Source: Eledone cirrhosa
Taxonomy: Eukaryota
NCBI GenBank assembly: GCA_964016885.1
Contig: OZ024742.1
Location: 17,050,001-17,114,000, forward strand
DNA length: 64,000 nucleotides
Direction: 5' to 3'
How positions within the stretch are numbered: position 1 is the stretch's first letter; every line of letters begins with the position of its first letter. The translations under genes were made by a program, and so were the position numbers. The notes beneath the pieces are model-generated. The model did not search any database, had not been told where the DNA came from, and saw only the letters and a list, made by a program, of their open reading frames with translations. This document shows positions 1 to 64,000 of the stretch, in pieces.

Positions 1-54
1 GATAATAGCAGAGTCTAGAAGTAACTAGAAGATAATAGCAGAGTCTAGAAGTAA
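1..54. repeat. 30-bp tandem repeat (gataatagcagagtctagaagtaactagaa), cut off by the window start
   Basis: Positions 1-24 recur at 31-54. Confidence 0.8.
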
Positions 55-241
55 GATGTGACAGGAAATGATTGGGACTAGACAAAACCCTCAAGATTCA
101 AACACCGATTTCTAGTTAATTCACTACAACGAGCTTTTAACTTAGAAATCCTAATATATTAAATATAATTTAATTTATACAATATATTTGACAGATTGAT
201 GTAAGATAGCTAGATAACTAGATAGGTATATATATATACAT

Positions 242-303
<62 letters not shown>

Positions 304-307
<4 letters not shown>

Positions 308-491
308 CGAAGGAGTTGTGGTAAGGAACCAGATAGACCATAACGCACCAGAGTACTCAATACTTAGGGTAGTAGAGTGGGTAATAGGAAAATGTATGAT
401 CCCGACGGCATCTCAAGCCGGCTATTCCGACGGATATTTCTGGGCTAGTCCAGAAACAGCCGTCGAAAGGGCTTGAGCTCTGCCGTCGGCA
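304..491 (+). mobile_element. Short (TA)n-embedded dispersed repeat with terminal hairpin (family also at 23529-23964 and 31288-31411)
   Basis: ataacgaagga..gtggtaaggaacca..gaccataacgcacca.agtactcaatactt..ggtagtagagtgggtaatagga is shared with 23741-23827. There is an imperfect palindrome at 402-489 and (TA)n on both sides. Confidence 0.7.
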
Positions 492-603
492 CACACACAT
501 ATATATATAATACATATACATATATATACATATATATATATACACACACACACATATATAATACATATATATATGTATATTTATATATATATATATATAC
601 ATA

Positions 604-676
<73 letters not shown>

Positions 677-779
677 TCAAGTTATCAATAATGTAGTGAT
701 AATATATCGTCACGTTTGAGATGAACAGCGTACGTGTAGGTTTGCTCAACGAGTATAAATTATATTCTGGAGAAAATGT

Positions 780-1332
<553 letters not shown>

Positions 1333-1634
1333 TATTAAGAGAGGTAGAGGGAAACGGAGATATAGATATATATACGTATAAGCAGACCAGGCAGACAGAC
1401 GGTGGGGCTCCAATAAAGATAGGTCGATATTCACATAATCCAATAGAATTTGTATATTTATGATTCTCTCAATATTATATGAGACATCTCAATTAAAAGT
1501 TGTAGTTGGTTGACATGTCAGTTTTACAGAGATATATGGAGTTACCGTAGTAGGATAATTGGTATTATATGAATGGAATCCTTGATAGATATAATTGATA
1601 TGTTACTCATAACCACAACATTGGTGCCCGTGGC

Positions 1635-1790
1635 CCTACCACCACTTCCTACTCACCACCATCGGCACGGAGTTGGCTACACACAGGTGTGAGTCTCGCG
1701 AGCTGGAATGGCTCTACCAACCCGTCTCCCTCACTATCCTCCGGGGTAACGCCTTCTCTACTCTGTCCGCCGGTCTTGCTGGGTGGCCAG
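1635..1790 (+). mobile_element. 3' fragment of a CRE-clade (RLE endonuclease) non-LTR retrotransposon
   Basis: Translates to ...RELEWLYQPVSLTILRGNAFSTLSAG, matching the QRxSxAxxRGNA C-terminal motif. Homologous to 39905-40065 (-) and 41660-41730 (-). Confidence 0.6.
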
Positions 1791-1999
1791 CGTGTGTCCT
1801 CCCCCCTCCCCCCATTTGCTTATAACAGTGAGAGATGGAGAGAGCACGCGAAACGGAGGCAGTGAGTCAAACATTATATTATGAAGAAAATAATGTTTAT
1901 TACAGTTGTTTAAATTTCCGTAGAGAGGCTTATAAACTATTATTTTATCTATATTAAGTTTAATTAAAATGTTTTAATAAATACCACAACTGAATGAGA

Positions 2000-2128
2000 T
2001 GTTTTTTGTGGTTTGAACGTCTGTCGTTTAGACGACGAGTGTGCCAGTTGTTTTATCAAAGGACAAGCGACCTGTCCTTGAAATTCAGGCAATGCGCTGA
2101 CAGGAATCGAACCCTGAACCTGTACTAC
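2000..2128 (-). mobile_element. Degenerate tRNA-derived SINE-like fragment (different family)
   Basis: The minus strand reads ..cagGGTTCGATTCCtgtcagcgca (B-box/T-arm). No full cloverleaf is visible. Confidence 0.35.
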
Positions 2129-2769
2129 GACCTGCGCCTTCTCATGAAATGTTTAAAATATAACTAATAAACACAATACTTCTCAATAACTTCTCGCCTC
2201 ATATCTCTCTCTCACTCCTCTTTCTCTTTCTCTTTCTCTCTCTCACTCCTCTTTCTCTCTCTCTCTTTCTCTCTCTCTCTCTGTCTATTTCGCTTTCTCT
2301 CTCAGTCTCTCTCTGCCCCCCCCTCTCTTACCCTCTTTCTCTCTTTCTCTTTCTCTCACTCCAGTAAGAATCAATAGGTCAATAACTTTTCGATTTAAAC
2401 AACCACACACATCCAAGTATACAGATAAATACATCTATGTATATATTGATGTATCGTGATGAAAAGGGACGGGGAGAAAACGGAAGATAATAACAAAAGA
2501 AGAAAAAAAGGAAACAAATATTGGAATTCTAATAATGATCACAATAGCATAAATATAAGTTTCTAAGTTAACATCTGGTGTCAAGAAGTGGAATGACAAT
2601 TATACAACAGGTACATTGATATATATAAACACATTGAGAGATGTGAAATTGCATAGGTAACTAGGTGATGTCCTGGTGTTTCTCCAGCGCAAGGCGCATG
2701 CAATAGTCCACTGCGATGATAAAAAGCTAGGGAGCCAATGTATCTCCCTGGAACACTCCAGCCAATATC

Positions 2770-3240
2770 TCAAAATGGTCGTTGCTACAGTGGAGTATGT
2801 GCTGTTGTACGGGTCTGAGACTTGGACACTGACCAAGAAACTCACTCAGATGGTAGATGGGTGCTACACGAGAATGCTGAGGATGGCTCTGAACATTAAT
2901 CAGTATACACTGAGGATGAAGAACTCAGAGCTGTATGGGAACATCCCAAAAGTCAGCTCGAGAGTAGGACAGCGGAGACTGTGGTTAGCTGGACATGCTC
3001 ACCGACATCCAGAGTTGACACTGCACTCAGTGCTCCTGTGGGAGCCCCTGGACGGACACACTAGAAGAGGGAGATCGAGGTTGGCGTATGTTAATACCCT
3101 AAGGACAGACACCGGTCTTTTGGAGACGCAGGACATGGGAGCGATGATGGGGGACAGCGACTGCTGGAGAGAACTCATCCATGGATCTCGGGAATTTTAC
3201 CCACCCTAGATAGATAGATAGATATGCGATGATGATGATG
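2770..3240 (+). mobile_element. 5'-truncated RTE-clade LINE (RT C-terminus plus 3' microsatellite tail)
   Basis: The ORF has LLYGSETWTL..DGCYTRMLRMALNI..RRLWLAGH..W..G..RRGR, typical of RTE ORF2 ends, followed by (TAGA)n(GAT)n. Confidence 0.85.
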
Positions 3241-3962
3241 TTGACAACTTACATTTCTGAAAGAAAATTAATTAAAAAATGACTACACTGTCTCAGTGTG
3301 AGTGTGTCTGTGAAACATACATATACACCAGGTCCGAACACAAAGGAGCCAAACTCCCACTGTCACTGCCTCTGTCTCTCCGGCTCTCCCAATCTCTCAT
3401 ATACACCATGTCCAAACACAAAGGAACCAAACTCCAACTGTCACAGCCTCCGTCTCTCTCGCTGTCCCCATCTCTTTTTTGAAGTTCACAGTAATATAAA
3501 TAACATTATAAATAAAGAAGCGAATATAATAGATGTTGCGTATATTTAGGTGGCTAAGATGGCTATTTACCGATATATTGCTATATATACACACGTGTGT
3601 ATGTGTGTGTATGTGTTCGAGCTGGACATCCCCTATTTCATTTATTCAGACAAGGAACACCCTATTCCAGAAATTAACGTGCAGGTGGCTAAGCATTCCA
3701 CAGACACATGTACTCCTAAATTTGTTCTCAGGAAGATTCAGCATGTCACAATATCTGAAGAGGCTGCCCCTTTATATTACAAGTATAACTTTTTTCCAGT
3801 TCAATGGACCAGAGCAACGTGAAATGACTTGCCCAAACGCACACCACCTTACGAACACTGTAATCACTAACCCACACGCTTTGACACACACTACGCACAC
3901 CCACACATAAATACTCACACAAACATATACACACAAACATACGCACACACAATATATATATA

Positions 3963-4181
3963 TATTAATAAAAGGAATTCCAACTTTGTCTGATTTACTC
4001 GTTTTATTTACAATCCTTTAAAATGTATAATGGTATTAGAATGAAATAGTATGGTAGAATATTAAATTTTAAGTGTTAATTTCATTTTAAGTGTTAATTT
4101 CATTCTAATACCATTATACATTTTAAATGATTGTAAATAAAACGAGTAAATCAGACAAAGTTGGAATTCCTTTTATTAATA
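3963..4181. repeat. Fold-back inverted repeat (~85-bp arms) next to (TA)n
   Basis: 3963-4047 is the near-perfect reverse complement of 4097-4181. Confidence 0.85.
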
Positions 4182-4210
4182 TAATCTTCTATACACAATC
4201 ATACACACCC

Positions 4211-4314
<104 letters not shown>

Positions 4315-4659
4315 TTATTGATTTATATATTTTTGAAACACCTATTTTTGTGTACATAAATTATATTAGTTCTGGTCTTCAAATAGATTTCTCATTGGCA
4401 GAAATATTCTCTTCAAATTCTGGCAACTTATCAAACCAATTCTATTTAAGTAAGTTACGTTTTAAATATTATTTCAACTATTTAGAATATTTAGGCATTT
4501 TTTCAGTTTTATAATATTTTTAATACTGTGTTATCGTTTCGATTCTGTATTTTCATTTTCAAAAAAATTCCCTCGAATTATTATAACACTTCTGCTAATA
4601 ATATATATATATATATTAGATTTATTGTATCTATTTTTCTTCATTATTTTACATTCAGC

Positions 4660-4770
4660 AAATCCGGCCGAGGTTAACTTTGCCTTTCATCCTTACGGGG
4701 TCGATAAAATAAAGTACCAGTAATGTACTGGGTATTTGCTGGCTTTGTGCCAAAAGTAGAAACAATTATT
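4660..4770 (+). mobile_element. 5'-truncated Nin-domain SINE
   Basis: Contains gcctttcatccttacggggtcgataaaataaagtaccag. Flanked by the target-site duplication (TSD) attattttacattcagcaa. Confidence 0.85.
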
Positions 4771-5886
4771 TTACATTCAGCAACAGAGAAAAATTAATTC
4801 AACTAATGCTGTAACATACTTTTTGTATTAATTCAACTAATGCTGTAACATACTTTCTATATTAATTGATATTAATACTATTGTTTTAATTATCTGAGAA
4901 ATCAATTTTCTTACACGTGTAAGTAAATCTGTTTTCATATTACTCTTCCGCCGTTTTATCTGATTCAGCTTTTTATTTTGTCGTCGTTTGTCCTCCAGTT
5001 AATACGAGTTAAAATTTAATTTTGTAAAGTATACGTTTTCAATAATTTTTTATTTTCGGAGAACAACACTTTTTTAATGGCTGTCATCTCATAAACACAA
5101 TTATTTACATTGTGCGTCGAGGTTTATTAATATATACTTGTTTTCGTTTTCTTAGTAACGAGATAATACCATGACACAACACTAGCAAAGCCTACATTCT
5201 TGGAAGCCAAATGATGTCAGCTGAAGTCCAGAGATTGAATGGTTTAGGGTGCGGTCTTGAAAATAATATACGGACTTTCTGAGACCAGCACCACAATTAA
5301 AGGTAGACACACACACCACATACACGAAGGTTTCTTTATTTCACATAATAAACAAGAAAAAAGGAAATAAGTTAAATTATATAAAAAGAGGAAGCAGCAC
5401 GGAAGTAGAGAGAGTGAGATTCTATGCTCGTGGCTAGGTTGTATAACTCAGCTGCGCACCGCAAATAAAATGTCGAAAACATTTCCGACCACACCCAGCT
5501 CATTTTGTGTAGAATTGTATACATTGATTACAATTGCTGTTAAAATAGAGCAGTGTATGAAAGAAGGTAGATAATAATAAACTGACCAGATTAAATTAAG
5601 TTAAGCAAAACTGAAAAGTGTTATTGTGTATTCTCTCTATATACAGAAATTAGTGCTCCCATCAAAATCATTTCGATACATTAGCATTGCTTCTCTGTTT
5701 CTGTTTTACTTACATTACACTGTGTGGTAGTAAGACTTATAAAATGCCCCCTGGACGACAACACATCTAATGAACTAATCACAAAACACTATCTCGATAA
5801 TTTCACTCAGCTATTGTAGAGTAACTCCTTAATTGTACATAAACACATATGCAAACACACGCACACACACACATATATATATATAT

Positions 5887-6887
<1,001 letters not shown>

Positions 6888-6890
<3 letters not shown>

Positions 6891-6926
6891 AGCAGAAAAC
6901 CACCCACCGGGTGGTTTTCTGCTAGT
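6888..6926. repeat. Palindromic element junction actagcagaaaaccaccc-acc-gggtggttttctgctagt
   Basis: Near-perfect palindrome with variants at 8505-8543 and 11761-11799. Confidence 0.8.
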
Positions 6927-6929
6927 ATA

Positions 6930-7015
6930 TATATATATTACACACACAGAAATGTAGATATATTTCTGTGTGTATATATATATATATTACACACACAGAA
7001 ATGTATATATATTTC

Positions 7016-7048
<33 letters not shown>

Positions 7049-7156
7049 TACACACACAGAAATGTATATATATTTCTGTGTGTATATATATATATATTTC
7101 TGTGTGTGTATATATATATATATTACACACACACAGAAATGTATATATGTTTCTGT
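6930..7156. repeat. Hairpin-unit minisatellite (acacacagaaat-gtatatat-atttctgtgtgt plus TA spacer)
   Basis: About 4 self-complementary units. The same array occurs at 9497-9810. Confidence 0.8.
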
Positions 7157-7286
7157 AGCACTCCTCAATTCCCCCTCTCTCCCTCCCGATATCCCCCTCT
7201 TGTAGACTGTCTCTTTCTTTCACTCTCACTCTCTATCTACGCGTGCGCAAAAAACATTCGCACGCGCGCACGTGTTTTAGCGTCTA

Positions 7287-7343
<57 letters not shown>

Positions 7344-7547
7344 CCTCTATCCCCCTCTCGTAGTCTGTCTCTTTCTTTCACTATCACTCTCTCTCTACGC
7401 GTGCGCAAAAAACATTCGCACGCGCGCACGTGTTTCCGCTGTCGGACAGACAGACAGAGAAATTGCTGGTTATATATTATAAGGAGATTACATATACAAA
7501 TGTAACTATGTATATCATCATCATCATCCCCATTATATATATATATA

Positions 7548-8505
7548 ATAAGGGCTGAAGCCGAAAAAAATTTTGTTTGGCAGCTCTAATTGCGCCTTAA
7601 TTTTATTCAAAAAATTGTATACTAACATATTCGAATACCAGGCACTATTGGAATCAACAACAGCAGCGTCCTGAGGGTCATTACAAAACACAAATTCGCG
7701 AGAATTAGTGTTTAAGGCTTGGAAGGTGGTAAAAAAATCCACAAAATCTTCCATTCTTTAAAAAAAAAAATTATTTTTAATAATATTTAAATAACTGGCG
7801 TTTAGAAAAAAAATATTCCTATGAAATTTGAATCATACCATTAGGTGTGAATAAGGAAATATTTTTTTATTGTCAAAACAAATGTTCAAAAGTTAAACTT
7901 CAATTTTTTGAATTATTTCCAATTTTTTCATGAAATTGTGCACTGGACATTGGCTGCTGGAAATGGAAATTAAATCGTATTTAATTGTATTTAAATTTCT
8001 AACCTTATTTTATTATTTATATTTTTTCAATAAGAAATAAAAAAAAAACAACCAAAAAAATTGAAGAAAAAATTGAACAAATCAAACGTAGGTTATGGAA
8101 CTGCGCAATCTGATTAATAAATTACCTCATCAGCAGCAACCTTCTTCAAATGGTCCTTATTATCAGCAGCAACAACCACAAATTCAATGGCAACCTTCTT
8201 CGCATGGTGTCAAGTCAGAACCGCCTCGAACTGGTTACTTCTGGCTTGTGCAAGGTGTCTCTATAGCAACCAGCGATTCCCTCGGCCTCAGTGACCAAAG
8301 TCAGTGGAGAGGGGAAGGTAATGTTTCTGTAGCACGTGTTTTAGCGTCTATTCACTCTCTCTCTCTCTCCCTCCCTCCCTCTCTCCCTCCCGCTATCCCC
8401 CTCTCGTAGTCTGTCTCTTTCTTTCACTCTCACTCTCTCTCAACGCACGTGTTTCCACTGTCGGACAGACAGACAGAGAAATTGCTGGTTATATATATAA
8501 GTAGA
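7548..8505. repeat. Copy A of a ~1-kb duplicated segment (copy B ~10758-11760)
   Basis: Near-identical sequence from gccgaaaaaaattttgtttggcagc through the Q-rich segment and the (CT)n/cagacagacagagaaattgctggtt end. Confidence 0.85.
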
Positions 8506-8815
8506 CTAGCAGAAAACCAGCCGGTGGGCGGTTTTCTGCTAGCAAATCTAGTGTATATACTGATATTGTTGAGATTTGGATGAGAAGTGTTTTCGGCACC
8601 ACATGTTCACCGTCTCTCGGTATGTCTTTTATGCATGTATAAATATATATGTCATCTATACGGTGAAATCTTTGAAATAAATATATGTTAAAACGGAAAA
8701 GGAGAAAAAGAGATTAGTGACGGAAATATAAACGTTATGATACATAAACGTTATGATATAACGATGGAAATATATAAACGTTTACGATAAAACGATGGAA
8801 ATAGAAACGTTTATG

Positions 8816-9017
8816 TATAATTGTTTCTACTTATAGGCACAAGGCTAGCAATTACCCAGTGCATTACTGGTACTTTATTTTATCGACCCCGTAAGGATGA
8901 AAGGCAAAGTCAACCTCGGCGTGATCTGAACTCAGATCGTAAAGGGACGTAACTATGCTGGAAAGCATGGCGTCCGTCCCTCTATCGATACTGCCAATCC
9001 ACCGCCCCAATCCACCG
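8816..9017 (-). mobile_element. Full-length Nin-domain tRNA-derived SINE with a short 5' duplication
   Basis: A-box head, B-box-like gagttcagatc and Nin core. TSD gaaacgtttat(g/a)tataat. ccaatccaccg is duplicated at the 5' end. Confidence 0.9.
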
Positions 9018-9496
9018 AAACGTTTATATATAATGATAAGCCGAAACACTCTCTAAGCCGAAACACTCGTAAGTCGAAACACTCGTAAAGCGAAACGTAT
9101 AAATAAAGATTAATGTAATGAATTTAAAAAGCATAAAGATTTGAAACCGCGTCTATTTGTTTGCTTGGCATTTTTTACAGACGGACTGACAGACAAACAA
9201 ACAGGGAAATGCCCATTATATATTAAGTAGACTTGGCATGGTGTCAAGTCAGAACCGCTTCGAACTGGTTACTTCTGGCTTGTGCAAGGTGTCTCTATAG
9301 CAACCAGCGATTCCCTCAGCCTCAGTGACCAAAGTCAGTGGAGAGGGGAAGGTAATGTTTCTATAGCGACAGTGTTTCTCTTGGTAGTACCAAAGTGGAG
9401 AAAGGAAGGGGAAGGTAATATTTCTGTAGCACCTACATTTGAGCTTTAGGGAAGGACAGACAGACAGACAGACAGACAAACAGAGAAATGCCCATA

Positions 9497-9553
9497 TATT
9501 TCTGTGTGTGTATATATATATATATTACACACACAGAAATGTATATATATTTC

Positions 9554-9590
<37 letters not shown>

Positions 9591-9810
9591 TACACACACA
9601 GAAATGTATATATATTTCTGTGTGTATATATATATATATTAAACACACAGAAATGTACATATATTTCTGTGTGTATATATATATATTTCTGTGTGTATAT
9701 ATATATATTTCTGTGTGTGTATATATATATATATTACACACAAAGAAATGTATATATATTTCTGTGTGTATATATATATATTACACACACAGAAATGTAT
9801 ATATATTTCT
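9497..9810. repeat. Hairpin-unit minisatellite (second array)
   Basis: Same unit as 6930-7156, about 6 copies. Confidence 0.8.
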
Positions 9811-9929
9811 TAGAACAAAATTATTATTAATGTTTTGCTGTTCATAACAATTGGAATTGAAAAATTACTTTTGAAATTATTAGTTATTTTACTAATGCTT
9901 AGATATGTAAAAATGAAGCAATGTTTCTA

Positions 9930-10121
9930 ATAATTGTTTCTACTTTTGGCACAAGGCCAGCAATTAACCAGTACATTACTGGTACTTTATTTTATCGACC
10001 CCGTGAGGATGAAAGGCAAAGTTAACCTCGGCGGTATTTGAACTCAGACCGTAAAGGGACGTAACTCCATGCTATGAAGCATGGTGTCCGACTCTCTACA
10101 GATTCTGCCAATCTACCGCCC
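9930..10121 (-). mobile_element. Full-length Nin-domain SINE
   Basis: Reverse complement of the SINE consensus from gggcggtagattggcag to agaaacaattatt. Confidence 0.9.
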
Positions 10122-10394
10122 TAATGTCTGTACGTAATGAGGGAGTGAGAGGGGAGAGAAAGAAAGGCAGAGGTGAAGTGACGAAGTGACTCTCTCCTCC
10201 TCCATCTCCCCATTCGTCACAGCGATAGAGGGGAGGAATGTTAGTGTGTTACAAAGAGAAAGAGTGAGAGTGAGAGAAACAGACAGACTAAAAGAGAGGG
10301 ATAGCTGGAGAGAGAGAGAGATAGCAACCACGCGCGCACGTGTTTCCACTGTCGGACAGACAGACAGAGAAATTGCTGGTTATATATTATAAGG

Positions 10395-10962
10395 AGATTA
10401 GAATTTAGAACCCATATCAAAGAATATAAAATTGCAAAAAGACCACAATCAGTTCCATTAGTCTGCTGCTGTACATTTAGAACCCTAAACGTAAAAATGA
10501 AATTTTGGGTCGAGGAAAAAGTTTTGAATCCATTCAGAATTCCAATTTTTTTCTCTGTAGCCCTGTGTCCATCATCATGGTAATATTTAATCCGATCAAA
10601 AAAGTCAAAATTTTTGAAGTGATGACCCGAATCTGCCAGCTCAAGCACAGGTAATGAGTCTGCATAACCAAACTTGAAAGTCAAGAAATGGTGACTGTCG
10701 CAAATAACGCCAACAGAGGCAGACTCATTAAAGCCAATAGAATTTTCCCAAAAATAATATGGGCCGAAGCCGAAAAAAATTTTGTTTGGCAGCTCTAATT
10801 GCGCCTTAATTTTATTCAAAAAATTGTATACTAACATATTCGAATACCAGGCACTATTGGAATCAACAATAGCAGCGTCCTGAGGGTCATTACAAACACA
10901 AATTCGCGAGAATTAGTGTTTAAGGCTTGGAAGGTGGTAAAAAAATCCACAAAATCTTCCAT
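10395..10962 (-). pseudogene. Ulp1/SENP-like (C48, clan CE) cysteine protease, intronless, frameshifted and 3'-truncated
   Basis: WYSNMLVYNFL (cf. WLNDEVINFY), HFLTF (His), LADS (Asp) and QQTNGTDCGLF (Gln/Cys) occur in the correct order. There is a 1-bp deletion near 10896 relative to copy A, whose ORF 7533-7754 gives the in-frame N-terminus. Confidence 0.7.
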
Positions 10963-11799
10963 TCTTTTTTTTTTTAAATTTATTTTTAATAATATTTAAA
11001 TAACTGGCGGTTAGAAAAAAATATTCCTATGAAATTTTAATCATACCATTAGGTGTGAATAAGGAAATATTTTTTTATTGTCAAAACAAATGTTCAAAAG
11101 TTAAACTTCAATTTTTTGAATTATTTCCCATTTTTTCATGAAATTGAACACTGGACATTGGCTGCTGGAAATGGAAATTAAATCGTATTTAATTGTATTT
11201 AAATTTCTAACCTTATTTTATTATTTATATTTTTTCAATAAGAAATTTAAAAAAAACAACCAAAAAAATTGAAGAAAAAAATTGAACAAATCAAACGTAG
11301 GTTATGGAACTGCGCAATCTGATTAATAAATTACCTCATCAGCAGCAACCTTCTTCAAATGTTCCTTATTATCAGCAGCAACAACCACAAATTCAATGGC
11401 AACCTTCTTCAAATGGTCCTTATTATCAGCAGCCACAACCATAAATTCAATGGCAAACTTCTTTGCATGGTGTCAAGTCAGAACCGCCTAGAACTGGTTA
11501 CTTCTGGCTTTGCAAGGTGTCTCTATAGCAACCAGCGATTCCCTCGGCATCACTGACCAAAGTCAGTGGAGAGGGGAAGGTAATATTTCTGTAGCACGTG
11601 TTTTAGCGTCTATTCACTCTCTCTCTCTCTCCCTTTCTCCCTCCCGCTATCCCCCTCTCGTAGTATGTCTCTTTCTTTCACTATCACTCTCTCTCTCTAC
11701 GCACGTGTTTCCACTGTCGGACAGACAGACAGAGAAATTGCTGGTTATATATATAAGTAGACTAGCAGAAAACCACCCGTGGGGCTGGTTTTCTGGTAG

Positions 11800-12100
11800 T
11801 CTATATATCTAAAACTGAAAATGTCTGTCTGTCTGTCAGCTCACTAAAACTTGAAAACCATCCAACCGATTGTTTTCAAACGTTAGACATGTAATACTTA
11901 TGGTCCTGTGAGTGTTTTGAGCAAAGATTATTTCAAATTTTCAAAGCCCTAGGGACCGCATTAGGCGATTTAGCGTTCTCTCTATATAATTCTTAGTCTT
12001 TCTTTTTAGATAGATAAATAGATATAACGTTGCGCCCTCATAATATCTGTCTGTATGTCTGGCTGTCTGCATTACGTCATTATGACGCGCTCAGTGTGTG
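11800..12100 (-). mobile_element. Partial inverted copy of the Helitron-like element at 5987-6890
   Basis: Reverse-complement similarity to 6600-6890 (e.g. ccctagggaccgcattaggcgatttagcg vs cgctaaatcgccgaatgcggtccctaagg). Confidence 0.65.
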
Positions 12101-12289
12101 TGTGTATATATATATGTATCGTAATACAGACAGCAAGACATAGCTTTCCTTCCCCTCTTCCAGCGTCTCTCTCTCTCTCCCTCCCGCTATCCCCCTCTTG
12201 TACTCTGTCTCTTTCTTTCACTCTCACTCTCTCTCTACGTGTCGGACAGTCAGACAGAGAAATTGGTGGTTATATAATATAAGGAGATA

Positions 12290-13406
<1,117 letters not shown>

Positions 13407-13461
13407 CGGCGATGAATTAGTTTTGCGAGGTTGTGATATGAAATCGTGTATCGAAACAAAT

Positions 13462-14074
<613 letters not shown>

Positions 14075-14579
14075 TTCTGTTTCTATTGTTTATATAACTT
14101 CCATTGTTGAGATCTAGGGCGCCAGTAGTGTGTTTTGTTCTAATGAGGGAATTTGACTATCTTCCTCTTTAGAAGGTCAAGTGATGCTGCCTCCAAGTCA
14201 AGCTATAACTACTGCTATAGTAGAGATAAGTTCGGTTCTGTTGGTATCATGAACATATTCCACCACTGGAATTTACGACCAAACTCCGTTGATAATTCGC
14301 CCCATCGGCCCGGACTAGGTATAACTTGGTTTTTGTGCGCGGTCTCTTGCTAATGCATCAACTACTCAGAGGATGTTGTAATGAAACTGTACAATTCGTG
14401 GCCTCTTTTGTGGTCCCACACAAATCTGTTTATCGACTATTTAACGTATTGTGTCCACTCTCATATGTAAATTCGTATTGACCATACGATTTTTGTACAG
14501 TCATGGAGTGAGTGGAAGACGGCGATCAAAGACGAAATTCTATTGTCTTGCTCGTTATAATAATTGTATATATATATAT

Positions 14580-16790
14580 GTATGAGTTACCCTGGAGGAG
14601 ATCAACGCCAATGCTTACAGGATAATATCCGGACTTGGCATAGATGATAGGACAGCCCCATACCAACCGAAGGAGCCGAGGATTACCCTTAAAGATCACA
14701 AGCCCAACTTTGAGTCCGACCTTCCGGTTAGACTAATAGCCTCTTCCAAGTCAGACATGGGGATCGTCAGTAAAAGCATACTCGATAGGATTTTGCCTAT
14801 GCTTTAGAAAAAAACTAAATTACAGCAATGGCCATGCACAGGTGAGGTAATAGAGTGGTTTACGCTATTACGTGAGAAAAGTAGGACCAGCTTTATCCAA
14901 CTGGATATTGCTGGCTACTCCTCCTCAATCTCGCCCATAGTACTTAATAAGGCTCTTATTTTAGCAATGTCCAATACAGACGTAACCCGCGAGGAGGTAG
15001 GCATCATCCACGCCACCCGAAAGCCCTTGATCCGTTTCAGTGCGGACCTTTGGAGTAGGAGTGATTGGCCAAATAACTTTGACATCACAATGGGCTCCAG
15101 CGACTCTGCACAGGTAACGGACATGGTTGGGCTCTTCTTACTGAAGCAGATAAAAGAAGAAATCCCCTGCCTGGGCGGCGGATTGTATCGTCACGATGCT
15201 CTCTTCACAGTCTATGACCACAGCACCACTATGGTGGAGAGAATGAAGAGGCGAATTAGGCATTTCTTTAGGAACCATGGGCTTAGCATTGGATTAGACC
15301 CCAATAGAAAGGTAGTCAACTTCCTAGACACCACCCCAAACCTGAGCACTGAGCAATACTACCCCCATCACAAGCCCAACGAGAAACTGGTATATGTTAA
15401 CGCTAAGTCAAACCACCCTAGAACCATAATTAAGGCCGTAGTCAAGAGTGTCTCGGACAGGATCTCCAACATGTCCACTAATAAAGAGATCTTCGATAGC
15501 AACGCAGAATATTATAACGCAGCTCTAAATAAGGCGGCCCATGCCCAAAATATACCTTACAACCCGAGCCGCCATGATAGAGATAGCACATCGGACCTCC
15601 CGACCCACGGTATCCGAGAGGGGGGGGGTTAACCTAAGAGTGCAGGCAAAGTGGAAGCAACTAAACCCCATAAACCCGGCACCACCACATTAGCGAAAAG
15701 GACGCGTACACCTAGCCATGGGAAGAAACCCAGAACGCGAGGCGGTCTCAGGGGTGATACTAACCACACCAGGCCCGACGCCCCCAACCGCAAGACACGA
15801 AGCGGGACTGATGGGGGATCATCCCATTGTAGAACTCTCAGCGTGGGTACACACCACCCCACAGGTACGGGCCGAGAAGCTAGCAAAAAACATTGCGCCC
15901 ACAGGGGAAGAAACAATGCGGGAACCAGTAGCAGCCCACCAACTCCCCAACAGCCCACAGCCCGCTCAATCCACCCACATAGGAATAGACTAAGAAAAAT
16001 TACGTGGTATAACTCACCCAGCCTGGCCCGGTCATTCTTTAGGGCACTAGATAAATGCTTCCCTAGGGACCACAGATACCACAAGATCTTCAACAGACAC
16101 ACTGTGAAGCTAAAGATTTGACCACGCGCAACGTAGTCCAGCACACAGCTAGCATCATTAGAAGTAGACTTAGAAACTACACACAGCCAGCAGCTGACAA
16201 TATAGGCACCCAGCAGAGCCATGTGGAGGGAAGGAATGGTGGACCCGGAACCCACGCTGGGAACCCAAACAGATCCAGGGACTCCCCACCGGGCCCAGGG
16301 AAAGACCACCCTATACTACGCAACGGGAACCCCACAATAGGCATTCAGGGGTCGACCACATCCTGCAACTGCAGAACCCCCACATTATGCCCCCTTAGTA
16401 ATGAATGCCTAATGAAGAACTTAGTATACGGATGTTGAATAAAAACTTCCAACTCTATGCACCTTTACATCGGAGCCACATCAACAAGCTTCAAAGAAAG
16501 ATAGTATAACCATCGCCATTCCTTTAATAGGCAGGGCAAAAGGAAAAGTACGGCTCTTTCCGAACTGATCTGGAAGCTCAACCTGGATACGACCCCGTAC
16601 TCTCTGGCCTGGTCCCAAATCAGGAAAGTGTCACCTGATAGAGGGGGATCTAGCATCTGCAACCTATGTCTGAACGGGACGCCTCGAGATACTCAGTGGT
16701 GGGAGTAACCTAACCAACCTCAGGACCGACTTCTTTGGTACATGTAGACAGCTCATGGCCGGAACCTTCCTCAAGCTATATGGATAACAA
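14580..16790 (+). pseudogene. Penelope RT plus GIY-YIG endonuclease pseudo-ORF
   Basis: Multiple stops and frameshifts. The catalytic YRDD is mutated to YRHD. Parts appear as ORFs 14967-15632, 15651-16121 and 16118-16438. Confidence 0.85.
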
Positions 16791-17353
16791 CCCATTGGGA
16801 TGGGAACTTCACTCAAGCTATAGCGACAGCAGCCCCGTCACACCGAGCCCAAAGTAAACCATCCCTACACCCGCCTCTATCCCCACCTGTACTCCCGCAA
16901 CGATTGACTCCTATAGCCACACACCTACCTAGCAGCTAAAACCATGCCTCACAACACTGTAGTCAACCCTTCTCTCTCACTTCCTTAACAAGAACTCAAG
17001 TTAACTGACACTATATGATATAAATAGACGAAGTACGTCGGTGGAGTTCTATCCTCTGTGCAAACAGGCACCCCAAATTTCCGACCAGCGGACCCCAACG
17101 CCCAACCCCCGGCTTGTCACCCGAATACCCGGAGGATATCCTGCCTCGAACCCGACCCCCTTCACACGCATGAGTCAGTAATAAATACCACAAGTATATA
17201 GGACGCGCCTATTACTACTACTTACCCCTCTCGCCACCTCCAGAGGTGACTTTTGAGCCTGTGTCCGTGTGTGTGTATCCACATGTGGGCGTATATGGAA
17301 TTGTGTGTATGCGTGCATGTATGCGTGTGTGTGACGGTGTAGACGTAATATGG

Positions 17354-17720
17354 GAATGCACCTGAGCCTCTGTTTGTGCATGTGTGCTTGCAACGGTGTG
17401 CGTTGAAGAACATATACGCATATGTACTTTATGCCGAAATAAGAATTGTAGTCCTTTACATTTCTGGATTTTGACACACAGGTTTTTTGGTATTTTATTT
17501 TACACTCCACTTTTACCTCATTTGTTTTTAAAACACACCTATCTTTTGTTGGACTGTGTGGACGTAAATAGGTGAATGCACCCGAGCCTATGTTTATACC
17601 TGTGCCCGCGCAACGGTGTGCGTTGACGGACAATCACACGCATGTACTCTATGCTAAAATAAGAATTGTAATTCTTTACACTTCTCTATTCTGACACACA
17701 GGTTTTTTATTTCAGTTTAT
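17354..17720. repeat. Diverged ~220-bp tandem duplication in the Penelope 3' UTR
   Basis: gaatgcacc.gagcct.tgttt...gcaacggtgtgcgttga...aataagaattgta...gacacacaggtttttt occurs at ~17354 and ~17574. Confidence 0.75.
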
Positions 17721-18185
17721 ATTTTTCTAAATGTTTGATATTGGTTGTAACACACACGCATTCTTTATTTGTTTGGCATCCCCCACCACGTGAAATGGTG
17801 GCAGGATAGATGCCAGTCTACACACATAAATTCTTCAGACCATAGCAGCAGCATACTAAGGTTGACCTGCTAGCTGACCTCCTAACACCACTACCACTAC
17901 CAACACAGTAAAGGAGGACAGCTGTACTTAAACATTCTGATAAAAACAACTATAACAGGCTGACCTGTCTCTGAATCGTTTCTATAGACTTTCGACTGGG
18001 GAGTGGTATGACAACTGACCAATGGGTTACGAGCGTGTCCTCTGACGCTGAAATTCGAATGTTCTAGCCCATATGATTCCAGTTCCGAGGAGGACTAACA
18101 CCACACCCAGGAGCTGGATGATGTATTGACAAAGTGGAACACACTTCAATAACATGTGTACCTATCTTTTCCACACCAATTCGGA

Positions 18186-18238
18186 CTGCCTAAAGAGGTC
18201 ACAGCCAATAATAGCTGTCACCGAAATATATATAGCAG
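18186..18238 (+). ncRNA. Hammerhead ribozyme of the Penelope pLTR (core mutated CUGA to CUAA)
   Basis: CTGC, CTAAAGA, GGTcACAGC-caataata-GCTGTcACC, GAAA, TATATA, TA, GCAG. All three stems are present and AATAAA lies 10 nt downstream. Confidence 0.75.
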
Positions 18239-18342
18239 AGAATTTATAATAAACGAATCCAAATTTTACATGTTTGACTTACTTATTTTTATATATATGT
18301 ATATATATATATTTTTTTTTATCGATGGCACACGCTCTCTCT

Positions 18343-18424
<82 letters not shown>

Positions 18425-18920
18425 CTCTCTCTCTCTCTCTCGCTCTCTCTCTGGTATGTTACCCTTTCTACATATTGTATTTTAAAGAGCTCAGGATTCC
18501 TTTCCTTGAGCACATACTTTACAGGGAATAACGAGAGTCTATGGCTCCGTTAATTTATCTTGATATTGATGAGAATATTCGCAGTGTACCTGACAAAATA
18601 CCTGATAGCATTCTGGTTACTGGTCTTTACGATCCGAGTTTAAATTTTGCTGTGTTTTTAACTTTACCATTCGTCTTTCGCTGACCCATAAAATTAAGAA
18701 CCAGCCAAATATTGTTTATTTACTCGCCTATATATATATATATATACACATACACACACACATATATATATACATAGTGGTAGAGCACTGGTGGGTTATA
18801 TCTGCAGTAGTAGACCACTCAGTCCATGGGGCGAGTTTGGTAAAAGTAGTTCTACAACAGTTAATACACCATTTCCGAGAACAATTTGTTTCACCTCAAA
18901 CGGATCATCAGCTCAGTTTA

Positions 18921-18987
<67 letters not shown>

Positions 18988-20329
18988 TATTTTAACTCCT
19001 ATTAATTCTTTTTAATTTTTTATTTCAATACTCAAAATTCGATAAGATGAATTTTAATAATACATCGAAACCGGTAATACTTTATACTTTATATACGTTG
19101 TAAAACTTTCTTTTAAAAAGAATTGTCACTCTCATTTTTTCAATATTGTCATTTTTTCAATAATGTCATCTTTTCAATAATGTCATCTTTTCAATAATGT
19201 CACTTTGACGAATCAAAGAAATGATAAAAAAAGAAAAACAGCCCCTTAAATATATTTCCCGTGCTATTCCAACTTCACCTTTTCTCTATATCGCCTGTAT
19301 AGAACCATACTTCCCCTTTCTAATATATATGTATATATATACTGTTACCAATCATAGCCCTGGTAACAGAATACTGAAGACAATGATGGCAAATTTTAAA
19401 TTACTGTAAAATGAGAGTACTGAAAGATTTAAAAGCTGAAACCCAAATGCCTAAATGGATTCTCTAGGAAATAATGATTGCCCCAAAATGCTTCTTAAAT
19501 ATATTTATTTTTAGTTTTAAAGGGGAATTTTATTTGACAAACATATCTAATTCAAAATATATATGAATGAATATCAATAAAGTACATTGATTGCATAACA
19601 TAAATCTTCAAAAATATTTCCTCACGGAAAGTAATAGAAAATACAAACATTCTTAAAATGTATTTATACATAGTTTTAAACATATTACTTAGTGTAATTT
19701 AAAATAATACAAATATATCTCGATAATGGGTGCCGAAGAAGTAATTGTAAATTATTCATTTCAAGGCGTAAGTCACTTCTTTAAATACTTTCTTGTAAAC
19801 CTGAAGAAGTTGCTTATTTTATCTAATCTTGCCTAATTTCATGTATTTTTCCATAAACAACCACGTAGCCATATATATGCACAGACATATATACCGTATT
19901 AGATGATTGTTGATTCATGTCATTTGACAGGCTTCGTGTTTCATACCGACCTTGTGCTTATCATATATAGGGGATGTATTCTTGAAGCGAATAGCCACAG
20001 TTTTCCATACAATGCAACAGAATTAACATATTTACTCTCACACCATATATACAATTGATTTAAAGAAACTAATAGCAGTTTTCATTAAATGCAATCAATG
20101 TCATGAATGCTAAAGCTTTGTCTAAAACTATATCAGCCTTTACATCATTCAATGGAATGGTGAATAAGGTTTTAATCCGTTGGATAAAACGAAATAACTT
20201 ACTATGAATATACGCTATGGCGACCTTTCTGACCAATGCAGTTAATGGTTTCCTTACTTAATGGATAATATTAAAGAAAGTATCCAGATTCTATGCAATG
20301 AATTAGTGTAACATTTAGCAAAATTAGAG

Positions 20330-20600
20330 TATGTATTATGTATGTATGTATATATATGTATGTATGTTTGTATGTTTATATGTATGTATGTATGCATGCA
20401 TGCATGTATGCATGTGTGTATGCATATATGTATGTATGTACATATGTTTGTTTGTATATATATATATGTATGCATGTATGTATGAATGTATATATTATGT
20501 ATGTACGTATGTATGTTTGTATGTATATATGTATGCAGGATGTATGTATGTATGGATGATGTATACATTATGTACATGTGTATGCATGTATGAGGTATAG
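20330..20600. repeat. (TATG)n degenerate microsatellite
   Basis: Seen directly. Confidence 0.9.
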
Positions 20601-21196
20601 ATTATGTAAGTGTGTGTGTGTGTCTCTTATACCATTTTCCCACTACGATCACTGAAAGAAAATTTAAACTTTCATTTGAATAAAAGTAAAGTGAAAATGA
20701 TTCAGCAAAAGAGGGTTACAAAGTATGCAGAGGTTCAATTTGAAAGACAAGTTAAAGTGAAAGTATGTATTATTGTTCAATATTCTATAAACGAACGCAT
20801 TAAAATCCAAACGTACGTTTCACAAAGAGAGATACACATTTTAAATCATTTTAAAACAATATTTTTCAATTTCTTCTGCAAATAATGTCTTTTAACATAG
20901 CAAAATGAAGATGCACTGCAGAGTGTTTAGATGCAAATGTTGTGAACTCTATTCTATGTCCTCTATATCGCGGTTCTCTATTCCACTTACCACCAACACA
21001 AGAATTAAAGGATGAATTGGGGCCTGGTAAACTTAGGACATATTTCTTTTTGACAACTTTAGGGGCTTATTTGTAATTGGATTAGTCATCGAAGGAAGTC
21101 TGTTTTTTAGACTTAGTTCAGGGCCCACCTACCTGGCAAGGGACAAGATAATTTATCTCTCAACCTACCTATCTATCTATCTATCTATCTATCTCA

Positions 21197-21318
<122 letters not shown>

Positions 21319-21380
21319 TTCTCTATTATTAGTAGTGATCTACTATTATTATTAGTGACTATTATTATGGTAGATTGGTA

Positions 21381-22415
21381 GAGGGCGGTGGATTGGCAGT
21401 ATGGGTAGAGGTTCTGACGCCATTTTAGGGTGGTGGATTGGCAGTATAGGTAGAGGGTCTGACGCCATTTTAGGGTGGTGGATTGGCAGTATAGGTAGAG
21501 GGTCTGACACCATGTTAGGGTGGTAGATTGGCAGTATCGGTAGAGGGTCTGACACCATGTTATGGTGGTGGATTGGCAGTATAGGTAGAGGGTCTGACAC
21601 CATGTAAGGGTGGTAGATTGGCAGTATAGGTAGAGGGTCTGACACCATGTTAGGGTGGTGGATTGGCAGTATAGGTAGAGGGTCTGACACCATGTTAGGG
21701 TGGTGGATTGGCAGTATAGGTAGAGGGTCTGACACCATGTTAGGGTGGTAGATTGGCAGTATCGGTAGAGGGTCTGACGCCATGCTAGGGTGGTGGATTG
21801 GCAGTATAGGTAGAGGTTCTGACGCCATTTTAGGGTGGTGGATTGGCAGTATAGGTAGAAAGTCTGACACCATGTTAGGGTGGTGGATTGGCAGTATCGG
21901 TAGAGGGTCTGACACCATGTTAGGGTAGTGGATTGGCAGTATCGGTAGAGGGTCTGACACCATGTTAGGGTGGTGGATTGGCAGTATAGGTAGAGGGTCT
22001 GACACCATGTTAGGGTGGTGGATTGGCAGTATAGGTAGAGGGTCTGACACCATGTTAGGGTGGTGGATTGGCAGTATCGGTAGAGGGTCTGACACCATGT
22101 TAGGGTGGTGGATTGGCAGTATAGGTAGAGGGTCTGACACCATGTTAGGGTGGTGGATTGGCAGTATAGGTAGAGGGTCTGACGCCATTTTAGGGTGGTG
22201 GATTGGCAGTATAGGTAGAGGGTCTGACACCATGTTAGGGTGGTGGATTGGCAGTATCGGTAGAGGGTCTGACACCATGTTAGGGTGGTGGATTGGCAGT
22301 ATCGGTAGAGGGTCTGACACCATGCTAGGGTGGTGGATTGGCAGTATCGGTAGAGGGTCTGACACCATGCTAGGATGGTGGATTGGCAGTATCGGTAGAG
22401 GGTCTGACGCCATGC
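21381..22415 (+). repeat. 45-bp minisatellite, ~23 units, derived from the SINE 5' head
   Basis: The unit tagggtggtggattggcagtat(a/c)ggtagagggtctgacaccatg(t/c) matches SINE nt 1-45 and runs directly into the SINE body. Confidence 0.95.
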
Positions 22416-22560
22416 TTTCCAGCATAGTTACGTCCCTTTGCGATCTGAGTTCAAATCTGCCGAGGTTGACTTTTCCTTTCATCCTGACGGGTCGATAAAA
22501 TAAAGTACCAGTAATACACACAAGGTAATTGCTGGCCTTGTGCCAAAAGTAGAATCAATT
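22371..22560 (+). mobile_element. Full-length Nin-domain SINE at the 3' end of the 45-bp array
   Basis: B-box gagttcaaatc, Nin core and 3' tail. The 13-bp TSD attagtagtgatc (21328-21340 and 22558-22570) encloses array plus SINE. Confidence 0.9.
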
Positions 22561-22699
22561 AGTAGTGATCAAATTTCATATGTGTATATAGATATATACA
22601 CATATGTATTTATATAGATATATATACATATGCATATATTAGAAAAGGGAAGTAATGTTCTCTACAAAACAGTGGATATAGGGAAGAGATGAAGTTGAA

Positions 22700-22734
<35 letters not shown>

Positions 22735-22765
22735 GTATGTGTGTTTGTGTGTGTGTGTGTGTGTA

Positions 22766-22856
<91 letters not shown>

Positions 22857-23244
22857 ATGTATATATATACATGCATGTGTATGTGTGTATGTGTTAGTGT
22901 GTGTGTGTGTGTATATATATATGTGTGTGTGCGTCTGTATGTGTGCGTTTGTGTGTATGAATATATGTATGCATATGTGTGTACATATGTGTGTACGTAT
23001 GTTTCGGCGTAAAATGTTCGTTCTGGGTAATATGACAACATTGACGTTCTGAGCAAATGTTAGGTTTGTGCATTCACATAACTTCACAATATATTCCATT
23101 ACATTTGTTCCGCTGTGTACTGTTGAAGTCGCTTAGACATGTCACCTATTTCAAGGTATTTATGACAAAAATTATATTTCATATTTCCTATTTTGCGACA
23201 AAAAAATTGAGATTTATGTTTTTAAATCAAATCATTTGAGATTC

Positions 23245-23292
<48 letters not shown>

Positions 23293-23310
23293 CTTATATA
23301 TATATATATA

Positions 23311-23371
<61 letters not shown>

Positions 23372-23474
23372 TTATATGTACACACACACACACACGCGCA
23401 CACACACACACATATATATATATATATACATATATATATGTATATATATGTATGTTTATATATATGTGTATGTA

Positions 23475-24887
<1,413 letters not shown>

Positions 24888-25234
24888 GTGCCAACACTGA
24901 CGTGTATAATTGTGTGTGTTTGTGTTTGTATATGAGCCTGTGTATATAGATACAGATATAAAATTATTTTGTAAGTATTAGTTGCTTTGTTCAGCTGTAA
25001 ATTTCTCCGTAACAGTTTAACGCTGTTCGAGCAATCATGTGTCTGTAAATCGGTATACAGGTCGACAGAGATGCATCAGTAATTCTTTGGCATTTTAATG
25101 TATACCAGAGGTATTCCGAGGAATAAAATATTTTATTTTCGTAACTATATTCATATGGGAGAGTCTTTTTTTAAACTCTTAGTTTTTCAAGGCAAACATG
25201 GGGAACCACTGAAAAACAAACACACATACTCATG

Positions 25235-25284
<50 letters not shown>

Positions 25285-25290
25285 GACACA

Positions 25291-25391
<101 letters not shown>

Positions 25392-25587
25392 TCACACACA
25401 ATTATATGGTGGATCTCACATTATAAACTGTATGTATAAAAGATAAAGTGTTCCTTCACTCTTGATGGAATTATAAATGTACATTTATACATTTATGATA
25501 CACGGGATGCACAGGCATTTTGAACCTAGCAGACACTATCCTTCTCCAAGTCGGAACACAGCTGATGTCTTCCACAGAAAGAAAGAT

Positions 25588-25625
<38 letters not shown>

Positions 25626-25626
<1 letters not shown>

Positions 25627-26087
25627 CTAGCCGAATTACCCGCGCCTTGCTGCGCTTCACACATTTTTTTTTTCGTAAGAAAATGTTTATTGATTTTAAA
25701 TCAGTGATAAACTATGCATTTCAATATTACTCAATGTAAAATGTAATGCATGAAAAGTTGGAAAACATTATTTTTTGTAATATATCATATCAAAATTACA
25801 TTATTAAATCTTATTCTAATTTTGTTTCTTGCAAATAATTTTTTTCAAAATATCAATTCAAAACTTTCGTGAATAGGTATCATATCTAAACATTTCAGTG
25901 GGGGTTTTCATAGGGGGTTTTGTGCCCCTGCGGAAACCTTTGATTAAAATGAAATATAGTTATCCAAGTACCCTGGGCAATGTAGTTTCAGAATATATGT
26001 GGTTATGGGGGTCTATCTCCAAAACCATAGGAGGAGTTCGTGAACAAACAAACAAACAAACAAACAGACAAACAGACAGGAATACAT

Positions 26088-26095
<8 letters not shown>
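25626..26095 (+). mobile_element. Helitron/Helentron-like non-autonomous element (second family)
   Basis: 5' ACTAGCcgaattACCCGCGCcttgctgcgc and 3' (AAAC)n/(AGAC)n then ctttatatat, inserted in (TA)n. Confidence 0.55.
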
Positions 26096-26123
<28 letters not shown>

Positions 26124-26128
<5 letters not shown>

Positions 26129-27374
26129 AATACAATAACAGAGATAGTTTAAGGCTAAACTCTGACTGGTAACCATCTCACTCAACAAACATTAGGTTAT
26201 ATTAAAATATAAACCCAATTTAAGTGTTTGGGGTGCTAACAATATGTATAATGTGGAAAAACCAGTTGTATTATTTTATGAGATATAATTAAAGTTAAAG
26301 TATATCTCTCTTTCCAAACAATTGTTTCATTATAAGTTTTCTACAAGTTTGGGAGAATGTTTCCAGTTTATGTAGAAGCCTAATATATATTCATGTAAGA
26401 ATATATTTAGGTGGGCACTTATAAATCATCAGTGGAAGCCCATTAAACATTGATATAAGAAAACAATTTCTTACCGCTGTCAAAAATCATGTCCGTAAAG
26501 TACCTCTCTCTCGCCTCAAATAACCGCCAAATTTGAAATTCCAGCAGTTTTTGACTGAGGAAGTATCATAGCGACACGAAGCGGGAAGGGGAAACAAATC
26601 ACGAAATGAGGAAAATAATAATATACACGCGGGTTAATTAGTTTTTTGGAAAACATTATCAATCCAACGTGTTTAAGAACTCAATTGAAAATAAAAAAAT
26701 AAATATATGCTTGTATAAATTACACACGCATATAGATATTTTCTTAGGCTAAATCAGAAGTTGTACCCGAATAAGAACCGCTTCTCATAACCGCAGTAAA
26801 TGCAGAAAGTTATACTATAAAGGGCAAATGGGAATATAATTCTCCGGCCGAATTATTAAGAGTAAAATATAAAACACACGCGGGTTAATTAGTTATTTCA
26901 AAACCAATATTAATTCTTCGTGTAAAGAACTCAATTAATAAAAGAAAATAAATACATATATGCATGTAATTATATACGTAGGCATATATATATATTTTCC
27001 TAGGCTAAAAAACAGAGAAGTTACAACCAAAAAAAGCCACAATATTTCACAACAATAATAAATACGGAAAGTCAAATTCATAAGGTACCTGGAAATAAAC
27101 ACCTCTGGCCAATCAAGAGTAAATATTTAATACAATAACAGAGATAGTTTAAAGCTAAACTCTGACTGGTAACCATCTCACTCAACAAACATTAGGTTAT
27201 ATTAAAATATAAACCCAATTTAAGTGTTTGGGGTGCTAACAATATGTATAATGTGGAAAAACCAGTTGTATTATTTTATGAGATATAATTAAAGTTAAAG
27301 TATATCTCTCTTTCCAAACAATTGTTTCATTATAAGTTTTCTACAAGTTTGGGAGAATGTTTCCAGTTTATGTA
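26124..27374 (-). mobile_element. Non-autonomous Penelope-like element in partial-tandem (pLTR) arrangement
   Basis: Near-identical ~250-bp direct repeats at 26124-26374 and 27125-27374, an internal diverged ~255-bp tandem at 26620-27124, and a hammerhead-like core on the minus strand at 26338-26437. Flanked by (TA)n. Confidence 0.55.
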
Positions 27375-27444
27375 CACACATATATATATATATATATATG
27401 TGTGTGTGTCTGATAGTAGCTAAGATGCTTCCATAGGCGGTGTG

Positions 27445-27503
<59 letters not shown>

Positions 27504-27806
27504 ATATATACTTGGGGAGGGTCATATATGTATATATATATTATTTATGTTAATAGACTGAACAAAAGCACGAGCCAATGTTTCATGTCCCAATATTGAC
27601 ACAACTCCAGAATGCTAGTTTGTGACTTATCTATTATACAACTTTATAAAATATCGTTAAAAGTAATGTGTGCTAAAACGCCAGATTTTGTTCCATTTAT
27701 GAGTATGAATAAATTATATATTTCTGCTCTTCTTCGGATTGAGACGATTGAGAACTGTTTTCCCCACTTTTTCTTCTCACACATTCGGGTATTACTACTT
27801 ATACAT

Positions 27807-27865
<59 letters not shown>

Positions 27866-28139
27866 GGTCAAAACTTTGCTTAAACTTTAATCTGTTATTT
27901 TAATAAATATTTGCTCTACGGTTCTTATATATTTGATATATATTTATCCTTATCGAGCCCTCTTTGGATTTTAGTCTTCACATTTATTATTATTTCTATT
28001 TATATATATATATATATATGGGGTACTTTAACCCATCCGAGTGCTAATGCTACATACCGAATTTGCATTCGTTAGCTTGGCCGCGAACTAAAGCTTCGTT
28101 AATGCTGTATTAAAATTTATATATATATATATTTATTAA

Positions 28140-28190
28140 AGTTTAAGCAAAGAATCGCTGCTTTCACCCTTAACGGGATCTTCTGAAACT
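28140..28190 (-). ncRNA. Hammerhead-like motif with CAGAAGA core (identical to 38277-38327)
   Basis: AGTTT, CAGAAGA, T, CCC-gttaa-GGG, T, GAAA, GCA-gcgattctt-TGC, TT, AAACT. A plus-strand copy of the element's tail lies at 27874-27995. Confidence 0.6.
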
Positions 28191-28247
28191 AATCTTCTGA
28201 AACTTATCGAGCCCTCTTTGAATTTTAGTCATCAAATTTATTATTAT

Positions 28248-28288
<41 letters not shown>

Positions 28289-28706
28289 TATATAAGTATG
28301 TATACGTACATACATATATGTATACAGACGTACAGTAGTATGTATATATATATACATACATGTACACACATATATATATGTACGTATGGATTCACCGAAC
28401 ATTTATTATAATGCACGGTGTGTTTGTAAACAAACATCCCGAATTAAGCCGTACAGTGTCTAGCAACCATAGTTGCTCATTTGTTCAACATTGACAAAGG
28501 AACGCTGTACTAGTTTCAAGCTTATTAGCTATCGTCAGCAACGTATTCCTTCCTGTCAGATGGTTGAACGTCTGAAAGTATATACTTTCCTTATGCATAT
28601 TTACGGCTGAGCAGCCTAATTTGCATATCGAGTGAGTTAATCGGCCGGGGTACCGAAATCGATAAACGGAAAAAATGAAACGAAATTTCATTTCTCACTC
28701 TTAGTA

Positions 28707-28774
<68 letters not shown>

Positions 28775-29127
28775 TTCGTCCGCCACTGGAAGCAGTCTCT
28801 TTTCTCGCTCACACTGCTACAGTGAAGACGTGTCTGTTCTCTCGTCACACTTGCCAGGACTTATGTTCGAAAAAAGTTTGTTGACTTGATATTTTTCCTC
28901 TCTTTACGTTGCTTCATTTTTCGTGTCTGTTTAGAGTACCGCCACCTCCTTTTGCTCGCACTTGGTTGAGGTATATTGTCTCCAACGCGAAGAAATATCT
29001 ATGATTCCTAGCAGACAACTGATGATGGATATTACCCTCTTTCACCCGTAACTTTTTATTTTCATTACACTTAATTGCAACCACACAGCCGCCATTTTAT
29101 TCATATATATATATATATATATATATG

Positions 29128-29553
29128 TAATAACTAGAAATTGATTAGCATATAAATAAACTTGAGTAATCACAGGAGATAAATTTTACAAGCGTGTAAC
29201 CACACATAGCTAGGTAGGTAACTAAATAAAGTTGACCAGAACTTCGAAAATAGATACCTTATAATATGATTAATCTTCCCTGTATATATTCCATTAAAGA
29301 AATATATTTCACCAATTTCCTTGTTGAAAATCCAAGTCTCCACTTCCGTGGTTTACCATCCGATTAATTGGTGAAATATATTTCTTTAATGGAATATATA
29401 GAGGGAAGATTAATCATATTATAAGGTATCTAATTTTGAAGTTCTAGTCAACTTTATTTTTTACCTACCTAGCTATGTGTGGTTACACGCTTGTAAAAAT
29501 TATCTCCTGTGATTACTCATGTTTATTTATATGTTAATCAATTTCTAGTTATT
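29128..29553. repeat. Large fold-back inverted repeat (~190-bp arms, ~48-bp spacer)
   Basis: 29128-29317 is the reverse complement of 29366-29553 with few mismatches, next to (TA)n. Confidence 0.9.
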
Positions 29554-29680
29554 ATAAAATGGTCTGACCTACTCGTTAGAATCTTAGAGCTTTTTTTCCG
29601 GGTGATATGACGCATGTCTTTCTGGCATGACACCCATAATTTTGATTTAGATTAAATTCATTTATCTTAATTTTGGATAT

Positions 29681-29866
<186 letters not shown>

Positions 29867-30104
29867 GTACGGATATATATACATACATATATATATATAC
29901 GTACGGATATATATATACATACATATATATATATACGTACGGATAAACATATATATATATATATATAGATATATATATATATATATAATATATATATATA
30001 TATATGTTTATCCGTTCGGATCTAGGTATCGAAACGTTTGGAGCTCAGCCCTCGAGGTCCTGACTCTTTTCCTATACACACATATATATATATATATCCT
30101 CTTT

Positions 30105-30245
30105 GTTCTTCTACTTCTTCTTCACCTACTTATTACTTATAGGGTCGTGGTGTGGGGTGAAGAGACCTCAAACACACTTTCCAGCAGGTCCTGTCAGCAG
30201 CAACTCATCTCCAACCGATCCGCCCACTCTCCAAGCAAGACCAGT
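30105..30245 (-). mobile_element. RTE-like LINE 3' fragment
   Basis: Similar to 35630-35735 (caaacac..ttccag.aggtcctgtcag..g..ac) with a degenerate (CTT)n tail. Confidence 0.55.
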
Positions 30246-30412
30246 GAAAACATATATTCTACTCCAAACATGTCCTTTGTTCAACGAAAATGTTTATCTC
30301 CTGTCACATATTACAAGAAATGTGGAATTCGTTGTCTCTTGTGTCGATGTCTGCTTCTCTTTATCTACATTTCCTGCTGTCTGTTTTTTATTTGTATTAT
30401 TTTCCCAATAAA

Positions 30413-30605
30413 AAGGGCGGTGGATTGGCAGTATCGGTAGAAGGTCGGACGCCATGCTTTCCAGCATAGTTACGTCCCTTTACGAACTGAGTTCAAATCC
30501 CGCCGAGGTTTACTTTGCCTTTCATCCTTACGGGGTCGATAAAATAAAGTGCCAGTAATGTACTGGGATAATTGCTGGCCTTGTGCCAAAAGTAGAAACA
30601 ATTAT
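30413..30605 (+). mobile_element. Full-length Nin-domain SINE
   Basis: gggcggtggattggcagtatcggtag (A-box), gagttcaaatcc (B-box), Nin core. TSD attattttcccaataa. Confidence 0.92.
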
Positions 30606-30924
30606 TTTCCCAATAATCATTGTCTCCTAATCAGCAGGGTATAACTATCAAAAGATATTTTTTGTATATCTAACATCAAATATTATTGTAATGTAAGTGT
30701 TATGCCTCAACGTAATTTTACCTTGTAGTGCCTGTTTTGTATATAATATTCACACGCACGGATTTCGCGGTTGCTTTATCTATTTATAAACCTGTGAAGG
30801 TAGTGACACACAAAAAACACCTACACACCGCTTGGAAGCAGAAAATGCTATTGAGGAAATTACTTATTTCCGGATTTATTTTATTTGTAAAAGGGAGAAA
30901 ACGATGTTTCCACACATTCCGTCA

Positions 30925-30993
<69 letters not shown>

Positions 30994-31192
30994 AATATAT
31001 TTATATGTAAATATATTTATATATATATATTCATGTAAATAAATATATCTATATATATATATAAATATATATAAGTATATTTATTTATTTATGTATTGAT
31101 ATATATATATGTGTGTGTGTGTGTGTATGTGTGTGTACGTGTGTGTGTGTGTGTAAGTTTAGATATGCAATACGTACACACACCCACACACC

Positions 31193-31287
<95 letters not shown>

Positions 31288-31291
<4 letters not shown>

Positions 31292-31410
31292 AAGGGTGTG
31301 GTAAAATACCAGGTGGAACATAACCCACCAGAGTACTCGATACTTGGTGTAGTAGAGTGGGTAATGAATACGGATCTAGCTGTCGAAACGGCCGAAGCTC
31401 AGCCGCCTAT

Positions 31411-31411
<1 letters not shown>
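31288..31411 (+). mobile_element. Diverged copy of the 304-491/23529 repeat family
   Basis: gtggtaa..accaggtgga.cataac.caccagagtactc.atactt..gtagtagagtgggtaat...gtcgaaacggc..agctcagc. Confidence 0.65.
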
Positions 31412-31481
<70 letters not shown>

Positions 31482-31665
31482 CGAGTATTTATACTTATTT
31501 CATATATTATTTGATTTCAAACGAATGAAGCAGCTCTAGTCCTGTGGATGTAATTTCTGTATGAAATATATATATGTTATCTCTGCTAACGTATTGAGTG
31601 TTGTGTTTAACTGGTTTCTTTTAAATCACCTTCGGAAATCCATTCTTAATTATTATACATATACG

Positions 31666-31742
<77 letters not shown>

Positions 31743-32252
31743 GAAACGGGAGACCCTGAATAGACAGATGTGTGTGTTTGTATTCAGGTGAAGATGTATT
31801 TCTATGAATGATTACAGACAAAGGTGAGGTAAAAGGACGACTAATTAAATATTAGAAACACAAAGCTTCATTCATATATTTATTCTATATACTTACAAGA
31901 TATTTCAAATCTCTTCGTCTCTCTTTTCACTCCTTTGCCTCTGTCCATCCCTTGCTATTATCCTCTTTGTGGCGTCTATCTACTTCCCTCTTTCTCTTTT
32001 GTGATGTGTTGTTTGGGGTTGTGTGATGTCTGCTATGCCAACAATGTTTGCTATATACAGCATCTGATATTCCGGCGTAATGTTAAATTAGTTAAAAACA
32101 ATTTATTAAATTATGAAACCTGATGAAAGTCACATATTACTCATAAACATGAAAGCCCGTTCAGTATTTCAAGCGCCAACAGCTTCAGTTTAAACAAGGT
32201 TTCGCTCAGAATAATAGAGTGATGATACCTTACTGTATATGTTGCTTTGGAA

Positions 32253-32625
32253 ATAATTGTTTCAACTTTAGGCACAAGGCTAGCAATTAACCAGTGCATT
32301 ACTGGTACTTTATTTTATCGACCCCGTAAGGATGAAAGGCAAAGTCAACCTCCGCGGGATTCGAACTCAGATCGTAAAGGGACGTAACTATGCTGGAAAG
32401 CATGGCGTCCAACACTCTACCGATACTGCCAATCCAATGATTTCTGTAAGGTGGGGGAAAGGGTAAAATCGATTATATTGACCCAGTATGTAAAAGTTAC
32501 TTTAATTTATCGACCGCGGAGAGATCAAAGACAAAGTTGACCTCGGCGGGATTTGAATTCAGAATGTAAAGAGTATGAACAAATGACACAATGGATTTTG
32601 TCCTACGCTCTATCGATTCTGCCGT
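32253..32625 (-). mobile_element. Two adjacent Nin-domain SINEs (young type 32253-32436; older subfamily with extra gggtc/aatcga segment 32437-32625)
   Basis: Two successive reverse-complement Nin cores and tRNA heads. Confidence 0.8.
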
Positions 32626-32744
32626 CCTATTTCTATACTAAATTCCGCAGTTATTAAATCTGCAGTATGCAGGGAATTATGCAATATTAATAGTGCACCA
32701 TTCCATGCAGCGATCGGTGTATCACGTGTCTCTAGAATAATAAA

Positions 32745-32934
32745 ATAACTGTTTCTACTTTTGGCACAATGCCAGCAAATACTCAGTACATTACTGGTAC
32801 TTTATTTTATCGACCCCGTAAGGATGAAAGGCAAAGTCAACCTCGGCGGGATTTGAACTCAGACCGTAAAGGGACGTAACTATGCTGGAAAGCATGGCGT
32901 CCGACTCTCTACCGATACTGCCAATCCACCGCCC
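32745..32934 (-). mobile_element. Full-length Nin-domain SINE
   Basis: Consensus-like copy with TSD ctagaataataaaataac. Confidence 0.92.
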
Positions 32935-33526
32935 TAGAATAATAAAATAACGTAAAATATGTAGTTTTCTCACACAGGTATAGCATAAACAGAACAGAAA
33001 CCTCCACGGGAATCATACCATGTCTCTGACATGTTTCGGACACCCACGTTTCACGATTACCACAGAGTACATCTCATCATTAATTACCATCAACTCAAAC
33101 TATAACCGTTCAAGCAGAAATGTAAATAACATTTACTTTATTTACGGAGCGCTGGAGAATACGAAATTTTAAGAATTTTTCGTAAATTAGACAAGTGCTG
33201 TTTGCATTTCCTGCGTAAAAATTAAACGTCTAAAAGAAGGAATTATCAACCAGGTGCACTCAGGTGTACTCAGGTGTAATGGTTGAACACAGTCATCTTG
33301 AATACGGCAGGTTTGGGATTCGATATACACTTTTATCGTCTCCAGGGGTCCAATACGTAAGATATTCAACAATCATTTTAATTACGTTTTGGTGGCTTAC
33401 CTAAAGCGCTCTAATATATTTGCATACATGTATATATGTATGTATTTCCATAAGATATCTATATATATCTATATCTTATATATATATATATACATATATA
33501 TAGATATACATACATATATATGTATG

Positions 33527-33565
<39 letters not shown>

Positions 33566-33678
33566 TCACACACACATATATATATGTACATATATATATA
33601 AATATATGTGTATGTACATGTATATATATTTATATATATATATATATATATATACGTGTGAATATGTACGCATATATA

Positions 33679-33760
<82 letters not shown>

Positions 33761-34081
33761 TGTGTGTGTGTAGGTGTGTTTATGTCTGTGAATGTTTATA
33801 CATGCATATGAAGGTAAGTGTATATATTACCTACAGCCTGCCAAGCTAATTAGTGGGCAAAGTTCCACCTAGAAAGTGGTAATTGGTAAGTCATTTATAA
33901 CAAAACAATATTTTTCCCTTCCTTCATAGGAAATATTCCGGTAATAAACCATTTATAGCTAGTTTCCTATATTTTACCTGGCTTAATTATTATCCCAACA
34001 GCAACGAGACTGGAGATGCGGAAAGTAACACTAACTTATTCTTACATATATATATAACTTATTCTTATATATATATATATT

Positions 34082-34175
<94 letters not shown>

Positions 34176-34187
34176 CATATATATATC

Positions 34188-34220
<33 letters not shown>

Positions 34221-34230
34221 ATATATATAT

Positions 34231-34331
<101 letters not shown>

Positions 34332-34679
34332 CATATATATATATATATACACACATATATATATATACACACACGCATATATATATATATATATATCTAA
34401 ATCCAAAATTAAGATAAAATATATATATAAAATATATATATAAAATATATATATACATATATAAATATATATATATATTATATATAATATATATATAAAA
34501 TATATATATACATATATATATATACATATAATATATACATATTTATTTATATATATATGTATGTATGAATGTATTTATACATATATTTGTGCGTCTGAGT
34601 ATGCGCGTATGCATGGATATGAATATGTGTATAATGTCGAAAAGGCAAGAGCCCAGCCGTCGAGCCCCAATTCTCTCTA

Positions 34680-34756
<77 letters not shown>

Positions 34757-35040
34757 CGGAACTTCATTTCCGTGTCGCTGTATAATAGCTATAAGTTATT
34801 TGCTGATTAATAAAACATCTTGAAAATTCTATCTTAAATATTTTAGACAAAAGAAAAGAAATCTCTTTTAATTCATTTCTAAAAATGATTCATTAAATTT
34901 TCTCACTCATTTTTTCATTTACTGGTTCATTATAAGTCTGTTCTGTCTATTTTCTCTTCCTAGGCTTCAAAATGTTTAAATCATTGCGTTGTCCTTCCAC
35001 GTGTTTTGTAGAGATTTTATATATTTATATTTTGTTCATT

Positions 35041-35218
35041 ATAATTGTTTCTACTTTTGGCACAAGGCCAGCAAATAACCAGTGTATTACTGGTACTTTA
35101 TTTTATCGACCCCGTAAGGATGAAAGGCAAAGTTAACCGCGACGGGATTTGAACTCAGACCGTAAAGGGATGTAACTATGCTAGAAAGCATGGTGTCCGA
35201 CCCTCTACCGATACCACC
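35041..35218 (-). mobile_element. Nin-domain SINE
   Basis: Nin core plus head. TSD tatatttt(t)gttcattataat. Confidence 0.9.
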
Positions 35219-35314
35219 TCTATATTTTGTTCATTATAATGCACTCTACAACTTTTCCTTCTATGATGAGACCTATGTTTTGAAATCTACTAAGATGCAG
35301 AAATATAGCATGTC

Positions 35315-35347
<33 letters not shown>

Positions 35348-35389
35348 ACAAAATATAAACTTACTCTTTCAGTATAAATATTCATTAAT

Positions 35390-35520
35390 ACGGCCCTTTA
35401 TGGTCTCAGTTCAAATCCCGCCGAGGTTAACTTTGCCTTTCATCCTTACGGGGTCGATAACATAAAGTACCAGTAATACACTGGGATAATTGCTGGCCTT
35501 GTGCCAAAAGTAGAAACAAA
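35390..35520 (+). mobile_element. 5'-truncated Nin-domain SINE
   Basis: gttcaaatcccgccgaggttaactttgcctttcatcc...agaaacaa. Confidence 0.85.
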
Positions 35521-35540
35521 TATTCATTGATACACAACAC

Positions 35541-35885
35541 CTTCTTCTTCTTCTTCTTCTTCTTCTTCTTCTTCTTCTTCTTCTTCTTCTTCTTCTTCTT
35601 CTTCTTCTTCTTCTTCTTCTTCTTCTTCTTCCTGAGAGGATTGTGGGGTCCAGAGTCTTCAAACACTCCTTCCAGTAGGTCCTGTCAGAAGAAACAACCG
35701 GCTCCAACTGATCCGACTGGATCCCCACGCGAGACCAGCCAAGCGCATGGTTATTATCCAACCATCTTGCTCGGGATCTACCACTTGGGTCTCCCGCCAG
35801 TTGATTTTGCCCGTAAAACCTGTCCAGCGATTCTTTCCTGAGACATTCTAACCCCATGGCCATGGATCGGGGCTGTGATCTCTCA
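35541..35885 (-). mobile_element. RTE-like LINE 3' fragment with (GAA)n tail
   Basis: Minus-strand translation G..PSGRSRARWLDN...SDRTYWKECLK, followed by ~30 GAA repeats ((CTT)n at 35541-35631). Confidence 0.7.
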
Positions 35886-36378
35886 ATTAGGCGATACATA
35901 ACGTTGATACACAACGATTTTCCAAATTGGATATAGAGTATTGGATGATAAACACACTGTCAGTTATTATTGAATATTATTTCTATATTATACCTTTATT
36001 CAAGTGGGAAGATCGTGCTGCTAACCACTGTATCAAGATATGCACGGAATATATGTAATCTTATTTTTCAATTCGTTAATCATGGAATCACCATCGACAA
36101 TGTTGTAGGATAATCATGCATCATTCAATCTTAAAGGTAATAACATTCCTTATTCTTTGCAGAGAACATCACTTCCATAAACTCGTTCTCGTTCGATTTT
36201 CCCAATGGTAATACATGCACGACATGTGTTAGCATGAACACTATTACACTGCATCACTTCCTCTGTCGACCTTACAAGCTAAATGTTAAGATATAATTAA
36301 ATGAGTTATCATCTGGTTCCACAGACATTCTCTTTCATATTTCCTGTCGGCAATAATTAATTTTAAAATATTTAATAT

Positions 36379-36572
36379 TGGCGGTGGATTGGGAGTATCG
36401 GTAGAGGGTCGGACACCATGATTTCCACCATAGAGTTATGTGCCTTTACGGACTGAGTTCAAATCCCGCCGAGATTAACTTTACCTTTCATCCTTACGGG
36501 GTCGAAAAAATAAAGTACCAATAATATACTGGGATAATTGCTGGTCTTGTGCCAAAAGTAGAAACAATTATT
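36379..36572 (+). mobile_element. Full-length Nin-domain SINE
   Basis: Head, B-box, Nin core and tail. Confidence 0.9.
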
Positions 36573-37334
36573 ACATGTCACATATATCTCGATATACTGT
36601 ATATATATCACACATACCTGCAGTATCAATATAACATGTAGGGACTTACTGGTATGTACTGTGTTGACGATCAACGTACGAACAAATCAACTAATGAACT
36701 GCCTCTTGGGACATAAATCGTTCGTAATTTGGGGACTTATTGCAACGATAATCAAAATTCGAGCCAGAAACACGCAGAATTAACATTCAGTAAAAATACA
36801 TTTGTGAAAGATCTAAAAATATTCTTAACTGGAAATGCTGAACATAACAAAAATCTAGAAGTGGCAATAATTCTTCTTTGCGATTAGCGCTAGACCATCC
36901 CAAAGGTAAAAAAGGCTAACGATAGAACTACACCAGTAATAAAATACAAACATAAGCAACACTTAATATCAATATCACCAGATTAAGTCAAATAATATAT
37001 GTAGCAACAACAGTAACTAGAAAGGTATACGAGTGCTTCCGCCAGATTATTCTGAGAGAGATAAAAAGTGTATTATGTAGATTAAGGTAATATATTCCTA
37101 CTGATATATGATAGAGGAGGTAATTTAGCAGAGTTTTCAAGAACGACCAATAGAATGTCTGGCTCTATTAGTTAAGGTCTGCGTTCAAATCCCGTTCAGT
37201 CAATTGTGCTCTTTATCCTTTTGGAGGTTACATAAATATTCCTCTAGCCAGTTCCCCCTTCATCTCTCTCTCTCTCTCTCTCTTTCTTTCTATATTTCTA
37301 TCTTTCTTTCTTTCTATCTCTCTCTCGGACAAGA

Positions 37335-37850
37335 TGCCTTATGGCATAGATTTACGGCCCTTTATTATCTGAGTTTAAATCTAGCCGAGATTAACTTTGC
37401 TTTTCATCCTTACGGGGTCGATAAAATAAAGTACCAATAATGCGCTGGGGTCGATTTAATCGACTTTCCCTTCTCCCCAAATTGCTGGCCTGGTGCCTAT
37501 TGTAGAAATCCTTATTGGTGGTTTGGCAGTAGTGGTAGAGTGTCAGATACCATGCTTTTCAGCATAGAGTTACGGCCCTTTACGTTCTGAGCTCAAATCG
37601 GCCGAGTTTAACTTTGCCTTTCATCCTTACGGGGTCGATAAAATAAAGTACCAGTAATGCGCTGGCGTAATTGCTGTCCTTGTGCCAAAAGTAGAAACAT
37701 TATTATTATTATTAATCCCGCCGAGGTTAGCTTTCCTTTCATCCTTACGGTGTCGATAAAATAAAGTACCAGTAATGCGCTGGGGTCGATGTAATTGACT
37801 TTCCTCTCTTCCAAAATTGTTGCCCTTGTTCTTTAATCAGAGACCAATAT
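37335..37850 (+). mobile_element. Cluster of three tandem Nin-domain SINE copies (37335-37510, 37517-37705, 37714-37850)
   Basis: Three successive catccttacgg.gtcgataaaataaagtacca cores. Two carry the ggggtcgat..aat.gacttt extension. Confidence 0.85.
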
Positions 37851-38276
37851 TAGGAAACATGATTTATTTCTGATCAGAAATTGATGTATGTTGAGTTTAT
37901 ATCTTAATGTTTCTAGTTATAGGCAATTAATTAAACACTATTTAATTAATTCTATTTCAAATGAAATGTTCATTTGCAAGTTTTAATATGAACGCTTACG
38001 GGATATTTCGAGATTTTGGATATTAAGTAAAAGAACTTACAAAAGGAATGTAATGATAAAATGATCTTTTTAAAACTACTTTATTCCACTTACTACAAAG
38101 TTAGGAAAAGTAAAAGAACATTGTTTCGTGTTGTACGCCAAGGGAAGAACGATGCAAATGTGCTTGTCTATTAATGCGAGTACAGACACATACACTTATA
38201 CATACAAACACTCACACACACACACATTTATACACACACACACACGCACACACACATATATATATATATATATATG

Positions 38277-38327
38277 AGTTTCAGAAGATCCCGTTAAGGG
38301 TGAAAGCAGCGATTCTTTGCTTAAACT
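38277..38327 (+). ncRNA. Hammerhead-like motif with CAGAAGA core
   Basis: Stem I AGTTT/AAACT, stem II CCC/GGG closed by T.T, stem III AGCA/TGCT, site CUU. The tail (38328-38429) matches 27885-27988 and is interrupted by a SINE. Confidence 0.6.
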
Positions 38328-38429
38328 TTAATCTGTTATTTTAATAAATATTTGCTCTAGGGTACTTATATATTTGATATATATTTATCCTTATCGAGCG
38401 CTGTTTGGATTTTAGTCTTCACATTTATT

Positions 38430-38613
38430 TGGATTGGCAGTAACGGTAGAGGGTCGGACGCCATGCTTTCCAGCATAGTTACGTCCCTTTACGATCTGAG
38501 TTCAAATCCCGCCGAGGTTGACTTTGCCTTTCATCCTTACGGGGTCGATAAAATAAAGTACCAGTAATGCACTGGATAATTGCTGGCCTTGTGCCTAAAG
38601 TAGAAACAATTAT
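38430..38613 (+). mobile_element. Nin-domain SINE inserted into the tail of the hammerhead element
   Basis: Consensus-like SINE starting right after cttcacatttatt. Confidence 0.9.
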
Positions 38614-38651
<38 letters not shown>

Positions 38652-38697
38652 GAAATGACAGGAGGCTGGATTTGTGTAAATCCTTGAAAGGTTTATT

Positions 38698-38755
38698 ATA
38701 CTATGATCATTTCAATGACCGGGTTCCTTATGAATCCGGTGATATCATCAGGTAT
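38698..38755 (-). ncRNA. Type I hammerhead ribozyme (Penelope pLTR type) with intact core
   Basis: Minus strand: ATAC, CTGATGA, T, ATcACCGGaTTC-ataag-GAAcCCGGTcAT, T, GAAA, palindromic TGATCA, TA, GTAT, then AATAAA. It lies in a ~370-bp island (38648-39020) between (TA)n runs. Confidence 0.75.
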
Positions 38756-39017
38756 TCGAAATATAATACGTGAATGTAATAGATAAAATCCATGGGGCTG
38801 AAAATCGAGGACCCGAGGGCGACCGCTATTCTGTTCCTTCAACCTCAGCCGGTCGCCCTGGAGTGACGTGGCTAAAGTTTATAGTATGCTACTACCGGTT
38901 AGATAAACGAAAACAGAAAGGGATGGGAACATAAGTTAGAGTACTCTCTATATTATTGCATTACGATTGACCATACGGAATAGACCAGCTATATACAGTG
39001 GTGAACCTCAAACCTGA

Positions 39018-39083
<66 letters not shown>

Positions 39084-39447
39084 GCACACTCAAAGCCATT
39101 GCTTTCCCAGGTGCCTCTAACTACTGATTTTAGTGTGAGAGAGGTATTGTGTCGTCATTGTTATATCTACCATTGTGTTTCATCCTAGAACAACTCTTAT
39201 GAAACAGAGTTATGATTAAAGATATTCTAGCTGCGATCAAATTGTCTTTTCATAGATAGTTCATCTCAAAACGATCTACTAAGTCAATAAAACCCTTACC
39301 TCGCCATCACCCGTGATAATGTTTCGAGCGTGTTGGCTTGTCTCAACGTTTTACACTGACCTTGTGAAGGGCGGCCATTTGTCGGACATGGTGGTGAGTT
39401 GATGGTCGCTTTCGTTTTTGTTTGTGCTTCTTATTTTTGTGTATTAT

Positions 39448-39632
39448 GTGGATTAGCAGTATCGGTAGAAGGTCGGTCGCTATGCTTTGTAGCATAGAGT
39501 TGCGCCCTTTACCATCTGAGTTCAAATCCCGCTGATGTTAACTTTGCCTTTCATCCTTGCAGGGTCGATAAAATAAAGTACCACTAATGCACTGGGTAAT
39601 TGCTGGCCTTGTGCCAAAAGTAGAAACAATTA
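39448..39632 (+). mobile_element. Nin-domain SINE
   Basis: Head, B-box, Nin core and tail. Confidence 0.88.
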
Positions 39633-39904
39633 TATTTGATATATTTTTGTTTATTATATTTGTGAGGTTCCTAGCAATAATTAATTGTATTTTTTATGTG
39701 TTTATATTTCCATTCTGTAAGGATTTGTAATTCCGATTGCTATGTTTGTGTGTGCTTCGGTATGTGTGTATGTTGTTGTGTGTAGTTTATTAATTGTGTT
39801 TGGTATATAACGTTTAACTGTGGCAGTAGCTGTGGTGTTGGTGGTACTAGTGTTGTAGCTAGTTTTATTAAATCTGACTGATAAAATGACAAGTCAGTCA
39901 ATCA

Positions 39905-40065
39905 TATTGTTGGCCTCCCCACAGCCCCGGCGGACAGAATAGAGAAGGCGTATCCCCGGAGAACGGCATGGGAGACGCGCTGGAAAAGCCATTCCAACTC
40001 GCGGGGCTCATACCTGCGGCTGGCCAGCTCAGCGCCTATGGTGATGAGTAGGGAGGTAGTTAAGG
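39905..40065 (-). mobile_element. CRE-clade non-LTR 3' fragment
   Basis: ORF tail ..IGAELASRRYEPRELEWLFQRVSHAVLRGYAFSILSAG. Homologous to 1635-1790, with a shorter copy at 41660-41730. Confidence 0.6.
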
Positions 40066-41107
40066 ATTTGATTTCTGAAAGCGTTTCACTGAATTCAACA
40101 AGCCTAGACTTTCGCAACACCTTACACAAATGAATAGTGGAGATGATATAGGACATGTTTGTGTATCATAGAAACAGAGCCTCTCCACATATAGTTATCC
40201 AGCTGAATTGATAACCATATAACGTTTATATTTCAAATATATTTCTCATAAAAGTTATATCAGTTATATGATGCGAGTGTCACTTCTTTACTATACTTTT
40301 ATAACTTCTTGTTTGATTTATATCATAGTATTTATATCACCGTCTCTAAACAATAAACTTTAATATAGATATTAATACAAGTGTACGCTCTAAAACAATA
40401 TATAGTTTGGTTCTCTTGGGTCTCTTAATCGATAAACGGTGACTAGTAAGAAGAGATGGTATAGCTCCAATGTAAATTATTGATGAAGACTTTACATAAT
40501 GACACGTTCTGCTAAAAATAGCAGCCACATGTCCTTCAAATATCAGTTTATTATTTAACATAATTAAGGAACATATAAGACAATCTAGTAATTGTATTTG
40601 AACATTAGAGGTATTTCATTTTGGATACTGTAAAATACCTATGAAAGTATTTAGTGTATTGTGGGAAGATTAATTGTTGCAGATTACAAAGGAAGGAATA
40701 TTTTTTAAATATTTTATTTTGGTATGTTTAAAACTTATTATGTTCTCTTTACATATATCTTCCTCTGGGGCGGCGTTTCTACTCCTCCCTCCAGATTCGG
40801 TAAAATAAGTACCTCGCCTTTAAGAAGTTGTTAAAATGACAACACGTACAGACTTTATTAAGACATGCTAACATAAGCATGAAGAACTGCATTAATAGCA
40901 GTCAAATTTCCCTCAAATCTCACTTCATCATGAATACAGAGATACATTAGATAATGGTCCTACATAACCGTGAAATGGTATGTTGGTCATAACTGGAGTG
41001 TCTTTGTTCATTATCTGCTCTCCATCAGGGATGATGTGAGACTAAACAACCGTCATATATATAAATATGAGTTGAGAACATATATAAGTATACATGCATA
41101 TATATAT

Positions 41108-41185
<78 letters not shown>

Positions 41186-42119
41186 CCAGGGAGAAAGAGA
41201 AGATTATTAGGAAGAAAATTATATTTTTTTCCTTTTTTGTTTCTCTCTCTCTTTTTTCTGGGTTAGAAAATGATTAAAACGAAATATTTTACTTTGTGCG
41301 AAGTGTTAAGGTAGTAGTTGATTTATTTATTATTTAACAATGGCATTTATTTATCTATTTATATATTTAATTATTGTCTATTACCGGTTTCAGCATTTTT
41401 ATGCATTATCAAATGATAGTGAAATGTATTAGTGTGGTGTCGCACATGTTAAACAGAAGGTGCAGAAAGAATAATGTTATTTACAAACAAGGTTTATGAA
41501 GTGAAAAGAAAAAAAGAAAAAGGAAAACAAAACGTGCATAATGTGGAACCTAAAAAGTCAATGTGGAAGAAAAAATAATGTTATTTACAAGCAAAGTCAT
41601 TGAAGTTATATATATATATGTTGAAATATGACGAGTAACCGAATTCAACTAACATATTCTTCTCTCCCCACAGCCCCAGCGGACAGAATGGAGAAGGTGT
41701 TTCCCCGGAGGACGTCAAGGGAGACGCGTGGCTGTGTTGATTCTGTTTTTTTTTATTTTATTTTTAAAATAAAGTATAGAAATCAATCAAACATTCAATA
41801 TTCGTTGTAGCTATTTCTACAACAGCGGTTGTATTATTGTGTGTTATCCATTCATTGCACTTCTAGATGTTATCCTATGATATACCATAGGTGGAGATTT
41901 CCCGGTATTAACTGTTGTGTAGGATTTTGATAACAACTTGATTTGACATTAACTCTTGTCAGTTTGTTGTTGATGTCCACACAACATGAATTAATGAAAT
42001 GCGGCTTCGCATGATACCTAATATCAGAAAATTAGAAACGTTTCTTATAATAAATAATAAACTTTCCATTGTGAGCGACAGTGTTGATCTGATCAGACAC
42101 AGTAAAAAGACAAAGAATA

Positions 42120-42312
42120 TAATTGTATCTACTTTTTGAAATAGGCCAGCAATTACAGTGTATTTCAGGTACTTTATTTTATCAACCCCGTAAGGATGAA
42201 AAGCAAAGGTAACCTTCGCGGGAAAGAGCCGAACTCAGAATGAAAAGGGCCGTAACTCTTAGCGTCAAAGCATGGTGTCAGACCCACTACCGATACTGCC
42301 AATCCACCACCC
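42120..42312 (-). mobile_element. Diverged Nin-domain SINE that anchors the giant 45-bp array
   Basis: aattgtatctacttttt..ggccagcaatt..ggtactttattttatcaaccccgtaaggatgaaa..gaactcag..gtaactct..agcatggtgtcagacc continues directly into the array. Confidence 0.85.
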
Positions 42313-45300
42313 TAGCATGGTGTCAGACCCTCTACCCATACTGCCAATCCACCACCCTAGCATGGTGTCAGACCCTCTACCCATACTGCCAATCCAGCAC
42401 CCTACCATGGTGTCAGACCTTCCGCTATTACTGTCAATCCACCACCCTAGCATGGTGTCAGACCCTCTAGCGATACTACCAATCTACCACCCTATCATGG
42501 TGTCAGACCCTCTACCGATACTGCCAATCTACCACCCTATCATGGTGTCAGACCCTCTAGCGATACTGCCAATCTACCACCCTATCATGGTGTCAGACCC
42601 TCTACCGATACTGCCATTCCACCACCCTACCATGGTGTCAGACCTTCCACTATTACTGCCAATCCACCACCCTAACATGGTGTCAGAACCTCTTCCGATA
42701 CTGCCAATCAACCACCCTAACATGGTGTCAGACCCTCCACTGATACTGCCAATCCACCACCCTAGCATGGTGTCAGACCCTCCACTGATACTGCCAATCT
42801 ACCACCCTACCATGGTTTCAGACTCTCTACCGATACTGCCAATCCACCACCCTAACGTGGTGTCAAACCCTCTACCTATACTGCCAATCCACCACCCTAG
42901 CATGGCGTCAGACCCTCTACCGATACTGCCAATCCACCACCCTAGCATGGTGTCAGACCCTCTACTTATACTGCCAATCCACCACCCTAACATGGTGTCA
43001 GACGCTCTACCGATGCTGCCAATCCAGCACCCTAGCATGGTGTCAGACCCTCTACCTATACTGCCAATCCACCACCCTAGCATGGTGTCAGACCCTCTAC
43101 CTATACTGCCAATCTACCACCCTAACATGGTTTCAGGCTCTCTACCGATACTGCCAATCCACCACCCTAACATGGTGTCAGACCCTCTACCTATACTACC
43201 AATCTACCACCCTAACATGGTGTCAGACCCTCCACTGATACTGCCAATCTACCACCCTAACATGGTGTCAGACCCTCCACTGATACTGCCAATCCACCAC
43301 CCTAACATGGTGTCAGACCCTCCACTGATACTGCCAATCTACCACCCTAGCATGGCGTCAGACCCTCCACTGATACTGCCAATCTACCACCCTAACATGG
43401 TGTCAGACCCTCCACTGATACTGCCAATCCACCACCCTAACATGGTGTCAGACCCTCCACTGATACTGCCACTCTACCACCCTAACATGGTGTTCGACCC
43501 TCTACCAATACTGCCAATCCACCACCCTAAGATGGTGTCAGACCCTCCACTGATACTGCCAATCTACCACCATACCATGGTGTCTGACCCTCCACTGATA
43601 CTGCCACTCTACCACCCTAACATGGTGTCAGACCCTCCACTGATACTACCATTCTACCACCCTAACATGGTGTCAGACCCTCCACTGATACTGCCAATCT
43701 ACCAACCTACCATGGTGTCAGACCCTCCACTGATACTGCCACTCTACCACCCTAACATGGTGTCAGACCCTTCACTGATACTGCCACTCTACCACCCTAA
43801 CATGGTGTCAGACCCTCTACCTATAATGCCAATCCACCACCCTAGCATGGTGTCAGACCCTCCACTGATACTGCCAATCTACCACTCTAGCATGGTGTCA
43901 GACCCTCTACTGATACTGCCAATCTACCACCCTAACATGGCGTCAGACCCTCTACAGATACTGCCAATCTACCACCCTAACATGGTGTCAGTCCCTCTAC
44001 CGATACTGCCAATCTACCACCCTACCATGGTGTCAGACCCTCTACTGATACTGCCAATCCACCACCCTAACATGGTGTCAGACCCTCTACCCATAATGCC
44101 AATCCACCACCCTAGCATGGTGTCAGACCATCCACTGATACTATCAATCCACAACCCTAACATGGTGTCAGACCCTCCACTGATACTACCAATCTACCAC
44201 CCTAGCATGGCGTCAGACCCTCCACTGATACTGCCAACCTACCACCCTAACGTGGTGTCAGACCCTCCACTGATACTGCCAACCTACCACCCTAACGTGG
44301 TGTCAGACCCTCCACTGATACTACCAACCTACCACCCTTACATGGTGTCAGACCCTCCACTGATACTACCAACCTACCACCCTTACATGGTGTCAGACCC
44401 TCCACTGATACTACCAATCTACCACCCTAGCATGGCGTCAGACCCTCCACTGATACTGCCAACCTACCACCCTAACGTGGTGTCAGACCCTCCACTGATA
44501 CTACCAACCTACCACCCTTACATGGTGTCAGACCCTCCACTGATACTATCAATCCACCAACCTAACGTGGTGTCAGACCCTCCACTGATACTGCCAATCC
44601 ACCACCCTAACAAGGTGTCAGACCCTCCACTGATACTACCAACCTACCACCCTTACATGGTGTCAGACCCTCCACTGATACTATCAATCCACCAACCTAA
44701 CGTGGTGTCAGACCCTCTGATGATACTGCCAATCCACCACCCTAACATGGTGTCAGACCCTCCACTGATACTGCCAATCTACCACCCTAACATGGTGTCA
44801 GACCCTCCACTGATACTGCCAATCCAGCACCCTAACATGGCGTCAGACCCTCTACCGATACTGCCAATCCACCACCCTAGCATGGTGTCAGACCCTCTAC
44901 CGATACTGCCAATCCACCACACTAGCATGGTGTCAGACCCTCTACCGATACTGCCAATCCACCACCCTAGCATGGTGTCAGACCCTCTACCGATACTGCC
45001 AATCTACCACCCTAGCATGGTGTCAGACCCTCTACCGATACTGCCAATCTACCACCCTAGCATGGTGTCAGACCCTCCACTGATACTACCAATCTACCAC
45101 CCTAACATGGTGTCAGACCCTCCACTGATACTACCAATCTACCAACCTACAATGGTGTCAGACCCTCCACTGATACTGCCAATCTACCACCCTAACTTGG
45201 TGTCAGACCCTCCACTGATACTACCTATCTACCACCCTAACATGGTGTCAGACCCTCCACTGATACTGCCAATCTACCACCCTAACATGGTGTCAGATCC

Positions 45301-48300
45301 TCTACCTATACTGCCAATCTACCACCCTAACATGGTGTCAGACCCTCTACCTATACTGCCAATCTTCCACCCTAGCATGGTGTCAGACCCTCTACCTATA
45401 CTGCCAATCTACCACCCTAGCATGGTGTCAGACCCTCTACCTATACTGCCAATCCACCACCCTAACATGGTGTCAGACCGTCCACTGATACTACCAATCT
45501 ACCACCCTAACATGGTGACAGACCCTCCACTGATACTGCCAATCCACCACCCTAGCATGGCGTCAGACCCTCCACTGATACTGCCAATCCACCACCCTAA
45601 CATGGTGTCAGACCCTCCACTGATACTGCCAATCTACCACCCTAACATGGCGTCAGACCCTCCACTGATACTGCCAATCCACCACCCTAGCATGGTGTGA
45701 GACCCTCCACTGATACTACCAATCCACCACCCTAGCATGTTGTGAGACCCTCCACTGATACTGCCAATCCACCACCCTAGCATGGCGTCAGACCCTCCAC
45801 TGATACTGCCAATCCACCACCCTAACATGGCGTCAGACCCTCCACTGATACTGCCAACCTACCACCCTAACATGGTGTCAGACCCTCCACTGATACTACC
45901 AATCTACCACCCTAACATGGTGTCAGACCCTCCACTGATACTACCAATCTACCACCCTAACATGGTGTCAGACCCTCCACTGATACTGCCAACCTACCAC
46001 CCTAACATGGTGTCAGACCCTCCACTGATACTACCAATCTACCACCCTAGCATGGTGTCAGTCCCTCTACCGATACTACCAATCTACCACCCTAACATGG
46101 TGACAGACCCTCCACTGATACTGCCAATCCACCACCCTGAAATGGTGTCAGACCCTCCACTGATACTACCAATCTACCACCCTAACATGGTGACAGACCC
46201 TCCACTGATACTGCCAATCCACCACCCTAACATGGTGTCAGACCCTCCACTGATACTGCCAATCTACCACCCTAACATGGTGTCAGACCATCCACTGATA
46301 CTACCAATCTACCACCCTAACATGGTGACAGACCCTCCACTGATACTGCCAATCCACCACCCTAACATGGTGTCAGACCCTCCACTGATACTGCCAATCT
46401 ACCACCCTAACATGGTGTCAGACCATCCACTGATACTACCAATCTACCACCCTAACATGGTGACAGACCCTCCACTGATACTGCCAATCCACCACCCTAA
46501 CATGGTGTCAGACCCTCCACTGATACTGCCAATCTACCACCCTAACATGGTGTCAGACCATACACTGATACTACCAATCTACCACCCTAACATGGTGTCA
46601 GACCATCCACTGATACTACCAATCTACCACCCTAACATGGTGACAGACCCTCCACTGATACTACCAATCTACCACCCTAACATGGTGTCAGACCCTCCAC
46701 TGATACTGCTAATCTACCACCCTAACATGGTGTCAGACCCTCCACTGATACTACCAATCTACCAACCTACAATGGTGTCAGACCCTCCACTGATACTACC
46801 AATCTACCAACCTAACATGGTGTCAGAGCCTCTACCTATACTGCCAATCTACCACTCTAGCATGATGTCAGACTCTCCACTGATACTGCCAATCTACCAC
46901 CCTAACATGGTGGCAGACACTCCACTGATACTACCTATCTACCACCCTAACATGGTGTCAGACCCTCCACTGATACTGCCAATCTACCACCCTAACATGG
47001 TGTCAGACCCTCTACCTATACTGCCAATCTACCACCCTAACATGGTGTCAGACCCTCTACCTATACTGCCAATCTTCCACCGTAGCATGGTGTCAGACCC
47101 TCTACCTATACTGCCAATCTACCACCCTAACATGGTGTCAGACCCTCTACTGATACTGCCAGTCCACCACCCTAACATGGTGTCAGACCCTCTACCTATA
47201 CTGCCAATCTACCACCCTAACATGGTGTCAGACCCTCTACTGATACTGCCAGTCTACCACCCTAACATGGTGTCAGACCCTCTACCTATACTGCCAATCT
47301 ACCACCCTAGCATGGTGTCAGACCCTCCACTGATACTGCCAATCTACCACCCTAACATGGCGTCAGACCCTCCACTGATACTGCCAATCTACCACCCTAA
47401 CATGGTGTCAGACCCTCTACCTATAATGCCAATCTACCACCCTTACATGGTGTCAGTCCCTCCACTGATACTGCCAATCCACCACCCTAACATGGTGTCA
47501 GACCCTCCACTGATACTGCCAATCCACCACCCTAACATGGTGTCAGAACCTCCACTGATACTATCAATCCACCACCCTAGCATAGTGTCAGACCCTCTAC
47601 CGATACTGCCAATCCACCACCCTAACATGGTGTCAGACCCTCCACTGATACTACAAATCCACCACCCGTGCATGGTGCCAGACCCTCTACCTATACTGCG
47701 AATCCACCACCCGTGCATGGTGCCGGACCCTCTACCTATACTGCCAATCCACCACTCTAACATGGCGTCAGACCCTCTACCTATACTGCCAATCCACCAC
47801 CCTAGCATGGTGCCAGACCGTCTACCGATACTGCCAATCCATCACCCTAACATGGTGTCAGACCCTCCACTGATACTACCAACCTGCCACCCTAACATGG
47901 TGTCAGACCCTCCACTGATACTACCAATCCACCACCCGTGCATGGTGCCAGACCCTCTACCGATACTGCCAGTCCACCACCCATACATGGTGTCAGACCC
48001 TCTACCGATACTGCCAATCCACCACCCTAGCATGGTGTCAGACCCTCTACGGATACTACCAATCCACCACCCTACCATGGTGTCAGACCCTCTACCGATG
48101 CTGCCAATCCATCACCCTAACATGGTGTCAGACACTCTACCGATACTGCCAATCTACCACCCTAACATGGTGTCAGACCGTCTACTGATACTGCCAATCC
48201 ACCACCCTAGCATGGTGTCAGACCCTCTAACTATAATGCCAATCCACCACCCTTACATGGTGTCAGACCCTCCACTGATACTGCCAATCTACCACCCTAA

Positions 48301-51300
48301 CAAGGTGTCAGACCCTCCACTGATACTACCAATCTACCACCCTAACATGGTATCAGACCCTCCACTGATACTATCAATCCACCACCCTAACATGGTGTCA
48401 GACCCTCCACTGATACTACCAATCTACCACCCTAACATGGTATCAGACCCTCCACTGATACTATCAATCCACCACCCTAACATGGTGTCAGACCCTCCAC
48501 TGATACTACCAATCTACCACCCTAACGTGGTGTCAGACCCTCCACTGATACTACCAACCTGCCACCCTTACATGGTGTCAGACCCTACATTGATACTATC
48601 AATCCACCAACCTAACGTGGTGTCAGACCCTCTGATGATACTGCCAATCCACCACCCTAACATGGTGTCAGACCCTCCACTGATACTATCAATCCACCAA
48701 CCTAACGTGGTGTCAGACCCTCTGATGATACTGCCAATCCACCACCCTAACATGGTGTCAGACCCTCCACTGATACTGCCAATCTACCACCCTAACGTGG
48801 TGTCAGTCCCTCCACTGAAACTACCAACCTACCACCCTTACATGGTGTCAGACCCTCCACTGATACTATCAATCCACCAACCTAACGTGGTGTCAGACCC
48901 TCCACTGATACTATCAATCCACCACCCTAGCATAGTGTCAGACCCTCTACCGATACTGCCAATCCACCACCCTACCATGGTGTCAGACCCTCCACTGATA
49001 CTATCAATCCACCACCCTAGCATAGTGTCAGACCCTCTACCGATACTGCCAATCCACCATCCTAACATGGTGTCAGAACCTCCACTGATACTATCAATCC
49101 ACCACCCTAGCATAGTGTCAGACCCTCTACCGATACTGCCAATCCACCACCCTACCATGGTGTCAGACCCTCCACTGATACTATCAATCCACCAACCTAA
49201 CGTGGTGTCAGACCCTCCACTGATACTACCAATCCACCACCCGTGCATGGTGCCAGACCCTCTACCTATACTGCCAATCCACCACCCGTGCATGGTGCCA
49301 GACCCTCTACCTATACTGCCAATCCACCACCCTAACATGGCGTCAGACCCTCTACCTATACTGCCAATCCACCACCCTAGCATGGTGCCAGACCCTCTAC
49401 CGATACTGCCAATCCATCACCCTAACATGGTGTCAGACCCTCCACTGATACTACCAATCTACCACCCTAACATGGTGTCAGACCCTCCACTGATACTACC
49501 AATCTACCAACCTACCATGGTGTCAGACCCTCCACTGATACTGCCAATCTACCACACTAACATGGTGTCAGACCCTCCACTGATACTACCAATCTACCAA
49601 CCTACCATGGTGTCAGACCCTCCACTGATACTGCTAATCTACCACCCTAACATGGTGTCAGACCCTCCACTGATACTGCCAATCTACCACCCTAACATGG
49701 TGTCAGACCCTCCACTGATACTACCAATCTACCAACCTACCATGGTGTCAGACCCTCCACTGATACTGCTAATCTACCACCCTACCATGGTGTCAGACCC
49801 TCCACTGATACTGCTAATCTACCACCCTAACATGGTGTCAGACCCTCCACTGATACTACCAATCTACCAACCTACCATGGTGTCAGACCCTCCACTGATA
49901 CTACCAATCTACCACCCTAACATGGTGTCAGAGCCTCTACCTATACTGCCAATCTACCACTCTAGCATGGTGTCAGACTCTCCACTGATACTGCCAATCT
50001 ACCACCCTAACATGGTGTCAGACACTCCACTGATACTACCTATCTACCACCCTAACATGGTGTCAGACCCTCCACTGATACTGCCAATCTACCACCCTAA
50101 CATGGTGTCAGACCCTCTACCTATACTGCCAATCTACCACCCTAACATGGTGTCAGACCCTCTACCTATACTGCCAATCTTCCACCCTAGCATGGTGTCA
50201 GACCCTCTACCTATACTGACAATCTACCACCCTAACATGGTGTCAGACCCTCTACTGATACTGCCAGTCCACCACCCGTGCATGGTGCCAGACCCTCTAC
50301 CGATACTGCCAATCCACCACCCTAGCATGGTGTCAGACCCTCCACTGATACTGCCAATCTACCACCCTAGCATGGTGTCAGACCCTCTACCTATACTGCC
50401 AATCCACCACCCTAACATGGCGTCAGACCCTCTACCTATACTGCCAATCCACCACCCTAGCATGGTGCCAGACCCTCTACCTATACTGCCAATCCACCAC
50501 CCATACATGGTGTCAGACCCTCTACCGATACTGCCAATCTACCACCCTAGTATGGTGTCAGACCCTCCACTGATACTGCCAACCTACCACCCTAACATGG
50601 TGTCAGACCCTCCACTGATACTGCCAATCTACCACCCTAACATGGCGTCAGACCCTCTACCGATACTGCCAGTCCACCACCCTAGCATGGTGTCAGACCC
50701 TCTACCGATACTGCCAATCCACCACCCTAGCATGGTGTCAGACCATCTACCGATACTGTCAGTCCACCACCCTAGCATGGTGTCAAACCATCTACCGATA
50801 CTGCCAGTCCACCACCCTAGCATGGTGTCAGACCCTCTACCTATACTGCCAATCCACCACCCTAACATGGTGTCAGACCCTCTACCTATACTGCCAATCT
50901 ACCACCCTTACATGGTGTCAGACCCTCTACCTATACTGCCAATCCACCACCCTTACATGGTGTCAGACCCTCTACCTATACTGCCAATCTACCACCCTAA
51001 CATGGTGTCAGACCCTCTACCTATACTGCCAATCTACCACCCTAGCATGGTGTCAGACCCTCTACCTATACTGCCAATCTACCACCCTAGCATGGTGTCA
51101 GACCCTCTACCTATACTGCCAATCCACCACCCTTACATGGTGTCAGACCCTCTACCTATACTGCCAATCCACCACCCTAGCATGGTGTCAGACCCTCTAC
51201 CTATACTGCCAATCTACATCCCTAGCATGGTGTCAGACCCTCTACCTATACTGCCAATCCACCACCCTAACATGGTGTCAGACCCTCTACCTATACTGCC

Positions 51301-54300
51301 AATCTACCACCCTAGCATGGTGTCAGACCCTCTACCTATACTGCCAATCCACCACCCTAGCATGGCGTCAGACCCTCTACCTATACTGCCAATCTACCAC
51401 CCTTACATGGTGTCAGACCCTCCACTGATACTGCCAATCTACCACCCTTACATGGTGTCAGACCCTCTACCTATACTGCCAATCCACCACCCTTACATGG
51501 TGTCAGACCCTCTACCTATACTGCCAATCTACCACCCTAACATGGTGTCAGACCCTCTACCTATACTGCCAATCTACCACCCTAACATGGTGTCAGACCC
51601 TCTACCTATACTGCCAATCCACCACCCTAGCATGGTGTCAGACCCTCTACCTATACTGCCAATCCACCAACCTTACATGGTGTCAGACCCTCTACCTATA
51701 CTGCCAATCCACCACCCTAGCATGGTGTCAGACCCTCTACCTATACTGCCAATCCACCACCCTAGCATGGTGTCAGACCCTCTACCTATACTACCAATCT
51801 ACCACCCTAGCATGGTGTCAGACCCTCTACCTATACTGCCAATCCACCACCCTAACATGGTTTCAGACCCTCTACCTATACTGCCAATCCACCACCCTAA
51901 CATGGTGTCAGACCCTCTACCTATACTGCCAATCCACCACCCTTACATGGTGTCAGACCCTCTACCTATACTGCCAATCTACCACCCTAGCATGGTGTCA
52001 GACCCTCTACCTATACTGCCAATCCACCACCCTAGCATGGTGTGAGACCCTCCACTGATACTACCAATCCACCACCCTAGCATGTTGTGAGACCCTCCAC
52101 TGATACTGCCAATCCACCATCCTAGCATGGCGTCAGACCCTCCACTGATACTGCCAATCCACCACCCTAACATGGCGTCAGACCCTCCACTGATACTGCC
52201 AACCTACCACCCTAACATGGTGTCAGACCCTCCACTGATACTACCAATCTACCACCCTAACATGGTGTCAGACCCTCCACTGATACTACCAATCTACCAC
52301 CCTAACATGGTGTCAGACCCTCCACTGATACTGCCAACCTACCACCCTAACATGGTGTCAGACCCTCCACTGATACTACCAATCTACCACCCTAGCATGG
52401 TGTCAGTCCCTCTACCGATACTACCAATCTACCACCCTAACATGGTGACAGACCCTCCACTGATACTGCCAATCCACCACCCTGAAATGGTGTCAGACCC
52501 TCCACTGATACTACCAATCTACCACCCTAACATGGTGACAGACCCTCCACTGATACTGCCAATCCACCACCCTAACATGGTGTCAGACCCTCCACTGATA
52601 CTGCCAATCTACCACCCTAACATGGTGTCAGACCATCCACTGATACTACCAATCTACCACCCTAACATGGTGACAGACCCTCCACTGATACTGCCAATCC
52701 ACCACCCTAACATGGTGTCAGACCCTCCACTGATACTGCCAATCTACCACCCTAACATGGTGTCAGACCATCCACTGATACTACCAATCTACCACCCTAA
52801 CATGGTGACAGACCCTCCACTGATACTGCCAATCCACCACCCTAACATGGTGTCAGACCCTCCACTGATACTGCCAATCTACCACCCTAACATGGTGTCA
52901 GACCATACACTGATACTACCAATCTACCACCCTAACATGGTGTCAGACCATCCACTGATACTACCAATCTACCACCCTAACATGGTGACAGACCCTCCAC
53001 TGATACTACCAATCTACCACCCTAACATGGTGTCAGACCCTCCACTGATACTGCTAATCTACCACCCTAACATGGTGTCAGACCCTCCACTGATACTACC
53101 AATCTACCAACCTACAATGGTGTCAGACCCTCCACTGATACTACCAATCTACCAACCTAACATGGTGTCAGAGCCTCTACCTATACTGCCAATCTACCAC
53201 TCTAGCATGATGTCAGACTCTCCACTGATACTGCCAATCTACCACCCTAACATGGTGGCAGACACTCCACTGATACTACCTATCTACCACCCTAACATGG
53301 TGTCAGACCCTCCACTGATACTGCCAATCTACCACCCTAACATGGTGTCAGACCCTCTACCTATACTGCCAATCTACCACCCTAACATGGTGTCAGACCC
53401 TCTACCTATACTGCCAATCTTCCACCGTAGCATGGTGTCAGACCCTCTACCTATACTGCCAATCTACCACCCTAACATGGTGTCAGACCCTCTACTGATA
53501 CTGCCAGTCCACCACCCTAACATGGTGTCAGACCCTCTACCTATACTGCCAATCTACCACCCTAACATGGTGTCAGACCCTCTACTGATACTGCCAGTCT
53601 ACCACCCTAACATGGTGTCAGACCCTCTACCTATACTGCCAATCTACCACCCTAGCATGGTGTCAGACCCTCCACTGATACTGCCAATCTACCACCCTAA
53701 CATGGCGTCAGACCCTCCACTGATACTGCCAATCTACCACCCTAACATGGTGTCAGACCCTCTACCTATAATGCCAATCTACCACCCTTACATGGTGTCA
53801 GTCCCTCCACTGATACTGCCAATCCACCACCCTAACATGGTGTCAGACCCTCCACTGATACTGCCAATCCACCACCCTAACATGGTGTCAGAACCTCCAC
53901 TGATACTATCAATCCACCACCCTAGCATAGTGTCAGACCCTCTACCGATACTGCCAATCCACCACCCTAACATGGTGTCAGACCCTCCACTGATACTACA
54001 AATCCACCACCCGTGCATGGTGCCAGACCCTCTACCTATACTGCGAATCCACCACCCGTGCATGGTGCCGGACCCTCTACCTATACTGCCAATCCACCAC
54101 TCTAACATGGCGTCAGACCCTCTACCTATACTGCCAATCCACCACCCTAGCATGGTGCCAGACCGTCTACCGATACTGCCAATCCATCACCCTAACATGG
54201 TGTCAGACCCTCCACTGATACTACCAACCTGCCACCCTAACATGGTGTCAGACCCTCCACTGATACTACCAATCCACCACCCGTGCATGGTGCCAGACCC

Positions 54301-57300
54301 TCTACCGATACTGCCAGTCCACCACCCATACATGGTGTCAGACCCTCTACCGATACTGCCAATCCACCACCCTAGCATGGTGTCAGACCCTCTACGGATA
54401 CTACCAATCCACCACCCTACCATGGTGTCAGACCCTCTACCGATGCTGCCAATCCATCACCCTAACATGGTGTCAGACACTCTACCGATACTGCCAATCT
54501 ACCACCCTAACATGGTGTCAGACCGTCTACTGATACTGCCAATCCACCACCCTAGCATGGTGTCAGACCCTCTAACTATAATGCCAATCCACCACCCTTA
54601 CATGGTGTCAGACCCTCCACTGATACTGCCAATCTACCACCCTAACAAGGTGTCAGACCCTCCACTGATACTACCAATCTACCACCCTAACATGGTATCA
54701 GACCCTCCACTGATACTATCAATCCACCACCCTAACATGGTGTCAGACCCTCCACTGATACTACCAATCTACCACCCTAACATGGTATCAGACCCTCCAC
54801 TGATACTATCAATCCACCACCCTAACATGGTGTCAGACCCTCCACTGATACTACCAATCTACCACCCTAACGTGGTGTCAGACCCTCCACTGATACTACC
54901 AACCTGCCACCCTTACATGGTGTCAGACCCTCCATTGATACTATCAATCCACCAACCTAACGTGGTGTCAGACCCTCTGATGATACTGCCAATCCACCAC
55001 CCTAACATGGTGTCAGACCCTCCACTGATACTATCAATCCACCAACCTAACGTGGTGTCAGACCCTCTGATGATACTGCCAATCCACCACCCTAACATGG
55101 TGTCAGACCCTCCACTGATACTGCCAATCTACCACCCTAACGTGGTGTCAGTCCCTCCACTGAAACTACCAACCTACCACCCTTACATGGTGTCAGACCC
55201 TCCACTGATACTATCAATCCACCAACCTAACGTGGTGTCAGACCCTCCACTGATACTATCAATCCACCACCCTAGCATAGTGTCAGACCCTCTACCGATA
55301 CTGCCAATCCACCACCCTACCATGGTGTCAGACCCTCCACTGATACTATCAATCCACCACCCTAGCATAGTGTCAGACCCTCTACCGATACTGCCAATCC
55401 ACCATCCTAACATGGTGTCAGAACCTCCACTGATACTATCAATCCACCACCCTAGCATAGTGTCAGACCCTCTACCGATACTGCCAATCCACCACCCTAC
55501 CATGGTGTCAGACCCTCCACTGATACTATCAATCCACCAACCTAACGTGGTGTCAGACCCTCCACTGATACTACCAATCCACCACCCGTGCATGGTGCCA
55601 GACCCTCTACCTATACTGCCAATCCACCACCCGTGCATGGTGCCAGACCCTCTACCTATACTGCCAATCCACCACCCTAACAAGACGTCAGACCCTCTAC
55701 CTATACTGCCAATCCACCACCCTAGCATGGTGCCAGACCCTCTACCGATACTGCCAATCCATCACCCTAACATGGTGTCAGACCCTCCACTGATACTACC
55801 AATCTACCACCCTAACATGGTGTCAGACCCTCCACTGATACTACCAATCTACCAACCTACCATGGTGTCAGACCCTCCACTGATACTGCCAATCTACCAC
55901 ACTAACATGGTGTCAGACCCTCCACTGATACTACCAATCTACCAACCTACCATGGTGTCAGACCCTCCACTGATACTGCTAATCTACCACCCTAACATGG
56001 TGTCAGACCCTCCACTGATACTGCCAATCTACCACCCTAACATGGTGTCAGACCCTCCACTGATACTACCAATCTACCAACCTACCATGGTGTCAGACCC
56101 TCCACTGATACTGCTAATCTACCACCCTACCATGGTGTCAGACCCTCCACTGATACTGCTAATCTACCACCCTAACATGGTGTCAGACCCTCCACTGATA
56201 CTACCAATCTACCAACCTACCATGGTGTCAGACCCTCCACTGATACTACCAATCTACCACCCTAACATGGTGTCAGAGCCTCTACCTATACTGCCAATCT
56301 ACCACTCTAGCATGGTGTCAGACTCTCCACTGATACTGCCAATCTACCACCCTAACATGGTGTCAGACACTCCACTGATACTACCTATCTACCACCCTAA
56401 CATGGTGTCAGACCCTCCACTGATACTGCCAATCTACCACCCTAACATGGTGTCAGACCCTCTACCTATACTGCCAATCTACCACCCTAACATGGTGTCA
56501 GACCCTCTACCTATACTGCCAATCTTCCACCCTAGCATGGTGTCAGACCCTCTACCTATACTGACAATCTACCACCCTAACATGGTGTCAGACCCTCTAC
56601 TGATACTGCCAGTCCACCACCCGTGCATGGTGCCAGACCCTCTACCGATACTGCCAATCCACCACCCTAGCATGGTGTCAGACCCTCCACTGATACTGCC
56701 AATCTACCACCCTAGCATGGTGTCAGACCCTCTACCTATACTGCCAATCCACCACCCTAACATGGCGTCAGACCCTCTACCTATACTGCCAATCCACCAC
56801 CCTAGCATGGTGCCAGACCCTCTACCTATACTGCCAATCCACCACCCATACATGGTGTCAGACCCTCTACCGATACTGCCAATCTACCACCCTAGTATGG
56901 TGTCAGACCCTCCACTGATACTGCCAACCTACCACCCTAACATGGTGTCAGACCCTCCACTGATACTGCCAATCTACCACCCTAACATGGCGTCAGACCC
57001 TCTACCGATACTGCCAGTCCACCACCCTAGCATGGTGTCAGACCCTCTACCGATACTGCCAATCCACCACCCTAGCATGGTGTCAGACCATCTACCGATA
57101 CTGTCAGTCCACCACCCTAGCATGGTGTCAAACCATCTACCGATACTGCCAGTCCACCACCCTAGCATGGTGTCAGACCCTCTACCTATACTGCCAATCC
57201 ACCACCCTAACATGGTGTCAGACCCTCTACCTATACTGCCAATCTACCACCCTTACATGGTGTCAGACCCTCTACCTATACTGCCAATCCACCACCCTTA

Positions 57301-59276
57301 CATGGTGTCAGACCCTCTACCTATACTGCCAATCTACCACCCTAACATGGTGTCAGACCCTCTACCTATACTGCCAATCTACCACCCTAGCATGGTGTCA
57401 GACCCTCTACCTATACTGCCAATCTACCACCCTAGCATGGTGTCAGACCCTCTACCTATACTGCCAATCCACCACCCTTACATGGTGTCAGACCCTCTAC
57501 CTATACTGCCAATCCACCACCCTAGCATGGTGTCAGACCCTCTACCTATACTGCCAATCTACATCCCTAGCATGGTGTCAGACCCTCTACCTATACTGCC
57601 AATCCACCACCCTAACATGGTGTCAGACCCTCTACCTATACTGCCAATCTACCACCCTAGCATGGTGTCAGACCCTCTACCTATACTGCCAATCCACCAC
57701 CCTAGCATGGCGTCAGACCCTCTACCTATACTGCCAATCTACCACCCTTACATGGTGTCAGACCCTCCACTGATACTGCCAATCTACCACCCTTACATGG
57801 TGTCAGACCCTCTACCTATACTGCCAATCCACCACCCTTACATGGTGTCAGACCCTCTACCTATACTGCCAATCTACCACCCTAACATGGTGTCAGACCC
57901 TCTACCTATACTGCCAATCTACCACCCTAACATGGTGTCAGACCCTCTACCTATACTGCCAATCCACCACCCTAGCATGGTGTCAGACCCTCTACCTATA
58001 CTGCCAATCCACCAACCTTACATGGTGTCAGACCCTCTACCTATACTGCCAATCCACCACCCTAGCATGGTGTCAGACCCTCTACCTATACTGCCAATCC
58101 ACCACCCTAGCATGGTGTCAGACCCTCTACCTATACTACCAATCTACCACCCTAGCATGGTGTCAGACCCTCTACCTATACTGCCAATCCACCACCCTAA
58201 CATGGTTTCAGACCCTCTACCTATACTGCCAATCCACCACCCTAACATGGTGTCAGACCCTCTACCTATACTGCCAATCCACCACCCTTACATGGTGTCA
58301 GACCCTCTACCTATACTGCCAATCTACCACCCTAGCATGGTGTCAGACCCTCTACCTATACTGCCAATCCACCAACCTAGCATGGTGTCAGACCCTCTAC
58401 CTATACTGCCAATCTACCACCCTAGCATGGTGTCAGAACCTCTACCTATACTGCCAATCCACCAACCTAGCATGGTGTCAGACCCTCTACCTATACTACC
58501 AATCCACCAACCTAGCATGGTGTCAGACCCTCTACCTATACTGCCAATCCACCAACCTAGCATGGTGTCAGACCCTCTTCCTATACTGCCAATCTACCAC
58601 CCTAGCATGGTGTCAGACCCTCTACCTATACTGCCAATCCACCAACCTAGCATGGTGTCAGACCCTCTACCTATACTGCCAATCCACCAACCTAGCATGG
58701 TGTCAGACCCTCTACCTATACTGCCAATCCACCACCCTAGCATGGTGTCAGACCCTCTACCTATAGTGCCAATCCACCAACCTAGCATGGTGTCAGACCC
58801 TCTACCTATACTGCCAATCCACCAACCTAGCATGGTGTCAGACCCTCTACCTATACTGCCAATCCACCAACCTAGCATGGTGTCAGACCCTCTACCTATA
58901 CTGCCAATCCACCAACCTAGCATGGTGTCAGACCCTCTACCTATAGTGCCAATCCACCAACCTAGCATGGTGTCAGACCCTCTACCTATACTGCCAATCC
59001 ACCACCCTAGCATGGTGTCAGACCCTCTACCTATAGTGCCAATCCACCAACCTAGCATGGTGTCAGACCCTCTACCTATACTGCCAATCCACCAACCTAG
59101 CATGGTGTCAGACCCTCTACCTATACTGCCAATCCACCAACCTAGCATGGTGTCAGACCCTCTACCTATACTGCCAATCCACCAACCTAGCATGGTGTCA
59201 GACCCTCTACCTATACTGCCAATCCACCAACCTAGCATGGTGTCAGACCCTCTACCTATACTGCCAATCCACCACC
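42271..59276 (-). repeat. Giant 45-bp tandem array (~378 units, ~17 kb) of the SINE 5' head
   Basis: Plus-strand unit catggtgtcagaccctc(t/c)ac(c/t)(g/t)atactgccaatc(c/t)accacccta(a/g). The 45-bp phase holds throughout: ORF starts 42272, 45782 and 52127 differ by multiples of 45. Confidence 0.98.
45668..58357. repeat. 6345-bp (141-unit) higher-order tandem duplication within the array
   Basis: The same succession of rare variant units recurs at +6345 (e.g. TGA pairs at 45698/45743 and 52043/52088). Only a few differences were seen. Confidence 0.92.
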
Positions 59277-59370
59277 GAATAGAAAATAATGGTTGGTTTG
59301 TTACTAATACTCGTGTTGTTGGGGGAGGAGGGGGCTACAGGTAGTCATTAATCTTGGGTTTAACGAGGAA

Positions 59371-59504
59371 AATGATGATGTTGGACACGATAGTGATGGT
59401 GATGATGATGATGATGATGATGACGAAGGTGCTGATGCCGATGATGGTGATGATGATGATAGTGATGATGATGATGACGATGGTGGTGATGATGACGATG
59501 GTTG

Positions 59505-59535
<31 letters not shown>

Positions 59536-59641
59536 GATGACGAAGGTTGTGATGCCGATGATGGTGATGGTGATGATGGTGATGATGATGATGACGATGG
59601 TGGTGGTGATGATGATGATGGTGGTGATGACGATGGTGGTG

Positions 59642-59672
<31 letters not shown>
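59371..59672. repeat. (GAT/GGT)n trinucleotide repeat
   Basis: Seen directly. It yields the poly-M/H/S ORFs. Confidence 0.95.
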
Positions 59673-59673
<1 letters not shown>

Positions 59674-59778
59674 AAAGACGAATAATTAGTAACAATAGTG
59701 TAGGAAAGGAGCCAAGAGATCAATAAGGTTGACAATGATGATGAGGAAGCGTGGTGAAGGGGAAGCTAATGGTGACCT

Positions 59779-60205
59779 TTCTGTTGCTATAGGTATTTGT
59801 ATCACTGTTATCCTCTAGTACTATGTCTGCTTCTGTTGCTATAGGTATTTGTATCACTGTTATCCTCTAGTACTATGTCTGCTTCTGTTGCTATAGGTAT
59901 TTGTATCACTGTTATCCTCTAGTACTATGTCTGCTTCTGTTGCTATAGGTATTTGTATCACTGTTATCCTCTAGTACTATGTCTGCTTCTGTTGCTATAG
60001 GTATTTGTATCACTGTTATCCTCTAGTACTATGTCTGCTTCTGTTGCTATAGGTATTTGTATCACTGTTATCCTCTAGTACTATGTCTGCTTCTGTTGCT
60101 ATAGGTATTTGTATCACTGTTATCCTCTAGTACTATGTCTGCTTCTGTTGCTATAGGTATTTGTATCACTGTTATCCTATAGTACTATGTCTGCTTCTGT
60201 TGCTA
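59779..60205. repeat. 52-bp minisatellite, ~8.2 near-identical copies
   Basis: Unit ttctgttgctataggtatttgtatcactgttatcctctagtactatgtctgc. Confidence 0.95.
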
Positions 60206-60464
60206 TCTCAAATGACAGTTCTACAGCAAACACCCCACTGTTATAGTCAGAACAGCAGAAAGAAGTGTTAGAATCAATTCTCTAATATCTATATATAACG
60301 GATATGTTAACTTCGCGAACGTATAGGCTTTATATTTAATTTTTTATCATACATACATACATACATACATATATATATATATACATATATGTATATATAT
60401 GTATATATCATATATATATATACATATGTATACATATATATACATATATATACATATGTATATG

Positions 60465-61070
60465 GTGGCTGCCAACTCGTTTTCGATTACGGCCACTACT
60501 TTATATCCATGTAGGAGAACCCCTACCGATGCGCTGAACGAGTGTGACTTTTTAGTCCAGCCAGCAACTTGAAAACTCTGGTACAAACACTACACCTGTG
60601 ACAATTATTGACACATAGTGCTGGGCCCTTGGTACCATGTGACGACAAGTGCAGAGAGATCTCCAGATACAAAGCAATGCCTGTGCCGTGAAGCTTTTAT
60701 AGTGAGCAAAGGCACTGCACGAAGCCAGTCCCACTCTCTTAACCAAGATGATATTTACCAAAAAGAAGAACAAGTCAACATCATTGGATACCATCAGAGT
60801 TGCAAGTGTTATATCAGAGTTTTCCTTCTCATAGAATTCTGCCTTGACAAAGGCTAAGGGGTCATCTCTCCCGGTGATTTTGGATGGCCATTGACTCTTA
60901 AGAGCTCCTTTGCCCTTTGACAGGTTTTGTTTTTAGTCCTGCAGGATGTCCAATGTCACCCTCCTCACCAAGAAACCTTGGTGGGGTTGCCAGTTTAGTC
61001 GCCAACGACCCGACTATGAGACAGGTTGTACTGGGATACATGTTACAAGTAGCACCAACTGGTGACCTGA
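60465..61070 (-). mobile_element. Probable LINE (RTE-like) 5'-region fragment between microsatellites
   Basis: Higher-GC island. The minus strand gtcgttggcgactaaactggcaacccc...ggactaaaaacaaaacctgtcaaagggc resembles RTE 5' UTRs as I recall them. No clean ORF. Confidence 0.35.
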
Positions 61071-61342
61071 CATATATATATACACATATACATATATATA
61101 TACATACATATATATACACACATACATATATATACACACATACATATATATATACATACATATATATACACACATACATATATATATACACACATACACA
61201 TATATATACACACATACATATATATATACACACATACATTTATATACACATACATTTATATATACACATACATATATATATACACACATACACACATATA
61301 TATATATATATATACATATATATACACACATACATATATCAA

Positions 61343-61431
<89 letters not shown>

Positions 61432-61672
61432 ATACATATCTCTCTATATATAGATATATATAGATATATATACATACATATATATACACACATACATATA
61501 TCTATATCTATATATATATATATATTGTTATACTTTGGGAGGGTCATGTTGCCAATAAGAAACACACGCACCAGCTACTTCACTTCAATTTATTTCAATA
61601 AATTTATAAATTAGGAATTTATAAATTTCCGGTTGGTTGGTTGGTTCCACAACCAGATGATCGTTTATATAT

Positions 61673-61716
61673 TGTCACAGTTCTTTCGTCACACATTCCG
61701 TGACCTCCTCAGTGAC
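61673..61716 (-). ncRNA. Minimal hammerhead motif (left arm; G at the cleavage position)
   Basis: Minus strand: GTCA, CTGAGGA, G, GTCAC-ggaatgt-GTGAC, GAAA, GAACT, G, TGAC. Confidence 0.6.
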
Positions 61717-62042
61717 TGGGTATTCCCTTCCTTGCTCTTGCGCCTCTCCCTTGTTCTGTCCCACGCCATCCTGTTCGTGTGGGTGTTGCGTGCCCAGCTT
61801 GCGCATGTGTTACACCCGGGTGTCTCTGTGTGTTTATATTTGTTTATTTATTTGTTTATTTACATGTTACTGGTTGGTTGTTTGTTCTATGTGTGTGTGT
61901 TTCATTTTGTCCTTAATTGTAAGTTGTTATGTTTTAAGTTGGGATGTAACACATTCGCAAACTAAGCACACAACACACACAAACACAAGATGGCGCAGGA
62001 CAGAACAAAGGAGAGGCACAAAAACAAAGAAAAGAATCCCCA

Positions 62043-62085
62043 GTCACTGAAGAGGCCACAGAATGTGTGACGAAAGAACTTTGAC
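62043..62085 (+). ncRNA. Minimal hammerhead motif (right arm)
   Basis: GTCA, CTGAAGA, G, GcCAC-agaatgt-GTGaC, GAAA, GAACT, T, TGAC. Stem I is GTCA/TGAC. Confidence 0.65.
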
Positions 62086-62289
62086 AATATATAAACAATC
62101 ATCCGGTTGTGGAACCAACCAACCGGAAATTTATAAATTCCCAAATTTATAAATTCATTATAACAAATTGAAGTGAAAGCAACTGGTGCGTGTGCTTCTC
62201 ATTGGCAACATGACCCTCCCAAAGTATAACAATATCGGTTTCAACACACGTTTTCAGATAAAGAATCTTGCTAAACAAATTCGGAAACG

Positions 62290-62349
<60 letters not shown>

Positions 62350-62358
<9 letters not shown>

Positions 62359-62626
62359 TAGACATACATAGATACCTAGTGGTAGTGTCGTATGTTCATA
62401 CATACATACATACATATAGACATACATATATAGACATACATACATACCCAGGATAGTTACGTGTATATATATATATATATACCTAGGATAGTTACGTGTG
62501 TACATATATATATATACATACATAGACATACATATATACCTAGGGGTAGTGACATATGTACATACATACATACATACATACATACATACATACATACATA
62601 CATACATACATACATACATACATACA

Positions 62627-62658
<32 letters not shown>

Positions 62659-62686
62659 GACATACATATATACCCAGGATAGTTAC

Positions 62687-62752
<66 letters not shown>

Positions 62753-63085
62753 AGGATAGTTACGTGTGTACATAGATATATATACATACATACACATACA
62801 TATATACCTAGGGGTAGTGCCGTATGTACATACATACACACACATAGACATACATATATAGACATACACATAAACACAGGATAGTGACGCGTGTACATAT
62901 ATATATATATACACACCGAGGGATAGTGACGTGTGTACATACATACATACATACATACATACATACATACATACATGCATACATACATACATTCATACAT
63001 ACACACATGCATACATAGAGATACATATATATATATATATAGTATATATATGATGTATATACATACATAGACATACATACATACA
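62350..63085. repeat. Composite minisatellite (ggatagttacgtgt / acctaggggtagtg motifs interleaved with TA and TACA runs)
   Basis: The motifs recur at 62450, 62485, 62676, 62754, 62879 and 62921. Confidence 0.8.
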
Positions 63086-63200
63086 TGATGATGGCTGCCC
63101 CCTCGTTATCGATCGAGTATGGCCATTGCACGAGGAGAAAGAAAAAAAAAAAGAAAGAATAATAATAATAATAAATAAATAAAAATAAAAAAATAAAAAA

Positions 63201-63259
<59 letters not shown>

Positions 63260-63303
63260 TACACACTCACACACACATATACACACACACATACATTAAT
63301 AAC

Positions 63304-63335
<32 letters not shown>

Positions 63336-63412
63336 CAATAATAATAACGACAACAGCAATAATAATATACATATACATATATATATATACACACACACGC
63401 ACACACATAAGC

Positions 63413-63444
<32 letters not shown>

Positions 63445-63481
63445 GATAGCAACTAACAGTGCTGCGATCGAATGTGGCTTT

Positions 63482-64000
63482 TTAGCCCAGCCAATGATCT
63501 AAAATGTCTTGCACAGATCGGCAACCAAAACATTTACTGGGAATAGTTGGCTGTGGTGGGAGTTCGTGTACTTTTGCATGTCGCTTGAGCCCTCCTGCTG
63601 ATTTACATTCTCTACCACATGTTTGGCAAGCATGATGAGTAGCATCTCCAACAGCAGCCTGGTAGTCAACCACTGGTCTTACTTTATGACTGCGAAGATG
63701 ACTTTCGAGTACAGCTTTGCTTAGGTAGAGTCTCGCACAGACGCTGCATGTCAGCACCATAGGAGGACCCTCGCCGTCTGGAAGTGCAACAGCAATGCCC
63801 TTCCTCACATCCCGCTTTACTTTCTCGTATGCGATTCGAGATGCCTCAAAGGCAACTTTTCCCTCATATACAGTCTTTCTCCATTTATTACGATCAGCAG
63901 CAATATTCTCCCATGTATCAGCAGAGATGTTAGCGTCTTTCAGAGAGGCTTTCAAGGAATCCTTATACCTCTTTTTTGGTCTATGTGGCGGTCGTTTTCC
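63482..64000 (-). mobile_element. RTE-clade LINE ORF2 C-terminus with two C2H2 zinc fingers (continues beyond the window)
   Basis: GKRPPHRPKKRYKDSLKASLK..WENIAADRNKWR..CSVCARLYLSKAVLESHLRSH..CQTCGRECKSAGGLKRHAKVH. Confidence 0.8.

Follow-up and report, generated by a model that had tools for sequence, protein, structure and literature searches.

Tandem SINE heads within a single target-site duplication in Eledone cirrhosa, and their relation to a larger neighbouring array

Within the stretch of Eledone cirrhosa DNA analyzed here (64,000 nucleotides of contig OZ024742.1, assembly GCA_964016885.1, referred to below as the window), a tandem array built from the first 45 nucleotides of a short interspersed element (SINE) is enclosed, together with the SINE itself, by one target-site duplication (TSD) of the retroposition type. 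Judged by the alleles that they carry, the units of this array share ancestry with the unit pool of a much larger array nearby and are not independent of it. It can tentatively be proposed that a retroposed SINE exchanged its head with this satellite pool and then expanded in place.

Boundaries, units, and 5' junction of the insertion

On the forward strand, the locus reads as microsatellites, a 13-mer (21328-21340), a filler of 41 nt, 23 units of 45 bp, a SINE body of 141 bp, and the same 13-mer again (22558-22570). The two 13-mers are identical, no extension is possible in either direction, and neither a further copy nor any 9- to 12-nt sub-word of it was found on either strand of the 64-kb window. 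Elsewhere, none of 200,000 windows of 65 nt drawn at random contained the 13-mer, for which 4e-6 occurrences are expected in a search space of this size under an iid model. Its first 4 nt (ATTA) equal the consensus tail of the family, so that the right-hand copy overlaps the ATT-type tail there, and the remaining 9 nt are non-consensus. A chance match or a piece of pure consensus is ruled out by the uniqueness of the 13-mer, the random-window null, and the nine non-consensus nucleotides. The first-pass annotation of this DNA had proposed a 13-bp TSD around array and SINE and had named exactly these two explanations as the danger to it; its proposal stands.

Tail-anchored duplications are also found at other copies of the family. 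Among 11 dispersed SINE copies tested, 6 have clear tail-anchored TSDs of 15-20 nt with the same start as the focal TSD, and 5 have no TSD above the null; with the focal copy counted, 7 of 13 copies tested have tail-anchored TSDs of 13-20 nt, a combination of variable-length TSDs with a simple-repeat tail. The enclosure of array and SINE by one retroposition-type TSD is supported, and the focal structure is real and well bounded.

The SINE belongs to a short, interspersed, multicopy, non-coding family, as is usual for SINEs of the tRNA type, with a full length of about 190 bp and 17 other BLAST matches in the 64 kb, the query excluded. Scored against consensus motifs, the focal copy has an A-box-like motif at 22384-22395 (at most one mismatch) and an exact B box at 22449-22457. 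ARAGORN predicted no tRNA gene in the region, Rfam returned no tRNA match at E ≤ 10, and the tail of the SINE matched neither of two retroelement-like stretches of the window. The body and its microsatellite-rich surroundings may resemble octopus SINEs and genomes. Three of five dispersed copies with an intact 5' end start in the same AGGG.

The focal body (22417-22557, forward strand) is of the younger subfamily type and contains, besides the B box, a T4 run at 22471. It differs from the majority of five young copies by 8 substitutions and 3 indels, the young copies themselves carrying 2-6 changes. If all 11 changes had accumulated after insertion beside a perfect TSD, the probability would be about 0.12, which mildly favours a diverged source element. 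None of the 17 family matches in the window is a second copy with the focal body, and metagenome scans with the head motif and with the body motif returned 0 loci each. In a word search of sequencing runs, three runs of one sample contain 0.62-0.63 of the words and may be the source of the assembly; five other runs share only 0.07-0.12 of the words, which is no evidence, three more were listed by species label, and no RNA run is among these 11.

The array itself (21382-22416) consists of 23 units of 45 bp without indels. The repeated unit is SINE nt 1-45, its start falling on the first base of the SINE, and an A-box-like motif is present in all 23 units and a B box in none. The 23rd unit (22372-22416, forward strand) is the SINE's own head; the earlier count of about 23 units before a complete SINE is therefore right for the number of units, but only 22 of them are extra and precede the SINE. 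The outermost unit (unit 1, 21382-21426, forward strand) begins at SINE nt 1 and combines the SINE-type alleles C5 and G38 with the satellite-type alleles T34 and T44. As had been noticed at first pass, it keeps the ancestral gggcggtgg: C5 is confined to this unit (1 of 23) and is seen in none of the 378 units of the large array, as would be the case if it were left over from the original SINE end. Between the two edges lie units 2-22 (21427-22371, forward strand). Unit 23 carries satellite-type T5 and T34 together with SINE-type G38/C44, and the two edges mirror each other in that unit 1 is satellite-type by position 34, and unit 23 is satellite-type up to position 34 and SINE-compatible from position 38. 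Such SINE-type edges around a satellite-type interior fit satellite units placed inside a pre-existing head.

Adjacent units differ at 2.05 positions compared with 2.57 in shuffles (p = 0.007), and a private variant, which makes a T4 run, recurs in units 1, 2, 10, and 18 (4 of 23, against 0 of 378 in the large array). Because neighbours resemble each other and this variant recurs, expansion within the lineage of the small array is supported, as one of the earlier suggestions, growth of the array inside the insertion, had it. Private variant and one body change together give five sense-strand T4 runs in the focal structure, compared with none in four young copies. In vertebrates, T4 terminates Pol III transcription. 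If this effect, here assumed, holds in this animal too, the five runs, together with the lack of a B box in the units, make it disfavoured that the present 23-unit structure was ever a single Pol III transcript. The notion that array and SINE retrotransposed as one keeps the single TSD on its side, is disfavoured for the present 23 units, and may hold for a source element with a shorter array.

All four CpGs of the head (positions 5, 22, 33-34, and 37-38) are mostly lost in the units of both arrays, with 4 per head versus 0.70 and 0.32 per unit, and two of the losses are transversions. A coding meaning for the 400-codon open frames across the array can be rejected, these being a mere result of a stop-free 45-bp unit, and a G-quadruplex drive appears weak (G4Hunter mean 0.64, maximum 1.16). 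No function is implied for the array, which is most likely inert repeat DNA.

The filler between TSD and array (21341-21381) had been described as about 40 bp of scrambled sequence. The length is right (41 nt), but the sequence is neither random nor scrambled and instead re-copies the target site twice and then fragments of the head. In its target-derived part (21341-21367, forward strand), 2 nt are followed by 16 nt (21343-21358) that repeat 21323-21338 with 1 mismatch and then by 9 nt (21359-21367) repeated from the same starting base; TRF calls a period-20 repeat at 21323-21368, and at control sites a local 16-mer re-copy with at most one mismatch occurs in 454 of 20,000 cases (2.3%). The head-derived part (21368-21381, forward strand, 14 nt) can be read in two ways. 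It may consist of unit positions 5-15 and 23-27, joined via GG and AGGG microhomologies, with an 11-nt match to small-array units, or it may be one 14-nt piece of a variant with 51 occurrences in the large array and none in the small one. A single-head SINE copy elsewhere in the window (8819-9017, reverse strand) has an 18-nt TSD with 1 mismatch and head positions 6-15 re-copied between TSD and head. As a short re-copy of the head is similarly present in this copy, near 9003, which has no array, the two-microhomology reading of the filler needs no satellite. We infer that the 5' junction was repaired by repeated slip-and-copy.

A pool of units common to two arrays

The large array (42269-59278, reverse strand) measures about 17 kb, lies about 20 kb from the small one, and comprises 378 units in the same phase and with the same junction. 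It is the likely donor or a relative of the small array, and its units 22-47 are the closest. The SINE body that ends it (42121-42268, reverse strand) is of the older subfamily type, differs from the young majority by 26 substitutions and 3 indels, and has no match to the B box.

Set against a reference of only 10 dispersed heads, all from one window, T34 is found in 23 of 23 small-array units, 374 of 378 large-array units, and 0 of 10 dispersed heads; the corresponding counts are 13 of 23, 124 of 378, and 0 of 10 for A22, and 19 of 23, 223 of 378, and 0 of 10 for T44. At position 5, T is present in 22 of 23 and 376 of 378 units, and C is present in the five dispersed heads that reach upstream of this position (one further copy is ambiguous). 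Six of the eight recurrent derived alleles of the small array are also among the eleven common ones of the large array (p = 1.6e-6; position 30, a 2-2 tie in the reference, was left out of the count), and when CpG transitions are set aside, four of six are shared (A9, A22, T34, and T44; p = 1e-4). Sites 9, 22, 38, 44, and 45 segregate in both arrays, from which it would follow that at least two donor unit types entered the small array.

Small-array units have a net divergence of 0.39 differences per unit from units 22-47 of the large array, compared with 3.17 from four full dispersed heads, and the mean number of differences per 45 bp, for these two loci only, is 2.6 within the small array, 5.1 within the large one, and 4.7 between them. 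The longest string common to both arrays is 131 bp, and 2 of 100 shuffles of the units attained this length. That the small array copies the large one directly and in register can be rejected, the best fit having 60 mismatches and the shuffled mean being 60.1; of the 13 haplotypes of the small array, 10 do not occur in the large one.

On these comparisons, the units of the small array appear to share ancestry with the large-array pool. The first-pass annotation had called the second array independent, which fails for the units, since the junction and most of the recurrent derived alleles are common to both arrays. It had also read the occurrence of two arrays in 64 kb as a sign of a systematic process; as the units share alleles, the two arrays are not two independent observations, and that argument lapses. 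Neither does construction by reiterative jumping on the SINE's own RNA, another of its suggestions, fit the units, for it predicts private errors, and the units instead carry the fixed and segregating alleles of the large array.

The two array-bearing bodies differ at three subfamily diagnostics (a 2-bp indel, T/G, and TTGAC/TTAAC), the focal body having the young states (2-bp deletion, T, and TTGAC) and the body of the large array the older ones. A likelihood tree of the bodies, which ignores the indel and leaves out unit 1 and two 5'-truncated copies, has little resolution, joins the two array-bearing bodies in 0% of 200 bootstrap trees, and gives p-AU 0.122 for joining them. The TSD candidate of the large array (9 of 10 nt, 2 nt from the head) has a score equal to the null maximum and is only suggestive. 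By their bodies and units, the two insertions look separate and the unit pool shared.

Within the large array, units 21-302 (45689-58378, reverse strand) make up an almost perfect tandem duplication, in which 141 units (6,345 bp) are repeated with 5 mismatches. This could be a higher-order duplication of very recent date or a product of the assembly and, if real, would attest to DNA-level growth of the head repeat.

Routes by which the small array may have formed

The explanation that we prefer, with a confidence that stops a little short of an even chance, is that an ordinary SINE copy was retroposed, that its head afterwards exchanged with the satellite pool, and that the units then multiplied on the spot. 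A full-length young SINE would have inserted by target-primed reverse transcription with microhomology between tail and target (ATTA), and the 5' junction would have been patched by re-copying target DNA and fragments of the head. Out-of-register strand invasion or gene conversion between the head and the satellite pool may then have put several satellite units inside the head, with the outer crossover between positions 5 and 34 of unit 1 and the inner crossover beyond position 34 of unit 23; the later conversion of a head dimer that had formed locally would also be covered. Slippage or unequal exchange would subsequently have expanded and shuffled the units. The ancestral unit itself probably arose once, through a jump of the reverse transcriptase at the 5' end of the RNA; its junction lies exactly on the first base of the SINE.

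Several observations count against such an exchange. No stretch of the present large array matches the small array in register as a donor, and 45 bp is a short homology for recombination. The 14-nt match of the filler to a variant found in the large array alone would fit a satellite template that was present at insertion, the body is more diverged than a perfect TSD suggests (the probability of about 0.12 given above), and the body tree does not reject a grouping of both array-bearing bodies (p-AU 0.122).

A broader conjecture is that the SINE-head satellite spreads to new sites by retrotransposition, be it through a template switch during insertion or as a mobile SINE with a short array, which we consider somewhat less likely than not. 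If true, each TSD-bounded insertion would seed an array able to grow to many kilobases, and a dated, RNA-mediated route of satellite dispersal would be at hand.

In its mobile form, the conjecture supposes that a chimeric source element, made of a few satellite-type heads and a young body, formed elsewhere and retrotransposes as a unit, loosely in the manner of SVA or of the promoter monomers of mouse L1, with the number of units changing in place in each copy. This we regard as unlikely, even though it would account for the perfect TSD around the whole structure, for a unit 1 that begins exactly at the first base of the SINE, for the A-box-like motif in 23 of 23 units, and for a body 11 changes away from the young majority; two donor unit types would also be enough to seed the shared polymorphisms. 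The event that formed the chimera would still be needed, however, since the bodies of the two arrays differ at three diagnostics. The five sense-strand T4 runs, compared with none in four young copies, also tell against it if a Pol III stop is assumed, as does the lack of a second copy with the focal body among the 17 family matches in the window.

A somewhat smaller chance is given to capture during insertion, in which the reverse transcriptase, at work on a young body, would have passed, through homology of the heads, onto a satellite transcript or satellite DNA and ended on a SINE 5' end. Several changes of template can be read from the filler at the 5' junction, and the 14-nt piece of this filler matches the large-array-only variant (51 occurrences versus 0). 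In the accessible text of the sources, template jumps of R2 onto other RNAs are documented (PMC3414825), and switching of this kind is proposed for the exchange of SINE modules (PMC4758252). Against this, two or three switches would be required to leave SINE-type alleles at both edges, and two microhomology jumps on the head with one mismatch, as in the copy near 9003, would account for the filler piece equally well.

Very improbable, and largely refuted, is an independent origin from the SINE's own head, by reiterative jumping at the 5' end or by local duplication, with the likeness to the large array produced by convergence. The junction on the first base of the SINE, the short 5' re-copies that occur in the family (the copy near 9003), and the fact that two of the shared changes (T5 and A38) are ordinary CpG transitions would suit it; the four shared alleles that are not CpG transitions (A9, A22, T34, and T44; p = 1e-4), the polymorphisms common to both arrays, and T34 fixed even in both terminal units do not. 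Least probable of all is an assembly artefact that merged reads of the satellite into an ordinary SINE locus, for although repeat arrays are prone to assembly errors and the 6.3-kb duplication in the large array (5 mismatches) could be artefactual, the small array is only 1.2 kb long, has a recurrent private variant (the T4 variant, 4 of 23 versus 0 of 378), and shows 10 of 13 haplotypes that the large array lacks.

Known arrays of SINE origin and neighbouring repeats

Tandem arrays of SINE-derived units are already known from squamates and, within a TSD pair, from a blood clam. As far as the accessible text of Vassetzky et al. 2023 (PMC10702118) describes them, the squamate satellites sSat1-3 are tandem repeats of a portion of a tRNA-related SINE, the terminal unit continuing to the SINE end; a locus holds from few to hundreds of units, up to about 1000, the units are similar between loci, with subvariants specific to single loci, the 5' or tRNA part is covered by some variants, and unit length is 67-290 bp. 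Occurrence at many loci with a subtelomeric bias also belongs to their profile. The arrays here resemble them in that the unit is a portion of the SINE (nt 1-45), repeated with 21 and 376 middle units where at least four mark such an array, in that both arrays end in a complete SINE body, and in that the units are homogeneous within and between the two loci. They differ from the squamate satellites, as these are described there, in a unit of 45 bp that starts exactly at SINE nt 1 and lacks a B box, in the presence of a TSD, in units apparently common to bodies of different subfamilies, and in the animal group. The same account does not settle how satellites of SINE origin come to occupy new loci.

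In Scapharca broughtonii, a blood clam, scans limited to elements no shorter than 150 bp found TSD1-(SINE)n-TSD1 arrays of 4-15 units, according to the accessible part of PMC11481361. These share with the focal locus one TSD pair around tandem SINE-derived units and SINE termini at both ends. Unlike the clam unit as described there, which is internal and truncated at head and tail, the unit here is head only, from nt 1, and there are 23 and 378 units with a pool common to both loci.

Chimeras made at the 5' end of retroelements offer a further comparison. R2 is described, in what is accessible of PMC3414825, as jumping from the element's 5' end to other RNAs, with 5' additions of U12 or tRNA, and for the exchange of SINE modules both template switching and non-allelic recombination are named as proposed routes in the accessible part of PMC4758252, which also cites the octopus tRNA-derived SINEs OK, OR1, and OR2 (from the 1994 work of Ohshima and Okada). 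The focal insertion is like such chimeras in an added stretch that joins the element exactly at its first base and in the different ancestry of head and body within one TSD-bounded insertion; the chimeras in these accounts have one foreign RNA piece, whereas 22 near-identical heads and signs of later DNA-level expansion are present here. Neither a description of a cephalopod SINE-head satellite nor an account of the present SINE family was found in the literature searched, which held mostly papers outside subscription, and a search of papers by motif gave no relevant title among 20 of the 42 matched. The supplements of PMC10702118 may contain TSD-bounded cases.

What apparently sets the present arrays apart is the head-only unit from nt 1 and its occurrence with bodies of different subfamilies. 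SVA and LAVA composites with their VNTR and the 5' monomer arrays of mouse L1 are TSD-bounded retroposons that carry a tandem array of variable unit number, and they are established mobile families with Pol II transcripts. The likeness to the focal locus is that of a tandem array inside a TSD-bounded retroposon, the mobility of an array-headed form being hypothetical here. As the architecture is published, the locus alone is of modest interest, and its value is that of a test case: an intact TSD, a readable 5' junction, and traceable units could separate DNA-level exchange from RNA-mediated spread. It also serves as a warning that neighbouring arrays should not count as independent origins.

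Other repeats and open frames accompany the two arrays in the window. The open frames at 2661-3209 and 14808-16438 (forward strand) and 10241-10912 (reverse strand) resemble, by eye, a fragment of an RTE-type LINE, a Penelope-like element, and a fragment of an Ulp1-like protease; a Pfam search of four flanking ORF pieces at E ≤ 0.01 gave 0 families. A longer SINE relative, with an extra segment after the conserved core, stands head to tail or nested with the short form at 37344-37830 (forward strand) and 32437-32600 (reverse strand), and two 5'-truncated SINE copies at 35043-35214 (reverse strand) and 35389-35519 (forward strand) lie divergently 175 bp apart, each with its own TSD. Two related arrays of AT-rich palindromic units of about 49 bp (6926-7123 and 9511-9810) are 2.6 kb apart, and an unrelated 52-bp tandem array of 8.2 copies with 99% identity (59779-60206) is located 500 bp past the outer end of the large array.

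What the first reader, a model, noticed from the sequence alone, without database searches (positions are those of the whole stretch)
42120..59276. A SINE whose 5' Pol III A-box head is tandemly amplified into a 17-kb array
Seen: the 45-bp unit is nt 1-45 of the local tRNA-derived SINE (compare gggcggtggattggcagtatcggtagagggtcggacgccatgct at 30414 and 38430). It is repeated ~378 times and joined directly to a single SINE body that holds the only B-box and Nin domain. Known: TGGCAGTATCGG is A-box-like, so the locus is hundreds of A-boxes upstream of one B-box. This recalls the 5' promoter monomers of rodent L1, but here in a SINE and about 100-fold longer. Inference: this may be a SINE-to-satellite birth mechanism (head reiteration), or a multimerised promoter / TFIIIC-binding platform that could produce long repeat RNA.
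Basis: partly seen in the sequence, partly recalled or inferred. Interest (0 to 1): 0.85.

Follow-up and report, generated by a model that had tools for sequence, protein, structure and literature searches.

The report
SINE-head satellite family near chromosome ends
The 17-kb repeat is real but not unique: it is one of many arrays near chromosome ends in which the first 45 bases of a common short jumping element (a SINE) are repeated in front of one copy, and these arrays likely spread by DNA copying from existing arrays into ordinary copies rather than working as a promoter.

Summary
Confirmed: 378 gap-free 45-bp units (42269-59278, minus strand), each equal to SINE nt 1-45, joined to one SINE body. 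It is not a lone locus. A 23-unit sister array sits at 21382, and I read 74 such arrays in the genome, of 2 to over 2,600 units. 72 of 73 with a visible 3' end carry a body. Target-site duplications enclose array plus body as often as they enclose single SINEs, so each array lies inside one insertion. Arrays occur on all body types with the same junction. They sit near the ends of the three largest chromosomes (41 of 45 loci), while single copies are at least as dense in the interior. Neighbouring arrays share derived unit variants. Best reading: a SINE-derived satellite like the squamate sSats, likely seeded into ordinary SINE copies by ectopic gene conversion and grown by unequal exchange. 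A promoter role is unlikely here: the B box is broken and only 41 of 378 units keep the A-box 12-mer. A near-perfect 6.3-kb internal duplication needs long-read confirmation. The Nin-domain label and expression were not tested.

The parts
42269..59278 (-). Array of 378 x 45-bp units, each nt 1-45 of the local SINE head (A-box half only); first unit lacks nt 1-2
42124..42268 (-). Single SINE body (rest of tRNA-like part, central domain, tail), of the 'GACG' body type, about 79% identical to local copies
42226..42236 (-). B-box position; the GTTCRANNC consensus (recalled) is not met in this copy
42114..42123 (-). Possible 3' copy of a target-site duplication, 9 of 10 matches to 59281-59290; score 7, within the range of shuffled controls
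59281..59290 (-). Possible 5' copy of the target-site duplication (weak)
45776..52029 (.). First copy of a 141-unit (6,345-bp period) internal duplication
52121..58374 (.). Second copy of the duplication; 3 mismatches in 6,254 bp (very recent event or assembly artefact)
21382..22416 (+). Second array of the same family, 23 units; 48% of its inner units are identical to units of the large array
22417..22561 (+). SINE body of the second array, a different body type ('CCAG-short') from that of the large array
30414..30604 (+). Ordinary single-head SINE copy with a 16-bp target-site duplication, used as reference
38430..38611 (+). Ordinary 5'-truncated single-head SINE copy

Best explanation
This is one member of a genome-wide SINE-derived satellite family in which SINE nt 1-45 is repeated inside a single SINE insertion in front of its body; the extra heads were likely copied in from existing arrays by DNA recombination near chromosome ends and then likely multiplied in place by unequal exchange. 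Steps: (1) a SINE retrotransposes normally and leaves a target-site duplication (shown for the family, weak for this locus); (2) a head-to-head junction arises once or rarely, by an unknown event; (3) inferred: a break in the head of an ordinary distal copy is repaired on an ectopic array and re-anneals out of register, so the copy gains heads but keeps its own flanks, 5' truncation and body; (4) shown by unit patterns: the array grows by small and large duplications, loses CpG and drifts; (5) inferred: arrays keep exchanging units, mostly with neighbours. No function is needed; it is likely neutral.
For: 72 of 73 arrays with a visible 3' end end in a body, a few only in part. Target-site duplication score of 10 or more: 35 of 63 arrays, 29 of 61 single copies, 11 of 315 shuffled pairs; a 14-bp duplication flanks a 34-kb array (its middle was seen only as junction hits). 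Array bodies are interleaved with single-copy bodies on a tree: 36 label changes, at least 6 forced by well-supported branches. In 36 arrays with a clear duplication the first unit starts at nt 1-14, as in 24 single copies, while inner units are complete, so local duplication alone cannot supply the missing bases. 41 of 45 junction loci on the three largest contigs lie in the outer 15% of either end (p about 1e-17 against 30%), whereas single heads numbered 16 per 200 kb interior and 8 per 200 kb distal. A G-to-T change at nt 34 is in 3.4% of head-body junctions but 44% of head-head junctions genome-wide and is common in 26 of 53 arrays across five body types. Multi-change unit haplotypes are shared more between arrays under 5 Mb apart (0.063 against 0.021 in length-stratified permutations; 0 of 3,000 as high). 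Array length falls with distance from the chromosome end (rho -0.34, p 0.005, n 65). CpG per unit is 0.32 against 4 in the SINE head.
Against: No conversion event is seen directly; it is inferred from patterns. The array sample is biased by my queries (one search used the window's own variant; many arrays come from the start of C1), so the neighbour-sharing signal rests largely on one chromosome arm, and about half of the 53 arrays share no multi-change haplotype with any other. Arrays with the same body type are also somewhat more alike in their units than arrays with different bodies (distance 3.31 against 3.93), and the array label is mildly clustered on the body tree (22 of 500 shuffles as low), which fits some inheritance through RNA. 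The body tree has only 100 columns and 7 well-supported branches. On C4 only 5 of 8 loci are distal. Several shared changes are at CpG sites and could recur. In 3 of 5 two-head copies both heads share a non-consensus base, which needs short conversion tracts or later homogenisation. One 98-kb array has no body at its 3' end. This locus's own target-site duplication is weak. Completeness of the position lists is assumed from their order; I could check them only where I had DNA.
Confidence: 0.58

Rival explanations
1. The extra heads are made at the RNA or reverse-transcription step: either multi-head source genes are transcribed and retrotransposed, or the LINE reverse transcriptase, on reaching the RNA 5' end, restarts at nt 45 (which lies at the foot of a small hairpin loop and before a TTT run). 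Long arrays then grow in place.
For: Target-site duplications enclose the whole structure, including perfect ones around two- to four-head copies. First units show the usual 5' trimming. The unit ends on the 5' side of a predicted 4-nt loop in 3 of 4 folded copies, although the folds are not significant (z -1.7 to +0.3). Same-body arrays have slightly more similar units. Shared bases in both heads of 3 of 5 dimers fit re-copying of one RNA.
Against: Insertion should put short multi-head copies wherever single copies go, but no junction was listed in C1 39-388 Mb or C2 40-392 Mb, where single copies are common. It needs a separate multi-head master, or the same jump, in each body type. Junctions in short arrays are nearly invariant, whereas template jumps usually add untemplated bases (recalled for R2). 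An upstream A box would lie about 110 nt from the B box.
Confidence: 0.25
2. Each array arose independently by local slippage or unequal exchange of the SINE's own head (the first reader's head reiteration), with the breakpoint fixed by sequence or structure.
For: Arrays occur on all body types; many carry private variants; distal position fits recombination-driven birth.
Against: 5'-truncated first units cannot regenerate the complete inner units. The base before nt 1 is variable flank, so local duplication would not give one junction. Derived variants are shared across loci.
Confidence: 0.08
3. The array is kept as a functional multimerised Pol III promoter, TFIIIC platform, insulator or source of long repeat RNA.
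For: 55 of 65 array bodies in the genome keep a B-box consensus; the large array has no T4 run on the SINE-sense strand; related head-head junctions are present in contigs of three other organisms.
Against: This locus's B box is broken. Only 41 of 378 units keep the SINE A-box 12-mer and 173 keep the GG at nt 23-24. TFIIIC binding depends mainly on the B box (established knowledge, recalled). Length varies from 2 to over 2,600 units with no preferred size. B-box retention is similar in single copies (46 of 62).
Confidence: 0.05
4. The length is partly an assembly artefact: the 6.3-kb internal duplication is a false expansion and the true array is about 237 units (10.7 kb). This changes the size, not the nature, of the finding.
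For: Only 3 mismatches in 6,254 bp, while neighbouring units differ by about 9%.
Against: The 3 mismatches are not zero; recent block duplications are expected in growing arrays; 146 ordered unit variants cannot be an artefact; a contig from a run of organism A matches the flank and the body's 3' part (41699-42195) without differences, though that run may be the assembly's own sample.
Confidence: 0.25

Closest known systems
SINE-derived satellites (sSat1-3) of squamate reptiles, Vassetzky, Kosushkin and Ryskov 2023, PMC10702118 (main text parts 1-4 of 5 read; supplements not read)
   Same: Tandem repeats of part of a tRNA-related SINE; one terminal unit runs out to the SINE end; from a few units to about 1,200; many loci per genome; subtelomeric, more so for long loci; locus-specific subvariants; some units cover the 5' part or tRNA part (sSat3Gja2, sSat3Ppi2).
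   Different: Unit is 45 bp (theirs about 70-290) and is exactly the 5'-terminal A-box half without the B box (the snake unit holds box B). Here the whole element is kept, inside a target-site duplication, on several body types with one junction. The main text has no occurrence of 'target site', 'TSD', 'ectopic' or 'box A', and 'conversion' only in a reference title. Different animal group.
Alu-derived minisatellites, including 136 human loci with a partial Alu (mean 88.6 bp) repeated next to a full-length Alu, PMC3389668 (passages seen)
   Same: Part of a SINE repeated at the 5' side of an intact copy.
   Different: Mean about 2.3-2.4 units; repeated parts come from many regions of the element; no single junction shared by many loci and no 10-100 kb arrays described in the passages seen.
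Tandem SINE arrays of bivalves, PMC11481361 (passages seen)
   Same: SINE-derived direct repeats in an invertebrate genome, ascribed to unequal recombination.
   Different: Whole elements of at least 150 bp, 2-15 units; not head-only.
Rodent L1 5' promoter monomers and SVA VNTR (recalled, not tested)
   Same: Variable number of tandem units inside one retroposon insertion.
   Different: Those repeats are part of the transposed RNA and (L1) are working Pol II promoters; here nearly all copies of the SINE have one head, and multi-head copies depend on chromosome position.
Amphibian tRNA-like tandem repeats (OAX, PolIII/TAN, Rana/polIII, Hy/polIII), as summarised in PMC10702118
   Same: Tandem repeats with a Pol III promoter-like part.
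   Different: Units of 200-360 nt or more, no confirmed parent SINE; PolIII/TAN is transcribed in vitro.

Membership tests
SINE-derived satellite (sSat) | Repeat unit is a part of an interspersed SINE, shorter than the SINE | tested here: met
   unit = nt 1-45 of a ~190-nt element with 69,340 exact head-body junction matches
SINE-derived satellite (sSat) | At least four middle monomers in head-to-tail order | tested here: met
   378 units
SINE-derived satellite (sSat) | A terminal unit extends to the SINE terminus | tested here: met
   72 of 73 arrays with visible 3' end
SINE-derived satellite (sSat) | Many loci with one dominant unit structure | tested here: met
   74 arrays read; 10,641 exact head-head junction matches
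SINE-derived satellite (sSat) | Subtelomeric location | tested here: met
   41 of 45 loci distal on C1-C3; 5 of 8 on C4; contig ends are taken as chromosome ends
SINE-derived satellite (sSat) | Heterochromatic state | not testable with these tools
   CpG loss only hints at methylation
tRNA-derived SINE (parent element) | Interspersed, about 190 nt, target-site duplications | tested here: met
tRNA-derived SINE (parent element) | Head homologous to a tRNA, with A and B boxes | tested here: inconclusive
   no ARAGORN or Rfam tRNA hit; B-box consensus in 101 of 127 bodies; A box judged by recalled consensus
tRNA-derived SINE (parent element) | 3' tail shared with a partner LINE | not tested
   no search made
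Nin-domain (Nin-DC/Deu) SINE | Central domain homologous to Nin-DC | not testable with these tools
   no reference sequence available; resemblance is recalled only
Multimeric promoter (L1-monomer type) | Intact promoter elements at the locus | tested here: not met
   B box broken; 41 of 378 A-box 12-mers kept
Multimeric promoter (L1-monomer type) | Repeats are transcribed or raise transcription | not testable with these tools
   needs RNA and ChIP data

The most novel reading that the evidence does not exclude
A satellite that spreads by using a SINE family as landing pads: one head-to-head junction is handed by ectopic recombination from array to ordinary SINE copies of any subfamily near chromosome ends, and each converted copy keeps its insertion scar, 5' truncation and body as a date stamp. 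Hundreds of loci from 2 units to over 100 kb would then form a natural time series of satellite birth, spread and homogenisation.
Probability: 0.5. Interest if true: 0.65.

Novelty: new variant of a known kind. Interest (0 to 1): 0.45.

Why it matters
How a satellite reaches new loci is hard to observe because arrays usually lose the marks of their origin. Here each array keeps a target-site duplication, a 5' end and a subfamily-typed body, so seeding by DNA recombination can be told from seeding through RNA by a simple census and by population data. It also extends SINE-derived satellites beyond squamates with a shorter, head-only unit. It is probably not a functional element, and the single 17-kb locus is not special. 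Practical point: one frame of the antisense strand is almost free of stops and could be mis-annotated as a long repeat protein.

Tried and rejected
Rfam scans: only microsatellite-driven miRNA-like noise over 21300-42500 and nothing relevant on one SINE copy; ARAGORN found no tRNA. No RNA holder listed for the locus; this says nothing on expression. No laid contig spans the array, so its length is unconfirmed. Folding of the SINE 5' part was not significant; the hairpin-apex idea stays a lead. Coding function of the array was rejected: 4 stops in 5,670 codons in one frame is what a stop-free 15-codon unit with few stop-prone codons would give (my judgement, no formal test). The exact-haplotype comparison with single copies was discarded because truncated heads carried flank bases. 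Single origin of all array-bearing SINEs was rejected by the body tree. Four other ORFs of the window had no Pfam hit. Literature searches found no description of this repeat; most subscription journals and Repbase/Dfam/SINEBase are not covered, so it may be catalogued there. Look-ups of earlier findings gave nothing for this genome or sequence. The organism looks like an octopod from recalled repeat features; this was not tested.
Full report
Observation. The array is real. TRF reports 377.9 copies of a 45-bp unit at 42271-59276. In register there are 378 units of exactly 45 bp on the minus strand (42269-59278), 146 of them distinct, with no indels. The unit is nt 1-45 of a roughly 190-nt interspersed element with about a dozen copies in the window, and the last unit continues into one body at about 42124-42268. 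The body is the most diverged in the window (78-80%) and its B-box position no longer fits the consensus. Units 21-161 and 162-302 are a 6,345-bp duplication with 3 mismatches in 6,254 bp: either a very recent event or an assembly error. A second array of 23 units plus body lies at 21382-22561 on the plus strand.

A genome-wide family. The window lies 17 Mb from the start of a 379-Mb contig in a 3.0-Gb assembly. A 24-nt motif for the head-body junction has 69,340 exact matches, and its head-head counterpart 10,641. Scaling by the match rate in arrays I read gives roughly 28,000 units, about 1.3 Mb (rough). I read 73 distinct arrays in 628 kb and one more. Sizes run from 2 units to 21, 34, 56, 98 and over 119 kb, so the 17-kb array is not the largest. 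Of 73 arrays with a visible 3' end, 72 end in a SINE body (a few in a partial one). Leaving out the 26 found with a body-containing query, it is 46 of 47. The exception is the 98-kb array, whose 5' flank recurs 2.4 kb further on in front of a 10-unit array with a body, which points to a later rearrangement. One array's 3' end was not reached. Contigs from runs of three other organisms bridge head-head junctions at 85% likeness or better (records 10, 23, 27), so related repeats exist in relatives.

Each array lies inside one insertion. A duplication score of 10 or more between the 5' flank and the sequence after the tail was found for 35 of 63 arrays, 29 of 61 single copies and 11 of 315 shuffled pairs (15 of 78 array segments and 11 of 72 single copies were dropped because an end, body or tail was not visible). 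A 14-bp duplication flanks the 34-kb array. For the window's large array the match is weak (9 of 10, score 7). Growth in place is shown by nested small duplications and by regional unit variants along the array.

Where the extra heads come from. Four results bear on it. First, bodies of arrays and of single copies are interleaved on a tree (65 and 62 rows, 100 columns; 36 changes, at least 6 forced; shuffled mean 42.5, 22 of 500 as low), so there is no single multi-head lineage, yet the junction is nearly the same everywhere. Second, among copies with a clear duplication the first unit starts at nt 1-14 in 36 arrays, as in 24 single copies (the start call is rough), and truncated first units are followed by complete ones, for example a two-head copy whose first head starts at nt 7 directly after a 19-bp duplication. 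A copy cannot rebuild these bases from itself. Third, position: 41 of 45 junction loci on C1-C3 lie in the outer 15% of either end, none in C1 39-388 Mb or C2 40-392 Mb, while single heads numbered 16 in 200 kb of interior and 8 in 200 kb of distal samples and a head-body variant is listed evenly along C1 to 187 Mb. C4 is less clear (5 of 8). C1-C4 hold 54% of the genome but about 14% of the matches of one junction motif. Fourth, arrays share derived bases: T at nt 34 is in 3.4% of head-body and 44% of head-head junctions (the latter weighted by long arrays) and reaches 20% or more in 26 of 53 arrays with at least 8 inner units, across five body types. Arrays under 5 Mb apart share more multi-change haplotypes than length-matched permutations and agree more in T34 state (p 0.01). 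The window's small array, on a different body type, has 48% of its inner units identical to units of the large array.

Mechanism. The simplest account is DNA-level seeding: a break in the head of an ordinary distal SINE is repaired on an array and re-anneals out of register, adding heads while keeping flanks and body; unequal exchange then lengthens the array, more so near the ends. This is inference. Against it: no event is seen directly; the sample is biased towards the start of C1; about half of the arrays share no complex haplotype with any other; same-body arrays have somewhat more similar units; some shared changes are at CpG sites; and 3 of 5 dimers share a private base in both heads. 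The RNA-level rival (multi-head masters, or a restart of reverse transcription at nt 45, next to a small predicted hairpin loop, not significant) explains the duplications equally well but not the empty interiors. How the first junction arose is unknown.

Function. Only 41 of 378 units keep the SINE's A-box 12-mer, 173 keep the GG at nt 23-24, and CpG has fallen from 4 to 0.32 per unit. The only B box is broken. A promoter or TFIIIC platform at this locus is therefore unlikely. In other arrays the B box survives about as often as in single copies (55 of 65 and 46 of 62). Expression was not testable.

Comparison. PMC10702118 (main text parts 1-4 of 5, and a word search; supplements not read) describes SINE-derived satellites in squamates with the same layout: part of a SINE in tandem, one terminal unit running to the SINE end, up to about 1,200 monomers, subtelomeric, some from the 5' part. 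PMC3389668 (passages) reports 136 human loci with a partial Alu repeated beside a full one. PMC11481361 (passages) reports whole-SINE tandems in bivalves. PMC4758252, PMC5804259, PMC4824008 and PMC12054243 were seen as passages only and gave no sequence for the Nin test. No description of this repeat came up in searches or 83. What differs here is the short A-box-only 5' unit, the retained whole element inside its duplication, one junction on many body types, and the evidence for spread between loci.

Verdict. Real, a new variant of a known kind. The 17-kb locus itself is ordinary within its family; the interest lies in the family as a readable record of how a satellite seeds new loci. Interest 0.45.

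Noticed in passing
window 21382-22561 (+): Second SINE-head array, 23 units plus body, on a different body type from the large array.
   Followed up: yes
window 42269-59278 (+ strand, frame of 42269): Antisense frame has only 4 stops in 5,670 codons (15-residue repeat); a 2,417-codon open stretch at 52091-59344 could be mis-annotated as a protein.
   Followed up: partly
G000:C1:6525904 to beyond 6644999 (L112, L041, L042, L113, L114, L161-L167): Array of the same family over 119 kb long; 3' end not reached.
   Followed up: partly
G000:C1:10316706-10417334 (L172, L044 and loci between): 98-kb array without a body at its 3' end; its 5' flank recurs 2.4 kb downstream in front of a 10-unit array with a body.
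   Followed up: partly
G000:C3:17214300-17270410 (L179, L046 and loci between): 56-kb array with a body, about 100 kb from the window.
   Followed up: partly
L025:884-1017: Single-head copy whose head ends in the head-head junction bases and then joins the body; may be a collapsed array.
   Followed up: no
L019:1880-3281: An unrelated tandem repeat of roughly 55-60 bp starts right after the SINE tail.
   Followed up: no
window 59779-60206: Very uniform 52-bp tandem repeat, 8.2 copies, 99% matches, 500 bp from the array's 5' end; a long (TGA)n tract lies at 59394-59673.
   Followed up: no
window 2661-3209 (+) and 14808-15632 (+): Open frames that look like pieces of retroelement reverse transcriptases (RTE-like and Penelope-like, by recalled motifs); no Pfam hit at E 0.01.
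   Followed up: partly
window 37325-37784; many fetched loci: SINE copies often sit directly in the ATT-rich tail of another copy; target-site duplications mostly begin with ATTAT.
   Followed up: partly
window 3320-3475: Two-copy 78-bp direct repeat, 87% matches.
   Followed up: no
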